Source of the DNA: Mytilus edulis
Lineage: Eukaryota
DNA length: 64,000 nucleotides
Assembly: GCF_963676685.1 (NCBI RefSeq)
Contig: NC_092346.1
Location: forward strand, 38,688,001 to 38,752,000
Reading direction: 5' to 3'
Shown here: positions 1-64,000 of the stretch, piece by piece
Layout of the letters: the number at the start of each line of letters is the position of its first letter
How positions within the stretch are numbered: the first letter of the stretch is position 1
Program-made: the position numbers and the translations under genes
The notes under the pieces: generated by a model
Databases searched by the model: none
Told to the model about the DNA's origin: nothing
Seen by the model: only the letters and a program-made list of their open reading frames with translations

Positions 1-428
1 TCAAGATAATAACAAAAAACGGCAAAATTTCCTTAAAATTACCAATTCAGCAACCTAACAACGGGTTGTCTGATCCATCTACAAATTTCGGGGCAGATAG
101 ATCTGGACCTGATAAACAATTTTGCCCCCTGTCATATTTGCTCTAAATGCTTTGGTTTTTGAGTTATAAGCCAAAAACTGCATTTTACCCCTATGTTCTA
201 TTTTTAGCCATGGCGGCCATCTTGGTTGGTTGGCCGGGTTACCGGACACATCTTTGAAACAAGATACCCCAATGATGATTGTGGCTAAGTTTGTTTAATT
301 TTGCCTAGTAGTTTAAGAGGAGAAGATTTTTGTGAAAGTTAACGACGACGGACGACGACGACGAACGACGCCGGACGCAAAGTGATGAGAAAAGCTCATT
401 TGGCCCTTCGGGCCAGGTGAGCTAAAAA
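1..428 (-). mobile_element. Non-autonomous Helitron/Helentron-like (HINE-type) repeat end with (GTC)n microsatellite, truncated by the window edge
   Basis: Minus strand starts TTTTTAGCTCACCTGGCCCGAAGGGCC..TGAGCT (short hairpin) followed by GTC repeats. Confidence 0.6.
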
Positions 429-728
429 TTAGGTTTGTTGAAAAATCAATAAAATCATTATCCTTATCAAATAAGGTTATACAACAGTAAAACAACGAAA
501 TGATGTTTTATATCCATCCAAAGGTCCTTATAAAAATGTCATAATTAGTATTACAGTAGTATGCCCGACTCACTCGATACGAGTATTTAATTGAATATAA
601 CAAAATAAAAAATTAGAAGTTAGGCCCGTTTGATTACTTACATTATATCAGTTTTCTTTTTTAAAAAGGTCACATATGATAATGACAAATGCAGCTTTTA
701 CATTAATCACAAGTTTCGAAGCATATGT

Positions 729-967
729 CTAATTTGAGGTTATTTCGAACGAATCTTTTTTCCCAGTTCTGGTTTCAAACAAAATTGCAAACAGGTAAAA
801 TACTGCCGATAGCAATGACACAATCAACCACCAAATCAATATCCCTGAAGCCATATCATCATGGCTGTACAACAAACAGTTACCTTTATTACCACAAGTT
901 CCGTCTAAAAATATCAAACATGCGTTATCCAGCACCCAGCCAACTAGAAGTGGACCTGGAATGGTTC
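729..967 (-). CDS. SLCO: SLCO last coding exon (GTIPGPLLVGWVLDNAC...EITSN*)
   Basis: ttttgtag acceptor at 968-969; TAG at 729-731; ORF 729..935. Confidence 0.93.
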
Positions 968-3900
968 CTACAAAAATACAATTACAAGGTATACATGAAT
1001 GTTGTCTAGACGACTAAACATGAACAGAAATGGATAATACAACAAAAAGTAACATGTATTATATACAAAACATGCTTTCTGGAATTCACAATTTATGTAT
1101 GTATTACAAATAAACTAGCATTCTAAGTTTACTGACATGAAAGGTTACGATTTTGTAACCAGGAAGCATGATTTGTCCAGCACATAAATCTCATTTGCAA
1201 TCTTTGTTGGTTTTTTTCAAACTTTTATCTTGGTGTAGATTTGTCATGATCGGTATAAGACAGTATTATAATTCGCTAGGCCTATTTGTTTAAAGTTCAT
1301 TGTTTCGGTCTTATAATTTACTGGTCTGTTTGTCTTGAACGTATGTGCTGTTCAACTTAGACATTGAATTATTTTGTTTCTAGTTTTAATTTGATTTCTA
1401 AAATTGATGTTGGTGGTATCGGTGAATGTACAGTGATCTAAAGTAGGTTTCATCAACACAGTGAACGTTTGCATCAGCGATTTGGTCCTATGAGGACGGA
1501 ACATAGTTTGGTTTATTAATTGTTCTTCTTCGAGTCATTTAAATTCGATCACGCTTTTATTTTACATAGAAACCTTAAAATTATAATATACCAATATTTG
1601 AAAAAGTCATTAATTTTCAATAGTATCAGTGAATAAAAGTTATTTCATGTTATGCTCTATTCGGTAGGCATACTATTCGTTCGTTAATAGTGTAAGAAAT
1701 GCGTAAACTGCTGTCAAATAGTATGCCTATGTTTGTAATCAAACAGGAGCAAAGAGCACGAATGAGAGAAAAGTTTCGATTTTGATTTGAAATTTCAAAA
1801 CTCTTTTTCGCTTGTTCCGGACATACAGGACACCTTCAAAGGATTTGATTTGATGAAGCATGGATAAACGTTATAGAAATATAACCGTGTTACAATGTTA
1901 AAGTTTATGCATTAAAAAAAACTCCAAGATTTTTTAAATTTCACAAAGAGCTTCTCCCGTAGATATATTAATATTGATTTTACGGATCGATAAAAAAAAT
2001 CGACGGACGCTGCAAATCGTACTGTTACTCCAAATAAACTTATCATAGATACCAAGAATAAAATAACACGCGAATGCCATGATTTATTGGAATTAGAACA
2101 AGGGATCGTTTGGAAAGCCAATGAAGAGCATCAAGAGGAACTAGAAATTTCAAAATCTGAATGTAATTGAAAGAGAATGATGCATACTGAAAATAATTAA
2201 CAGCACACTTACCAAGAAGCCGTATAAATACCCACTCCACACCTAAGGCAAATGGTTTAACGTCCTCATCAACAACTCTGAAATTGTTATAAATAATCGG
2301 TTATGCAACGACAAATATTTTGATTTAAATGAATCAAGCAAGAACTAACTCTAAGTACTGAGACAGTTGCTTTTTTTTTTTATTGCATTCCAAATCTTTG
2401 GAATGGTCATTTTCTGTACATTTTCTGTTAATAAAAAATTGAAACTCTTCCAAAAAGCTTTTCTATCCAAAGACATAGATGTCTCTTTCCGTTTTGACCC
2501 AATTATTCCAAAAAAAATTTATTGTTGCCTCCAATGTATTTCCGATTTGTGTTTCATTTTATGCGCCTCTGATGATTGTTTTTAAACATGTCGGGTAGTT
2601 AGTTTAAAGATTGGTATTTTTCAAGATTTATTTTGCTACGAAGAAGTACATAGATCACAATAAAGAAAATGTACGATAAAGTGTATTTACATGCTTTATT
2701 TTCAATGAAGTTAAAATTTGATATATATAATTCTGTTTTCAAGTTGAGGTTGATCATAAACATGTAGTTTGATTTTCCATAATGCTACAATATAAAAATT
2801 GTTGGGTAATGGAAATGTCCGAATTACGTATTTTTATGAATACAAACGCTTATATTATTGAAAAACTACTTAGAAAATTTAACTGTTTCCGTTTTTTCTG
2901 TAGAAAATTCCATTTATTTCTTTTGTTGATGTGATACTTTTTTAACCCATACATTTTTAAAAAGTGCGAAAAACAAATGAATTTATACCGTCGTTTGACC
3001 GTAAAATCTTCATTAATATTCATCCTATTGAATGATACGGCTTACACTTTGAAAACAGGAAATCTGAAAAGACCCGTAGTACCCATACTTTTTGGAAGCA
3101 GACAAATATATTCCGTAGATCATTCAAAATAATATAAATAATTGAAACTTGGTGAAATAGATTTGTTTTTGAATATTTAAACGAATATGTTAATCTGTTA
3201 AAATTACGTGTCCCCTGGAGTTCTCTTGACTTATTTAATTAACAGATGTGTCTTGGTTTTCACCCATAGACTGCACATAGTTGCATAATTAGCTATTCAG
3301 TCATTTCAGAATATTACAGATCAAAATGGACATTTCGAACAATTTAATTTATCAAATCATTGAGCAACTACAGTAATATGACAAAATTTAACATACAAAT
3401 GGAAACACATGGATAAAAAATATTAATTAAATTATCTTTTCACTTATTTTTCACGTATTCCACGATTCTGTTTTGCGGGCATTGTTTGTTTATCAAGGTT
3501 ATAACAGGAAATTCAATAGTTCGGTATCAAAAACAGAAAATTCATTAGTTCGCGATCAACAATCCCCGAATGATAGATTTTGCCGATTAAGGTAGATAGG
3601 GTGTCTTCCTCCATTTTGAATTTTTAAATACCAGAAAACAAGGTCTAGATTTTTTATAAAATGTGCAAATTTTGAGATTAGTAGGGAATTCATGTGTAAG
3701 ATTTTTCATTATAATATAGAAAATGCCATGTTTAATCATATTTAGGGTTGTATTTCACCAAAAAAACAAATAATTTTGTTTGATTCATTTTTTTCCAACT
3801 TTGCCAAATAAGGGGAGACAACTCAAATGCAAGGGCAGATAATTCAGATAGTGTTACTTTTACAATAGAATGTGTTAGGAATTTACCAATTTTATTATGC

Positions 3901-6900
3901 AGCAAAAAAACGAGTCCGGTGACCCCATTTTTTCTTCTTCTTATCTGAAAGAATATTATTGGAGCTATCTTCTCATATTTTATCTCAAAATTCTATGGTG
4001 TAGTTTTCGTTTATGACCGAAAAATTGGGTTTTCCATGCACAATCTATACAAAATCTGACAATTTTGCACAACCTGTAGTGTGAAAATAAGTCCGGTGAC
4101 CCATTCTTTTTATTAATGTTCTTAAACAAGCAGGATATAAACTACATTTTGGCAAATTATTAAGAAATTCTATGAATTATAATTTAGACACCCAATCTAC
4201 CTTAAACTTATGGGTTCGTAATAAAAGTGTAAAATGTGCATACAGGACTTATATATTATATTTATTCATGCAGTGATTCAATAATTTCCTGGTACATTAT
4301 TTTTATAAGAAATTTGATTAGTGACTTTCTGTTTTAGATTTTCCTCGGAGTTTAGTATTTTTGTGATTGTACTTTTTAAAGGATAACGTTCGATTTTGGC
4401 AGTTTTTATTAGCTTCCTATTTTTGATTTTACCTTGAAGTAACTTTACACGGCATACAAAATTCAAAAACAAAATTTTTTGCAGTATGGCAAAACCAACT
4501 ATTCATTTGTTTAGTCCAACATCGATACGTTTATCATTGTAATGACGCGTTGGTATACGCGAGTACATATTACTTATGTAAGTATCTACCACCAAATGCA
4601 ATATTTGTATTATCCAAATTAACAATTACCTCATAATACACATTGAATTTGGCGTAGTTGATATTAGTACAAAGATGATTGCTAAAAATAAGCATGGTGC
4701 AACGTAGTATAGTGCATCGCAGTTATCATCACACCGTCCATAAAAGGCCCCTGCATCGGCCTGACTTGCATTCAGGTTCTGAGCAATGCAACTACAGTTA
4801 CCCCATACGCCCTGTAATTATAAAATATTACATTCTATTTAAAAAAAAGATGTTTAATAGGAAGTATTAAAATGAATTTGAAACTAGAATAGAGAATGGA
4901 AATGAGGAATGTGTCAAAAAGAAACCAATAGGACCAAAGGGTAGAAAAAACAGAAAAAAACCCCACAAATTCGACCTAGCTAGAACATCCATGAAGCGGC
5001 CTTAAATTGACCTGTTAACCTATATGTTTACTTGTTTAGCCAAATGGACGCCACACTAAACTCCGAATCATACAAATGAACAAAAACAAATCAACTAACA
5101 AAGGCTGCAGGTTTCTGACTTGAGAAAGGTTAAAAATGTTTAAACCATCTCCCTATACCTCTACCCAAAGTAGAATGAACAAACACGCAACAATTATACA
5201 AAGTTCGAGAAGACATATAAAGATTTTGCCCATACTGAGTTTGAAAGTCCTCAAAAATGTAAAATCAAGGTATCGATAAAAAAAGACGAAGAGTTCTCTT
5301 TCTTGTATAAGACACAGGATAGATTAAAGAAATGCATTCTTGTGATACGTACCATGCCGGCAACGTCTGTACATCCAGCGTGACAAGGGGAGTAATACAC
5401 CACGTTATCTATACCACACACAGGTGTAAACGTTTCATATTGACACTTGCATGGTTTCTGACAGGCGTCTGAGTATCCGTTAGCCATGCTGAAAAAGAAT
5501 AATTTCGTTTAAAAGATTGATGGATGAAAAATCTTGCTTCGCATCCAGTGTCTGTGTGAAAAGATACGGTTGGTATATAAAAAGACAATAAAACAGAAAT
5601 AACAACTTTACAATTGAAATTACACTCTGAAAATAAGGAATTCAAAATCAAATCTTCGTACGACACTTAGATTAAATAAAATAAAAAATATCAATCCAAA
5701 ATGTGGTAAATCCATTACGTTTATTGTTGTATTTGATTTGTGAAATCATTCAATGTCACTCTTTCATTTTAGTTAGCTTACTCTATACTTACTAGTTAAG
5801 TTAGATGACCTAATACTTACTCAGGGTTGGTATGATACGGAACTTCAAGCCCAGCTAGCTTCACATCTGGACATCCGGCTATGAAACTGATCCCCATTAA
5901 AGATGATATCAAGCAACTTACAAAAGCTAGTCTTAGCATTCCACGTAGTTCAAGGTTAAATATTCTTATAATCACACCACCACCGAACGTGCCAACAACA
6001 CCAATTGAAATCATACCGGCTACAACACATAAACATAAAAGGAAAACGTCAAAAAATTAAAATACCAGATTGATTTATTGTAAGTTATACAAATTAACAT
6101 TAACATTCGCACTAAAATTGTGTTTTTTTATTTTTGGAAATAGTGAATTAACAAATTACGACGACAGCAATTTGAGCTTTCCGATTGATTTGCAATGCAT
6201 TGTTTACACATTATCATGGAAATCACAAGCAATATTGAAATTATTGGGAAACTTAATATTGGATTGCCTCTTGATTGTTATTTGCTGATAGTTATCAACC
6301 TTGGTATTCTTGTGCTTACCTCCAACATTATAAGTTTTACCCGATCAAGTCAAACCAAAGACAAACAAGAACGTGTCCATAGTACACGGATACCCCATCC
6401 GCACTATCATTTTCTATGTTCAGTGGACCGTGAAAATGGGGTGAAATCTCTAGTTTGGCATTAATATTAGAAAGATCATATCATAAGGAACATGTGTACT
6501 ACGACTTCAACTTCATCAAAAACTACATCGTTCAAAAACTTAAACATGAAGCGGGACCGACGGACGGACGGACGAATAGACGAACAGACGGAAGGACGCA
6601 CGAACGAACGGAGGCACAGACCAGAAAACATAATGCCTATAAATGGGGCATTACAAAAATTTAATTTGTCGTTTTTTGCCTAGCTCATGGTATTTTATTA
6701 TGTTTTATGAGCTACAGCATATTCAAATCTACATATTTGTCTGGTTAAACGAAATCTGAGGGTATTTCGAGAAGGCTTTTTATATCATATCAACAATTGC
6801 GTTCGTTTGAATCGGTATTTAAAAGTAATGTTTAGCATTGGATATAAAGTGCCGATCAATCAATCAAACAATTAAGATGTTTACCAGATTTGCTTAATAG

Positions 6901-9900
6901 AAATATTACCTAAGAGATATCCAGCTGTTTTGTAATCCAGATTGTACTGCTCCATTAAAAACTTGTAAGCAAATGATCCGACTCCTGATACAGCAAGAGT
7001 ATTAGCAGCTCCAGCAAACGTTACCATCATAAATATAGGGTTCTTAATCTGTAAAAGACATAGTTAGTTATTATTGAAAAATACTCAGTTATATAATCTT
7101 TATTGCAAAATTACACCCATGAGGGTCAAGCAATAAAATCCACCAATTTTATACAATACAATGCAACTAAAATGTAATACAATACAATATATGGAATAAT
7201 AGAACATATTTTAAGAGTTCAATTATAAATTTATGTGAAAAAAAACAGGCATAAGCTTGTTTTTAATGGGTCTGACTCTCTCAGTTCTAAAGACTGCTTA
7301 ATTATGAAGACTCCAATATGACAAACATGTTCAGGAATGGGGGTTAGAAAGTGTTTAGTTTATCAAATGCACCAAGGTGTTGAAATAATGATACATAGTC
7401 TTTTAGATAAGCAAAAAGATTAGAACGCAATCGATTAAAAACATTTTTCAAGAGGTTATTGATGTGTAAACTAGGGAGATTAACTAAAAAACCGAATAAA
7501 AGTCCAGTGTGTGAGTTAATAGCCCCAGTTTACACACCAATAACCTCTAAAAAAATGTGTGTAATCCTTATAATTCTTAACCCAAATATTCGACATTTTT
7601 CTTGTGTAATGTCGACTATAATCATCATCAAAGCACAACTGACAAGTCGTAACTAAGGAGTTGAACGTCGTATTGATTTTCTAAAATCCACAAATCTTCG
7701 ACAAATGCAACAGAATCTAAAATGAAATAGCATCTACCTCAAAAATTTAATTTTAAATCATCCAAAATTCACGCGTAAAAGTAACGAAATAATATTTCCC
7801 TTGAAAGTTTTCATTCGTATGACGTTGTGTTTTGCCATGAGGTAAATTCGCGAAATCATTTATGAAATTTCATGGAATTTTATTTACATTTTAATTTTAT
7901 ACATTTTCGAAGCTATAATAATACATTTTTACTTTTCTTTTTTTTATGTATATCCATTAGAATAGAAAAAAACTGTGATATATATTTTTTATAATCTCAA
8001 TTTGCTGAAAATCCCAGGAACCCTGCATGCATGTGTATCGCGCATGAATGGCTAACAGTGCAGGTTATGAAGTAGTTTCGGAAACAGAGTTTATTGATGT
8101 GTAAACTAAGAGAAAAATTCTAATTGACCAATTTAATTAAAGTATTTATTATAGATATGCAAATCATAAAAGATTATTTACGAATGTTTTGATATTTTGA
8201 AATTCACGGAGGTGCATTTTATTCATCTTTAGAATATACTATGCTTTTTTTTAATGGTTATGCCATTAATTCGAAAATTTACTTTCCACTGGCGCAGTAT
8301 TATTTATCTTTTTTATATTTGCTTGTTTCAGATAAAATGGAAATTAGATGACTAACCTGTTTGATGAGAACAACAAAAAATTTCTTCACGTTGGACATGA
8401 AAGAGTTTTCGCCTTCTTTTTCAACTGTCCGTTTATCAACACCTGTGAAATAGTTATAGTATCATATCATATATTCATACGAAATTGAAGAAGTGCTTAA
8501 TCAACACTTGTTATTTGTTTTTAAATTATTAATATGCATGGATCGGTACAAATTCTGTGAATAGTTTCATGTGTTGATGTTACAGACAAGGCTTCGAGAA
8601 CGGGATTGGTGGAACAAGAATTTGACCATTATATTTGACCATTATATCCGTGACACATATCCCATAACGATCAACAACCAAATCGTGATAGCGTCCTTTA
8701 ATATCTCGTGAACATCGATACCCAGGAAACCTTGGTTCAATAGATTCCTAATAAGCATAAACTCTATAACGAGAAAATCATGCTAGAAAACGCAAGATTA
8801 TCATATCAACTGAGAGACATAAATTCCACATGTAATCGCTGCTGGAATATTAATCTTGGTAAACAGAAATGGAAAGTTCTAAATTGAAAAGTTGTAATCA
8901 TCCCATTTGTCGCAATGTTTTGTTCTCAACCGACCCTTATTGTCATTTTATTGAGCACATGTATCTGTATTTTAAGTATTCCGTATTTCAAGTTTGATTG
9001 AACTGATGTGCAGAACATAATCAACCAACTTTAGCGAAAGAACATCATGTATATGGCTTAACTTGGAGTTGAGGGATACTGACTTATTATTTTTATTCTT
9101 CCAAAGAAGCTCCTGTCCAAATATTCCACATATAAATAAAGAAATAGTTACGAGGAAGAACACGGTCGGTTCCCATATGAATGTTACATATTATTGCGAG
9201 ACAGTCTGCTAGAGTACATTGATTAAATTAAATAATAAAAAGTAATAGTCAAACGTAAAAAAACCCAACATAACATGACAGAAAAACAGATTAGTATGCA
9301 ATATACATTCCTGATAACAAATGTTAGTTTTCAACTATGTGCCGTAGGTTTCATGCAATACGAGTCAAAATTATGCATTCTTTGTAGGGACTTTGGGAAT
9401 TTACAATTTATCAGCGTATATAAGAGTACAAAATCCAAGAATATTTAATAACTTAAGTAATATTTTTAATTTATTACCTGGAAGTCTTTTAGGGAATCCA
9501 AAGAGAGGTACAGCTATGATAGCAAATGCTACAATAGAGATCGCAAACCCTAACCACCAGGCTCCTACCCATCGTGGGTCAATGTACGTTATGCCGATAC
9601 TGAAAAATCAAAGGTACACCTAGCAATTTTTGTATTATTTAATTTACACAATGTATTGTTTTTTGCTTCAATTCCTTGTGTATTTAAAGCCTTTTTTGTC
9701 ACTATTATATTTGATCAACTACATACAGAATAAAATATCGCCGTGAAGATTTTGTGGGTCAATAAAATTGAGAATGGAAATGGGGAATGTGTCAAAGAGA
9801 CAACAACCTGACCATAGAAAAAACAACAGCAGAAGGTCACCAACAGGTCTTCAATGTAGCGAGAAATTCCCGCACCCGGAGGCGTCCTTCAGCTGGCCCC

Positions 9901-12900
9901 TTAACAAATATATACTAGTTCAGTGATAGTGAACGCCATACTAATTTCCGAATTATACACAAGAAACTAAAATTAAAAATGATACAAGACTAACAAAGGC
10001 CAGAGGCTCCTGACTTGGGACAGGCGCAAACATGTTTATGAGATCTCAACCCTCCCCTATACCTCTAGCCAATGTAGAAAAGTAAACGCATAACAATACG
10101 CACATTTAAAATTCAGTTCAAGAGAAGTCCGAGTCTGATGTCAGAAGATGTAACCAAAAAAAATAAACAAAATGACAATAATACATAAATAACAACAGAC
10201 TACTAGCGGTTAACTAACATGCCAGCTTCAGACTTCAATTAAACTGATTGAAAGATTATGATTTAATCATATGAATATCAGGCACAATCCTTCCCGTTAG
10301 GGGTTTATCATCATAACATATACATATATTAGAAGTACATAACCCGTGTCATGCCAACAACTGGTTTTTGAATAAATGTGTTTAGTTCCGATGCAAAGAC
10401 CCTATAAGTGAATCAATATTAACGCCAAAATATGCAATCTTTAATGACCTGACAACAGTATCGTAACTATATCCCTTCTTAATAAGTCTATTTAAAGGTT
10501 TTGTTAGTTTCTGAGGTGAATACTGACATTTTTGTGCTTTATAAAGAATAATTCCATAAAAAATTGATGTGAAATACCTGAACGTATAAGAAGTCTGCAT
10601 GTTGAGCTATATTTACGAATGATGTCCTTATACCGATGATAAAATTTGGGTGAATGTTTTGACTAGTTTGTGATATCGAAAACCCTGGTGTAATAATTTT
10701 TCAGTAATACATAAATTTCTTTCGAAAAATCTAAAACATTATTACATACACGAGCGAATCGTACAAGTAGAGATACATAAAAACCGTAAGATGGTGACAA
10801 GGGAACGTCACCATCTTAAGGTGGATAATTAACGACAGGAAATGAAAAATCATCTCTTTTATTATAAATTTTAGTATTAAGCTTTCCGTTAGTGATATAG
10901 ATATCAAGATATCAATGTTTGTTTTCCGATACTTAAAATGAAAGGGTTAAACTATGTATTTTTTTTTTAAATGTTTGATATTATTCTATATTTTATTTAT
11001 ATTAACATGTTTTTTTTCCCAATTCTGTGTGGATTTAAAGAGTTTCTAACCCCTTGGATAATATTTGATAAACTACATACTGAATAAAATATAGCCGTGA
11101 AAACATTACAAATAACATTACACTCAGAATTTTTCATTAGAATTGCCGATTTTACTACACTATTTCATTTATTATGACAATTTGTAACCAGTTGTAAATA
11201 GTTCAATTTTCAATTAAAAATTACCTCGCCAATTCATCCCACTAAACTTCGATGTAAATCTGTTTGATTATTGTAAATTTCAATTGATTTGTTTTCCATA
11301 TGTGACTTGGGTATAGCCTTCGAACGGTAGTCCGTTTTGCTGAGCGATATTTATATATAAATTCACAGACCGTCAAGTAAGAATGGTGACGAGGTATTTG
11401 ATGCCTAGTGAACAGAAAGTGCCGCACTCTCTTCACTTGAAATAATTCTTACAATTCATTGTAGTGTCCGTAGATGTTCTGTTGCAAGGCATTTTTTCCC
11501 CATCCAAATAAACCATCGTTTTCCAGGGGCAGTTCCAACTTGTAAAACCTACTTACGTGTATTGTGTTAATTGTGTATAGTATTTCGACCTAAACATACA
11601 TGGAATAATTGCATACGGACGTTTTATTAGCAACAATTAGTGAACCAAAGGACTTTTAACCTATTTCATGCAATTTCTGTAACCCGAATATATTATAAAA
11701 TAAAAAGAACAAAGGATTTTAACCTTTTTCATGCTATTTCTGTAACACGAATACATTAAAATACAGAACTTCCTGAAATGGTTTTTGAATAGGTCAGGTG
11801 TATTTTTTTAGCCGCATTCATATGCCAAGATATAATACGCTTTAGTGCTGTCACTACCTTTAATCAACCTTGCAACCATTGGCGCTTTAGGTATGAAACC
11901 TCTTTTTCTCTTTTGTTGTTTAATTGGTTTTGTTTTAGAAAACACATCTAGATATCTGAACTTAGTTAATGTGTTTTTGCTCCATACGTATATTGTCTTT
12001 CTTGTGTGCATATGGTCATGTGATATCCAAATCTGCATGTCGGTCCACTCAAAAGCTGAGATTATTTATTTCCCGTTAACGTTACTGTCCTCAATATACA
12101 TGTTATATATGCCGTTAAGTAACGTTAAGTAAATATCAATCAATCATTCTTAATATGTTTATATCCAATTTATTATTTCACTTTTAAGCAATATAAAATA
12201 AAGCATACTGTTTATACATTATTCGGTAATTTTTTTTATTAAATCAGGTATGTTATGATAGGAAGTTTAAAAATCCAAAAATAATAGAAAAGTAAAAATT
12301 TACTTTGAATATTTTGAAATTTGCTTCCCTAAATAGATATGCATCAAAATTACACAGTATAATTAATTATAAAAATTAGACAAAGAATAATACCTGCTTG
12401 TATCAACTCTGTCGAATTCTACATAGTAATTTTGTGATATTTCTCCACCAGATAAAAATCCTACTGCGGTCCCTATTGCTGATGCAGAAAACGTCAAACC
12501 TGAAAGTATACAGAGGATTATAGACACTGTGAAGAAGCTTGTTCCTTAAAACTCATAAAAGTTTTCAGATTTTTGTTTCAATCTTTTATTTTGTACATAC
12601 AAGATAAAGGCGTCGATTTTGGCAACATTCTGTGTCTAAAATTGTTACATTTAACATGAAAAAGTAAGGAAATATTGTCTTCGGAAAAGTCAGGAGTATA
12701 ACAGAAGTCACGGTGGGTATGGTTGTCCTGCAAGAGAACGTTCTGTGCTGGTGATTTGGTCCTGTCGGGTGCTGGTGGGTCCTGATTCTGTGCTGGTGGG
12801 TTTGTTTACATTGTATCAGAACGGTAATAAAACGACTGTTTTGTTGCTTAATTCTTCTCTGATGCGTCATAAGTACCACGCAAAGTATATTACAACAATA

Positions 12901-15900
12901 TTATATTGCAAAAGTCGTGCAAGTTCGTTAAACGGAATTGTCCTGACGCTGTGCTGGTGATAAGAAAAACGGTCCTGGTTCTGTGCTCCTATGTCCTGGT
13001 TCTGTGCCTTTATGTTTTAGTTAAAAGTGACATATATTCAAAATCATTGATGCTGTACTGTTATTGACTAATTAACTGTTGTCTGCTTTCTTGAAATTGA
13101 CATTGTTGTGAATCTGTTTACTGTTTTTATGAGTGAAAAAATACCCTATTTATTTTATTTTTTTAAAATTTACTGTAATCTTATTTATTGGCCTGTTAAG
13201 GGAACCCTTCTTGCCCCCTTTTAAGATAATAAAATATGTTTACGACTTTCGGGATTACGATCATTTTGCAAGATCACCAAAATACGTTGTAATTTATACA
13301 ATACTTATATAAAGTAGATGATGTGGTATGTTTGTTGTCAATGGACAAATTTCCATAAGAAAGGAAGTATGTGTTAACAACCATACGTCATCGTACGATC
13401 TTCAACAATAAACCATAAAATAAAAATGTTTAGTGCTGACTATAAGAATGACAATAGTATTGCGGGTTTGTTTGTTTGGTGTTTTTTTTGTTTTTTTTGG
13501 GGGGGGGGGGATAAGTTAGAGCGAGGTTACAGTGAAAGTTTTAAGCTTGGAATAGTTTCCCGTAAGATTTAAAAGTTGTATTTTAAAAGAAAGATGTATC
13601 TTATAGCTATTAAGAACCACTTGCTGTATCTGTAAGATTTTTTCATCATAATTTTTTTGTCTGAACGGTTATCAGGTATTTTTTTTCGAAAGTTCGATAG
13701 AACACACAAAAAAAATCACTATTTTATGAAAGGGCAGACTAGAATATGTCAATTTCAAAAATTAAAATACCTCGTAGCTTCATACTACCAATTGAGTATA
13801 AAACAAGTATATAAGTTTAAAAAAGAAATTCTTAGATTAAACACCTACATTTAACTTTAAAAGGTCATAACAGTTTAAAACAATACAAATCTACACACAC
13901 AAAAAACTGGCTTAATTTCAACTGGTTATCAACCCGAATCGCTATAAGATCATATATAAGCTCACCTGTGTCGAGGGGTCGTGTGAGGTTCATGTATTGT
14001 CTTGGCGTCCGCAATTACAAAAAGATATAATCTGAAATTACTTGACCAAATGTTACCAAATAATTTTTCAAGAGTGAATCTAGGAAAAACAATATTCATC
14101 AACAAACATGACCACTGTCTGTTAAAATGTATTCGAGTTTTTAGTTACAGCCGATTCCATTGAGTATGTAGGCAGGGGTAATATCTTTGGTTAGCTTGCT
14201 TGTTAGCTAAACCGTGAAGTCATTGTTAGGTAAGGTATACTACCCTCCTTTCGAAGTAGCCTGGTCCTACAGACAGAAAGATGTGTCATTTGTCGGACTA
14301 GTCTACTCTTAAAGTAGGGTAGTTTACATAACCTAACAATGACTTTTCTGTTCAGCAAGCAAGATAACCAAAGATATTCCCTTTGTCTACACACTCATTG
14401 AAATCGGCTTTAATATTGAAAAAGTTCAACCAATTAGGGCAAAACTTACCGAGTAAAAAAAATCAAAAGGCCACTGTCTATCTACCTTGCACATTTCAGA
14501 AAATTCAGATCAGATAACGAAACTGGGTCCAGCAACATTTATAAGCAATTTAAGATTTTGACCCTCACAGTTTCCATTCACTACAAATATTTTCGTTACA
14601 ACGAATCATTTTAAATACAAAAAAAACCAGTTGCAGCCTTTTGTTTATCTATTAATATATGTATACGGATAAAGCTATGAAAGGCAGCAGGGTCACCAGG
14701 GTGAGGAGTCCATGTCATCTGAAATAAATGCTAGTAAGCATAGATCTAGAAAGCGACAGATAATCATGACATTAAAAAAACTCTCTTCTTTTCGACTTTT
14801 TTCAAACAAATTGACACATAAAATGAATTATATAGTATTGTGGAATTTTTAACTTGTGTTAAATTCATTGGAAGATGGAAATGTGAAAGTTTCCGTGCGT
14901 CAGGCGCAACAGCATACGAACAGCTAACATGCCTCGTCAGGGTGGAAGCTAAAAAGTCCACGAAAATTTGATTTAAAATCTTTATTCGTTCCAACAAAGT
15001 TATTGAGATTTTGTTGAGGATTTAACCATCTACGACAACAAGAATTTTTTTTTTTTAGAATTTACAACTCTTCTATAAATATATGCAAAGCAAACCATTG
15101 ATCAAATTGCTTGCTATGATTGTTTGGATGTTTGTAAACGACAGGTAAGTAGTCTGTTTACTATATACTAGAATTTGTTTGGACAATAAACATTAACTGT
15201 CAGTTTGTATTTGCCCAATCAAATCCCAGTATGTATTGCCTACCTATTGTTTGAAAACATCCAAGCAAACATAGCAAGCAAGTCAATCAAAGTTTTGTTT
15301 TTGCATGCTTTTATAGAAGAGCTGTACTATATAATGCAAAGAAGCGTTTAAGTCTTTCGCCAAAAAATACTATCAATTTCTTTTTGTCCTATGTAAACTT
15401 CCGTACCATTTCCTTCCATTCATGATCATTAAATTGAACTGTAAACTATTTCTTGGTACCTTCTTAATTGCTTTATAAGTCTTATGTAAACATAATAATG
15501 ACAATAACTGTTGTGAGCACAAGATTCACTGCACACTTTTAAAGTTCTGTTTCATCAAACATTAAAATGTGAACTTAAGTTTTGACACTTTTTTAATCGA
15601 CACGATTGGGATTTTTGTATATGAGAACATGGTTTATCTATTAGTTGAAAATGCGGCTTTGAACTAGCTTTCAGTACCTGCGAGCATTCGTTGTTCAATA
15701 GTGTGTGTCTTTGTGTTATTATTTTATGTGATAAATTGTTGTGTTGGTACACCACTGTAACAATGAAGGAGGAAATGAGGAGGGTTGGTTGGGTGGAAGT
15801 GGGGAGGGGTATGCGGAGCGCTAACAAACATGTCTATGCGGCATGGGCTTTGATCATTGTTGAAGCATCAATGTAAGGGGCATTTAATATCTTAATAAAA

Positions 15901-18900
15901 CTATTCTTATTTTAGATACTATATATTGTTATCTGATATTGGACGAAAGATGTTGCCCTCTTATGTAATTATGTATTACAAGTTACGATCATTTGAAAAC
16001 ACATATTAAACAGCCAAATGGATGCACAAGAGCTAAAATAGGAGTCATAGATCCTATTGACAACAATTATCTGCCCAATTTGATTGATTTTTAACATTTG
16101 TTTCAAATATGACCATCTTCTTATCCGAAATCACCAGCACCGTATCAGGACCCACCAGCACAATGACAGGACCCACCAGCACAGTATCAGGACATGAATA
16201 AATTGAGAAAATGCTAAATTTTAATAAATTGCAATGTTTTTTTCACAAAATAGTTTTGTCGTGTGGATTGCGGTATAGAAAGCGGACTCTATGAGCATTT
16301 TTGTTTTATTTTTTCAGTTCTAGATTTTCTGAAAATAAGCATTTTTGTGTTACGCTTACTGAAACAGTTTAGAGGGTCAACTTTTTAATGGTTTACATAT
16401 GAACCCATACGAAACAAAATTGAAAAATCTCAACTGTTTTCTTCAATTTTTTATGAGTGAAAACGTCAAAAATCATCATTTTCGTCTTTGTTTACATTTT
16501 TTCATTGATCACCAGCACCCGTCAGGACCGAATCACCAGCACAGAACGTTCTCTCGCAGGACAACCATACCCCACCGTGGAAGTGCTCTATCCGTTCCGT
16601 TAGCTGGTATAGTATAACGTTTGATTTCGTCATGTTTTAATGAAATTGCATCTTTTTGAATTAACCTTTTGAGTTCGGTTTTTAATAATTTTATATTGAA
16701 AAGCAAAATTTGTTTTCAATATCTATACTATTAAACGAGAAGACCTCATTTTGTGTGTCGTTTCTTTTCCTTCCACGATAAATAAATCATCATGCCTCTG
16801 TGTTCTATAGGTAACATGCGTAATCGCATTTGTCATCCATTCTTACGACTATTCAGATGGAGTTATTTTTGGAGAAAAACGACAGAAACGGAGTCCGGAT
16901 ATTGATCCGTCGTCATTAGCCTAACTTTTAGTCATAGACAAGACTTCCGGTTTGAAACATGCACAAGTACAACCAATCGTATGATAGATAACAAAAAAAA
17001 AAAAGGAAAAATAAATGAACCAATCAGAGCGTTCTCTATATTATGGTGTTTAGATCGCAAGAACCACAACTATTATACCTCCTTCGAGAGGACAATTATT
17101 TTTCGCGTTTATCTACATGTAAACTACAAGTATTATTCTTTAATATACAGAGACTATCTGTATCTTTGAAATGTATACCAGTTGCATATATATTAAAATA
17201 AGTAGAACATGTGGAAACAAGAATGTATCCAAAGTACAGGGATGCCACATCGGCACTATATATTACCAAGTCTTAGTGTTGAGTTGATTGGACTTCAACT
17301 TAATCAAAAACTACCTCGACCAAAAACTTTAACCTAAAGCGGTACAGACGGACGAACGAAAAAACGAACGAACGCACGGATGCACAGACTAGAGAACATA
17401 ATGCCCATAAAGCATAAATTTTATTGTTGAAAGTCAAAGTAGTGATTTGGCAAAAATGAAAGTAGGTACAGATTAGAGGGAGGCAGGACCTTTTTTGGGA
17501 CGTCGGGATCGTGTGTTTTTAAGCTCGGGATTTGGGGATTGAACCTTATTGGATCCGGGAATATATTTTTCGATTGCGGGATCTCTGGATATGAATCTCT
17601 CTTAATTCTGCATCTCGGAATTTCATGTTTTTAAGCCCGGGATTTCGGGATCAGGACCCCTCCTACCACCCCTTAGTTGGTTAAAGTCATTTATACAAGA
17701 TTCATATCCTACCATTGACATGTTAATAAGGGTCTCAAAAGAAAAAAACACTGATGGACTGTCCTAGAAGCATATTTACTAATAATGGTCTATATATAAG
17801 CAGTTACATTTATTCCATATTTGAAAGCGGCGCAAAATTTTTAATTTAATTTGACTTTTACCAAAAGATGCATTGTAGCAAAGGAAAAGAATAATTATGG
17901 TCTGAGGCAGGAAACACGAAAAATAATTGAATTTAACAGAAAGGAAACAAATATCGGACTTTGGAAAAAGAGAGAGGGCTTTTGATACCTTTTATGAAAC
18001 TCTCCTTACATAATATCTTTACAAAAAATCATCCTTCAATAGTTCACAAGCTGAATATGCCCGCGATTCCCCGGGTGTGTTCTAGTATATGTAAACCAAA
18101 CTACACATACCAATATGAAGAGCAGCTTTAGCATTATCTTCATTGTCGTCTATGTATGCTGATCCCAGTGTAAACATTGTAGTAAATCCAACTCCATGGA
18201 GCATATTAGCTATCATAAATATAGCTAAATACGACTCGCCAACGGGATCACATTCTGATGGCCAGGATTTTCCGGCAGAACAGTTGTAAGTATACTCAGT
18301 GGCATATTCTACAACATAACAATAGTATAAGATACATTTGCAATCAGGAAAACTATTAAAAACAATTAATAAAAGATACAACTATAAGAGACTAAAGTAC
18401 TTATGTCAAGAAAGGATTTGTTTCCCACAAATTATCTTCTCTTTTGCAAGTAAAAATTAGTAATGTAACTATTGATTATATTCATAAATACCGAACAGCC
18501 AAAAAAGAAGTTCATCTACAAATGTCTTTTAAAATTAGACGAACAAATTCATACCAGTACAATTATTTACTACATCTATCATGACTGTGCATAAATTTAA
18601 TTTTGAGTTTAAATGCAAAGAAATGGTTGTTATCGTTATTTGGTATGCTTCGTCTTGTGACCGTTACAACAATTTTATAATTTTTAGAGCACTGCCAGTA
18701 CAGCTCAGTAGTCAGTATTTCGGTACTGACATGATTTAACAAACTTTACTAAAATTGTCCGTTAATAAATTTTGAAATTATCAATAACTAAGGTTTCAAC
18801 TCCCTCAGGCAAAGTTGGCTTTAGATGAATTCGGATATTTATTTTAGGTATTTTTGACATATAGCTCTTCAGCGGTTTCGGTACTTATACATTCTTGGAT

Positions 18901-21900
18901 TTCAAATAGTTGGCTTTGAGTGTTCCTGATGAAGGTAAATCCAGAAAAGCGCCTCGGACGCATGAAGTTAATAACGTATTGTTTTCAATTTTTTACAAGC
19001 ATTTACCAACGTAAGAGTATTGATCAATAAAATGTGGAATCAAAAACACAAACGAGCCCAGTGCCATGACAACAGTCCCGCCTGCTACTATTGCCGCCTT
19101 ATTATATCGTCCGCCGATGAAAGTTACAAACAACACCACTATCAGTGATCCTATGTCCATAGAGCTTGGAATGAGTGCAGACTTCGTTGACGGAAGTTTA
19201 AATTGTCTCTCTAATGAAGGTATGGCCGAGTTCGCTATCCCATTTACTGCAAATCCTTCTATGAAGCACATAATGGAGACGAAGAGAATATAAAAATGCA
19301 TTTTATTGAATACTTGGAAACACCTGAAATAAAACATGTTTTAGTAATAAACTGCAAAAAATTAGATATCATTAGTCATTTTGTACATTAAATCCACGGT
19401 CGTCAAGTTGAAACACAAATTTCTAGCTAGGATTTGTTATCTCATAAGCAACACGACGGGTGCCACATGTAAAGCAGGATCTGCTTACCCTTCCGGAGCA
19501 CCTGAGATCACCCCTAGTTTTTGTTGTTCTTCAGTTTTCTATGTTGTGTCATGTGTACTATTGTTTGTCTGTTTGTCCTTTTCATTTTAGCCATGGTGTT
19601 GTCAGTTTATTTTCGATTTATGAGTTTGACTGTCCCTCTTATGTAGTAGTCTCCTTTTTCGTAATGACAATATGGACAAGATGATGGCAAAGAAGACCAT
19701 TGTGTTACAAGAACTATTCAACAATTATTTTCGAGTTATAGTTTAACCTTTGCGTTGTCGAACGATTAAGGTTCTATGTTGACATGGAATATCATAGATA
19801 TTGACCAGACTCAAATTAACAGCCACTTGCTTGCGACGGCCAGTTTTAACATAACCTAAATCTAAAACCCCCAAAGATGCATAAGATTCAAAATTTTGAA
19901 TTACCAAGGATGTTCAACCACAGGAATAGATAACCTTAGCTGTATTATGCTAAATCTTTCTAAAAATTTGCCCCAAAATGCTTTTCGTCTGTGTTCCTTA
20001 TTTTGCATTTGAACTCTTTTGATTTAAGTCTTACTGGTGAGTTCTAAAGATCAAACGCGCGTCAGGCGTAAATATTTATAAGTCTGGTATCTAATTTATT
20101 TCTCTCGTAGACTATAGCTTTCCGTTGACTCATGTAACATGACGACATTATATAAATTATGGTTGAATGCAACTCATTTTGTTGAATTCAATTGCAAAAA
20201 TTTCATGGCAGTTTAATTTTGAGAAATTATTCCATTACATTGCATGTTAATACCGAGAAAGTACAGTCAGCATAACATGCACGTTTTTATAATTTAATAG
20301 GAATTTTGTCGTTATTTTCTATTTGTGTCTAGTTCCAAAATTCTTGACATATTTGTCATTTCTCGAAAGTAACTTAATAACAGAATTTTAAAGAAGTAAC
20401 GTGCTTTTGTTTATTACACCTCTAATATTTTAGGTATTTCGTTTTCTTGGTATAAGAACTATGAGAGTGTGCTTTTGATGAGAAATAAAACTATTTGTAC
20501 ATCGAATAGTTTTCATAACTCAATCGTAAGATATAGGAATAGATTACAAAGTAGTCTGGCTAATATAATCTATTAAAATATACCTTAGTCTGGCTAATAT
20601 AATCTATTAAAATATACCTAGGCTTAAATGGACCATAACCCCAAGCCAGATCTTCACTGATATCATCCTAAAATACAAAATTTTAAATTAAAATAGTTTT
20701 AAATTTAATAATAATATTATAAAAATGAAGGAATGTTTACAACTTTTAAGAAAAACTATAAATCATTTCATCATGTTCATATTTTCTAAATAATATTTTA
20801 TATTTTAATTCATTAACTGCACAACTACTAATTTCTAGACTAAAGTCATCTTGTGAAAGATTCTTGGCAGCTACTGTTTTCATCTCCGTTCTTTTAGTCT
20901 CTGGAGGTCGTACCACATTTAATCTTTATAATAATTGTATCTGCGGTCAATATAGTTATTTGAATCGGATTATTCAGCGATAGTGCATCATGTACATGTT
21001 TAAGGGTTACGTTAATCTGCATGATTGCACACCTTTTATATCCTGTGTTCAAAAATTTAGAGCAATTGAAAGCTTCAAATAGGGTTTGGCAATGCTAATC
21101 CTGGTATCTTTTTTCGTGATAATCGTACATAGACAACAATGCATATAATGCTAAAGCTGCTCTTCATTTTGGTATGTGTATAGATAGAAGAAGGTGTGGA
21201 CCTTACACGTATAAGTGCCATAGACACAACTCTCCATCCAAGTCACAATTTATAAATTTAAAGTTAACCATTATAGGCCAAAGTACGGTCTTTAACACGG
21301 AGCCTTGGCTCACACCGAACAGCAAGCCATAAAAGGCCCCAAAAATAACAAGTGTAAAACCGTTCGAACGGGAAAACAAACGGTCTAATTGATATTAAAA
21401 GCGAGAACGAGAAATACTTTTGAACCACATCAACAAACGACAACTACTAAACACCAGATTCCCGATGTGTAGTTTGATTAACCGTTTCTATGAAGATATC
21501 AGGACTCAAATCTATGGTCGGTTCCAAATCTACCATAGATTCCTAATCTATGGCAAATGTGACGTCATGTTATCCAAAATCTATGGCAAGTTTTGTAATG
21601 TCCTAATCTATGGCGGATATTTGTTGTTATACCAAATCTATAGCCAATTTTGTGAAAATGGAGGTCAACGCAGCACATATGACCAATGACTTGTCTAAAA
21701 CAAGTGGAAATGAACTGTAGCATGTCTAAACATCCCATCATGGTCAACCAAATCGTGATGGCAACCAACAAAGTTTGTAAATGATGAAATCATATATTAT
21801 AATACCTTAATACAGACTTCAAGATTGAAATAAACATTTTCTAATCTGTGCATGGTTCCTGTTTAATCTATTCATTAAACTAAGGAAACTTCCAAAAAGT

Positions 21901-24900
21901 CTCTAAACGAATAAGAAGGCAGTTTTTTTTTTATATAAAAGAAATAGATAACATTAACTGTTTTAATTTTTACATAAAAAAAAAAATTCATCGTGAATAT
22001 GATCTTTTTTTTAATTTAAAGACGATTTATATCAAATAGAAATCCGGTTATTTCATCTTTAACTTTATAAACTTTGTAAGCCGTAGAAGTATTATATTAA
22101 CTATAACTCCTTTTCTATTTTCTAAAATATCTGATACTGAAAACAGCGGTACCCTTTTTCAGGTAGCACTCCACAGTTAGGTGTGTAGTTTCGCATTTTG
22201 GCCCCTGTGGATTTTTAAAATATGAGAGCTAGTGTGCAATAAAATTCATTTTTAGATAGCTGAGTATTAAAATAGCCTTTGTATTGGGTTAATATGAACA
22301 ACAAGGTTATGTAATGTATGTAACATAGGCTGTTTTCTGTACGACAGTCCGTATTTGCATGTCCATACCATACATTGGTCCGGCAATTATTGTAATGTTA
22401 TTTTCCAACTTTTTATCGCACGAACTTTGTGATTGGATTTTACGAAAACATGAGGCGAAAGACACCCATTTTTTATTTGATCATTAGGAAGATTTATGAA
22501 AACAGTTTCTAAAAAGGTAACACTCAAAGGCATTGAAATTCTAGTTTGATCCAAATTTTTGGGGGATATGTGACATGTTCACCCCCCTTTTTGCAATATT
22601 TTATGGTAAATAAATGCAGAATGTTGCCATGGATACACATAAAAGGAATTAATTTTCACCCTTTTAACTTTTGCAAATCAAATCTATGGAAGATACTGAT
22701 TACATACATATGCACATGTACAACACAAACAGTTAGGTTAATGTATTAGAAATCCAGGAATAGGAGATGATAAAACATTTTAGGGCTCATTTTTAATTTT
22801 TTTTTTAACTGTGGAGTGCTACCTCAAACACATTCTGTCCCTTTTCTAGATAATAGGTCAACTTTTCCTGAGGCTCCCGCAGGGTCAAAAACGACCTGCG
22901 ACCTCTGGCCTTTTTAGATGCCACTTCCGACCTGAGGGCCTTCTATAAACGACCTGCGTCCTGTAAAATTTGGAAAAAAACGACCTCCGACTTCACCTAC
23001 GCTAAAAACGACCTTGCTATTTTGGGCGCGATTTTTTCCTATGAGTCCTTTGTCGCCATTTTGGTTATCTGACAGATCGGTAAAACGGCGCGCGGTTACT
23101 GGTTCTTTGTCTCAACCTATTTCCCCCTTTCCCCCATTCCGGTATGTCAGTAACCAGATTGTCGTTTACTTCAACACAACTACAAAAAAAATGTGAGATG
23201 GTGAGTCGAAATCCGAAACTGTTTTAATTGACTGCTGCTTCAAATTATTTCTTGTCGGCAGTGCTAAAGCGGCCGAACAATGGTGGCACAAACTTGTTCT
23301 AACTGAAACGTCTTTTTAATCAACTAATGATTTGAAAAAAATTGATCTCTACAAAAATTACCCAAAACTGAACAATTTAGATATGATAAATGCATTGAAC
23401 CACACTGCTATGAATTGATAGGTATTGTAACGTGTCCGCCTCGTGTGAAACTCTGCAACTTTCAAAATGTAATGGACTCGGAAGGAGAACCTCTTGTGTG
23501 TATGCTACTCTTTTGTATAGCGGGGAGGAGTGTAACTGAGTTACAGGACTGGATCCCTGAACACTGTTTTACCTTCGGGCAGTGCTCAACGGACTCAGTT
23601 CCGATGTTGACACATTTTGGCTAAAATTAGCAATACCAATTAAAGTTAATTATTTAATTGATGAGACAAATATTTAATGATATTATACGATATAATGTTA
23701 TTAACTTCAACAAATGTAACTGATTACTTAAAATTTTAATAGTCACCAAGATTAAACAAGCAAATCGTAGGGATGTTCCTGGTCAAACAATACAAATAAA
23801 ATCAATACTTAGCAATATAATAAAAATGACTAGCTTTGAGCTATTATATCCTAACTTAGAAAATCGGCGGAATTACAATATCGTATGATGTGTTCCTAAA
23901 CTATGTAATAATCGAACGCGTATAGAGAAACAATAGAGACCTTTTCAATAGATCTGTATAGCTATTTGCTATTGGATACCTAAATTACACGTTTCTCTGA
24001 AAACCTTTTCGTATAGAATTTGGATTAGAAAGTATAAACTTTTATACCTAAAATATGTATGGAATTATTGTGTGAATATGCCGGAAGGTCACGTAGACCG
24101 TTAATAGTTCTTTAAAACTTAATAGTGTCTTTTATTGTATAATCAAATTAAAGACTCTGGTAACGAGTCGTTAAGTATATTACGTCAACAGAAATTGAGT
24201 CAGAATAATGACTTCAATGACTTTAATGACTTGAAAAAGCTTTTTAAATAAGCTAACCTTGAAATGTGTCACGTTGTTTATATAATGGAAAAGGTCAGAA
24301 AGACTCCTAAAGTTGCTTTATTATAGCAGCGTGGAAGTTGGCTTTTGGCTAGATGTTGCCTTATGCCCAGTTGAACCACACTTGAAACAATGCAATACGC
24401 ACGCTCTTTTATACCTAAATTTCGACTAGAAAATGACGTTTCGACTCTAAAAGACTCGAAACGTTACGTCTTTGACACGTTTAACGACAATCGATACTTG
24501 CTTTACGGCAATTGTACTGGAATAACAAAGTTGACCTTTCAATGCAAACAATCGTGCAAAATTGACTGACCAGGTATCCCTACGAAGCAATGATAAATGT
24601 GCATGATATGGAAATAATGTTAAACGTAAAATCATCTTAACAATGAAGTTTCAAATCACGGAAATAATCAGAAAGATACAAAACAGGTAAGTGCATGCTT
24701 TAACTTTTACGTTGCATTTGACGTCCAGAATTATTTGAAGGTTATTTGTTTTAAACAGTTTTTTATGCATATGATTATATATATATGAATATTATTAAAA
24801 AGAAAACTTGGTGACTAAAACTGAACATGGCCTGTTAAAGAACGGTAGAGTTAAGAAAAGAGGGGAACAGCGTAAACGCTAAAACATTACATTGCCCCCT

Positions 24901-27900
24901 TCTATAAAAAACTGTCCGTCCCGGACAGGGAATGATCGAACATGATAAATTTAAACACAATAAAAACATGATATAAGTACATATGTCAAATATAAAATAC
25001 AACTAACAATAATAATTTTCAAATGTCCATTCTATAATCTGAAATCCTGAATGTCTCTACTTCATCTCTGGTTAAAATCCACCCCCCAACCCCCAATGTC
25101 TATCTTCCAGTTACATTAACTCAAACATAATCTTCATCTCCGCACTCTGTGTTGCCATGTCCTTTGTAGTAGTTTCTTTTTGGGTCTCTTTCTCAGATGT
25201 TTCGGGCACCTGTATGACATCTTCTTCAGTTGTTTCCCCTTCTGTGTCGCTTCCCTCTATCACTACCACTGTTGTCTCTGTATACTCTCCATTCTCTACC
25301 GACTCTGTCACATCTTTTACCGGCTCTGCCACATATATTGGCAATGGTTTTTCTTCAATAGGTGGTAAGGCGGCATAAAGCTTTTTGAACAAGTAGGATC
25401 GGGCATCCAATAGGCACTCAGTTCATATACTGTTCCCTCAGGCAGAATTGCCTTTTCTACTTTCTTTACACCACCTATGCCATCAGGGATGACGGAGCCT
25501 GAATACATTTGGCTGCTTCTTCTTGCCTTTTCTCGAATACATAAAACCCTGGCAGCATCATCAGAGGTTTGGTATAAAGGGGGCGGTGCCATGAATCTTT
25601 TCTTTTCGTCCTTCAAGTCATCCTTTTTTGGGAGGATGAGTGTTATTTCTTTCCTCCGACAGCTTTTCTTCTTCTTTCTTGCTTTTGGCTTTTTCAGTGC
25701 TTTTTGGTGTTTCTATTTTCCTTTTCTTAGGAGTAGTAGGTAGAGGGGAAATTGGTCTGACCGGCGATTCAAAAAGTGCCATCAAATTCTCTGGTAACTG
25801 TGGTAAGCTTTCATCGTCATATCCCAAAGTGATAGGGACAAGGGACTTTATTGGTGAAAAGTTCATCATACTAGTACATTTCTCTGGGGACTTTTCAAAT
25901 TTCTGGATCAATGGCGCCCTCTTCATTGGTGATACCGGGATGACCAATGTTGGATTCGACCCCGGTTTTTCATTGTTATGTTTAGTTTTCTTTTCTGCTG
26001 CTTTTACTTGTTCTGCATGTCTTGCCTTTTCGTGTTCCTTCATCCTGAAGGCCAGGCTGCTAGAAACCTTATAGGAACAATATCTACATTCAACTATGGT
26101 TTTGGAATGCTTATTCCTCACATGTCTCATCATTTTCTCCCTGAACAAATATTCAGCACCACAGTGCCTGCACGTAAACATCATCTAAATAAAGAACATT
26201 TTGTCTTTAGAATAGGAAATGAAAATACAATTTAAATACCTTTGACCAGGAGGATCCCATCTTGCTTGCTTGTGTTACTAATTATTTAAGTTGAATTTTA
26301 TATTATCTTTGTTTCAGGTACATCTGAGTTAGTTTATGAAATATCCAACAGTATGCAGTAATCATCAGACCTGTTGTATATTGTATTAACTGTGCGCCTC
26401 TTCTTGCCGACCTCTTCTTATTTTCATATGAATCGGAGTTCCTCCAGACACTTGTAAAAAACAAGAGAATCAAAGAAGCCAGATTATTTAATTTCACTTT
26501 CAGATATATTGATGATGTTCTTTCCATAAACAATCCGAACTTTTCTGATTGGGTTCCATTAATATATCCCCCAGAACTAGAGATTAAAGAAACAACAAAC
26601 ACGGCTTCCTCCGCCTCATTTTTAGACTTATATCTAGAATTTGACTTACACAGTCATCTCAGTACCAGAATCTAAGACAAACGAGACGATTTTAATTTTG
26701 AAATCATAAATTTCCCCCACCTTAGTAGCAATATACCAACTTCACCTGCATATGGGATATATATTTCCCAACTTATTCGATATTCAAGAGCTTGCAGCTC
26801 CTACTCAGACTTTGTAATACGTCATCAGTGTCTGAGTAGAAAGTTGATGAAACAGGGGTATGTCAAAGAACGTCTCGTTCTTTTTCTAAAAAAGTTCATC
26901 GGAAGGTACCAAGACCTTGTTGATAAATATTCCGTATCAACTTCTCAAATAATACACGATGGTCTTGATGTATAGATTCTTCGTACTGATGTTGTTTATC
27001 ATCTTAACAACGTGTTTTATAGTTCTTTCATTTGTCTTTGTTCTATTATTAATATTACTTTTACTGTTGAATGGTTTCATGCGATATCCGTTTCACGTGG
27101 CTCGGTACTTATACATCTCGTCAATGTGTTTGTATTGGCTTTCATTTTTTTGTGGTTTGTTTTGTATTTGCGACTTTTTGTATTTCTTTTGTTCTTATAA
27201 CGTGACTCTGTACTTTAAAAGATCCCGTCAGTATGATATTGTTCTATTATATGTCATTATACTATATTTCTATTATGAATTACAATATACGTTGAACCAC
27301 AAACGTCAAAATCGTTCAATTGCGTAGTGGTATTAACTATTTTTGGATTCTTTTTTTTTTTTTTTTCAACATAAATAAATATTTATTTCAAATATTGGCT
27401 TGTTACAATATCATTCAAGAGTCCAAGCTGCTCCCGATGTTCCCTGTTACAATCCACTAATCACTCAGGGTAGTGATTAGTTGCAAAATACATATTACAT
27501 TTTTTACATCATATATATATATATATTAGATAATATCGATTAATCACGTAATATGTTTTCTAATAGTTGCTAAAACATTACTTTTAACCTTCAAACATAC
27601 TCTTCTATTGAACTCATTGCGAAAAATTGAGTAAACATTGACATTTTTTGTCTTTTGATCAGATATGTAGTAGGCTTTATAAATTGAAAAGCCCACAATT
27701 GTTAAAAAATAGTTTAAGTCAAAATATTCTTCTTCAGAAGTTTTATATCCAAATACTAAGTGTCTTAGTTTTACTTTAAAAGTTATTTTACTGTTATTTA
27801 AAACTTTATTTATTTTATTCCAAAAAAGTTTTAAATACGGACACAGTATAAAGAAGTGATCATAATCTTCTTCTTGTGTACAAAAATTACAAGAACTATT

Positions 27901-30900
27901 GTTTACAATTTTCCACCTGCATAAAAGTTTCTTTGTAGGTAGAATATGTTGTAGTAATTTCCATCTAAAAATTCTAAGTTTATTTTCTTTTAAATATTTG
28001 AATAAAAATTTATATAGATAGTTTTGATATAACACATCATCTATATCAAATATACGCAGCCATTTTTTGGGTCCAATAGCTGGTTCAATTTTTTTATTTA
28101 TCAGAGACTTATATACAAGTTTATTTGTTAATGCTTCTAATTTTATAGGTAAACCATCCAATATAAATTGGTTTCTTTTTATATTAACAATACTTTTTAT
28201 AGAATTTTCCGATTTTAAAATTGCTGCCCAGTCTTTTGGTATAGATTTCTTAACTAAATTAATTTCAGCCATCCAGTTTGATTTATTTTTTAGTTTATTT
28301 AAAATTATGTCTTGAGAAATACAACCTTTTTCATCTATGATATCATTTACATAAATAAGATCGCTTTTAATCCAATATTTTAAAAATATAGCTTTATTTT
28401 CAAATTTAATAAATTTATTGTTCCATAATATTTGTTTTCTTATATCTGTAAATGTTTCTGGTTTTTTTGTTAGACCTCCACCAGTTAATTTCCAACATTT
28501 AATAATATCTTTATAAAATTCTGGGATTTTTTCAATGCTTTCGTCTGTCTTATCCCCACTGTTTGTTTGAAACACTAACCAGTTTGACCCAAAATTATAA
28601 AAATAGTGTTGAGGTATAATTGTCCAACTTCCTTCACAATCATTTACTAATCTTTTTACCCACATAGCTTTTAGAGCGGTGAAATAACTTCTGATATCTA
28701 TCATATTCAAACCCCCCTTTTCATATGGACTAATAATTGAATTTCTTTTTACTTTATCTGGTTTATTATCCCAAATAAATTTAAAAAAACTTTTTTCTAT
28801 TTCTTTTAAAAATTTCTCTGAAACTCTGCAAGCAGATCCCACAAAAGTAAAAATGGGCACAATTAATGTTTTAATTATCAAAATTTTTCCAAAAATAGTA
28901 AGATTTCTTTTTTGCCAAGAATAAAATAATTTATTCATCTTTTCAATCTTATTTTCCCAATTTAGTTTATCACATTCCTCCGTACAATGCCCAAAGTAAA
29001 TGCCAAGAGTCTTAACTGGTCCATTGCTCCAGTTGATTCCCTCAATTTTGTCTTTACAAGATTTAAGTTTTCCTACCCATAACCCCTCTGTTTTGTTTCT
29101 ATTTAATTTCAGCCCTGAATAAGAACCAAAAATTTCAATTTCATTCATAGCTACTTGAACATCATATTTAGAACAACAAAATAAAGTAGTATCATCTGCC
29201 AGTTGCGAAATTTTTATAGTATGATTTTTGCAATCTAATTTGACTCTGATACCTTTAAAATCAGTATTGCTTCTTAATCTGGAAGCCATAATTTCCACAG
29301 ATAAAACAAATAATAATGCAGATAAAGGACACCCTTGACGTATACCTCTTGTGTTTTTAAAGACCTCAGATATCCAACCATTATTCATTACACATGTTTG
29401 AATATCACTATATAAAGTCTTAACCCATCTTATAAAAGATTCATTAAATCCAAAATGTTTTAAAACTGAAAACATAAAATTCCATTCTAGAGAGTCAAAT
29501 GCTTTAGAAAAATCAACAAAGACTATAGCCCCCTCAATTTTGTATAAATCAGTAAAATCTATAATATCTTGTATCTGTCTAAGATTAAAACCAATAAATC
29601 TATTTTTAACATATCCAGTCTGATCTTCTTTAATCAGTTTTGGTAAGATTTTTTTCAATCGTTGTGCTAGAGCGTACGATAGAAGTTTCATGTCAATATT
29701 TAAAAGAGAAATAGGACGGTAATTATCTAGTGACAATGGATCACCTTTTTTAAATAATAGCGTTAATACACTGGTACGCTGTGAATATGTAAGTGTTTGA
29801 TCTTTGTATCCAATATTTAGAATGTTTACTACTATGAACTTTAAGTTATCCCAAAATTTTCTATAAAATTCCACGGTTAAACCGTCTAATCCAGGGGATT
29901 TATTAAGTTTCATTTTATAAATAGCATCTGAGCATTCTTCTACTGTAATATCCCCATCGCAAATTGATTTATCATTTTTATCCATTTCTTTATCGAGTTT
30001 TGTCTCAAATATATATTTGTCGCTTGATGTTTTATCAGGGTTTTGCGTCGAATATAACTTTTTATAGTATTCTCTAATATTACTAAGTATATCACTTTGA
30101 TCCGTTAAAATCTCACCATTTTCCCCTTTTAATTTATTGATTGACTTTTTTACCTGTCTCTGTTTTTCTAAACCTAAAAAGTACGAGTTATTTTTTTCCC
30201 CAAATTCAACCCATTTCTCTCGTGATCTTATTTGAGCACCTTTAGCCTTTTGTTCATAAATTTTGGCAATATTATTTTCAAGTTCTTCAATATCTTTATC
30301 TAAAACGTTATTCTCAGATTCTTGTTCATCTCTTATTTTCAATTTTCTTTCTAATTTTTTTTCAAGAGTTCGTAAGTTTTCTCTTTTAAATTTTGCTTTA
30401 GATTTACAATAAGCTATAGTTGCCTCCCTTATCTTTATTTTAAATATATCCCATGCTAAACCAAGGTTTTTTAAATTACGATTACCCATAAAGCAGCTTT
30501 CCATTTCTTGATTAACTAATTGTATGTAGTCATTATCTTCTAATATAGAATTATTTATTTTCCAGTACCCCCTACCCTTTTCTGATGCACCTGTTCTAAA
30601 CTTCATAAAAACACTTTGATGATCCGTAGAATCAATAACTGCAGGTTTAATTTTACAACATTCTACTAGTGGTATGAAATCTGAACCTATCAGAATCATA
30701 TCAATCCTACTTGCCTGTGATTTATCTTTTCTTCGCCAAGTATATTGTTGTTTATTTTTATTTGAATATCTCCAAAGGTCTGTTAAATTATTTGTTTTTA
30801 TTAAAGATTTTAAACTATTTACTGATTGGATATTTTTTACCTCTGAACGAGCATTTTTCCTGTCTATCGCTTTCATCGTATCATTGAAATCTCCCCCCAT

Positions 30901-33900
30901 TATCGTAATTCCTATCCCTTGTTCTTTTAATGTATTATTTACTTTTTTGAAAAATATATTTCTATTACTTTTACAATTAGGTGCATATATACACATTAGT
31001 GTAAAAACGCTTTCATCAATTTCTACATTTAAAAGAATTAATCGTCCATCTACATCGTTATGTTTATTTATCAACTTATAATTCAGTGACTTTTTAATGA
31101 GAATAGCCACACCCCTACTAGAGGTTGTTCCGTGACTGCAAAATATATCAAAATTTGAATTATTTCTTATTTCTGTTTCTATGTTTTCATTAAAATGAGT
31201 TTCTTGTAGAAAACAGATAGAAGTATTTTGACATTTAATCCATTCAATTACTCTGTCTCTTTTAACTTTATTTTTAGTACCATTTACATTTAAACTACTT
31301 AAGTTTATTAGAAATTTAGATGCCATTTCAAAGTATAGTTTCATATAATTGTATTATTTCCTCACAAAACTGTCCATGCCTGCAAACAATACAATTAAAA
31401 CACATGTTTATAACAATCATATAGAAATCAACAATGTATATCACTCTATTTCTATAAACATAAAAAGTACAATTCATCAAGCTACCTAAAATTACAGGTA
31501 GCAAATAAAACACGCTACCTGTGAATACGGCATTTAATTTACCGGTCTGCTTTGACCTTGTTTTGTAAAAATCAATAGACAATAAAATTGACACTGAAAT
31601 AATCAACATCCACGTGTGATTTGTTACAGCCTTACAATGACTATTTGAATGGATATATCTGGTTGATATGCGTGTCTTATTCACATTATGTGTGTGCATA
31701 CTTTTATTTGAAAAAGTGAAATGGAGAATGTAAACAAATTTAGGATAATAACGTATGTCAACTACATCGTTTGCTTTTAAAATTGTGTTGGCTATGCTTA
31801 CTAAAAAAGTAAACTGTTCGCAAGATATTTTACTTGTATCTATTAGGAAGTTTAAAAGAATATTCAATAGTGCATATCGTGGATTTATTACATGTACCGC
31901 AACATTCAAATATACTTCAAAAATATATTTTATTGAACTACAAATACAGTATAATCTGTATGGATGAATACGCTGACATTGAGGTAAGTATTTATACATT
32001 CTAAACAGTGAAAAATTGAATATTAATATTGTATTCAGTGTTCTACTTAATGTCAACAATCGTTCATTTACTATTAATAGCACACAGCATGTGTATACTT
32101 GCGCTAAAAATAGCGCAGATAAAAACCCACTTACTAGTAGTATGATAATTATATAAATAAATATTCGCTGTTCGATTTTTTTCAGCGATTGACCAATAGT
32201 AAACACAATAGTTGTAAATAATATTAAAGCAATAATGCACATCGTGCATACATGCATTTCATGAGATACTTCATTGAAATCAAAAATAGTTGGTAATATA
32301 TTTCTTTTTGACATATACATCTCACACTTTATATATCTTTTGTTATAGTTTAGCAAAGCCTTAAATAGAATACAGGTTTTGAGTTTGCATTTATAAAAAC
32401 ATGCACATGAGTTGCATTTATGACCAATAGTCAACTTCACAATCAACAACATCAACACATTGAAGTTAACTCTTATAAAGAGCTGAAAACTTTTTTTAGT
32501 ATTCATTTTGATTTTTTTTTTGGTTTATATTATACATGTATATAGATAAAAGATCATTGTACTATAATATTTACATTAAAATATTTTACATTGTCTATAT
32601 GACTACAATTATTAAGCTTTGGCCTTCTTGGGGCCATTATTACCAGTAGTTCTGTCATGTAAGTTCTCTGGGGGTGTAGGTGGGGTATGATGTTGAGACA
32701 GATTCCTGCGTTGACTTTGCGGTGTGTTCATAAATTTGTCTATATATGATTGTGCTTTGTCAGAATTGCTTGAACTTGTCTCATTCATACTAGCCTTTAC
32801 CTTTCCTGGTTTTGCTGAATTTGTCTTATTTGCATTGTTTGAACTAGTGTCTGTTGTTTTTGTATTTCTACCTTTTGGTTTGTTTGCCACATTTGTTTTT
32901 GGGTTTAGTTTCTCAGTCTGTTCAGTTGACTGAGAATCATCTACTGTAACAGATTCATCTGTGGTCACTATTTGTTCTTCTTTGTTGCTTACTACTTGGA
33001 ATGCATTAGGACAATCCATCATTTTGTGGCCTGGTAATTTGCATTTTCTACACACCCAATCATTTGGGCAGTCATACACAAAATGACCCACTTGCAAGCA
33101 TTTATAGCATGGTTTTGTATTGCCATCACTGTAAGAGCCTCTGTTTTCAAATTCAGGTTGCCCACTATGCATTACTATGGCCATGTATTTGCCTATTTGT
33201 AAACTTCTAGCTATAGGTTTGTCTAACAACTTACTAATAATAATTCTGTCTCCAGTTTGACAGTTGGTGATTTTGCCTTTTACCCTTAACCGTTTTCTAT
33301 TAAGACTCTGTATGTCACAACCTTGTAATGTAAGGGCTCTATGTATTTGACCATCATCAGCTGAAATCGGCACATTTTTCACTATAATTCTGATGGTATC
33401 TGGTTGTAAATTGCCTGGATTTCGGGGATTTTGAGAGTGCAGGGGAACTTGTCTGCCACGCAAGTTCATTCCTGTCACTAACAGAGACAGTTTGTCCTCC
33501 TCGTTATCCATGTAAATGCTCCACATATCACGGATTCTCTGAATACCTTTTATCCGTTCAGCTGGAATTTTTGTATCAATGGCGTTGTATATTTCTATGT
33601 TCGTAAGCCATAGGGGTCTCGGTGGTTTAACAGAACCAAATACATCGGTATCTGTCAGAAATATGGGTTTTATATAGTCACTTGGATCATGTGATTCATC
33701 TGTAGTATAATCAGCCACAACTGTTTTGTTTTGGTTTGTGTTGGTGTTTGTATTTGACAGTACATCAGAATAGGACGCCATATTTGTTTTGTTTTGATTT
33801 GAAATGTCTACCTCGGGGTCTAACAACTCTTCTTGCATACCTTGCATGTCTTCCATAAGACGTTTAAAACGATCTTTTGACATCTTTTTAACTAATGCCT

Positions 33901-36900
33901 CAATTTCTGGTTCCATCATGTAGTTTAACTTTAAGAAAATTATATTTTTTCTGGAGCGGTATCTCACTAAGCCTTAGCCATAAAGGGACATCACATTTTT
34001 GGATTCTTATAAATTCTATATATAACTTTTGGACTAGGTTAAATCTCGGTCTATTTCTTAAATTTATTCTTACATACTTTTGATTTTTTAACCCTGTATG
34101 CTAACATTCCCATGAAAATTTTAAAATTGTTTGTACGCACATTGAACGACAAATTAATGTGACGTATAAAATTTTCTGACGTCAGACACTCAACAAATGT
34201 GTTCGTAGATAGTAGATGTTTTTGTGTTCTGTTAAATTGTTCCTTTTAATATTGTTAAACGATGATGACTGATGTACCCATATTTTGACTATTATATTTA
34301 TTGTGTCTGTTTATTTAACGCATCAATGTAAAAATATCGGAAATTGATGAGACTGTCATTAAAGTGAGAGGGTTAGCGCTATAGAACCAGGTTTAGTCAG
34401 GAATATGACAGTTTTTGTCCATTCGTTTTTGATGCGTTTTGTTATTTGATTTTGCCATGTGATTATGGAATTTCCCAATTGATCTTCCTCTAAGTTCAGT
34501 ATTTTTGTGATTTTACTTTTTAAGACACATGGGGCATTTATTACTCATTCCCCTGTGCATTCCAGTGAGGCAAAAACTAGGACACAGACGCAACTCATTG
34601 CCTCTAGAGCTTTTCTATACCATTTAATGATTACTTCATAAGTTATCTTCATATTGCCAAATGAATAGATTCTGGGTACAAAGTATATGCTGCAGTTTAC
34701 ATCTAAGTACCAGTTTTCCTTATACCAAGTGTGCTATGTACACTAATATTGTTATACTTTATAAATATCAATATAATATGATATAATGATAAGAACATTT
34801 TTATTGAAAATAGAACTCAAAAGGGCATTATTAGTTGTTATTGGGTAAATAATATGAAATTAGTTTGAGCTTTTCATGTCTTTCAGGCAACAGTATGCTC
34901 AGTGCTTTGATTATTTTTGTCTTCGTTTAATTTGTTTTAAATAACCCAGTTATTAACTTCTCGGTAATAGGGTTTTAAAAGGTCGTGATGAACAACCTGT
35001 GACCTTGAAGATGGATTCTTCTGAATTTTGTAGGTCACATCAGACAGAATTACTATAAAGTATGGGCCATCCCATTTTCTTTGAAGTTTAGGACTAATGT
35101 TTTTGACCCGAGTAGGGGTATACAACCACACTACATTCCACTTCTGGTATGAATGTTGATAGCTCTTAATATCATATTGTTTTTTCTGATTTTCACTGGC
35201 ATTTACCATATTTTGTGTTGCTTTCTCATGTACTTTCCACATGTTTTGCGTTATCTGAATCATATGTTCATTTACTACTTGGGTTTTATCGATAAAATCT
35301 TCGTGTTGGGGATGGGGGCCATAAATTAAGTCAATGGGGAGTTCAATCTCTCGACCAAGCATCAGTTTACAGGGTGAAAATTTTGTTGACTCGTGTACTG
35401 ATGACCGGTAGGCCATGAAAGCCCATGGCAACTGTTCATCCCAGTCCTTTGATTGGAACAGACATATTTACTAAGTATTTCTTCCAAACTGCGATTGAGT
35501 CGCTCCACCAGCCCATCACTTTGAGGGCGGTAAGGAGTGGTTCTCGTTTTGTCGATACAGAGTCGGGTACATAATTCTTTAAATAATGCCGACTCAAATT
35601 GTCGTCCCTGGTCTGTGTGGATTTGTCTGGGAACACCAAATCTACACACAAAGTTATTTGCAAAGTTATCTATAATAGTTTTGGTCTCCATATCAGGCAT
35701 GGGATACCCTTCAGCCCATCTGGCGAAGTAGTCTGATACTATCAAGGCATATTTATTGCCCTTCTTCGATAATGGAAATGGCCCTATTATATCTAGAGCC
35801 ACGCGTTCCATTGGTGCTCAAACATGATATTGCTTCATTTTACTCTTGGTCCTTCTCGGAGGCTGTTTTCTAGAACTTCACATGGTACAATGCTGTATCC
35901 ACTTTAAAATGTCTGTTTTGAAATCCACCCAATAAAATCTTCTCCGGACACGAGCAACCGTTTTATGTATGCCTAAATGTCCTGACGTTGGATTATTGTG
36001 TAATAATTGTAAGATATCTTTTGTCCAACAACTGGGAACCAGTAACTGGTTTACTGTCACATTAGTAATTGTGTCAAGCCATTGCCTGTTTAAAACACCA
36101 TTCTCAAAAAACAATACGGTCCTATTGAGACCAATACCGTTTGAATATTGGGTTTTGTATTGCTATGTCCCCCCCATTTCGTTTTATCTTTCGACTCGGT
36201 TTTCATCTGATATAATTAACCTAGGATTTCGTCAGATTTTTGTGCCGGTATTATTTCTTCAGTTGTCTTTTGTTGAATCCTTTGCGTCTCATCTTCAGTA
36301 TTTTGGTCTTCTATATCGTCATTTGTCTTTGCCATTCTAATGCACCCTTCCAATTCAGTATTAGTAAATTCTTTTTGGTGTTGTTTATTGCAGTGGCTAC
36401 ACGGGTAGCATGGTCTGCGCGATAGCCCATCAGCATTCCCATGAAGTCGCACAGGTCTATGTTGAACCTCAAAGTTTTTAAAACGTCTAACCATCGGGCC
36501 ATTTGACCTTCTGGATTTTTGAACCATAATAACCAATTTAAAGCACCATGGTCTGTGCGAACTAAAAATGGACTGCCATATAAATAATGGTGAAAATTTC
36601 TTACCGCAGAAACAATTGCAAGGAGTTCTCTCCTTGTCACACAGTATTGTCTCTCAGGCTTACTCAGCGATCGACTATAATAAGCTATTACACTTTCTTT
36701 TCCATTAACTGTTTGGGACAATACAGCACCAAGACCATACCCACTAGCGTCCGTGTCTAAAATGAAAGGTTTTTTCATGTCGGGATAACCCAGAAGTGGT
36801 GAAGTTGTAAGCGCGTTTTTTAGTTCCTGAAAAGCATTTTCACAAGTTTCAGTCCAATCATACTGAACGTTTTTCTCTGTCAGTTTGTGCAATGGCTTTG

Positions 36901-39900
36901 CTATAGTGGCGAAGTCTTTAATGAACCGTCTGTAATAAGAACATGTACCCAAGAAACTTCTTACTTCTTGAATGTTTTTGGGAGATGGCCAAGATTTAAC
37001 TGTTTTGATCTTTTCAGTGTCTGTTGAAATGCCTTCTTCCGAAACTATATGACCCAGAAAAGAAACCCTTTTTTGAAATAAGTGGCATTTTTTGGGAGCC
37101 ACTTTTAAACCATTAGTGGCTATTCTGCCTAAAACTTCATCAAGTCTCTTTAAATGCGATTCGAAGGAATCAGCAAATATAATTATGTCATCTATGTAAA
37201 TCAAACAAGTCTCCCAGTTTAACCCTGCTAGTACGTACTCCAATAGTCTCTGGAATGTGGCTTCACCATTACATAGACCCATGGCCATGACATTGAAATG
37301 GAAAAGACCTTTAGAAGTTGAGAAAGCAGTTTTCTCTTTGTCCTGGGGGTCCATTTCGACTTTGAAATATCCACTCGATAAGTCCAGCACAGAAAACCAT
37401 TTAGAGCCCCTCAATGCATCTAGGGAATCGTCTATTCTTGGAAGTGGGTATGAATCCTTGATTGTCTTACTATTTAAGATTCTAAAATCTGTGCATATTC
37501 TCGTAGAAGAGTCTTTCTTTTTCACAAGAACGAGACTTGTTGACCAAGGACTTTTAGATGGTTCTATAATGCCACAATCAAGGAGTCGTTGTACCTCCTT
37601 GTCGGCTTCCTCTCTTTTATGAAAAGGTAATCTTCGGGGTTGTAATTTAACTGGAGTAGCCGTTCCTGTGTTTATCTTATGTCTAATGGCTGTTGCTCTA
37701 CCCAAGTCATCTTTTGTTTTTGAAAATGTACCTTTATGTCGTACAAGTACTTGTTTCAACTCATCAACCTGAGACTCTGAAAGATTTGAACTACTTCTCT
37801 CAAACATATCTTGTAAATTCAAAGGAATATCTTATGAGTTTTCTTTAGTTATCATCTGTGATACTTTACAAGTATCTTCATATCTTTGAGTCATGTCAAC
37901 TGACTCACAAATAGCAGTACAAGTTGACTTAAATACCGTTTGTACTTCATCTGTCAAGTTTGCTATCCTCAAAGGGACATGACCTTGACTTGGGTCAACT
38001 AAAGCCTTAGCAATCAGGAGATTACTAGTATGATTAGACATTACTGGTTCGACAATTGCGTCCATGATGTGTGATGAGTCACCTTGAACATTTGCATTGA
38101 CAATCATTTCAGTATGGGCAGGAATGGTCATTTTTTCATTTATGGAAACCTTAAAAACTGAAGGCATTTGACTCAACTTCATGCAATTTATTTTGATTCC
38201 ATTTATGGTTAATATTCCAAAGCCTAAATCAAGGTTACATTTATTTTTATGTAAAAAGTCATACCCCAGTACAGCTGGTGCATCAATTTCTGCTACAGTA
38301 AATTTTTGTGTTATCGAACTTCCCCCAATCTTCACAGGTAAGTCAATTGTTCCTAAGGTTTGGATACTGTCACCATTTGCCATGCAAAGTTTTCTTTTGT
38401 TTATCTTTAATAATGATTTTACTTCAGGAGGAAAAGCATCAAAATTTCTAGGATGTATAATACAGAGTGTTGCTCCTGTATCAACCAAACAGTTTATGTT
38501 AATATTTGAAATAAAACATTTTATAAAAAGACTTGTTTATTTTCATTAAATTGGTAAATATTAGACCTAACATCAAAAATGTAGTGCTGGTGACTGGTCC
38601 GCTTCACCAGCATTTTCTAGTTTCCCTGTCTATCAGTCTGGGTACCCTGTGTATATTGTGAACCATAATTAAACCTTTGCTGTGTGTTGGGTGATGAGCA
38701 GTACTGTACAGTATTATTTTGTCTATCATTTTGGTATTAACGACAAGTTTTTTTCATATGACCTTTAATGCCCCAATAGAAGCAGGTAACACCAGAGTAG
38801 TCATTAGACTTTTGAAATTTAGCCATGTCATCTAATTGATGACTCATTTTTGCAATCTGTCCTAAAATGTTATCTTCATCATCTATTTGTTTAAATGGGG
38901 TTTCATGTTGCATTCGAATAGCTGGTTTTGTGTTAGTAAGCCTTTTGAACTATTTGTGACCCTTTTTGTATCTTTAGTCGGTTAGAAGTCTTCGTTTCGA
39001 TTCTAGAGCCTGATAAGCTATCAAATTGTCAGGTTATGATAATTTTGTACCTGTTTTGTTGGTATGTTGATATTCAACTACACTGGTGACTATGTGTGTG
39101 CTTCACAGAGAAAAATGTACCCAAGAAAGGTTAATAATCAGTTTTATGTCCCGACAAGATTGTTGCGGTAAACATAGTTTTTCTGTCTGTTCGTCCATCC
39201 GTTCGTTCTTCAGTTACACGTTGGTTTACCTTTGCGTTTAAGATGATTTCCTAAAAAGTTTCAAGTCGATTCTTCATGAAATTGTGTACCGTACTCTTTA
39301 TTTATCATGCAATGGACTATAAACTGTGTAAAAATGGGGGGAGTTCCGTCGAAAATGGAAATAAGTGCCGATCGGGACATCCCCGTCTCAAAGACATTTC
39401 ATTGTTACCACCAGTCTACGTAAATAGATCTTGTTCAAAGTATCTGAGTAGACTTTTAGTTAAATCCAGCTCTACATCCCCGGTGGTTTTATAAGAGTTC
39501 TAGGAACTTGATCGATATGAATATGTGTTGGATAAGTGAAATACTGAAAGTTTGGTTGAAACTACTGTTCTGAAAAATCGAAAAGTTCAAGTCCTCTTAT
39601 GGTCTCAAAATGGTAAAGAAACGATATGGGTTAATGACACGAAGTCATCACATATTGATCATTAAATGTCACACAAAAATAAATCTAGAGCTGACGACAC
39701 AAACTTCGATAGAGCAGGAACTTCCCACTTACAGAAAGCCATCTCTTGATTGCCTCAAACAAAACAAGAACTATCGAACCGAAGGGCACTGAAAAATGTC
39801 CAAATATCTAATTCAAACCTAAAAGGTTTAATCAGGAACTTATATGTGTCTGATTTAATAACACACGAATCGACACAATACCGACTTAAATGGATCCTTT

Positions 39901-40526
39901 AAATATGAAAACGACTTCCGACCTCTATGTTGGAAAAAACGACCTGCGACCTGTACATTTACCTTAAAAACGACCTCGCGACCCTGCGACGAATTTAAAA
40001 TTGACCTTGCGACCTGAGAGGGGTATCCTGTGGGAGCCTCCTTCCTTTAAACCATACACAAAAAGTTGTCGAGGGAAATACCTTGATCTGAAATGGGTTT
40101 CAAATCTTTAGGTTCCGCGTTATTCAATTGTGACATTTTATGTTTTTACTTTTCCCCTGAAATTTACGCTATTTTAAGATCTGCGATAGAATAGGAGAAA
40201 ACAAAAATCTGCCATACAGTAGATTTGATCTGTATGTCGTTTGTAACGTAACGTCACATTTGCCATAGATTAGGAATCTGCCAAAGATTTGGAACCCGCC
40301 ATAGATTTGAATCCTACAGATATATTACAATAATAATTTTGCTTTTCAATATACAATTATTTACAAATAAATACCGACAGCACTTTGTGCTGTTTAATGA
40401 CTAAAACTAGACTCGAAATTAGACAGAACGCATATCAATTCTATCACTAATTGACATAATTCAAATAATAAAACTTACGCATTGTTTATTATTAATCTTT
40501 TTATATGTTATCTTGGGATCCATCAT
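729..40526 (-). CDS. SLCO: SLCO/OATP solute carrier organic anion transporter gene, 13 coding exons, ~628 aa (whole span)
   Basis: Exons joined by hand at GT-AG sites with consistent phases sum to 1887 nt (629 codons). Contains OATP signature DPRWVGAWWLG, N-terminal SLERQFKLPST motif, Kazal-like domain and C-terminal GTIPGPLLVGWVLDNAC. Subfamily not resolvable by eye; the first exon is less certain. Confidence 0.93.
2213..2277 (-). CDS. SLCO: SLCO exon 12 (VVDEDVKPFALGVEWVFIRLLG)
   Basis: cag acceptor, gtaagt donor, conserved OATP TM11 segment. Confidence 0.92.
3591..4201. mobile_element. Kolobok-type MITE
   Basis: TIR GGTAGATAGGGTGTCT / AGACACCCAATCTACC (15/16), TTAA on both sides. Confidence 0.85.
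4630..4811 (-). CDS. SLCO: SLCO exon 11 (GVWGNCSCI...TM10)
   Basis: cag acceptor, AG|gtaatt donor, NCSCI motif. Confidence 0.9.
5353..5488 (-). CDS. SLCO: SLCO exon 10, Kazal-like domain (CQKPCKCQYETFTPVCGIDNVVYYSPCHAGC)
   Basis: Typical OATP PVCG..YYSPCHAGC motif; cag/gtacgt splice sites. Confidence 0.93.
5821..6019 (-). CDS. SLCO: SLCO exon 9
   Basis: GTFGGGVIIRIFNL...GCPDVKLAGL; tag/gtaagt. Confidence 0.92.
6362..6660. repeat. HINE/pearl-like dispersed repeat with GACG microsatellite (related copy 17216-17420, fragment ~39140-39210)
   Basis: Shared ACAAGAA.GTGTCC...ACTTCAACTT...GACGGACG...AACATAATGCC between the copies. Confidence 0.65.
6910..7048 (-). CDS. SLCO: SLCO exon 8 (IKNPIFM...)
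   Basis: cag/gtaata; NP.F motif of TM7. Confidence 0.9.
8357..8442 (-). CDS. SLCO: SLCO exon 7 (cytoplasmic loop)
   Basis: cag/gttagt; phases 1 and 0 fit the neighbouring exons. Confidence 0.82.
8585..8945 (-). mobile_element. Highly decayed Penelope-like RT fragment
   Basis: Similar to the 54470-55085 copy (ATATCAACTGAGAGACATAAATTCCA, GGAAAGTT...ATTGAAAAG). Confidence 0.5.
9478..9599 (-). CDS. SLCO: SLCO exon 6 (IDPRWVGAWWLGF...FPKRLP)
   Basis: OATP superfamily signature; cag/gtaata. Confidence 0.95.
9762..10670 (-). mobile_element. 5'-truncated Penelope-like element (RT C-terminal tail plus 3' repeat)
   Basis: Minus translation RYKDIIRKYSSTCRLLIRSGISH...LNRLIKKGYSYDTVVRSL; the 3' part matches the abundant dispersed repeat (GGCTCCTGACTTGGGACAGG). 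Confidence 0.55.
12394..12499 (-). CDS. SLCO: SLCO exon 5 (GLTFSASAIGTAVGFLSG...YVEFDRVD)
   Basis: cag/gtatta; TM5-like segment. Confidence 0.9.
12709..16579. mobile_element. Non-autonomous Transib-like DNA transposon (3.87 kb)
   Basis: ~70-bp TIRs starting CACGGTGG; perfect 5-bp TSD GAAGT (12704-12708, 16580-16584); subterminal GTGCTGGTG repeats. Confidence 0.85.
15062..15328. repeat. Foldback / imperfect inverted repeat inside the Transib-like element
   Basis: CTCTTCTATAAA...TTGCTTGCTATG.TTGTTTGGATGTTT pairs with AAACATCCAAGCAAACATAGCAAGCAA...TTTATAGAAGAG. Confidence 0.7.
17478..17672. repeat. Short MITE-like repeat with TCGGGAT motifs
   Basis: GGGAGGCAGGA...TCCTACCACCC ends; repeated CGGGAT. 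Confidence 0.5.
18111..18308 (-). CDS. SLCO: SLCO exon 4 (…LHGVGFTTMFTLGSAYIDDN…)
   Basis: TLG..YIDDN motif; tag/gtatgt. Confidence 0.93.
18920..18961 (+). ncRNA. Type I hammerhead ribozyme-like motif within a retrozyme-type repeat (~18700-18990)
   Basis: GTGTTC-CTGATGA-AGGTAAATCCA-GAAA-AGCGCC-TC-GGACGC; stem I pairs, minimal stems II and III. Confidence 0.65.
19007..19323 (-). CDS. SLCO: SLCO exon 3 (TM1-TM3, SLERQFKLPSTKSALI)
   Basis: ORF 18993..19337; cag/gtaaat. Confidence 0.94.
19435..19640 (+). repeat. Penelope-associated 3' repeat (copies on minus at 46868-47095, 53850-54190, 54470-54690)
   Basis: ACGACGGGTGCCACATG..GCAGGATCTGCTTACCCTTCCGGAGCACCTGAG...GAGTTTGACTGTCCC. Confidence 0.8.
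19910..20095 (+). repeat. Degenerate retrozyme copy
   Basis: CAGGAATAGATAACCTTAGCT...CTGGTGAG...AAACGCGCGTCAGGCGT aligns with 53240-53440; core mutated. Confidence 0.6.
20618..20667 (-). CDS. SLCO: SLCO exon 2 (DDISEDLAWGYGPFKPR)
   Basis: tag/gtatat; G.GPF.P.C.Q motif typical of the OATP N-terminus. Confidence 0.85.
21181..21464 (+). repeat. Dispersed SINE-like repeat inserted with ATGTGTA TSD
   Basis: GACACAACTCTCCA...ATAAAAGGCCCC family; ATGTGTA at 21174-21180 and 21465-21471. Confidence 0.65.
22162..22823. mobile_element. Kolobok-type MITE
   Basis: Perfect 18-bp TIR GGTAGCACTCCACAGTTA; degenerate TTAA flanks (TTCA / TCAA). Confidence 0.8.
23426..24891 (-). repeat. 3' LTR of the Gypsy element (~1.47 kb)
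   Basis: Minus strand PPT ATAGAGGGGGCAA immediately before TGTAATG (24891); ends CGTTACA (23426). No second copy to confirm. Confidence 0.75.
25111..26184 (-). pseudogene. Gypsy accessory ORF3 with two C2H2 zinc fingers, basic/Pro-rich middle and acidic tail, broken by ~2 frameshifts
   Basis: CRHC..(12)..HVRNKH and CRYC...HEKARH; three consecutive/overlapping minus ORFs; acceptor ttctttatttag directly before ATG. Confidence 0.7.
27544..31326 (-). CDS. L1/Tx1 ORF2: APE endonuclease + reverse transcriptase + C-terminal zinc motif
   Basis: SLNVNG, CFLQETH, GGDFND, RIDMIL, TDH; KSPGLDG, NYRPISLL, DFSKAFDS, GIRQGCPLS, LADD; CNFC..EDYDHFFILC. Start taken at MASK (upstream in-frame ATG at 31344). 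Confidence 0.96.
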   Translation of the reverse strand: MASKFLINLSSLNVNGTKNKVKRDRVIEWIKCQNTSICFLQETHFNENIETEIRNNSNFDIFCSHGTTSSRGVAILIKKSLNYKLINKHNDVDGRLILLNVEIDESVFTLMCIYAPNCKSNRNIFFKKVNNTLKEQGIGITIMGGDFNDTMKAIDRKNARSEVKNIQSVNSLKSLIKTNNLTDLWRYSNKNKQQYTWRRKDKSQASRIDMILIGSDFIPLVECCKIKPAVIDSTDHQSVFMKFRTGASEKGRGYWKINNSILEDNDYIQLVNQEMESCFMGNRNLKNLGLAWDIFKIKIREATIAYCKSKAKFKRENLRTLEKKLERKLKIRDEQESENNVLDKDIEELENNIAKIYEQKAKGAQIRSREKWVEFGEKNNSYFLGLEKQRQVKKSINKLKGENGEILTDQSDILSNIREYYKKLYSTQNPDKTSSDKYIFETKLDKEMDKNDKSICDGDITVEECSDAIYKMKLNKSPGLDGLTVEFYRKFWDNLKFIVVNILNIGYKDQTLTYSQRTSVLTLLFKKGDPLSLDNYRPISLLNIDMKLLSYALAQRLKKILPKLIKEDQTGYVKNRFIGFNLRQIQDIIDFTDLYKIEGAIVFVDFSKAFDSLEWNFMFSVLKHFGFNESFIRWVKTLYSDIQTCVMNNGWISEVFKNTRGIRQGCPLSALLFVLSVEIMASRLRSNTDFKGIRVKLDCKNHTIKISQLADDTTLFCCSKYDVQVAMNEIEIFGSYSGLKLNRNKTEGLWVGKLKSCKDKIEGINWSNGPVKTLGIYFGHCTEECDKLNWENKIEKMNKLFYSWQKRNLTIFGKILIIKTLIVPIFTFVGSACRVSEKFLKEIEKSFFKFIWDNKPDKVKRNSIISPYEKGGLNMIDIRSYFTALKAMWVKRLVNDCEGSWTIIPQHYFYNFGSNWLVFQTNSGDKTDESIEKIPEFYKDIIKCWKLTGGGLTKKPETFTDIRKQILWNNKFIKFENKAIFLKYWIKSDLIYVNDIIDEKGCISQDIILNKLKNKSNWMAEINLVKKSIPKDWAAILKSENSIKSIVNIKRNQFILDGLPIKLEALTNKLVYKSLINKKIEPAIGPKKWLRIFDIDDVLYQNYLYKFLFKYLKENKLRIFRWKLLQHILPTKKLLCRWKIVNNSSCNFCTQEEDYDHFFILCPYLKLFWNKINKVLNNSKITFKVKLRHLVFGYKTSEEEYFDLNYFLTIVGFSIYKAYYISDQKTKNVNVYSIFRNEFNRRVCLKVKSNVLATIRKHIT
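31328..32506 (-). CDS. Extra 392-aa hydrophobic, Cys-rich ORF between ORF1 and ORF2 (putative multipass membrane protein, unknown function)
   Basis: 392 open codons in very AT-rich DNA; CAAAATG start context; several apolar runs of ~20 aa; stop 1 nt before the ORF2 ATG. Confidence 0.7.
   Translation of the reverse strand: MNTKKSFQLFIRVNFNVLMLLIVKLTIGHKCNSCACFYKCKLKTCILFKALLNYNKRYIKCEMYMSKRNILPTIFDFNEVSHEMHVCTMCIIALILFTTIVFTIGQSLKKIEQRIFIYIIIILLVSGFLSALFLAQVYTCCVLLIVNERLLTLSRTLNTILIFNFSLFRMYKYLPQCQRIHPYRLYCICSSIKYIFEVYLNVAVHVINPRYALLNILLNFLIDTSKISCEQFTFLVSIANTILKANDVVDIRYYPKFVYILHFTFSNKSMHTHNVNKTRISTRYIHSNSHCKAVTNHTWMLIISVSILLSIDFYKTRSKQTGKLNAVFTGSVFYLLPVILGSLMNCTFYVYRNRVIYIVDFYMIVINMCFNCIVCRHGQFCEEIIQLYETIL
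32612..33919 (-). CDS. L1/Tx1 ORF1 (gag-like, two CCHC zinc knuckles)
   Basis: CYKCLQVGHFVYDC and CRKCKLPGHKMMDC; RRM-like IIVKNVP..TGDR; first ATG at 33919. Confidence 0.92.
   Translation of the reverse strand: MMEPEIEALVKKMSKDRFKRLMEDMQGMQEELLDPEVDISNQNKTNMASYSDVLSNTNTNTNQNKTVVADYTTDESHDPSDYIKPIFLTDTDVFGSVKPPRPLWLTNIEIYNAIDTKIPAERIKGIQRIRDMWSIYMDNEEDKLSLLVTGMNLRGRQVPLHSQNPRNPGNLQPDTIRIIVKNVPISADDGQIHRALTLQGCDIQSLNRKRLRVKGKITNCQTGDRIIISKLLDKPIARSLQIGKYMAIVMHSGQPEFENRGSYSDGNTKPCYKCLQVGHFVYDCPNDWVCRKCKLPGHKMMDCPNAFQVVSNKEEQIVTTDESVTVDDSQSTEQTEKLNPKTNVANKPKGRNTKTTDTSSNNANKTNSAKPGKVKASMNETSSSNSDKAQSYIDKFMNTPQSQRRNLSQHHTPPTPPENLHDRTTGNNGPKKAKA
34937..38500 (-). pseudogene. pol: Gypsy pol (protease, RT, RNase H, integrase) with stops and frameshifts
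   Basis: LVDTGA; SPW..LVLVKKKD, YIDDII; LDTDAS, RELLAIV, VRTDH; H..GHLG, DIIGP, TDQGRQFES, DGLVER, WDGPY. Confidence 0.93.
38620..38950 (-). pseudogene. gag: Gypsy gag 3' remnant
   Basis: Degenerate knuckle VTCFYWGIKGHMKKTCR at ~38790-38740. Confidence 0.6.
40479..40526 (-). CDS. SLCO: Probable SLCO first coding exon (MMDPKITYKKINNKQC)
   Basis: ATG ATG ... TGC|gtaagt, phase 0 matching exon 2; lies just outside the nested transposon stack. Confidence 0.6.
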
Positions 40527-41112
40527 TTCATGAAATACACTTTATAAATTATTCGTGCACGCTTTTCTAGATTTACAGCATTGAACGTTAAAACCAAAAT
40601 GATTGAAAGCTATGGATCGATGTATAAATATATACAATCGTTAGGAGTCATACAAACAAGGGTATATACAAAGAAATTTTCTAATTCATCTAAGGTCAAT
40701 GTTGCCTGAGGGAGGTGAAACCTTAGTCTCGACGTATTTCGTAATTTATGAACAGGAAGTTTTGGAAATATATGTGATAAATCATGTCAGTACAACCGAA
40801 GCACTGACCACCGCTGACCATAGAGTACCCTCTTAGACTTACAGTTCACAGGCACTTAAGGTTATGGAAATGATCAACATAAATACCTTATCACTTTTCA
40901 GGTTTTCCGATTTGCTGGTATAACTTGATAGCGTCCCATTGTCATGTGAAGGAATTCCATTCTGCAATATCAGATAAACATTTCCATTACATAAAATCAT
41001 ATCAATGCTTCTTTTTTTAGCATTAAGATTACAGAATGTCATGTGAAATGATAGTGAGGTCTATAAGATACCTAAATGTGGTTGATTCCATTATTATAAT
41101 GAATGAGGAGAT

Positions 41113-41570
41113 TATAGGTTGCATTTCTGTAAATATTGACAATGCAATTTCCCCTAGGAACTCCTTTTACGGCTAAAACTGTACCACTTTTATTATGAAG
41201 TTTAAAAAGAAATCTTATCCTAGAATTGAAAGTTCATATGCACCACAATTTTTTTCAAAGGTCAAAATATAGGGCTGTGCGGCATATTTTCAACGTTTAT
41301 ATGCCCTGAACTTCTCATAGTTTAAACTAACACTAATTTTCTAAACTATCCCTACCTCGAATGAAAGGTTACCACAGATTTCAATGTAAACAATATGCAC
41401 ATGTATATTTACTGGTAACATTCCCAAGTTATGTCTCTGTGAGATGGAACACAGAGAGCATAACTGGGAACCAGTATGTAAACAAAATTAATTTTCTATG
41501 AATATTCAAGATCTCCCCAAAAGAGGCGGGTTTTGAAAAAAACAGCTGTATTTACAAAGTGCAACCTATA
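41113..41570. mobile_element. MITE TATAGGTTGCA...TGCAACCTATA (internally deleted second copy at 42774-42881)
   Basis: 11-bp inverted ends; first ~90 bp nearly identical in both copies. Confidence 0.7.
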
Positions 41571-44500
41571 CAAACATTTATTCAAATAGAAAACTCTCTA
41601 AAATCACTTTTTGTCACATTAATACTCATTTATGAGAATTATAGCCTTAAAGAAATCACTGCGTTTACTCTAAGTTTTTCTTTACTGTACATTTTATACC
41701 CCCTCCCCTGTTTCAATTTTTTAAAGAATTGGAAAACAAGACTTTAATTTTTGCCAGCTAACCCTATTTGCATATTTTCTGATAAAAAATGCCTAGAACC
41801 TGTTTAAAACGGTTTTGATAACATATTGAAATTATATCAGAATACTATAAATGTAATGTTTAGCAGTTAATCATTACAACATTCAAGATTATATAAAGTA
41901 TCCAATCCAGCCTCTGTCTCCAGTCACATCTTACTGTATGCCTATTTGTCAATTAAAGTACACATTTTCTGCCTCAAATGGTCAATTTAGAATTCTTGTT
42001 ACAACAGTATCATCTGTTACCATATATCTGACACAATTTAGCTAATTTTTGTACTAGAAGTGTTCAAACAAAGCCATATTTGCAATAATTATATGTATGC
42101 AGATACCAGTCTGAGATATAATTTCACTTAAAATGTTATAGAGATGACTGCTTACATCTGATTTGTCCAAATATAGTTATTGTTTTCTATATCAAGAGCT
42201 TTAAAATCATAAAATCATAGCATATTTGTTTTATGAACCAGGGGGTAGGCAATTTTCTTTGCTTTTTGCCACTGGGGCCTCAAATTACCTAAATCATTCT
42301 GCTGTTTCTAGCAATTTGGAATATTTAGTACATATCAAGGATAGAACACATTATTGTAAGCTTTCTTGAGATATTTTTGTTTTTCTAGCTTGTATTTATT
42401 ATGCTGTGGTGACAAAAAAGCAGAGTTAGTTGTTGCGGGTTACTTTTGGGTTATTGAAAGGACACAAACACCCCATAAATAATATTCAGGAAGGATCTAT
42501 GAGTTTCAATGACTGCGAAGAGTAAATATAAGCACTTCTTAACAATTAAACTTACAAATATGCAAATATTATGAATTATTTTGTATCCAGGACTTTAAGT
42601 ACACTATGCACACTGTAAACTGTGAATTTATGCTGAGTCATCATATTTAAGGCCCAGGAGTCTATCAATCTTCATTAAATATTTATAAAACTTCATATTT
42701 GAGTTAATTTCTTTAAAATCTGTGAAATAAAGAAAATTTGGTTAAATTCTGAATGTTCCCCTTTTTCGCCCTATATAGGTTGCATTTCTGTAAATATTCA
42801 CAATGCAATTTCCCATAGGAACTCCTTTTACGGCTAAAACTGTACCACTTTTACTATAAAGTTTTCAAAGTGCAACCTATATGTTCTAGTGTCACCTCTC
42901 AATATACCAGATCAGATATTGCAGCTGGCCATTTACGAACCCCTAAAAGAGTGGTTTCAAATTGTGTGTATAAGTTTAGAATGATCCTTAAACGTGGTTA
43001 CGTACTTGTATATCCCGCGCAATAATTTTCAAACAAATTGCCTTTTTGTGGATCAGGTCATATTGAGAGAATTAAAAGTTCTTATTGTATGAATCTTCGA
43101 TATTACTTTTCACTCAGTTGTTACCTGTGCGGGACTCTGTAGCACCGATACATTAATGATACTATTTTTCAAAACATTTTAAACTTTACATGACCTTGGA
43201 AGCAGTAATGAAACCAGTAATAAAATCTTGCATGATTTAAATTAAACATAAAAAACAAGTTCTTTCCCACCCGGATTTTCAAATTTTTATGCTATCGCAT
43301 TTCGTAATTGCCCAATTGTGTAAGTTATGGAATTTAAAGTAAGGATGATCATGGTCTTTGTTGAAATCTTTTTATAAAACAATCATTGAAGGATGACTAC
43401 AATTTATCCCATTATTGAAATAATGTTCTTTATCCAAAATGTAGATCAGGTTAACACTCACACGTATTGTGAAGATAATTATATAAGTTAGAAGGACAAC
43501 CATCAATGTGAGAAAAACATCATGATTAATTTTAAAATCTGTTTTTTTATAGGAGCCCCCCCCTTTTTTTTCCTCTTTTTTTGTCTTTGTTCGAACGTCT
43601 ACGTGCATAAGTTTGAAATTTGATTATTTATTGTCTCTGAAATTTCGATTATCTCGATTTTTCACTTTTTGAAATATTTTTTTCCATTTACATAGCATTT
43701 TTATTCGTATATATTTGTACCTTTTTGTTCATATCTGTTTTTACCTCCACCGTGACATCATTACACCCGACACCACTTTCAAAAGCTTTATTTTCAATTC
43801 CATTTGACTGAAATACAAAAGAAATTTTTACCAGCTATCAAATCTTCTCCGTTCATTGTAATAAACACGCTTTGATTTCAGTACATTGACAGCAACCTGC
43901 AAAATCGTGATATGATCGGCAAATTCCCACTTATTATGAAGAAAAAGTATTGTAACATTGTTTACCATTTTTAGTAATGTGGCTATACCTATTCACATGA
44001 AGGAATTCTTCTTTGGGGCGCTACAACTGGACACTATTTTCGGGAGAATTTTCAAACAGGATTCTGACTTTTGTATAATAATAAAAGAATGGAAACGGGA
44101 ATGTATCAAAGAGAGAGAAAAAACCAATAAAGAGCAGAAGACAGCCCAAGTGTACTCCGCTGTCGATATATGTAATCAAGAACCGTTAACTCACTCATAT
44201 AATGCTATATATATATATGCAATATCTAACAGCTGTAATTATTACTAAAAGTCCATGTCATAGAAAAGGACTTCTATCAGTTTTACCAATAAATATATGC
44301 GTTATTTGCTTTTCTACAGGTAGTATTTACATCAAAACTATCATAATTTAACCCATATATTCCATAAATACAAAAGTTGTGCATTGAACTTACACTACCT
44401 ACGTAACTTTGATCTACATGACATTAATGTTGTTTTTTTCTTCATCCTTTACAAACTTTATCAACCGCTGTTTTTTTCTTTCAAATCTGCGCAGTCTAAT

Positions 44501-46261
44501 AATACAGTAAATTATAATTCACGTTCCCGTCTATCAAATATCAATAAGTACATATATGTGTTGCAATCCATAAAATTATGTATATTTAGATATTTAAAAT
44601 TATCAGCATTTCGGAATTGAAATTAACGACCTCGTATATAAAATCACCCATTTCTTTTCGTAGATTCATAATACAAGGTCTCGTTGTTTACCATGATATT
44701 CGAAATACTTCAGTATAATGTAACATTCCATTTGTTAAGTTCTTGAAGTAACATCTTTAACTAATTTTGTAGATATTGTATTCCAGTGGCAAATGTTTCA
44801 TGCATGTTCAGGACGAAAACAAAGTAGCTATGAATATAATAGGTAGGTCCGGTAATAGAGGCCAACTTGGTTGCAAGTCGGGAATATAGCACTATACAAC
44901 GGGAAAATGAGGGTATTCTGGATAGGGAGAGAAGTATAGCCTTGCAACAGACCACCAAAATGCGTACTTATACATTTAACACAGCCAAACGGAAGCCCCA
45001 CTTTGACAAGGGTTTCACTGTCGGTTGAAGAAAGACCTGTAGTGACCATCCTGGCGGACGAAATAGATTGATCGACTCAAAATGAATTGAATTGTAAATG
45101 GTTTTTTCTTCTTTTTACTGTATGTTACCAGAGTTATCTAACATTCTTCTTGATGTTCTTTCTATGTGACATTCGATGCTCCAAACTCATTAAACCGACA
45201 TGTACATGTACAATGTTGTTATATTTCTGATCCCTAGTAATCCTTGGGATTGGAAATGAATTAAAAAAAATGCACAATGTCAGAATTTCTCGTGGTTTTT
45301 TAACATGGAGAGATCGTGACTTCCTTCCTACACAAAGCATAAGATTTAATATTTATATTCCGGAGAAACGTGTCTTCGCATTTATACATCCTTCATGATC
45401 AAACGACCCTCCCCCTAAGTTCATTTCACACTAGGGCCGTTTTTCTAATGTGTCAAAATTGTCGAAAATCAAAGCCACGTCAAAAAGTAAAATAACAAAA
45501 AGCAAACAACAGTTATGTACATGTTACAACATTCAAAATTAATAAAAGAGCAAAACGAACCCACCAAAAACGCCATGCCTTCAACAGAAACATGTTCAGC
45601 AATGATACATTTTAAATTATGGAAGTTTAATGAAAATATTTTAAGTTTTATATTCAGCCTCTTTAATATTTCAATTCCATAAAAGCAATCCTGTGAGTGA
45701 AGCAAAAAAGGGGGAAATAGGCCTTACGTCCTTCATTTTCCGATTTACCGCTTACTAACCACTCTCCGTTAGCATCTTTAAAAATGTCAAGTCATCATTA
45801 TTTTATGTAAATGGAACAAATCGGGATTTGCAATGAGACGTACATACACGTACATTAAAAACGAAAAAGATGAGCTGCATGGTTATACATCATGAATAAA
45901 TTATCCTCACTTAAATATTGATACTATATGTCTCATTGATGTAGTTCAACTTATAACATTTTTTTTAACTTATATGTGTAAATATTCACATTCTTGTTTA
46001 TTTTTTCCATTTGATTAATATATCCCTAAAATTTCAATACGTGCATGGTTTATGGCAGACCTCCCTGTGTTAGCAGTACATGCACACCAATACCGAAAAG
46101 CATCATACAAATCATAATATAGAATACTTTTACATATACATTATAAAAAATATTCATTATTAAAAAGCATTTTTGTGTGATTTCTTTGTCAGATGTTGTG
46201 ATGAATTGATATCTATAATTATACATATCAGAAATAACGGGATAAATAAAATATCTCTTAC

Positions 46262-46322
46262 CTGTTTCATAGCTACTGTGTATCGGTACAGACTCGTCAC
46301 GCCTCGGTGAATTCTATATATT
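46262..46322 (-). promoter_or_regulatory. Candidate TATA promoter and upstream/alternative first exon of SLCO (ATG AAA CAG|gtaaga)
   Basis: Minus strand reads TATATAGA (~46320-46313), a short GC-richer stretch, then CAG|GTAAGA; phase 0. Confidence 0.4.
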
Positions 46323-47950
46323 TTATTTACCAGACTTTTGACCTTATAAGACCTTAATGTTTACTTGTCCAGAGTTACTACTTCTGACCACATTGTGAGA
46401 AATTTAAAGTGATCATATTATTATATATATACCGAGGTGTGATAAGTTTGATGTCGATTGTTCGTAAACCAGGTGTACAAAGATGTTTTGTTATGAAAGA
46501 AAATTATAAGTAAGACATGGTAAATGAAACCGTCAGGTAAAAAGTGTCATGACCTCAGAATTTAAATGAAATAAATTTATTTTTAAACATTGAAACTAAT
46601 TTAGTTTTTTTAAGGGTTCATTGTACTGTTGTATTTGCTTTAGATTGAATAGTAATGATCTGTAGAAAAAAAAGATACAAGTTTTTAAAGAATTTAAGAG
46701 ACTTTGTTCTATTTTAGTATAGTTCAAAAATTCGTTTTATTGGTATATATTTTAATGTTTAATGTTTCATGTTAAACTGTAAAATTTAAATCTTGTTTGC
46801 TAATACTAATATTCATATTTCATATGATATTCGAATTTTTAAATCAATAGTTGAAAATATATGTATTAAAAGAGGGACGAAAGATACCAAAGGGACAGTC
46901 AAACTCATAAATCTAAAACAAACTGACAACGCCATGGCCAAAAATAAAAAAGACAAACAGAAAAACAATAGTACACACGACACAACATAGAAAACTAAAG
47001 AATAAACAACACGAACCCCACCAAAAACTAGGGGTGATCTCAGGTGCTCCGGAAGGGTAAGCAGATCCTGCTCCACATGTGGCACCCGTCGTGTTAAATT
47101 ATGTCGACAAAGAACAAAGGATACCTTGGACAAACTAGAAAAAGAAAGAATGTCTAATCAAAATGAACTACTAAAGTCAATACAATTAGGGCCAATTCAA
47201 AATATGTGAAAGAAAACAAACATTGCAGAGTAAAGGTTAATATGGTTGAGTGTGGTTTGTGTAGTTTTGGATTTTTTTGTCCTCAATGCACTTCAACTTA
47301 GTACACATGTACTTAATTTGATTTTTTCAACGCTTTCAATGAAAGCGTCCATAGTGGGCGTGTTGTGGACAAATCGCGCGTCTATCAAATATTTTTTAAA
47401 CTCGGGCATCTTTAATGAGTTTATTTAGAATTGAATAATTCTATTTGAAGTGTTATTGCAGTGTAAAAGCGTCGTAAGAGGCACATTTTGCATGAAGCGT
47501 TTAAGCCCTTTAAAATTGTCATAAATGATTTTCCTTTTCTATTTTAAGTGGGTTTTACAGATTCCATTTTGTACGATTTAATAGACCAGATTTATGTTTT
47601 AACATCATTCGCGCATTTAGGAAGCATTGTTACGTCATACTCTTGTTAACCGAGCGGTTAATAAATGTAAAGCAATATTGCAAGAACTATTCAACAAATT
47701 AAATTCTTATACATAATTGATTATCAGCAATGCTGTCATTAGAATTTGTATTTATGCCAGACTCATTAGTTAGTGACGGTCGAATCAAAAAGAATAACAA
47801 AAAGGCCAAATAAATTACGCCTAAGTTTGAGCATTAAAGACCAAAAATTCCTTACAGTTTTGCCTATTCAGCTTATGTAATCTATTCATGAGGAAGAAAA
47901 TCCTTAGTATTTCAAAAATTCTACTTTTGTAAACAGTTAATTTATAGTTA

Positions 47951-48435
47951 TATAAAAAAAGATGTGGTGGTATGATTGCCAAGGAGACAACTCTCCACAA
48001 GAGATCAAAATGACACAGAAATTAACAACTATAGGTCACCATACGGCCTTCAACAATGAGCAAATCCCAAACCGCATAGTCAGCTATAAAAGGCCCCGAA
48101 ATGACAATGTAAAACAATTCAATCGAGAAAACTAACTGCCTTATTTACATAAAAACAAATGATCGAAAAACAAATACGTAACACATAAACAAACAACCAC
48201 TGAAGTACAGGCTCCTGACTTCGGACAGGCACATACATGCATAATGTGGCGGGGTTAAACATGTTAGCGGGATCCCAACCTTCCCCCTAACCTGGGACAG
48301 TGGTATAACAGTACAAAATAAGAACGAACTATATTAAAATTAGTTGAAAAGGCTTAACTCATCAAAAAGACGCTAGGAACAGATCTGAAAGTACTCGCAG
48401 TTAACTGACAGCTAGTTCAAATCCACTAACAACTA
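47951..48435 (+). repeat. Abundant dispersed SINE-like repeat (AAGATGTGGTATGATTGCCAATGAGACAACT family), interrupting a minus-strand retrozyme copy
   Basis: Copies also at 48990-49520(-), 57345-57530, 58545-58700, 61660-61790(-), 63535-64000. Confidence 0.85.
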
Positions 48436-48989
48436 TATGACCATATCAACTATAATGACCATATCAATGATTATTCATGTCAACAAAGAAGTGCTGACTA
48501 CTAGGCCGGTGATACCCTCGGGGTAATAAAACTCCACTAGCAGTATCGATTATAGTTTATCCTGCATGTTGATGAACATGGAGGCGCATAATAGACAACC
48601 TATTCCGATAAATGACATAATTCGAAAGTGGTCTTGTAGGAGTTGGAGTTTCAAAATCAAACATTACGGAAACTGTTAATGCTGCATGGTCACAAGTATT
48701 CGCGCAATATATAAACATGCAAACGCGGTCTCGAAAAAAAACCCCTTAAATTCCCATCCCACGTATAAGAAGAGTTTAGTTAAACTAGTCCACAGTGGAA
48801 AAGGGTCTTCAAAAGTACTGTGAAAGTGGTTACTCGTGTTGTGGTATTAACCATTTATGGATTCCAAAAAAAATTGTAAAGAAAACTTAAATCTCAATCT
48901 TTCTCCGAAACTAGTTCTGTCAAAACGTTTGGTTTTGTTACATTATATATCACCATTGATAGTTTAGTCTTAGATGCATGATTTTTTTA

Positions 48990-49520
48990 TTAGTTGTTAG
49001 TGGCTTTGAACTAGCTGTCAGATAACTGCGAGTACTCTCAGATCTGTTCATTGTGTCGGAATGTATAAGTACCCGGCCACGTCTACTTGTATATTTGTCC
49101 ATCTGATGAGTTGAGCCTTTTTCAACTGATTTTTATAGTTCGTTCTTATGTTGTACTGTTATACCACTGTCCCAGGTTAGGGGAGGGTTGGGATCCCGCT
49201 TACATGTTTAACCCCGCTACATTATTTAAGTATGTGCCTGTCCCAAGTCAGGAGCCTGTAATTCAGTGGTTGTCGTTTGTTTATGTGTTACATATTTGTT
49301 TTTCGTTCATTTTTTTACATAAATAAGGTCGTTAGTTTTCTCGTTTGAATTGTTTTACATTGTCTTATCGGGGCCTATTATAGCTGACTATGCGATATGG
49401 GCTTTGCTCATTGTTGAAGACCGTACGGTGACCTATAGTTGTTAATGTCTGTGTCATTTTGGTCTTTTGTGGATAGTTGTCTCATTGGCAATCATACCAC
49501 ATCTTCTTTTTTTTTTATAT
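48990..49520 (-). repeat. Same SINE-like family, inverted copy
   Basis: Reverse complement of 47951-48435 and 63535-64000. Confidence 0.85.
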
Positions 49521-49659
49521 ATTCCCTATGTGAAATTAAAAAATTGTCAAAAAGAAATAATCCACAATGACCACAATGATTTTCACCATGAAAATGGTAC
49601 CATACGCTATAAATGTGTTAACAAAGGTTAAACTTGCTACACAGAGTAGCAAGTACTCA

Positions 49660-50760
49660 ATATGCTGAAATTTCTTACTGACAACATAATTGTTAAATTA
49701 GGAGGTGGACTTTTTCAACAAAATGTTGGCTTTCCCAAGGTAATGAAATGTGCGCCTTCACTTCTGACCTCTTCTTATTTTCACGTGAGTCAGAGTTTCT
49801 TCAGACACTTGTCAAAAAACAAGATATCAAAGAATCCAGATCTTTAAATTTCACATACTAAGTATATTGATGATGTTCTTAGCACTAACAATCCAAACTT
49901 TTCTGATTGGGTTCCATTGATATTTCTTCCTGACTAGAATTTATAGAAAAAACATACAGGGCTTCATCTGCCTCTTTTTTAGACTTGTACTTCGAATTTG
50001 ACATAAGCGGCCATCACAGTACTATAATCTATGACAAACGCGACAATTATAATTTTGAAATTGTCAATTTCCCCCACCTTAGTAGCAAAATACCATTATA
50101 ACTTGTTTGTAACTTCTTCTCAGACTTGGTTAAACGTCAACAGTGTCTGAGTAGAAAAGTTGATGAACACGGGGTATGTCTATAAAAGTTCATCGGAAGA
50201 TACCAACACCTTGTTTATTAATACTCCGTATCAACTTAATAAATAATACACGATGTTCTTGAAGCATTGATTCCAGCTACCATGACGTTGTTTATTATTT
50301 TAATAACGTGTTATGGTATTCTTTTATTTTTCTTTATAAATTATAACTTTTACTCCTTAGCCTATTTTCGGCAAGACCTATTTAACGTGGCTCGGTACTT
50401 GTTCATCCCGTCATTGTGTTGTTTTTCTATGGAAAAGTTTTGTATTGTCATACATTTTTGCTAGTATGATAGATAGAAGTTTTTTGTTTGTCTTTGTTAC
50501 ATATTTGCTTGTTTTTTGTAGTGATTAAGTTTATACCACAATGATGACTGCTTTACTCCTAATTTTGACATTTTACCTATGATGTCTGTTTATTTTGTTC
50601 ACGTGTCGTTGTCAATATTATGGAATTTTATGCGACTGACATTCAAATCAAGGGTTTTGCTACCTATAAAACCATGTTCAATCCATCATTTTCTACACAA
50701 GACAATGTATGTACCAAGTCAGGAATATGACAGTTGTTATCCATTGGTTTGAGCTTTTGA
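49660..50760 (+). mobile_element. Decayed Penelope-like RT fragment plus 3' repeat, same family as 26388
   Basis: MLKFLTDNIIVKLGG.LFQQ.VGFP...CAP, YIDDVLS, YDKRD; nucleotide similarity to 26388-27130. Confidence 0.8.
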
Positions 50761-51199
50761 TTATACCTTTGCCAATTCAGGTACTTCTTACTCGTAAACC
50801 TTTTTTTCCAGAACTGAGCTAGACGATATATTTGATTTAAAAGATAGGTCCAATTTCTCCTGAATTTAAAATTTGACGTAAAGTAAAAAAAAAAAAACAA
50901 TACCTGAAGTTAATGGTATGACAGGTTCATCTGTGTACAGATGTTACACAAATGATAATTATTAAAAATTGAGGCAGGACGGAATTTTGCAAATTTGTGT
51001 TATCACTAAATTGTTTTTAGAATACAAGTATTATATGTTTTTTTACGATAATTCCTAGCAATATTGTGACACAATCGCCTTCAGCACCATTCTGTAATAT
51101 AACTATATATAGAGCACCAAAATATCATTTAAAAATCACGGATATATAAAAAAAAAAAAAAAAAAAAAAACTTTTTATTGTATAAGCTGTTTGAGTTTA

Positions 51200-51512
51200 G
51201 AAAAAAGTAAAATCACAAAAATACTGAACTTAGAGAAAAATTAATTCGGAAAGTCCATAATCACATGGCAAAATCAAATAACAAAACGTATCAAAAACGA
51301 ATGGACAAGAACTGTCATATTCCTAACTTGGTACAACCATTTTCAAATGTAGAAAATGGTGGATTAAACCTGGTTCTATAGCGCTAACCCTCTCACTTTA
51401 ATGACAATCTCATCAAATTCCGTTATATTTACATTGATGCGTTAAATAAACAGACACAATAAATAAAATAGTCAAAATATGGGTACATCAGTCACCATCG
51501 TATAACAATTTA
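51200..51512 (-). repeat. Penelope 3'-end repeat (inverted copy of 34255-34520)
   Basis: Near-identical reverse complement. Confidence 0.85.
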
Positions 51513-53352
51513 TAAAGAATACATTTTTAGAATACAGTAAAATTATTCAACTTTCAAACATTGACCAGATTTATAGTCAAACAAATGCTGGAAAATTGGT
51601 ATATCTCCTGCTCGTCTAGTATATGTCTACCAATAACCACCAGGATGTTAGCTAACTAAAATCAATAGTTATAAAGACGATTCATGCATTTATATTTATA
51701 TTTATATGTCTGACATACGCAAGCGACTTAAGAAAATTTCTAGACTGTAAAACATTTTTATGTTTCATAAATATGTCCCCCCAATCAAAACAAAGCCGAC
51801 GAGACTATCAAGAAAAGTCATCATCTCTTTAACATAAATTATACAAAGTTGTGAATTGCATTAAATATGTAAATCCTTGAACTTATTTCGAACTGTTCAT
51901 ATTATATGTATAAGAACAGGTTATTCACCCGACATACCCCGATACATTTCAAATACATATATTATCATATACATGTACATCAAGGTAGATTTTTACTCTA
52001 TACCTATGGATTTAATTACTGGGGATGTAATTCAGGTTAATATTTAAATTTGAAATGTAACTTCATCGTGACATGTGCATGGTAAACAGCTTAAGTTCCA
52101 TTCTGTTGAAATGTTTTTTTAAACTAGTTAAAATTAGAATCTACCCTATATAAAAACAGGTAGGTTATGTCGTTATTGGTGATCTGAATAGTGAATAGTG
52201 CATGTTTTCAGAGCGACTGAAACCCGAGTTTTCATTTATTTAAATGTGCGTATATTCGGTTAAGGTTAGTTTACTTTAAAAGCTTGATCAATTTTCACAT
52301 GTCCTTTGCACTAGCTTGATGGAGATATATATCATTCTAATATGACGTGCTTCTTTAGCTTTGTAAACAACACTGTGATAAAATTATCGATAAAATATAC
52401 TTAGCGCAGACTCAGAGATATGCATAATAATGGCTGTTACAATTTCCTTCCCACGTAAATCTACATGTATTGGAACCTATTTGCAGATCCTTTGCCGATT
52501 TTATTGTTTTAAAAAGTGCAATTAAAAAAGACAAAATAACTTTTATTCTTATTCGTATGCATAATAAAAAGAAGTAATGCACAAGAGCTCGGAGAAATCA
52601 ACAAAATAAAAATTAAATAAAATTCCGCGAAAGTCTATTAATCTTTTTGGAGCATTTAAGTCATTTCAAAACATGACGTCATACAAATGAAACCGCTAAA
52701 CTTGAAAGTTTTCTGTTACGTGAACCATCGGAATTCTTATGATATTGTATTAAAACTGATTTTTTGAGGTAGGTTTTGTTTTATTTTCTATTCTATTGCA
52801 TTATTCGCATATTTACCCATTTCAGCAAGTCAACATGGCGGCTCATTAGTTACAAAATGTCAACTTTTGATTTGACGGAAGCTTACGAGAAAAACATGTA
52901 AATTAAAAATGACAAAAGTTGGGTTTGAGAACTTTAAGAATTAAAAAGTTTTTTTCTAGCAGTTGTTCTCGAAATAACCTACGCAAGTTACATATTTATA
53001 AAGATATTTGAGCTCTATCTAACAGGGAGTAAAAAAGAACAGCCACATAGACAGCATATCCACCCTCGCTTCAGTTTTTTAATGACCGTACTTGTCCTAT
53101 TAGCTAACGCTCAGGATAAAATTCGAATATCACGGCCCAGGCCATGTGTAAATTTCCAACAATCTATGGCTTCCATGAATTATTTCTTAACTTACCGGGG
53201 TATCATCAGCCCTTTTTTTTTAAATACTAAGAATTTTCTACCTCAGGAATAGATTACCATAGCTATATTTGACAAAACTTTTAGGAATTTCCGGTCTTCA
53301 ATACTCGTCAACTTCTACTTTATTTGGCCTTTTTAACATTTTTTTTATTCGA

Positions 53353-53396
53353 GCGTCACTGATGAGTCTTTTGTAGACGAAACGCGCGTCTGGCGT
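53353..53396 (+). ncRNA. Type I hammerhead ribozyme within a retrozyme-type repeat (~53195-53443)
   Basis: GCGTCA-CTGATGA-GTCT(TTTGT)AGAC-GAAA-CGCGCG-TC-TGGCGT: intact core, stem I 6 bp, stem II 4 bp, palindromic minimal stem III; cleavage predicted after C53390. Confidence 0.85.
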
Positions 53397-53681
53397 ATAT
53401 ATAAAATTTTAATCCTGGTATCTAGATCTATGATGAGTTTATTTAGTTGATTAATTAAAAACAACTAGAATATGTAGAAATTCTATTTATCTTCGAAAAG
53501 GGTTAATTAATCAAACTTGGTCAAGCTTCCTTAAATTTCCCAAACATCAACATCACATTCGTAGCAAATTAAAATTAATCAAACATTTTAAAATATGGTA
53601 ATATCCTCTCTTTACCGGCGAAAGAAAAAACCTAACCCTGTTGATGCAAGATTTAAAAATAATTAACGTTATGACGTAAGG

Positions 53682-53838
53682 TGATAACTGTATTTTAAGC
53701 TCCGACGGCATCAAATGGTGATTTGTAGGTCGCAAATTAAGTTTTCTGGCGACGCGTTAGCGGAGACAGTAAACAGGTAATTGCGACCATCAAATCACCA
53801 ATTGATGCCGTCGTAGCTAAAAATACAATATTGTTATC
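53682..53838. repeat. Foldback element / long hairpin
   Basis: AGCTCCGACGGCATCAAATGGTGATTTG..GGTCGCAA pairs with TTGCGACC..CAAATCACCAATTGATGCCGTCGTAGCT. Confidence 0.85.
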
Positions 53839-54469
53839 TCCATTCTAATGCAACAGGGACAGTCAAACTCATAAATCGAAAATAAACTGACAACTCCATG
53901 GCTAAAAATGAAAAAAAGACAAACAGAAAAACAATAGTACACATGACACAACACAGAACACTAAAATAATAAGCAACACGAACCCAACCAAAAACTAGGG
54001 ATGATCTCAGGTGCTCCGGAAGGATAAGCAGATATTGCTCCACATGAGGCAGGCACCCGTCGTGTTGCTCTTGTTAAATCGTCTAATTCGGTAGGTCACA
54101 TTTATGAAAGGGAAGGGGATTGTGGTTACGACGTAAGGAACATATCCGATATCATCTGTGAAACGGTTATTCCATAACGCCAACCAACTGAATGAAACTG
54201 ACAGAAAACAACGTAAAACCATACATTTGAAATATGCCTTACGTCGTCTGCGCATATTTTTGTAACGTTATCTAATCAAAATGAACGTTACAAGAGATAT
54301 TGCATTATAATAGGTTTTAACATTTTGAAGTCGCCAGTGAGGGATTCTTTTAATGTCGTTGTTTCCGAGTTTTTTTTTAAATTTATTTAGAAAGTTGCGT
54401 AGCCATATTCATTGATAAAAGAAGTGATAATTCTTATATTACCAGTAGATATTTTCATTGCTGAGAATT

Positions 54470-55085
54470 GAAAAGAGGAACGAAAGATATCTGAGGGACA
54501 GTCAAACTCATAGATTGAAAATAAACTGACAACGCCATGGTTAAAAATGAAAAGACAAAACAGACAAATAATAGTACAGAAGACAAAACATAGAAAACTA
54601 AAGACCAAGCAACACGAACGCCACCAAAAACTGGGGATGATCGCAGGTGCTCAACATGTGGCACCTGTCGTGTTGCGAATGTTATCACAAATCCGGTAAA
54701 AAGTTTAGTACGGTAGGTAACAATCGTGAAAATGGAAGTGTATTGCAGTTACGACGTAAGGAACATATCCGATATCATCTGTGAAACGGTTATTCATAAC
54801 GGTCAACCACCTCGTGATGGCGTCCGTGAAATTTACGAACTTCACCATTTGGAACTTTTGGTTTAATAGCCTCCTGGTGAGCAGCAATCCTCTATCAAGG
54901 AAATCATGATAGGAAATAAAAACCCGAGAATATCGTATCAATTGGGAGATATATACTCCGTATGCTGGCGTTGCTACATTGAAATGGAAAGTTCACAATT
55001 GGAAAGCTGAAATCATCTCTTATGTCATAAAGTTTTGTTTTCAACCGAACCTCATTGTCAATTTCTAGATGTAAGTCAAGATAAG
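54470..55085 (-). mobile_element. 5'-truncated Penelope-like element (second family)
   Basis: YLDLHLEIDNEVRLKTKLYDIRDDFSFPIVNFPF...AYGVYISQLIRYSR; followed by the shared 3' repeat. Confidence 0.8.
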
Positions 55086-55714
55086 CTGTTGTATATTTGT
55101 TAACAAACAAATTGACTTTTTGTTTCATATAAGAAGTTATAAATTCAAATAAAGAACTCATCATGAATTTCCTATGTATTATTTCTTGCCCGTTTTATCC
55201 AGGATAGATCAGCTGATTATAGTGTTTTTGTTCCTTATAAATCTGTAACGGACTTAATAATACTAAGACTAAGATTAAATTGAAATTTAATTGTCACAAA
55301 TTTTTAAGATGTAAAGGATAATTATATATTCGCGTGTTTGTTAGTTTATTTATTTCTTTGCAAACCGGAGTGCGATATAAGATGATCCGACTCTCTATGC
55401 TACGTGTATCTTTTGAGAAAAAGCCTGACTGGTGTTGACATGATGATAGATGTAAACAAAAAGACGAAAGCCCAAGTCAATCGTTTGAAGACTTGAATTA
55501 TCTTTCGGAAATGAAACAATAGAGAGGTTTAGCAAACGTTCGTGTGCGTGAACGCGTACGTGTAGAACAGAAGTACACGTACCCGTAAGTTTTTATTATG
55601 CCACGGTGTGTTTAGCAAAGTAGTACGTATACGTGTACGTGTAAAAGACGTAATGCAAAATATTATCTCATTGGTTGAAAGCAAAGAATAGTTGCCAATA
55701 AATGTCTTTGTTAT

Positions 55715-56767
55715 ATGTTTGATAAATATGGCGGAAACTTGAAAGTGTTAGCAGCTTTAGAAGACTCCGATGAATTACTGCTTTTGTCATTATGTAAAGA
55801 GGAAAAGGGCAACTTTCCAGGTATAGAAGTTGAAAAACTTACAAATGAACAGTGTCGATCTTTTTTTAGATTTGATAAAGATGATATTGAAATTCTTCGT
55901 CGCGCCCTGCGTATACCAGAGAAAGTTGTATGTAGTAATCGCACGACGGCAAGGGGTATTGATGGACTTTGCATGGTATTACGACGACTTGCCTACCCTT
56001 GTCGCCTTGAAGATCTAGAATATATATTTGGCAGATCAAAAACAGAACTTTCTCTCATTATCAATGAAGTTCTCGATTACATACATGACAATCATTGTCA
56101 TCTCCTTTCAGACTTCAACATGAGTTGGCTCTCACAAGAGTGTTTAGAACGTTTTGCAGGTGCGGTTTTCGATCGTGATGGGCCTTTAGATAGCTGCTAG
56201 GGTTTTATCGACGGTACTGTTAGACCAATATGCAGACCACAGGAAAACCAAAGACTTGTGTTTAATGGCCACAAAAGGTCACATGCCTTGAAAGTTCAAA
56301 GCATTGTTACCCCTAATGGGATCATCTCAAACTTGTTTGGTCCCATAGAAGGACGTCGACATGACGCAGGAATGTTACGTGAAAGTGACATTTAAGCACA
56401 AATGAGGTTCCATATGACAACTCCACAGGGGAGAATATTTTGCATCTATGGTGACCCGGCATATCCGGTGACTGATGGATATATAATTGCACCATTCAGA
56501 GGCGGAGTCATCTCCAGGAATCAAATGATTTTCAACAAAAGAATGTCAGCAGTACGCATTTGTGTGGAGTGGGCTTTTGGGAAAGTTTTGTCATTATTTG
56601 CATTTCTAGACTACAAGAAAAATCTAAAGTTATATCTGCAACCCGTGGGAAAGTATTACAAAGTAGCAGTTCTACTGACAAATTGTCATACCTGTCTTTA
56701 TGGCAGTGAAACCGGGATATTTTTCGATGTATCACCACCAACATTAGAGGAATACCTATTGGGCTGA
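55715..56767 (+). pseudogene. Harbinger (HARBI1-like) DDE transposase with two in-frame stops
   Basis: LRRLAYPCR, C*GFIDGT, GRRHDA, YGDPAY, RICVEWAFG in one frame of 351 codons; TAG 56198-56200 and TAA ~56393. Confidence 0.9.
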
Positions 56768-57060
56768 CAATTTTCCCAATGTTTCCAGATGGCAAATAAT
56801 TATCGTTATTGCTTTTTAATCATTTTGACGTTTCATTGAAGAGCTGATAAAAATTAAATGTTAAGTTTGTCTTAAATTTGTTAAATAGTTTTAAAAAAAC
56901 CCAAACAATTATCATATACTTGTTGTTGCCTTTTGTGTTCTTTGTATATTCCTAAAGATGACATATAGTTTACTTTTGCGGCAACTCTTAAAAATAAAAT
57001 GTTTCAGCCCTATTTAATTGTACCTTGTCTGATCATGACTTTTGTGCTGACCAAGTTTTG

Positions 57061-57210
57061 TTACTGACAACACTTTTAGGGTAATGACACATTACTGATA
57101 ATACCCCTAGGCTAGTGCCAAATTAATGACAACACCCCTAGGCTAGTGACATGTTACTGACAACAGCCCATGGCTAGTGAATGACACATTACTGACAACA
57201 CACCTAGGTT
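57061..57210. repeat. ~31-bp minisatellite, about 5 units, between the Harbinger genes
   Basis: TTACTGACAACACCCCTAGGCTAGTGACACA-like units. Confidence 0.75.
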
Positions 57211-57956
57211 AGGCACACGTTGTGTGCGAAATGCGGAGGATTTAGCAAGAAGCAGAACCTCATTACCCTTACAGAACAACAAATATCATTCCTGTTTTTC
57301 ATGCTCCTTGATTTCCATTTGTTTTTAGTTTAATACGTATTGAATATAAAAAAAATCTACGATTGCCAATGAGACAACTCTCCACAAGAGACCAAAATGA
57401 CGCAGAAAAAAATTAACAACTATAGGTCACTGTTCGGCCTTCAACAATGAGCAAAGCCCCTACCGCAAAGTCAGCTGTTAAAGGCCTCGAAATGACACTG
57501 TAAAACAATTCCAACGACACAACTAATGAGTCCTTGAGTGTCTTGTTGAAAGGTTTTTCTTTTTGAGAATTGATTGACCTTGTTTTAATATCATTTCGGT
57601 TGTCTACTTCTCTTTTGACATACTCTCATAGTTCGATGTATTCATAGTAATACACATTACAATTCGGAAAGAATGTAGATAGGTATCTCTTGGTTTATCA
57701 TCTTATAAGTAAGCAACATGTAATACCACTATCCAAACTAGAACTGTGATTAAAATATTTCAGGAAACCTCCGGCCCAACCCTTTTCTCAAATTAAAATT
57801 GCTAGAGTGATTTCTTCTTTATGCATACCAGTCATGGCCACACAGTAAACCACATTAAGACACTGTAAAACAACAAATATTATAAGATACAGTTTTTCAT
57901 AATAAGTTGTGTTAATATATTTATTATGATTGATGATTTGAAATATGGCTTCTCTA

Positions 57957-59811
57957 TTAATGTCTGTCACCTAAACATTTTTTCAGCAGCTCAAACATAA
58001 GTGTTTTTTCTTGTTTGTCATTTTCCAATTTCTGCATCCTTTCATGTTTCTCTAGTTTGAACTTTTCCTCCTCCAATTGAAGTTGCTGTTTTTTAACTTC
58101 AAGTTCTTGCCTTCTATATATCAAATCGGCATCATTTTTTTCTTTTAGATATCCAACTATATTTCCGGAACTGTTTCTCTTTGATGGGGTGGCATCGTTA
58201 GAATCATCATCACCTGAAATATAGACATAATTTGTTAAAACATGTGTTAGGTTTTGGGCTTTTAAATAGTTGGTCCAGGAGTATCATTGGAGACAGAAGA
58301 GACATTAAATTTTGGACCATTGTTTTGATGTTTATAAAATTTAGAATGGTATTGGGGGAATATGTGAAAGAGACAACAACCCTACCAAAGAGCAGATAAC
58401 AAAGTTTGGAACAAACCAGCTACAGCCTGAGCCTATACTCTCAGTTGTGATTGTTCCTTAACGTTCGAGACTAATTGGCCGTCTTAAACTATATGTTTAC
58501 TTGCTGACTGTGTCATCTCTGTATATCACATGCTATATATATATAATAAGGAAGATGTGGTATGATTTCAAATGAGACATTTCTCCACAAATGACCAAAA
58601 TGACATTAAAATTAACAACTATAGGTCACCGTAGGGCCTTCAACAGAGAGCAAAGCCTATCACAAATAGCCAGCTTTAAAATGCCCTGAAATGAAATATG
58701 CTGTTACCCACCTACGCGCTATGCCATTTGTCCTTGAATTGACGAAATACATAGTTACTTACCACCCCTCCCCTTCCTCAATAAATAAAAGCAACCTGTA
58801 AAAGATATAGGAACTATTATTTAAACACTACACAAATAGGTCATGTTATAAGATAAGAAGTATGTACCTTTCTTAGGAGTTAAGTTTTCCATTGCTCTTT
58901 TTCTAATTTCTTTTCCCCGATTTTCTTCTGTTTCCTTTTTCTCTTTCTGTTTCTCTTTCTGTTTTTCCTCATCCTCCACCAATGAAAGAATTTCATCCAG
59001 TAAAGTTTCTTTCTCTCCATACTCTTCATCAATCCCTGAACTGGAATAATAATATAAAGTTGTTATAAAATTAACAAGAACACTTACGTCACATGCAAAT
59101 TTTGTAAAAAAGAAATGTTTTTTTTCGAATTTATGTTTTGAATTTCCAACCAGATTAATAAGTATTTCAAAATTTAGTTATAATATAAACATTGCTATGA
59201 TTTTTTATATTTAACATTTTTTTTTTATTTCACAGTTCATGAAGACTTGATAATACCATAATTAGTATAAACTAAAATATTAGAATCTGACAATTGCAAA
59301 ATCTATTTGCAACATTTCAAATTGTACCAACTTATTTGTAAAAAAACTACACACAAATGGAAGTATGGCTGCATATGATATACATTTTAAAACAGACTTG
59401 TTTGCACTAAAAATTGCTTTAGTGATTTTTGAGGAATAAGGAGAGGGAAGCAGCAATGAGGCGGAAGGGATCTCGAGAGAACGGATAAGAAAAAAGGCTT
59501 AAACACTTTCTACCTTGACAAATGCTTGAATAAATTATAAAATGGTTATAAACTTAAAAGCATAAATACCTCTTCAAAGAGTCAGCATTGCTTTTTTTAT
59601 GCTGATCTATCAGCAAATGTGTTCTCTCCCGGACGCGTCTTGCATCCACCTGCAGATTAGATCTGGTATCTGCTACGGCTGATGCTATCTCGTTCCAGGC
59701 AGACTTGTTCTGAAATGGATTTTTAGCCAGGACCTCTCTCAGTAGAACCAGGTCATCTTTTGTCTGGAATCTGACTTGTTTTTTTCTACTGCCACTAGTG
59801 AAAGATGTCAT
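57957..59811 (-). CDS. Harbinger Myb/SANT-like DNA-binding + coiled-coil protein, 3 exons (59811-59570, 59040-58868, 58213-57957), 223 aa
   Basis: RFQTKDDLVLLREV..NPF..W..IA...RERTHLL; SGIDEEY.E.E.LLDEI; GT-AG sites, 672 nt in frame. Confidence 0.87.
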
Positions 59812-60512
59812 ATTTGCAGTTTCTAAAAAGGGACAAACAAATTTCAAGAGTTACAAAAATAGTTGATCAACCCCCCTTTTCACTGAAATAAAAAATATTT
59901 AAAGCACCAAAAGCGGGGCTTCTCCTTAATAGTTTAGATCTGCAAGTATTTCAAGACTCTTATGAATTTGCAATTTTCTCATTCAATCGTAAAAGACACA
60001 ATTTGACAGCATCATTAGTTCACGCACCTGCTCACGCCACCCCCCCTTTTTTAACAAACTTAAAATCAGTGAATTTGCTTCTTGAAATGATTCTAAACTG
60101 CAGAACTATTCGTCGCCGAACATGTTCACTATAGGGTAACTATAAAATAATTTTAGAAGTTATTATAATGTAATTTTTGGATACTTGAAAAACCTTCAAT
60201 ATGCCGCCATTTTCCGTCAAATACGTCCCACATTCACGTTCCATCCTGATGTCATAGAAACGTTTTAATGACTCAAAATACTTTTAATACTTCAAGTACA
60301 TTCTATTGTTCCTGTACATATTCAATTTTATTCACGAATATAATTGTTTTAAGAAAAATAATCCACAAGTTCTTACCTTCGTGTAGCCGCCGCTTTACAG
60401 TTGTCCCTGACTTGTACGTTTCACCGCCAGGCAAAATCAATGACGTAATACGCAGGAAATTGGGTGGTTTCCCTAGCCACACGTACATGTTCCGATGCTA
60501 AACCTCTCTAAT

Positions 60513-61620
60513 ATAATAATATAGCAATATAATTTCAACATCATACCCTTGGACATCAGGATGACGAGATGCCTTTGTGTATTTTTAATTGATGTGTGTG
60601 TGTTTCCACTGCCTGATTCAGCAAGAACCCATGCTTTCACACCCCATCTGTGCTCTTTTGTAAGCAATGTACTGCCTTTGAAACCAATCATTCTTTCATC
60701 AATGCAAACATTTTGCGAAAGTCTGAAATAATTCAATATGTTGTATATACATACATTTCTACCAATTTATTGATATAATACTGTGAATGAATTGAAGTAA
60801 TAATGAGTTTCTAATTTTAAGTATTTGAAAATGGGAAAAAATCATAATCTTGTTACGGTATATGAGTTAAGTTTTCTTGATCAGTAAAAATTAAAGATAA
60901 ATGACTTTTACTAAATTTTCCTTGATAAATAGTAGTAATTGAATTTTGAAAAACCAAGATTGAAGAAAAACAAACCATTATATTGTGTAGCTTTGCGTAT
61001 TATCATTTTTGTATTTGTTTTTTACATTTTCCATTTCTTTTCTACAGCTTCGGTGTTTTTGGCAAATTACAATATGTGCTCTGCATCCTGGCCACATATT
61101 TTTTATTCAACCTCATAAAGGAACAGTTGATCCTTTCAAAGTTACTGAAAGGTTTGTATGGCTAGAATATAGTTTTATAATTGTAAATGTAAAAAAGTAT
61201 ACGTGGCGTTTCAATTACCAAAATCTTGATACACACTTGATGAAACTTTTAGAGATGAAACAACTACTTTATTGTTGTTCTTCATGCCAAGGCACTGCTA
61301 AATCTTCAATAAGTAAAAAAGGTTTATATACTCTATCGAAGTAAAAGAAGGAACCTAGCACCTGTATTAATACATGGAATTTTAGGCTAAATGTCAACAT
61401 TTGAACATTTGAAAGAAAAAAAACTAAGATGCGGTGTTGCGGGTTGCGGAGTATTATCACGAATAACAAAACTACATCGGTCAAAATATTGTGCAGTAAT
61501 GTCAAAAGACAACAACTTTGAAAAAGTTGTTTTAATTTGATTTATTTGCAGAAATGAGAGTGTTACACAAAGTGACAAAACATGAATAATGGCAAATTGA
61601 TGATTCTAATGACGAAATGA
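60513..61620 (-). pseudogene. piggyBac transposase relics
   Basis: NVCIDERMIGFKG...HRWGVKAWVLAESGSG (60736-60590); weaker LSFLQIN near 61550. Confidence 0.65.
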
Positions 61621-63257
61621 ATGGTTAGTTATCAGGTAAAACATATAAAACATATACATTATAGCTGAATATGCAGTATGGGCTTTGATCATTGTTGAAG
61701 GCCTACGGTGACCTATAATTGTTTGTGTGTCAATTTGTCTCTTGTGAAGAGTTTTCTTATTGGCAATCATACAATATATTTTTTTTAGATAGTTGTTGTC
61801 TCACACATTTTCCTCTAAATTTAGATTTAACAAAAGTAAAGCGTGCTACTAATATATTTGTGGAGTTTTCCGACTAAGCAAAGAAAAAAAGCAGCTTCAG
61901 TAACTTATGAAGACTTTTAATCGTATGATATTTTTGTGTAAAGAACCTCTTTACCTAAGGCTTTTAACATCATTTTTTTTTAGCCCTTTAAATCTTCGAT
62001 ATTTTTTTAACGTTTTTATTAAGTTTGGGTTTTCAGTGACAAACTTTAAATATTTGCTGAACATTACATTTAAGTTTGAAGTCGTGAGCGTATGATTGCT
62101 AATGAGACAACTATCCACCATAGACCAAATGACGTGGATTCGAGTAATTGTACGTCACAGAAAGGCCATTATCAAATTGCAAAACCATGCTTAGTTAGCC
62201 ATAATAGGATTTGGGACATGTACACAATGAATTTACACATACGTTCTTCCTACGCCTTTAATTGACGAATTTAAACCGTTAAATAGTTAGTTGGAGAGAG
62301 CTCCATGAATATGAATAAATATTTCAATGGTTGTCTCGGCATTAAAGTGGTAAGATTTTTAGTATTGCAAAAGACATGTGGGAAAAAATAACTCTTTTAA
62401 TATTTTAAATTCTGTCAACCTTCTCCTTGAACTTGTAGTTCTAATTTGGAGAATACAAAAAAAATAGTACCATTATAATTCCAAACATAATACAAGATTT
62501 AGAGCGAATTTATCATAAACAAGATGCAAGACATGACGCTGAAAATAAGTTAGCAGAGGAAATTGACATGTGGAAAACTACAATAACTGACAATACAGGG
62601 AAACTCAGAACATTAAACAAAGCACTGTTTAATAAGGACGAACAATCCCTCACTGTTACAAAAATATAACGAACTGGGCTATACGCTGGAAAGTGTTGGT
62701 ATTTTTGTCGTTGCTTTGTTAAAAGTATTTGACAATGTAAAATTCATGGAAAATGTGTCTTTCTTTGGTTCATTTTTGATTGACAATATCACATTTGTAA
62801 TCCTTTGTTTAACTTGTTTAATATGTTTTCGATTTAAAGATTTTGGAATGTTTAAACATTATATATATCTATAGTTACCAAAAGCTGTTAAAACTGACGG
62901 AAATGTTCTGTGTGGACATCATATGATTGGTGTCTTCCGTGAAAATCTCTATACGATTAGTCTATAAAAACTTTTAAAAGAAAATTTAGATTTTTTATAA
63001 GATGGAAAATGCATGTTGCTTTTCTTTTAGCACTCTGTACGTACATGATCCTTCACATTTATTGTTAATGGTAATGCATACTCATTTAAATGTGTAATTG
63101 TTTTTACAGACAGATCAACAAAACTCGTCAAGTTTTATGGATATAAAAGGTAAATAGCTTTTTAAAGATCTGTCGCCGTTATGATATATATATGTCTATC
63201 TCTAGATTCACCTTCCGTGACAAGGTAACACTACGACTATTGAAGTTATATTTTCAT

Positions 63258-63412
63258 AGCGGATGTGGTCGAGTGGTCTAGAGCGCTGGACATGAGGCTA
63301 AGCGATTGGTGCTGTAGTGTATCAAAGGTGCGAGTTCGAATCCCGCTGAGGGACGGACAAAAATTTGTCAGTATAAAATCTAACTCTAACACTGTTTGGT
63401 GTAATTTTCAGA

Positions 63413-63470
<58 letters not shown>
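63258..63470 (+). mobile_element. tRNA-derived SINE with (TA)n tail
   Basis: A box TGGTCGAGTGG, B box GAGTTCGAATCC, no proper cloverleaf; followed by (TA)n at ~63415-63470. Confidence 0.75.
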
Positions 63471-63473
<3 letters not shown>

Positions 63474-64000
63474 ATCACTATAATAAATGTTCTTGTGTAT
63501 AGAAATATATATAGATTACTAAAATATATATATATAAAGAATGTGGCACGATTGCCAACGAAACAACTCCCCATAAAAGACCAAATGTCTCAGAAATTAA
63601 GAACTTCAGGTCACCGTATGGCCATTAACAATAAGCAAAGCCCGTATCGCATAATCAGCTATAAAAGGACCCGAAATGACAAATGTAAAACAATCCAAAC
63701 GCGAAAACTAACAGCCTAATTTGTGTACAAAACGATGAACGGAACACAAATATATAAGACGGCAACAAACCACTACTACTGAATTACAATCTTCTAGCTT
63801 GGGACAGACACATTCAGAATGTGGCGGAGTAAAACTAGTTTGTAGGCGCCAACCCTCTCCCCTAACCAGGGGCAGTTCGTTAACAGTACACCATAAGAAT
63901 AAATTATAAAAATCAGTCGAAAAAGGCTTAACTCATCAGGTGGATTGAAATAGAAATACACTGACAAAAACAAAGAGATGACGTAGACGGGTACTTATAC

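Follow-up and report, generated by a model that had tools for sequence, protein, structure and literature searches.

A C2H2 zinc-finger gene in the env position of a long-LTR Gypsy lineage of molluscs

The window, i.e., the whole stretch of 64,000 nt of the Mytilus edulis genome that was analysed (NC_092346.1, positions 38,688,001 to 38,752,000), carries a decayed Gypsy element on its minus strand. A gag remnant, pol, a third gene (hereafter ORF3), a polypurine tract (PPT) and a candidate 3' LTR follow one another in the sense direction, with a large insertion between pol and ORF3. The features are listed below in this direction; L002, L003 and L004 are related loci described further on.

38620..38928, minus strand: remnant of the gag 3' end (weak match at 38928-38665, E=0.15)
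34937..38536, minus strand: Gypsy pol, protease-RT-RNase H-integrase order, with several breaks
34520..34936, minus strand: pol-side part of the spacer
26381..34519, no strand assigned: nested insertion of 8139 nt, foreign to the Gypsy family
about 26385-27330 and 33995-34519: very high-copy RT-type repeat remnant, its two parts split by a Tx1-type LINE
27340..34005, minus strand: the LINE within the insertion, with a poly(A) tail and an 11-nt flanking direct repeat
33973-32612, minus strand: LINE ORF1 with CCHC
31353-27544, minus strand: LINE ORF2, open, a 1269-aa endonuclease-RT
26185..26380, minus strand: ORF3-side part of the spacer, within a 388-nt contig of run X12 (26145-26380 + 34520-34671)
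26185..26215, minus strand: splice-acceptor-like site, a pyrimidine run and TAG abutting the ORF3 ATG; the same in L003 and L004
25618..26184, minus strand: ORF3 piece 1, with ATG, two C2H2 fingers, SP/TP-rich spacer and PKKRK cluster; agrees in register with natural relatives as far as about 25643
25367..25643, minus strand: ORF3 piece 2, the conserved core of about 75 aa (helix and beta-hairpin); second break near 25367
25111..25367, minus strand: ORF3 piece 3, ending in the stop: the acidic Thr/Glu tail and its LC8-type motifs (one without its anchor here)
24913..24929, minus strand: small stem-loop a little upstream of the purine tract; L002-L004 have it as well
24895..24903, minus strand: polypurine tract
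23426..24891, minus strand: 3' LTR candidate of 1466 nt, TGTAA...TTACA, single copy in the window

The element has the hallmarks of Ty3/Gypsy: the protease-RT-RNase H-integrase order, found in the window and in L004, and a PPT with a TG...CA 3' LTR, found in the window. The end of the 3' LTR candidate resembles those LTR ends of L003 and L004 that lie ahead of a primer-binding site. The 64-kb window yielded no 5' LTR, self-comparison included, and no primer-binding site or target-site duplication; a short, 70% identical pair (39909-40010 versus 22923-23017) was set aside as lying outside the LTR. The element is truncated or interrupted upstream of the gag remnant, and this copy is dead. The high-copy repeat remnant in the insertion, which is presumably Penelope-like, had no Pfam match. 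Rfam gave no match in 23000-40000, and the tRNA gene search found none.

ORF3 begins with the minus-strand frame at 26184, TTCTTTATTTAG|ATGATG, which runs for 188 codons. The preliminary description of this locus had read from this start two C2H2 fingers, an SP/TP-rich stretch, a basic cluster and an acidic Thr/Glu tail, and all of these are present. The open pieces on the minus strand are 26184-25618, 25712-25317 and 25422-25111, and the stop lies about 205 nt from the purine tract.

In the window, the end of pol (34937) is 8.7 kb away from ORF3, 8139 nt of these being the nested insertion. Both contig runs mapped over 23300-39200 (X1 and X12) contained a joint from 26380 to 34520 that skips the 8139 nt, supported in X1 by 56 nt on the short side and in X12 by the 388-nt contig over 26145-26380 and 34520-34671. 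Since this joint exists in other copies, the family spacer between pol and ORF3 measures about 613 nt and the 8.1 kb are a nested insertion. The placement of ORF3 between pol and the PPT/3' LTR, as described previously, is thus right for the family, whereas in the window the nested insertion had been missed. The summed contig depth in X12 (187-198 over the ORF, 123-180 over pol and 382-610 over the LTR) is not a copy number and gives soft support. Five public runs recorded as RNA contained 7-27% of the sampled words; these were counted as no evidence.

The same arrangement is found in two M. edulis gene models, CAG2238372 (1125 aa) and CAG2227333, in which the same pol, 91-97% identical to the window pol in most segments, is followed directly by the same finger protein. 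In natural records of M. edulis and M. galloprovincialis, ORF3 is one protein that runs through both break points of the window copy, and the ORF3 part of CAG2238372 (358 aa) is colinear with the window's 1071 nt. The three pieces are therefore one ORF, as had been suspected. Comparison with the natural relatives places the breaks near 25643 and 25367: the two frameshifts of the preliminary description stand, but not their positions (~25710 and ~25385), and its estimate of about 350 aa becomes 358 aa in natural records.

ORF3 belongs to a Gypsy family as its third gene, with a sense-strand position after pol and before the PPT. The competing reading, that the window copy captured a fragment of a host zinc-finger gene or received an unrelated insertion upstream of the PPT, could draw on the 8.7 kb of other repeats between pol and ORF3 in the window and on fingers that match generic families only. 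It is, however, very improbable, given that pol and ORF3 are directly joined in other copies, that distant elements have the same layout and that the core domain has no Pfam, PDB-sequence or host-like multi-finger match. Capture of a host fragment confined to this copy, or its absence from other family copies, is contradicted by the gene models, the contig joint and the distant elements. An ancient capture may be the ultimate origin of ORF3.

A profile of six relatives was searched against 1.84 billion representatives of 50% clusters with a cut-off of E<=0.001. It found 83 related proteins, including P0091, a probably false match kept in the counts; nearly all of them matched through the middle piece (the core), at 27-69% core identity to the window for the distant members. 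Named members were found in 6 of the 20 distant clusters looked up: Mytilus galloprovincialis, M. coruscus (2), Argopecten irradians, Haliotis cracherodii and a 'Sedimenticola' MAG. Overall, the named members of the family come from three Mytilus species, Argopecten and Haliotis. Longer fused forms of ORF3 were looked for and none found, which is weak evidence.

A DNA pattern for the core retrieved four loci (L001-L004), two of which show the complete context. L004 comprises gag, an open pol of 1259 aa, ORF3 beginning 77 nt past the pol stop (two fingers, core and one TQT), a purine tract and the LTR. L003 carries the same genes on a permuted contig, with an open pol of 1249 aa and ORF3 within about 80 nt of its stop. 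In both, the LTR is 2.2-2.5 kb long, and its end is followed by a TGG primer-binding site and gag. The LTRs of L002 and L003 contain tandem repeats, which are candidate binding sites for ORF3. Conserved segments of their pol are 39-52% identical to the window pol (74% between L003 and L004), and their core domain is 38% identical to that of the window. The contigs are filed in a bacterial MAG but are clearly Gypsy elements, most likely from co-binned animal DNA. Moreover, three distant gene models (P0051, P0056 and P0082) mix members of the ORF3 family with pieces of Gypsy pol. The genomic context thus covers three elements and five gene models; L001 and L002 are too short for pol, and the scallop and abalone members are unplaced. 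Alignment search A1 found no relative in metagenome or viral contigs, and A2 none in viral contigs, where the core motif pattern also had 0 matches. Overall, ORF3 is a dedicated and old accessory gene of a long-LTR Gypsy lineage of molluscs, and the lineage probably extends beyond molluscs, to other marine invertebrates.

The layout of the protein is fixed: an N-terminal finger pair, a variable S/P-rich linker, the core, and an acidic tail that holds up to three motifs of the TQT type and at least one. The window fingers have the spacings C-x2-C-x12-H-x4-H and C-x2-C-x14-H-x4-H, and Pfam zf-C2H2_4 matched them with E=0.002 only, a match too weak for its cut-off. In an AlphaFold2 model of the natural relative P0007 (52 sequences), residues 1-80 formed two fingers with pLDDT >90, and the linker was disordered. 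Both the ligands and the beta-beta-alpha fold of C2H2 fingers are thus found in ORF3. Compared with DNA-binding C2H2 pairs, the best match was YY1 (Z 5.1, rmsd 1.9 over 52 residues), with many others at Z 4-5. The Cys-His gap of the second finger is 14 residues in eight of nine two-finger database proteins and 15 in the ninth, and all 11 two-finger proteins have one finger with a spacing of 14-15. A Kruppel-type tandem array was rejected: there are only two fingers, the linkers are variable and non-TGEKP, and one finger is widened. With such linkers and a widened second finger, sequence-specific DNA binding is not assured. Fingers are visible in 17 of the 83 family matches, many of which are fragments, and an NLS-like cluster occurs in 19 of 85 proteins. 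In the window, piece 1 contains seven S/T-P sites together with the PKKRK basic cluster, and the linkers of L003 and L004 ORF3 are Ser/Arg-rich.

Neither the core in the middle piece nor the LC8-type motifs had featured in the preliminary description. The core consists of one helix and a beta-hairpin with the turn LP[DE]G, an invariant Tyr and a conserved Trp. It was modelled at moderate confidence in P0007; alone it reached pTM 0.35 and formed no compact globule. Such loose packing would be expected of a module that folds on a partner. It has no Pfam family, no PDB sequence match beyond one chance row and no usable Atlas match, the Atlas search giving generic C2H2 clusters only. The fold search likewise returned nothing above noise (best Z 2.7 for the domain alone and 4.1 within a longer model), which does not make the fold new.

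One resemblance deserved closer comparison. The 2W-hairpin/REPO motif of YY1, Ies4, Rtt102 and BCL7 is, like the core, a short beta-hairpin with a conserved Trp at its end, and in YY1 it is combined with C2H2 fingers, as the core is in ORF3 (PMC9733932 and PMC11761322, in the text available). Ies4 was also the top Foldseek row for the core, with a non-significant E=0.54 obtained with a low-confidence model; among Foldseek's top chains for the core, no VIA alignment came up to Z 2. Strand 2 closes with the core Trp in 51 of 65 members, and any Trp within the 12 residues before the turn is found in two. The core as a 2W-hairpin/REPO anchor for actin-Arp was rejected, the defining first Trp being absent from 63 of the 65.

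The tail is marked by a short recurrent motif. The 83 proteins contain 45 TQT, spread over 32 of them, compared to 7.9+-2.7 in 300 local shuffles (maximum 18); IQT (14 versus 3.2 expected) and VQT (10 versus 4.8) are in excess too, and the permutations QTT and TTQ are unenriched. The family matches are related by descent, and these counts are not independent events. The +2 position of the TQT motif is D, E or P in 32 of 44 cases, against 22% nearby, and Pro stands just before the anchor once in 45. The position is constrained as well: Gln lies exactly at +15 from the core Trp in 40 of 58 members, and an anchor-like triplet at this offset is present in 34 of 58, whereas eight of nine slid offsets gave 0-2 and the other one 9 of 46. 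Several family members end right after the tail motif. The mussel family is without the fixed-position motif and has kept two distal motifs, one of which has lost its anchor in the window copy.

At the family level, the tail thus has the sequence of LC8/DYNLL clients, i.e., [T/V/I]-Q-[T/V] with D/E/P at +2 and no preceding Pro, and this pattern matches the reported preferences of LC8/DYNLL (PMC6607443 and PMC3078936, in the text available). The IQT and VQT variants and the lack of an SQS/TQS excess argue against plain ATM/ATR S/T-Q sites. Judging from the motif pattern, the tail probably binds the host LC8/DYNLL dimer, which would pair two ORF3 chains; many TQT peptides fail to bind LC8, according to the available part of PMC6607443.

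The third ORF of a Gypsy element would ordinarily be expected to be env, and a degenerate env or sORF2-type fusogen would indeed fit the position of ORF3 and its acceptor, which are those of env. Yet the highest mean hydropathy over 19 residues was 0.5-1.0 in all eight natural proteins checked, far below that of a membrane span, and the same was found in all three window pieces; the fingers begin at residue 4-10, leaving no room for a signal peptide. Because there is no membrane segment, ORF3 is not env or a fusogen of the sORF2 type, and the env reading is refuted, with next to no probability left to it. That this is an atypical, non-env gene in the env position had been recognised correctly.

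Each of the three elements for which pol context is available (those of the window, L003 and L004) has a pyrimidine run with YAG 0-3 nt ahead of the ORF3 start codon. With a threshold derived from the site itself, an equally good acceptor on the same strand precedes 9 of 364 ATGs in the window and 1 of 166 and 5 of 136 in the L003 and L004 elements, which are not independent of each other. L001 has an acceptor-like site before the fingers and no in-frame ATG, so that a first exon would be needed there. Further acceptor-like sites immediately precede the gag ATG of L003 and L004. A donor-like site located 110-150 nt upstream of where the LTR ends was among the top two in the window and L003 and outside the top eight in L002; a conserved donor could not be fixed among these three. 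Two RNA runs, of which 6% each was used, had a depth of 0-1 over the window ORF3, and at this depth none of the 15 joints listed, of 294, was a spliced joint at 26184. The splice acceptor noted earlier is hence borne out as a sequence and in its conserved position in two distant elements, but not by a spliced read. The ORF3s of LTR elements typically come from spliced RNA (PMC5408684, in the text available). On the strength of these sites, ORF3 is likely made, as env is, from a subgenomic RNA in which a donor in the LTR or leader would be spliced to the acceptor before the ATG.

Overall, these features can be combined into a mechanism. Transcription from the LTR promoter would, after splicing, give rise to a nuclear ORF3 protein; LC8 would pair two chains beside the core, so that a reader with two fingers, weak by itself, would gain four; the paired fingers would bind a sequence within the long LTR of the element itself; and a host co-factor recruited by the core would let the element adjust its own transcription, most likely upward. 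That the paired protein is nuclear, reads its own LTR through the fingers and tunes transcription through a co-factor recruited by the core is a reading to which we give about an even chance. The same evenly balanced confidence applies to the best explanation as a whole, namely that an old accessory gene of the family, expressed by splicing, encodes a nuclear, LC8-dimerised regulator of its own LTR. The regulator suggested in the preliminary description is indeed element-encoded and its anatomy fits such a role, but the direction of its effect is left as an inference.

Several other functions are compatible with parts of these data. ORF3 on the chromatin or RNA of the element might soak up or displace the LC8 needed by a host co-transcriptional silencing complex. 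In Drosophila, LC8/Cut-up dimerises PICTS via Panoramix motifs and is needed for transposon silencing (PMC7861614, in the text available), and a retrotransposon that itself encodes a nuclear-type protein with repeated TQT would suit such interference. One to three motifs per protein are, however, few for a sink, and the fixed spacing between motif and core fits self-dimerisation of ORF3 better, which makes this counter-silencing improbable. Panoramix itself is, to our knowledge, restricted to flies. A bolder form of the self-regulation model can also be formulated, in which the Gypsy lineage encodes an ASCIZ-like factor dimerised by LC8 on the LTR, whose core recruits a remodeller or outcompetes an LC8-dependent piRNA silencing complex; it is unlikely, if somewhat less so than counter-silencing by ORF3 through LC8 withdrawal.

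Slightly less probable still are two proposals that place ORF3 after or outside transcription. As a post-transcriptional regulator of the Rev/Rex kind, it would bind element RNA with its fingers and control the export of this RNA or how much of it is spliced; the non-canonical linkers and finger spacing, the Ser/Arg-rich linkers of L003 and L004, the stem-loop kept before the PPT in all four loci checked and the acceptor-like sites that immediately precede gag in L003 and L004 would all agree with this, but the fingers match DNA-binding pairs best. To the same small degree, ORF3, alone or spliced onto the integrase end, might be a transport or integration adaptor that links the particle or pre-integration complex to dynein through LC8 and to chromatin through the fingers. 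In two M. edulis gene models the integrase end is fused in frame with ORF3, the window pol has a GT after its last Trp codon, and LC8 motifs recur in viral proteins as a known theme. This window GT is nevertheless a weak donor, and the equivalent GT of L003 and L004 is out of phase with their acceptors, so that the integrase-ORF3 fusion looks like a prediction artefact; moreover, LC8 is mostly a dimeriser rather than a cargo adaptor (PMC3078936, in the text available). A self-regulating, LC8-paired protein is accordingly the reading that we prefer to these proposals.

Among known third ORFs, the env of errantiviruses (Ty3/Gypsy, Metaviridae) shares with ORF3 the order gag-pol-ORF3-PPT-LTR, the sense strand and the acceptor; it has a transmembrane segment and a signal peptide, whereas ORF3 has neither and carries zinc fingers instead, and 'zinc' does not occur in the main text of that survey (PMC13524379, as far as available). 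The bdelloid LTR-element ORF3s (GDSL esterase, DEDDy exonuclease and TM/coiled-coil proteins; PMC5408684) and the additional ORFs of plants (PMC7264820) are likewise family-wide extra ORFs between pol and the 3' LTR. They belong, however, to other protein families, none of which is described as C2H2 in the available text of these two papers; in that of PMC5408684, 'zinc' and 'C2H2' have 0 occurrences. The sORF1 of Drosophila 412/mdg1 is also an accessory protein of an element, nuclear, with a predicted DNA-binding-like motif and an open function, but it is about 110 aa long, of the helix-turn-helix type, encoded upstream of gag and expressed by early polyadenylation rather than splicing (bioRxiv 2025.03.14.642691, available part).

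The nearest parallels in layout and role lie outside Gypsy elements. ASCIZ has C2H2 fingers at its N terminus. This transcription factor (ASCIZ/ATMIN) has a disordered C-terminal region in which several LC8 motifs tune its activity (PMC5963919, in the text available), and the ORF3 tail would be alike, its LC8 binding being inferred; yet ASCIZ is a host gene with many more motifs and without the ORF3 core, and the homology to ORF3 that was found is confined to generic fingers. For the proposed role, the VANC anti-silencing proteins of Arabidopsis VANDAL offer a comparison, each being the element's own sequence-specific regulator, as ORF3 is proposed to be (PMC12859917, available part). VANC and foamy-virus Tas are unrelated to ORF3 in protein and element class. 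Tas, too, is a mobile element's own sequence-specific regulator. By analogy, ORF3 would be ASCIZ-like in layout and retroviral-transactivator-like in role, and it is a member of neither group.

No prior description of a C2H2 ORF3 in animal Gypsy elements was found in the literature, outside most subscription papers, supplements and Repbase. The main texts of three surveys of mollusc and annelid LTR elements are without 'zinc', and the supplements of PMC6238403 or Repbase may already hold these elements. ORF3 is a real accessory-gene family without a previous name, extra ORFs after pol being as such already known.

In animal Gypsy elements, a third ORF is generally assumed to be env, and surveys seek membrane proteins. 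Here, a conserved non-env ORF3 of the regulator type spans at least bivalves and one gastropod and carries a putative docking motif for a host hub under clear positional constraint. It also explains mussel gene models named 'C2H2-type domain-containing' as genes of retrotransposons, not host transcription factors. With ORF3, the standing question becomes testable whether retrotransposons of animals code for transactivators or silencing antagonists of their own; should the bolder, ASCIZ-like form of the model be true, it would be the first sequence-specific anti-silencing factor encoded by an animal retrotransposon, the equivalent of plant VANC.

In all four loci checked (the window's Gypsy copy and its relatives L002, L003 and L004), a short stem whose loop reads GGA or GGGG lies a little 5' of the polypurine tract (PPT); its letters differ between loci with the pairing kept. 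The stem may act in cis, as a signal for reverse transcription or packaging.

Window 24929-24913, minus strand: stem before the PPT
L002 ~848-860: the same
L003 ~715-730: the same
L004 ~227-215: the same

Apart from the Gypsy copy itself, the window holds several further features, listed here.

18993-19340, minus strand: host transporter exon (OATP/SLCO gene)
27340-34005, minus strand: LINE, looking young, with ORF1 and ORF2 both open and an 11-nt direct repeat at its flanks
32524-31328, minus strand: hydrophobic open frame of 398 codons between the LINE's ORF1 and ORF2
47954-49513: long inverted arms of 202, 94 and 67 nt, ~90% complementary, nested around 48435-48991
55679-56767, plus strand: pieces of a DDE_Tnp_4 (Harbinger-type) transposase

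The transporter exon is on the same strand as the Gypsy LTR, ~4 kb downstream of it. The LINE, which we take to be of Tx1 type, is inserted within a very high-copy repeat that may be its target, and the 398-codon frame had no Pfam match. The inverted arms could derive either from two opposed repeat copies or from a foldback element.

A 'Sedimenticola' MAG of GTDB includes both full Gypsy elements, L003 and L004. In that MAG one piece of the family's third gene (ORF3, the finger protein) is labelled a hypothetical protein of bacteria (P0105); the bin is likely contaminated with host DNA. Another ORF3 relative, P0089, has a RING finger at its end (Pfam E=4e-11); this may be a true fusion or the product of a chimeric gene model.

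Tandem repeats with 36-nt and 13-nt units occur within the long LTRs of two relatives.

L002 2082-2261: tandem repeats
L003 1975-2200: tandem repeats

The second ORF3 finger of these elements has a classical R-x-D-N-x-x-R helix, and the repeats are candidate arrays to which the finger protein would bind; the window's LTR has no such tandem array.

An acceptor-like YAG also stands directly 5' of the gag ATG.

L003 3310-3325: acceptor-like site
L004 6720-6705: acceptor-like site

This arrangement suggests that in L003 and L004 gag and ORF3 may be alternative splice targets of a single donor further upstream.

Follow-up and report, generated by a model that had tools for sequence, protein, structure and literature searches.

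The stretch analysed here, which we call the window, comprises 64,000 nucleotides of the Mytilus edulis contig NC_092346.1. It contains a full-length LINE on the minus strand at 27353-33994, flanked by 14-bp target-site duplications (TSDs) and consisting, from its 5' to its 3' end, of the following parts:

33995..34008, 5' target-site duplication of 14 bp, located by a TSD search
33920..33994, minus strand, 5' UTR, very short at 75 nt, delimited by mapping the element ends
33971..33978, minus strand, small hairpin with a 4-nt loop at the 5' end of the element, two closing pairs of which covary across families
32612..33919, minus strand, ORF1, 435 aa, intact, with CCHC zinc knuckles (Pfam zf-CCHC, E 4.9e-7)
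32507..32611, minus strand, leader of 105 nt from the ORF1 stop to the AUG of the middle ORF, A-rich in its last 20 nt
31328..32506, minus strand, middle ORF of 392 codons, a putative 'bridge', with a selected frame and near-neutral amino acids
27544..31344, minus strand, ORF2, 1266 aa, intact, with AP endonuclease, RT and zf-RVT domains (Pfam)
27353..27543, minus strand, 3' UTR with AATAAA and poly(A), read from the sequence
27339..27352, 3' target-site duplication, pairing with the copy at 33995..34008

An earlier note on this DNA had described a full-length element with TSD, poly(A) and intact ORF1 and ORF2, which the 14-bp TSD and the Pfam domains bear out, and a 392-aa ORF on the same strand, starting at CAAAATG between ORF1 and ORF2, which we find at 31328-32506 on the minus strand. 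The ORF1 protein shares 99% identity with an annotated Mytilus edulis protein, and the best match of ORF2 among PDB sequences is human L1 ORF2p (E 5e-98, residues 13-907). The combination of AP endonuclease, RT and a C-terminal Cys/His region with poly(A) and TSDs of variable length (11-17 bp in 15 of the 25 copies for which both ends are given) is that of the L1 group, but the bicistronic layout with a short spacer is not found, the shortest spacer among 76 copies measuring 645 nt. ORF1 has the CCHC zinc knuckles of Tx1 elements (E 4.9e-7), and the ORF2 tree comprises this clade and one outgroup contig. A target-sequence preference, which according to the available text of PMC4494074 is a trait of many, not all, Tx1 members, was not apparent: 24 junctions, from 30 copies, had no common flank. 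The window copy itself is inserted in a high-copy repeat, and its flank is not common to other copies.

That the middle ORF was unlikely to have arisen by chance had been argued before and is confirmed by simulation. None of 9,000 spacers generated with Markov models of orders 1-3 reached 392 codons: over six frames, their longest stop-free stretch had a median length of 68-75 codons and never went beyond 195. In the 1267-nt window spacer itself, the remaining two sense frames are interrupted by 48 and 37 stops. The hydrophobic segments and many cysteines to which the earlier note drew attention are present as quoted, but do not exceed background. The window protein has five hydrophobic segments, where simulated stop-free DNA of equal composition encodes 3.6 ± 1.6 (p = 0.27), and cysteine accounts for 5.1% of its residues, against 5.7% expected from stop-free simulation. 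In both respects the window protein matches AT-rich, stop-free noise.

The three-ORF layout is clade-wide, not a one-off. Our census covered 126 loci, 100 of them from the same genome (collected by ORF1 similarity) and 25 from metagenomes, in addition to the window element; both the end of ORF1 and the start of ORF2 could be located in 76, while the ORF1 end was broken or absent in 31 and an ORF2 start was missing in 19. A single ORF extends over at least 80% of the spacer in 55 of the 76 located copies. When copies are clustered into families at 88% DNA identity (n = 30), 26 families have a copy with such an ORF, 25 of them in this Mytilus genome and one on a metagenome contig; the four families that do not, L091 and three metagenome contigs, are all single copies. 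Across families the middle ORF lies on the same strand and measures 202-526 codons, within a spacer of 645-1,800 nt that is at least 645 nt long in all 76 located copies. ORF2 identity among 22 families ranges from 44% to 85%, and the metagenome contig L134, with an ORF2 that is 60% identical, has the complete three-ORF layout. Among 20 further loci chosen by ORF2 alone, eight have all three parts, with ORF1 present as a hit or a frame and the middle ORF at full length. The other 12 are truncated or broken, and most of these retain an open frame that extends to ORF2. A search for distant ORF2 relatives brought back only this clade and no short-spacer relative.

The reading frame of the middle ORF is under selection. 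In seven subfamily comparisons with 842 substitutions, a neutral model leads one to expect about 60 stops, of which 4 were seen, and these are terminal or out of register because the compared pairs' own frames are open. Shared indels are multiples of three in 37 of 38 cases in the middle ORF, compared to 2 of 5 in the non-coding leader, in a count that merges neighbours within 45 nt and thereby favours multiples of three; without merging, the proportions are 12 of 14 between the window copy and L036, and 14 of 23 between L050 and L053. Both counts, of stops and of indels, drew mostly on copies whose frame was open to begin with, and merging is biased towards triplets, so that the census is the less biased measure. 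It showed none of the frequent stops or indels in sister families that the earlier note had named as a sign against its proposal: with 26 of 30 families open, the ORF is retained.

For the encoded protein, constraint is not detectable. The dN/dS of the middle ORF lies between 0.78 and 1.54 in all seven subfamily comparisons, none of which differs from 1, while the same pairs yield 0.16-0.29 for ORF1 and 0.10-0.21 for ORF2 (about 0.13-0.22 for ORF1/ORF2 overall), leaving out the ORF2 rows of L050/L053 and L090/L088, copies without alignable ORF2. Pooled values are 0.97 over 1,545 codons and 0.92 (about 0.81-1.06) over 3,956 codons, the latter including some pairs with a member in common. Mismatches are flat over the codon positions in this larger set (489/526/537), and likewise in conserved windows of the middle ORF (50/50/46). 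In a two-class site model, 95% of middle-ORF sites fall at about 0.84 and a constrained class is absent, compared to 68% of sites at 0.01 in ORF1; the other 5% form a high-omega class that may be alignment noise. Hydrophobic-to-polar exchanges are not suppressed, and among 325 family pairs we found protein similarity in 5, DNA similarity in 27 and protein-only similarity in 0. The main-class omega of 0.84 is slightly under 1, which counts against full neutrality.

The geometry of start and stop is similar from family to family. The first Met of the middle ORF is situated on average 7.5 codons past the upstream in-frame stop, where 34 would be expected (p 3e-9), suggesting that the start is selected. 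In 24 of 26 families this AUG is found 19-117 nt past the ORF1 stop, often with an A-rich tract ahead; other AUGs precede it in 13 of 24 leaders, and of 25 leader mini-ORFs, 23 are closed ahead of it. The window leader has four such AUGs, opening ORFs of 1, 1, 10 and 13 codons. Of the two hallmarks of TURBS-type reinitiation, a stop near the downstream AUG is present, at a distance of at most 50 nt from the ORF2 AUG in 24 of 26 families, whereas UGGGA, the TURBS core, occurs within 110 nt ahead of the middle-ORF stop in 0 of 25. In most families the stop lies past the ORF2 AUG, which in the window copy starts 17 nt before the middle ORF ends; in L134, a gap of 90 nt separates the two ORFs. The spacer contains 36 AUGs in the window and 18-49 across families.

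L1 proteins act in cis, and translation of ORF2 is thought to need an upstream ORF that ends nearby. Against this background, we lean towards viewing the middle ORF as a ribosome bridge across a regulatory spacer. With 18-49 AUGs in the way, scanning could not take a ribosome from the end of ORF1 to ORF2. A ribosome that has finished ORF1 would instead re-initiate at the AUG shortly past the ORF1 stop, elongate over the spacer in one stop-free frame, terminate at or just past the ORF2 AUG and re-initiate there, so that ORF2p would be made in cis from the full-length RNA. It would be the act of translating the middle ORF that matters, and hardly its product. Such a relay would permit the element to keep a long internal regulatory module, for which there would be no room in a short 5' UTR; outside the window copy, 5' UTRs measure about 78-100 nt in near families and about 215-220 nt in L074 and L080. 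In this model, translation of the middle ORF, both re-initiation steps and any enhancer or splicing activity of the motifs are what we infer from sequence. The second possibility raised by the earlier note, a frame held open to deliver ribosomes to ORF2, fits the selection on the frame, the near-neutral amino acids and the stop/AUG geometry. Two re-initiations after long ORFs, which are rare, would be needed, and this counts against the bridge. A precedent in its favour is megabat L1, in which a 445-bp spacer cuts retrotransposition about 26-fold, and removal of its AUGs lowers it a further 3.3-fold (excerpts of PMC4072516).

Which alternatives could explain a selected frame with a nearly free product? 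XBP1u-like RNA targeting provides a model for the docking of translating RNA at the ER by SRP, and a hydrophobic N-terminus of the middle ORF could be a signal anchor that serves the same end, the rest of the protein being a sequence-free tether; this is compatible with a ribosome bridge, but we regard it as unlikely. N-terminal hydrophobicity attains at least the 80th percentile in 19 of 26 families, often with Lys runs next to it, and it is higher than in shuffled, stop-free versions of this T-rich segment (z averaging 0.69 ± 0.18, compared to 0.23 ± 0.07 internally). In several pairs, conservation is stronger over the first 45 codons than over the remainder, and 42 hydrophobic segments are predicted over 16 families, compared to 29.9 ± 4.8 in simulations. 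However, the DNA of the segment is simply U-rich in 20 of 26 families, and the other frames also score high (9 and 14 of 26); the N-terminal dN/dS is 0.87 (about 0.57-1.35), hydrophobic-polar exchange stands at 0.99, L038 and L134 have no such segment, and the window family is only at the 68th percentile. The small in-frame excess and the wide interval of the N-terminal dN/dS leave room for a loose signal-anchor role, and in view of the segment excess in the 16 families and the recurring N-terminal stretch, the product may not be fully inert.

Selection on the frame alone would be accounted for equally well if the open frame gave the RNA ribosome cover against nonsense-mediated decay or similar surveillance while ORF2 was translated by internal entry, and an IRES upstream of mouse L1 ORF2 has been reported (available portions of PMC4072516 and PMC3592465). 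We nevertheless give this explanation little credence: it offers no reason why the stop should sit so close to the ORF2 AUG, as it does in 24 of 26 families, and RNA structure across the spacer is not strong (z -1.44; windows in 6 families average z -0.3 to -0.6).

Far less can be said for an envelope-, viroporin- or fusogen-like membrane protein, in which a dN/dS of 1 would arise from a mix of purifying and positive selection. The ORF is long, maintained and has a proper start, the window copy has 5 hydrophobic segments and 5% of sites belong to a class with high omega, yet a constrained site class is absent and mismatch positions stay flat in the conserved windows. With 0-6 hydrophobic segments per protein and lengths of 202-526 aa, neither a conserved topology nor a core under purifying selection is seen. 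LTR retrotransposons have Env or small fusogen third ORFs with hydrophobic segments, in contrast to which the mussel ORF evolves near neutrality and has no conserved topology or cysteines and no apparent fold. Pfam matched 0 of 26 middle ORFs (the window ORF at E 1, the 25 others at E 0.01); a homologue search returned a single match, a 222-aa piece at 87% identity, and no named homologue; 1.84 billion representatives gave 2 matches, one query row and one partial match over 70 residues; and the best Atlas score was 0.78, a shuffled-like recognition, with none at 0.9 or above. The AlphaFold model from the single sequence, at pLDDT 41.7, is uninformative. The recurring peptides 'FLPMLFL' and 'YLP', which we rejected as a protein motif, are DNA motifs read in different frames by different families. 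We consider the envelope-like reading largely refuted and its truth very improbable. Of the earlier interpretation as a whole, the three-ORF layout stands, and does so across the clade, while the membrane, envelope or viroporin-like accessory protein is not supported, its dN/dS of 0.92 being close to the value of 1 that the note had itself named as speaking against it.

Scarcely credible, finally, is the idea that programmed frameshifting or readthrough makes the middle ORF an N-terminal extension of ORF2. The two ORFs overlap in most families and are fused in frame in L093, but ORF2 lies in the +1 frame in some overlaps and in the -1 frame in others (offsets 4, 7, 34 versus 8, 11, 17, 23, 29, 32, 38), and in several families a gap takes the place of the overlap. 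ORF2 possesses a Met of its own shortly ahead of the endonuclease, the fusion in L093 is due to a 25-nt deletion that 3 of 3 sister copies lack, and the NPGP of 2A-peptide LINEs, which have DxExNPGP ahead of the endonuclease, occurs in 0 of 25 middle ORFs.

Returning to the ribosome bridge, one may ask why there should be a spacer to cross at all. Its conserved content is at the DNA level, in motifs enriched independent of frame, and these would give the spacer a reason to exist that the earlier note had missed. In each of 7 pairs, divergence is lower in the spacer than at four-fold sites of the ORFs on either side of it, and locally, codon positions 1+2 tend to diverge together with position 3 (rho 0.23-0.31). 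The window spacer contains four such candidate sites:

32118..32127, no strand assigned, kB/Rel-like near-palindrome, a 10-mer 4 nt from the MEF2-like site
32104..32113, no strand assigned, MEF2-like palindrome CTA-W4-TAG, consensus match
32071..32080, no strand assigned, second CTA-W4-TAG site, consensus match
31981..31989, plus strand, antisense 5' splice-donor-like site GAG/GTAAGT (slash at the splice position), consensus match

We take the CTA-W4-TAG palindrome to be the MEF2 consensus and the 10-mer to be kB/Rel-like. CTA-W4-TAG ranks first of 256 palindrome types, with 27 occurrences against 1.4 expected, in 17 of 25 families, and its composite with the kB-like site at a spacing of 4 nt is found in 9 of 25 families and at 0 per kb in ORF2, although families share ancestry and such counts are not independent events. 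The palindrome is used 17 times in frame 0 and 10 times in frame 1, never where its TAG would be a stop; similar palindrome pairs are present in L134 and twice in L136. The complement of the splice donor is the top 7-mer (10 of 25 families versus 0.9 expected), and the antisense donor-like site recurs in 10 of 10 near-clade representatives. We tentatively interpret these motifs as an internal enhancer together with an antisense splice donor; the primate L1 antisense promoter has splice donors.

An intron or sense splicing was considered and rejected, sense donors being rare in spacers (0.03/kb, compared to 0.31/kb in ORF2) and no splice joint having been seen. RNA data came from three runs, all shallow and taken from a related organism; about 6% of each was read, strandedness was unrecorded and 229-286 reads were placed, a depth too low to show starts or splicing. 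They contained no spliced antisense read. Two runs cover the middle ORF at 0-2.6x, with the first mate almost all on the plus strand, and the third not at all; reads of the opposite orientation lie over ORF1.

Taken one step further, and here we are tentative, the clade may have moved transcriptional control into a kb-scale inter-ORF module with kB- and MEF2-like sites, possibly immune- or stress-inducible, at the price of a sequence-free ORF, several hundred codons in length, which would relay ribosomes by two re-initiations while its N-terminus may dock the RNA at the ER. In fly antimicrobial genes, NF-kB and MEF2 sites occur together upstream (excerpts of PMC3807682), which we mention as an analogy only.

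How does this compare with known systems? The order of ORF1 and ORF2, the zinc-binding end, poly(A) and TSDs are those of L1/Tx1 LINEs such as human L1, Xenopus Tx1 and the bivalve L1-Tx1 elements in the available text of PMC10294476, to which the mussel clade adds a sense third ORF of 202-526 codons, without target-site specificity. According to excerpts of PMC4072516, mammalian L1 spacers measure 18-580 bp with a median of 63, and in megabat L1, too, a costly long spacer persists, in which AUG-initiated ORFs aid ORF2-dependent mobility; there, however, several small ORFs are found in one lineage, whereas here one continuous frame fills a spacer up to 4x longer in 26 families. In SART1, mammalian L1, caliciviruses and influenza B, the upstream stop likewise adjoins or overlaps the downstream AUG (PMC5972666, in the part available), but the upstream ORF is a needed protein, while the mussel ORF, which has no UGGGA, appears to be there for coupling alone. 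Primate L1 ORF0, as described in the accessible text of PMC5203782, is also an extra ORF in an element with signs of antisense transcription signals inside it, but it is antisense, 71 aa long and upstream of ORF1, whereas the mussel ORF is sense, about 5x longer and between the ORFs. Third ORFs in the literature covered, as far as the available portions go, are primate ORF0 and DIRS-1 (PMC5203782, PMC10294476, PMC11203168, PMC4072516, PMC7140322, PMC5972666, PMC5006619, PMC4494074, PMC5009743). A sense third ORF between ORF1 and ORF2 of an L1/Tx1 element is undescribed in this accessible full-text literature, outside of which most subscription papers lie, and a Repbase or Dfam annotation may exist. 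The mussel element departs from the usual L1-group layout, and its middle ORF is probably selected for being translated.

How ORF2 is translated in L1-type elements is still unsettled, and the megabat study, in its available part, left open why long, costly spacers persist in some L1s (PMC4072516). The clade is a natural experiment, in that 26 families maintain an open frame of several hundred codons whose amino acids change at a roughly neutral rate; with it, coupling downstream of long ORFs could be tested directly in animals. It would also be an unusually clean case of selection on translation and not on a product, with a bearing on de novo gene birth and on the tolerance of random hydrophobic polypeptides. 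If our reading is true, there is a class of genes selected for nothing but a start, a stop and an open frame, which yields dozens of independent, near-random long polypeptides. For annotation this is a warning, as such ORFs will resemble orphan membrane proteins.

Over the whole element, Rfam gave only 4 sub-threshold matches, which we took as chance, and RNAalifold found no consensus structure among 17 5' ends. The small hairpin at the 5' end is paired in 91% of 34 cells, with both sides changed in 9 of them.

In one locus carrying a related element (L093), a 25-nt deletion joins the middle ORF to ORF2 in frame, a deletion absent from the related loci L094, L197 and L198:

L093:1846-4632, in-frame fusion of middle ORF and ORF2.

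In two relatives of the window family (L036 and L037), middle ORF and ORF2 both match this family, and no ORF1 match was found upstream of the middle ORF within the fetched stretch; the elements may be truncated at the 5' end, or ORF1 may have been replaced.

A distant relative, whose ORF2 is 39% identical, is represented by two loci with a spacer of 650-800 nt composed mostly of CAA and TCA triplet repeats:

L140:1091-1820, triplet-repeat spacer.
L141:1460-2060, triplet-repeat spacer.

This repeat spacer is free of stops in every frame. A single continuous spacer frame is absent from both loci; ORFs follow in succession, the final one apparently terminating just beyond the ORF2 AUG.

Across 25 families, several short words are enriched in the spacers: GTAAACA, which we take to be forkhead-like (16 families vs 6.6 expected), TAATCCA (11 vs 3.6), AGTGTGA (7 vs 0.7), CAGCTG and, on both strands, TGTAHATA. 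The kB-like/MEF2-like composite, a fixed-spacing palindrome pair of the spacers, also has a match inside ORF2 of L082, L083 and L084, on the antisense strand.

At the 5' terminus, a 45-nt motif is conserved between the window element (33950-33994, minus strand) and 16 other copies. It contains a small hairpin, both closing pairs of which covary across copies, with a YAMG-type loop, of the YNMG tetraloop kind. The motif had no match in Rfam, and RNAalifold found no consensus structure for the 5' ends.

The window element is inserted into a high-copy repeat (flanks 27200-27338 and 34009-34150), and empty-site reads are common. The window has two further features:

26340-26990, plus strand, what looks by eye, from its sequence, like the remnant of a different RT-encoding element.
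34937-38549, minus strand, pieces of a Gypsy-like LTR retrotransposon, split into several ORFs; by their motifs, we take these frames to be protease-, RT/RNase H- and integrase-like.
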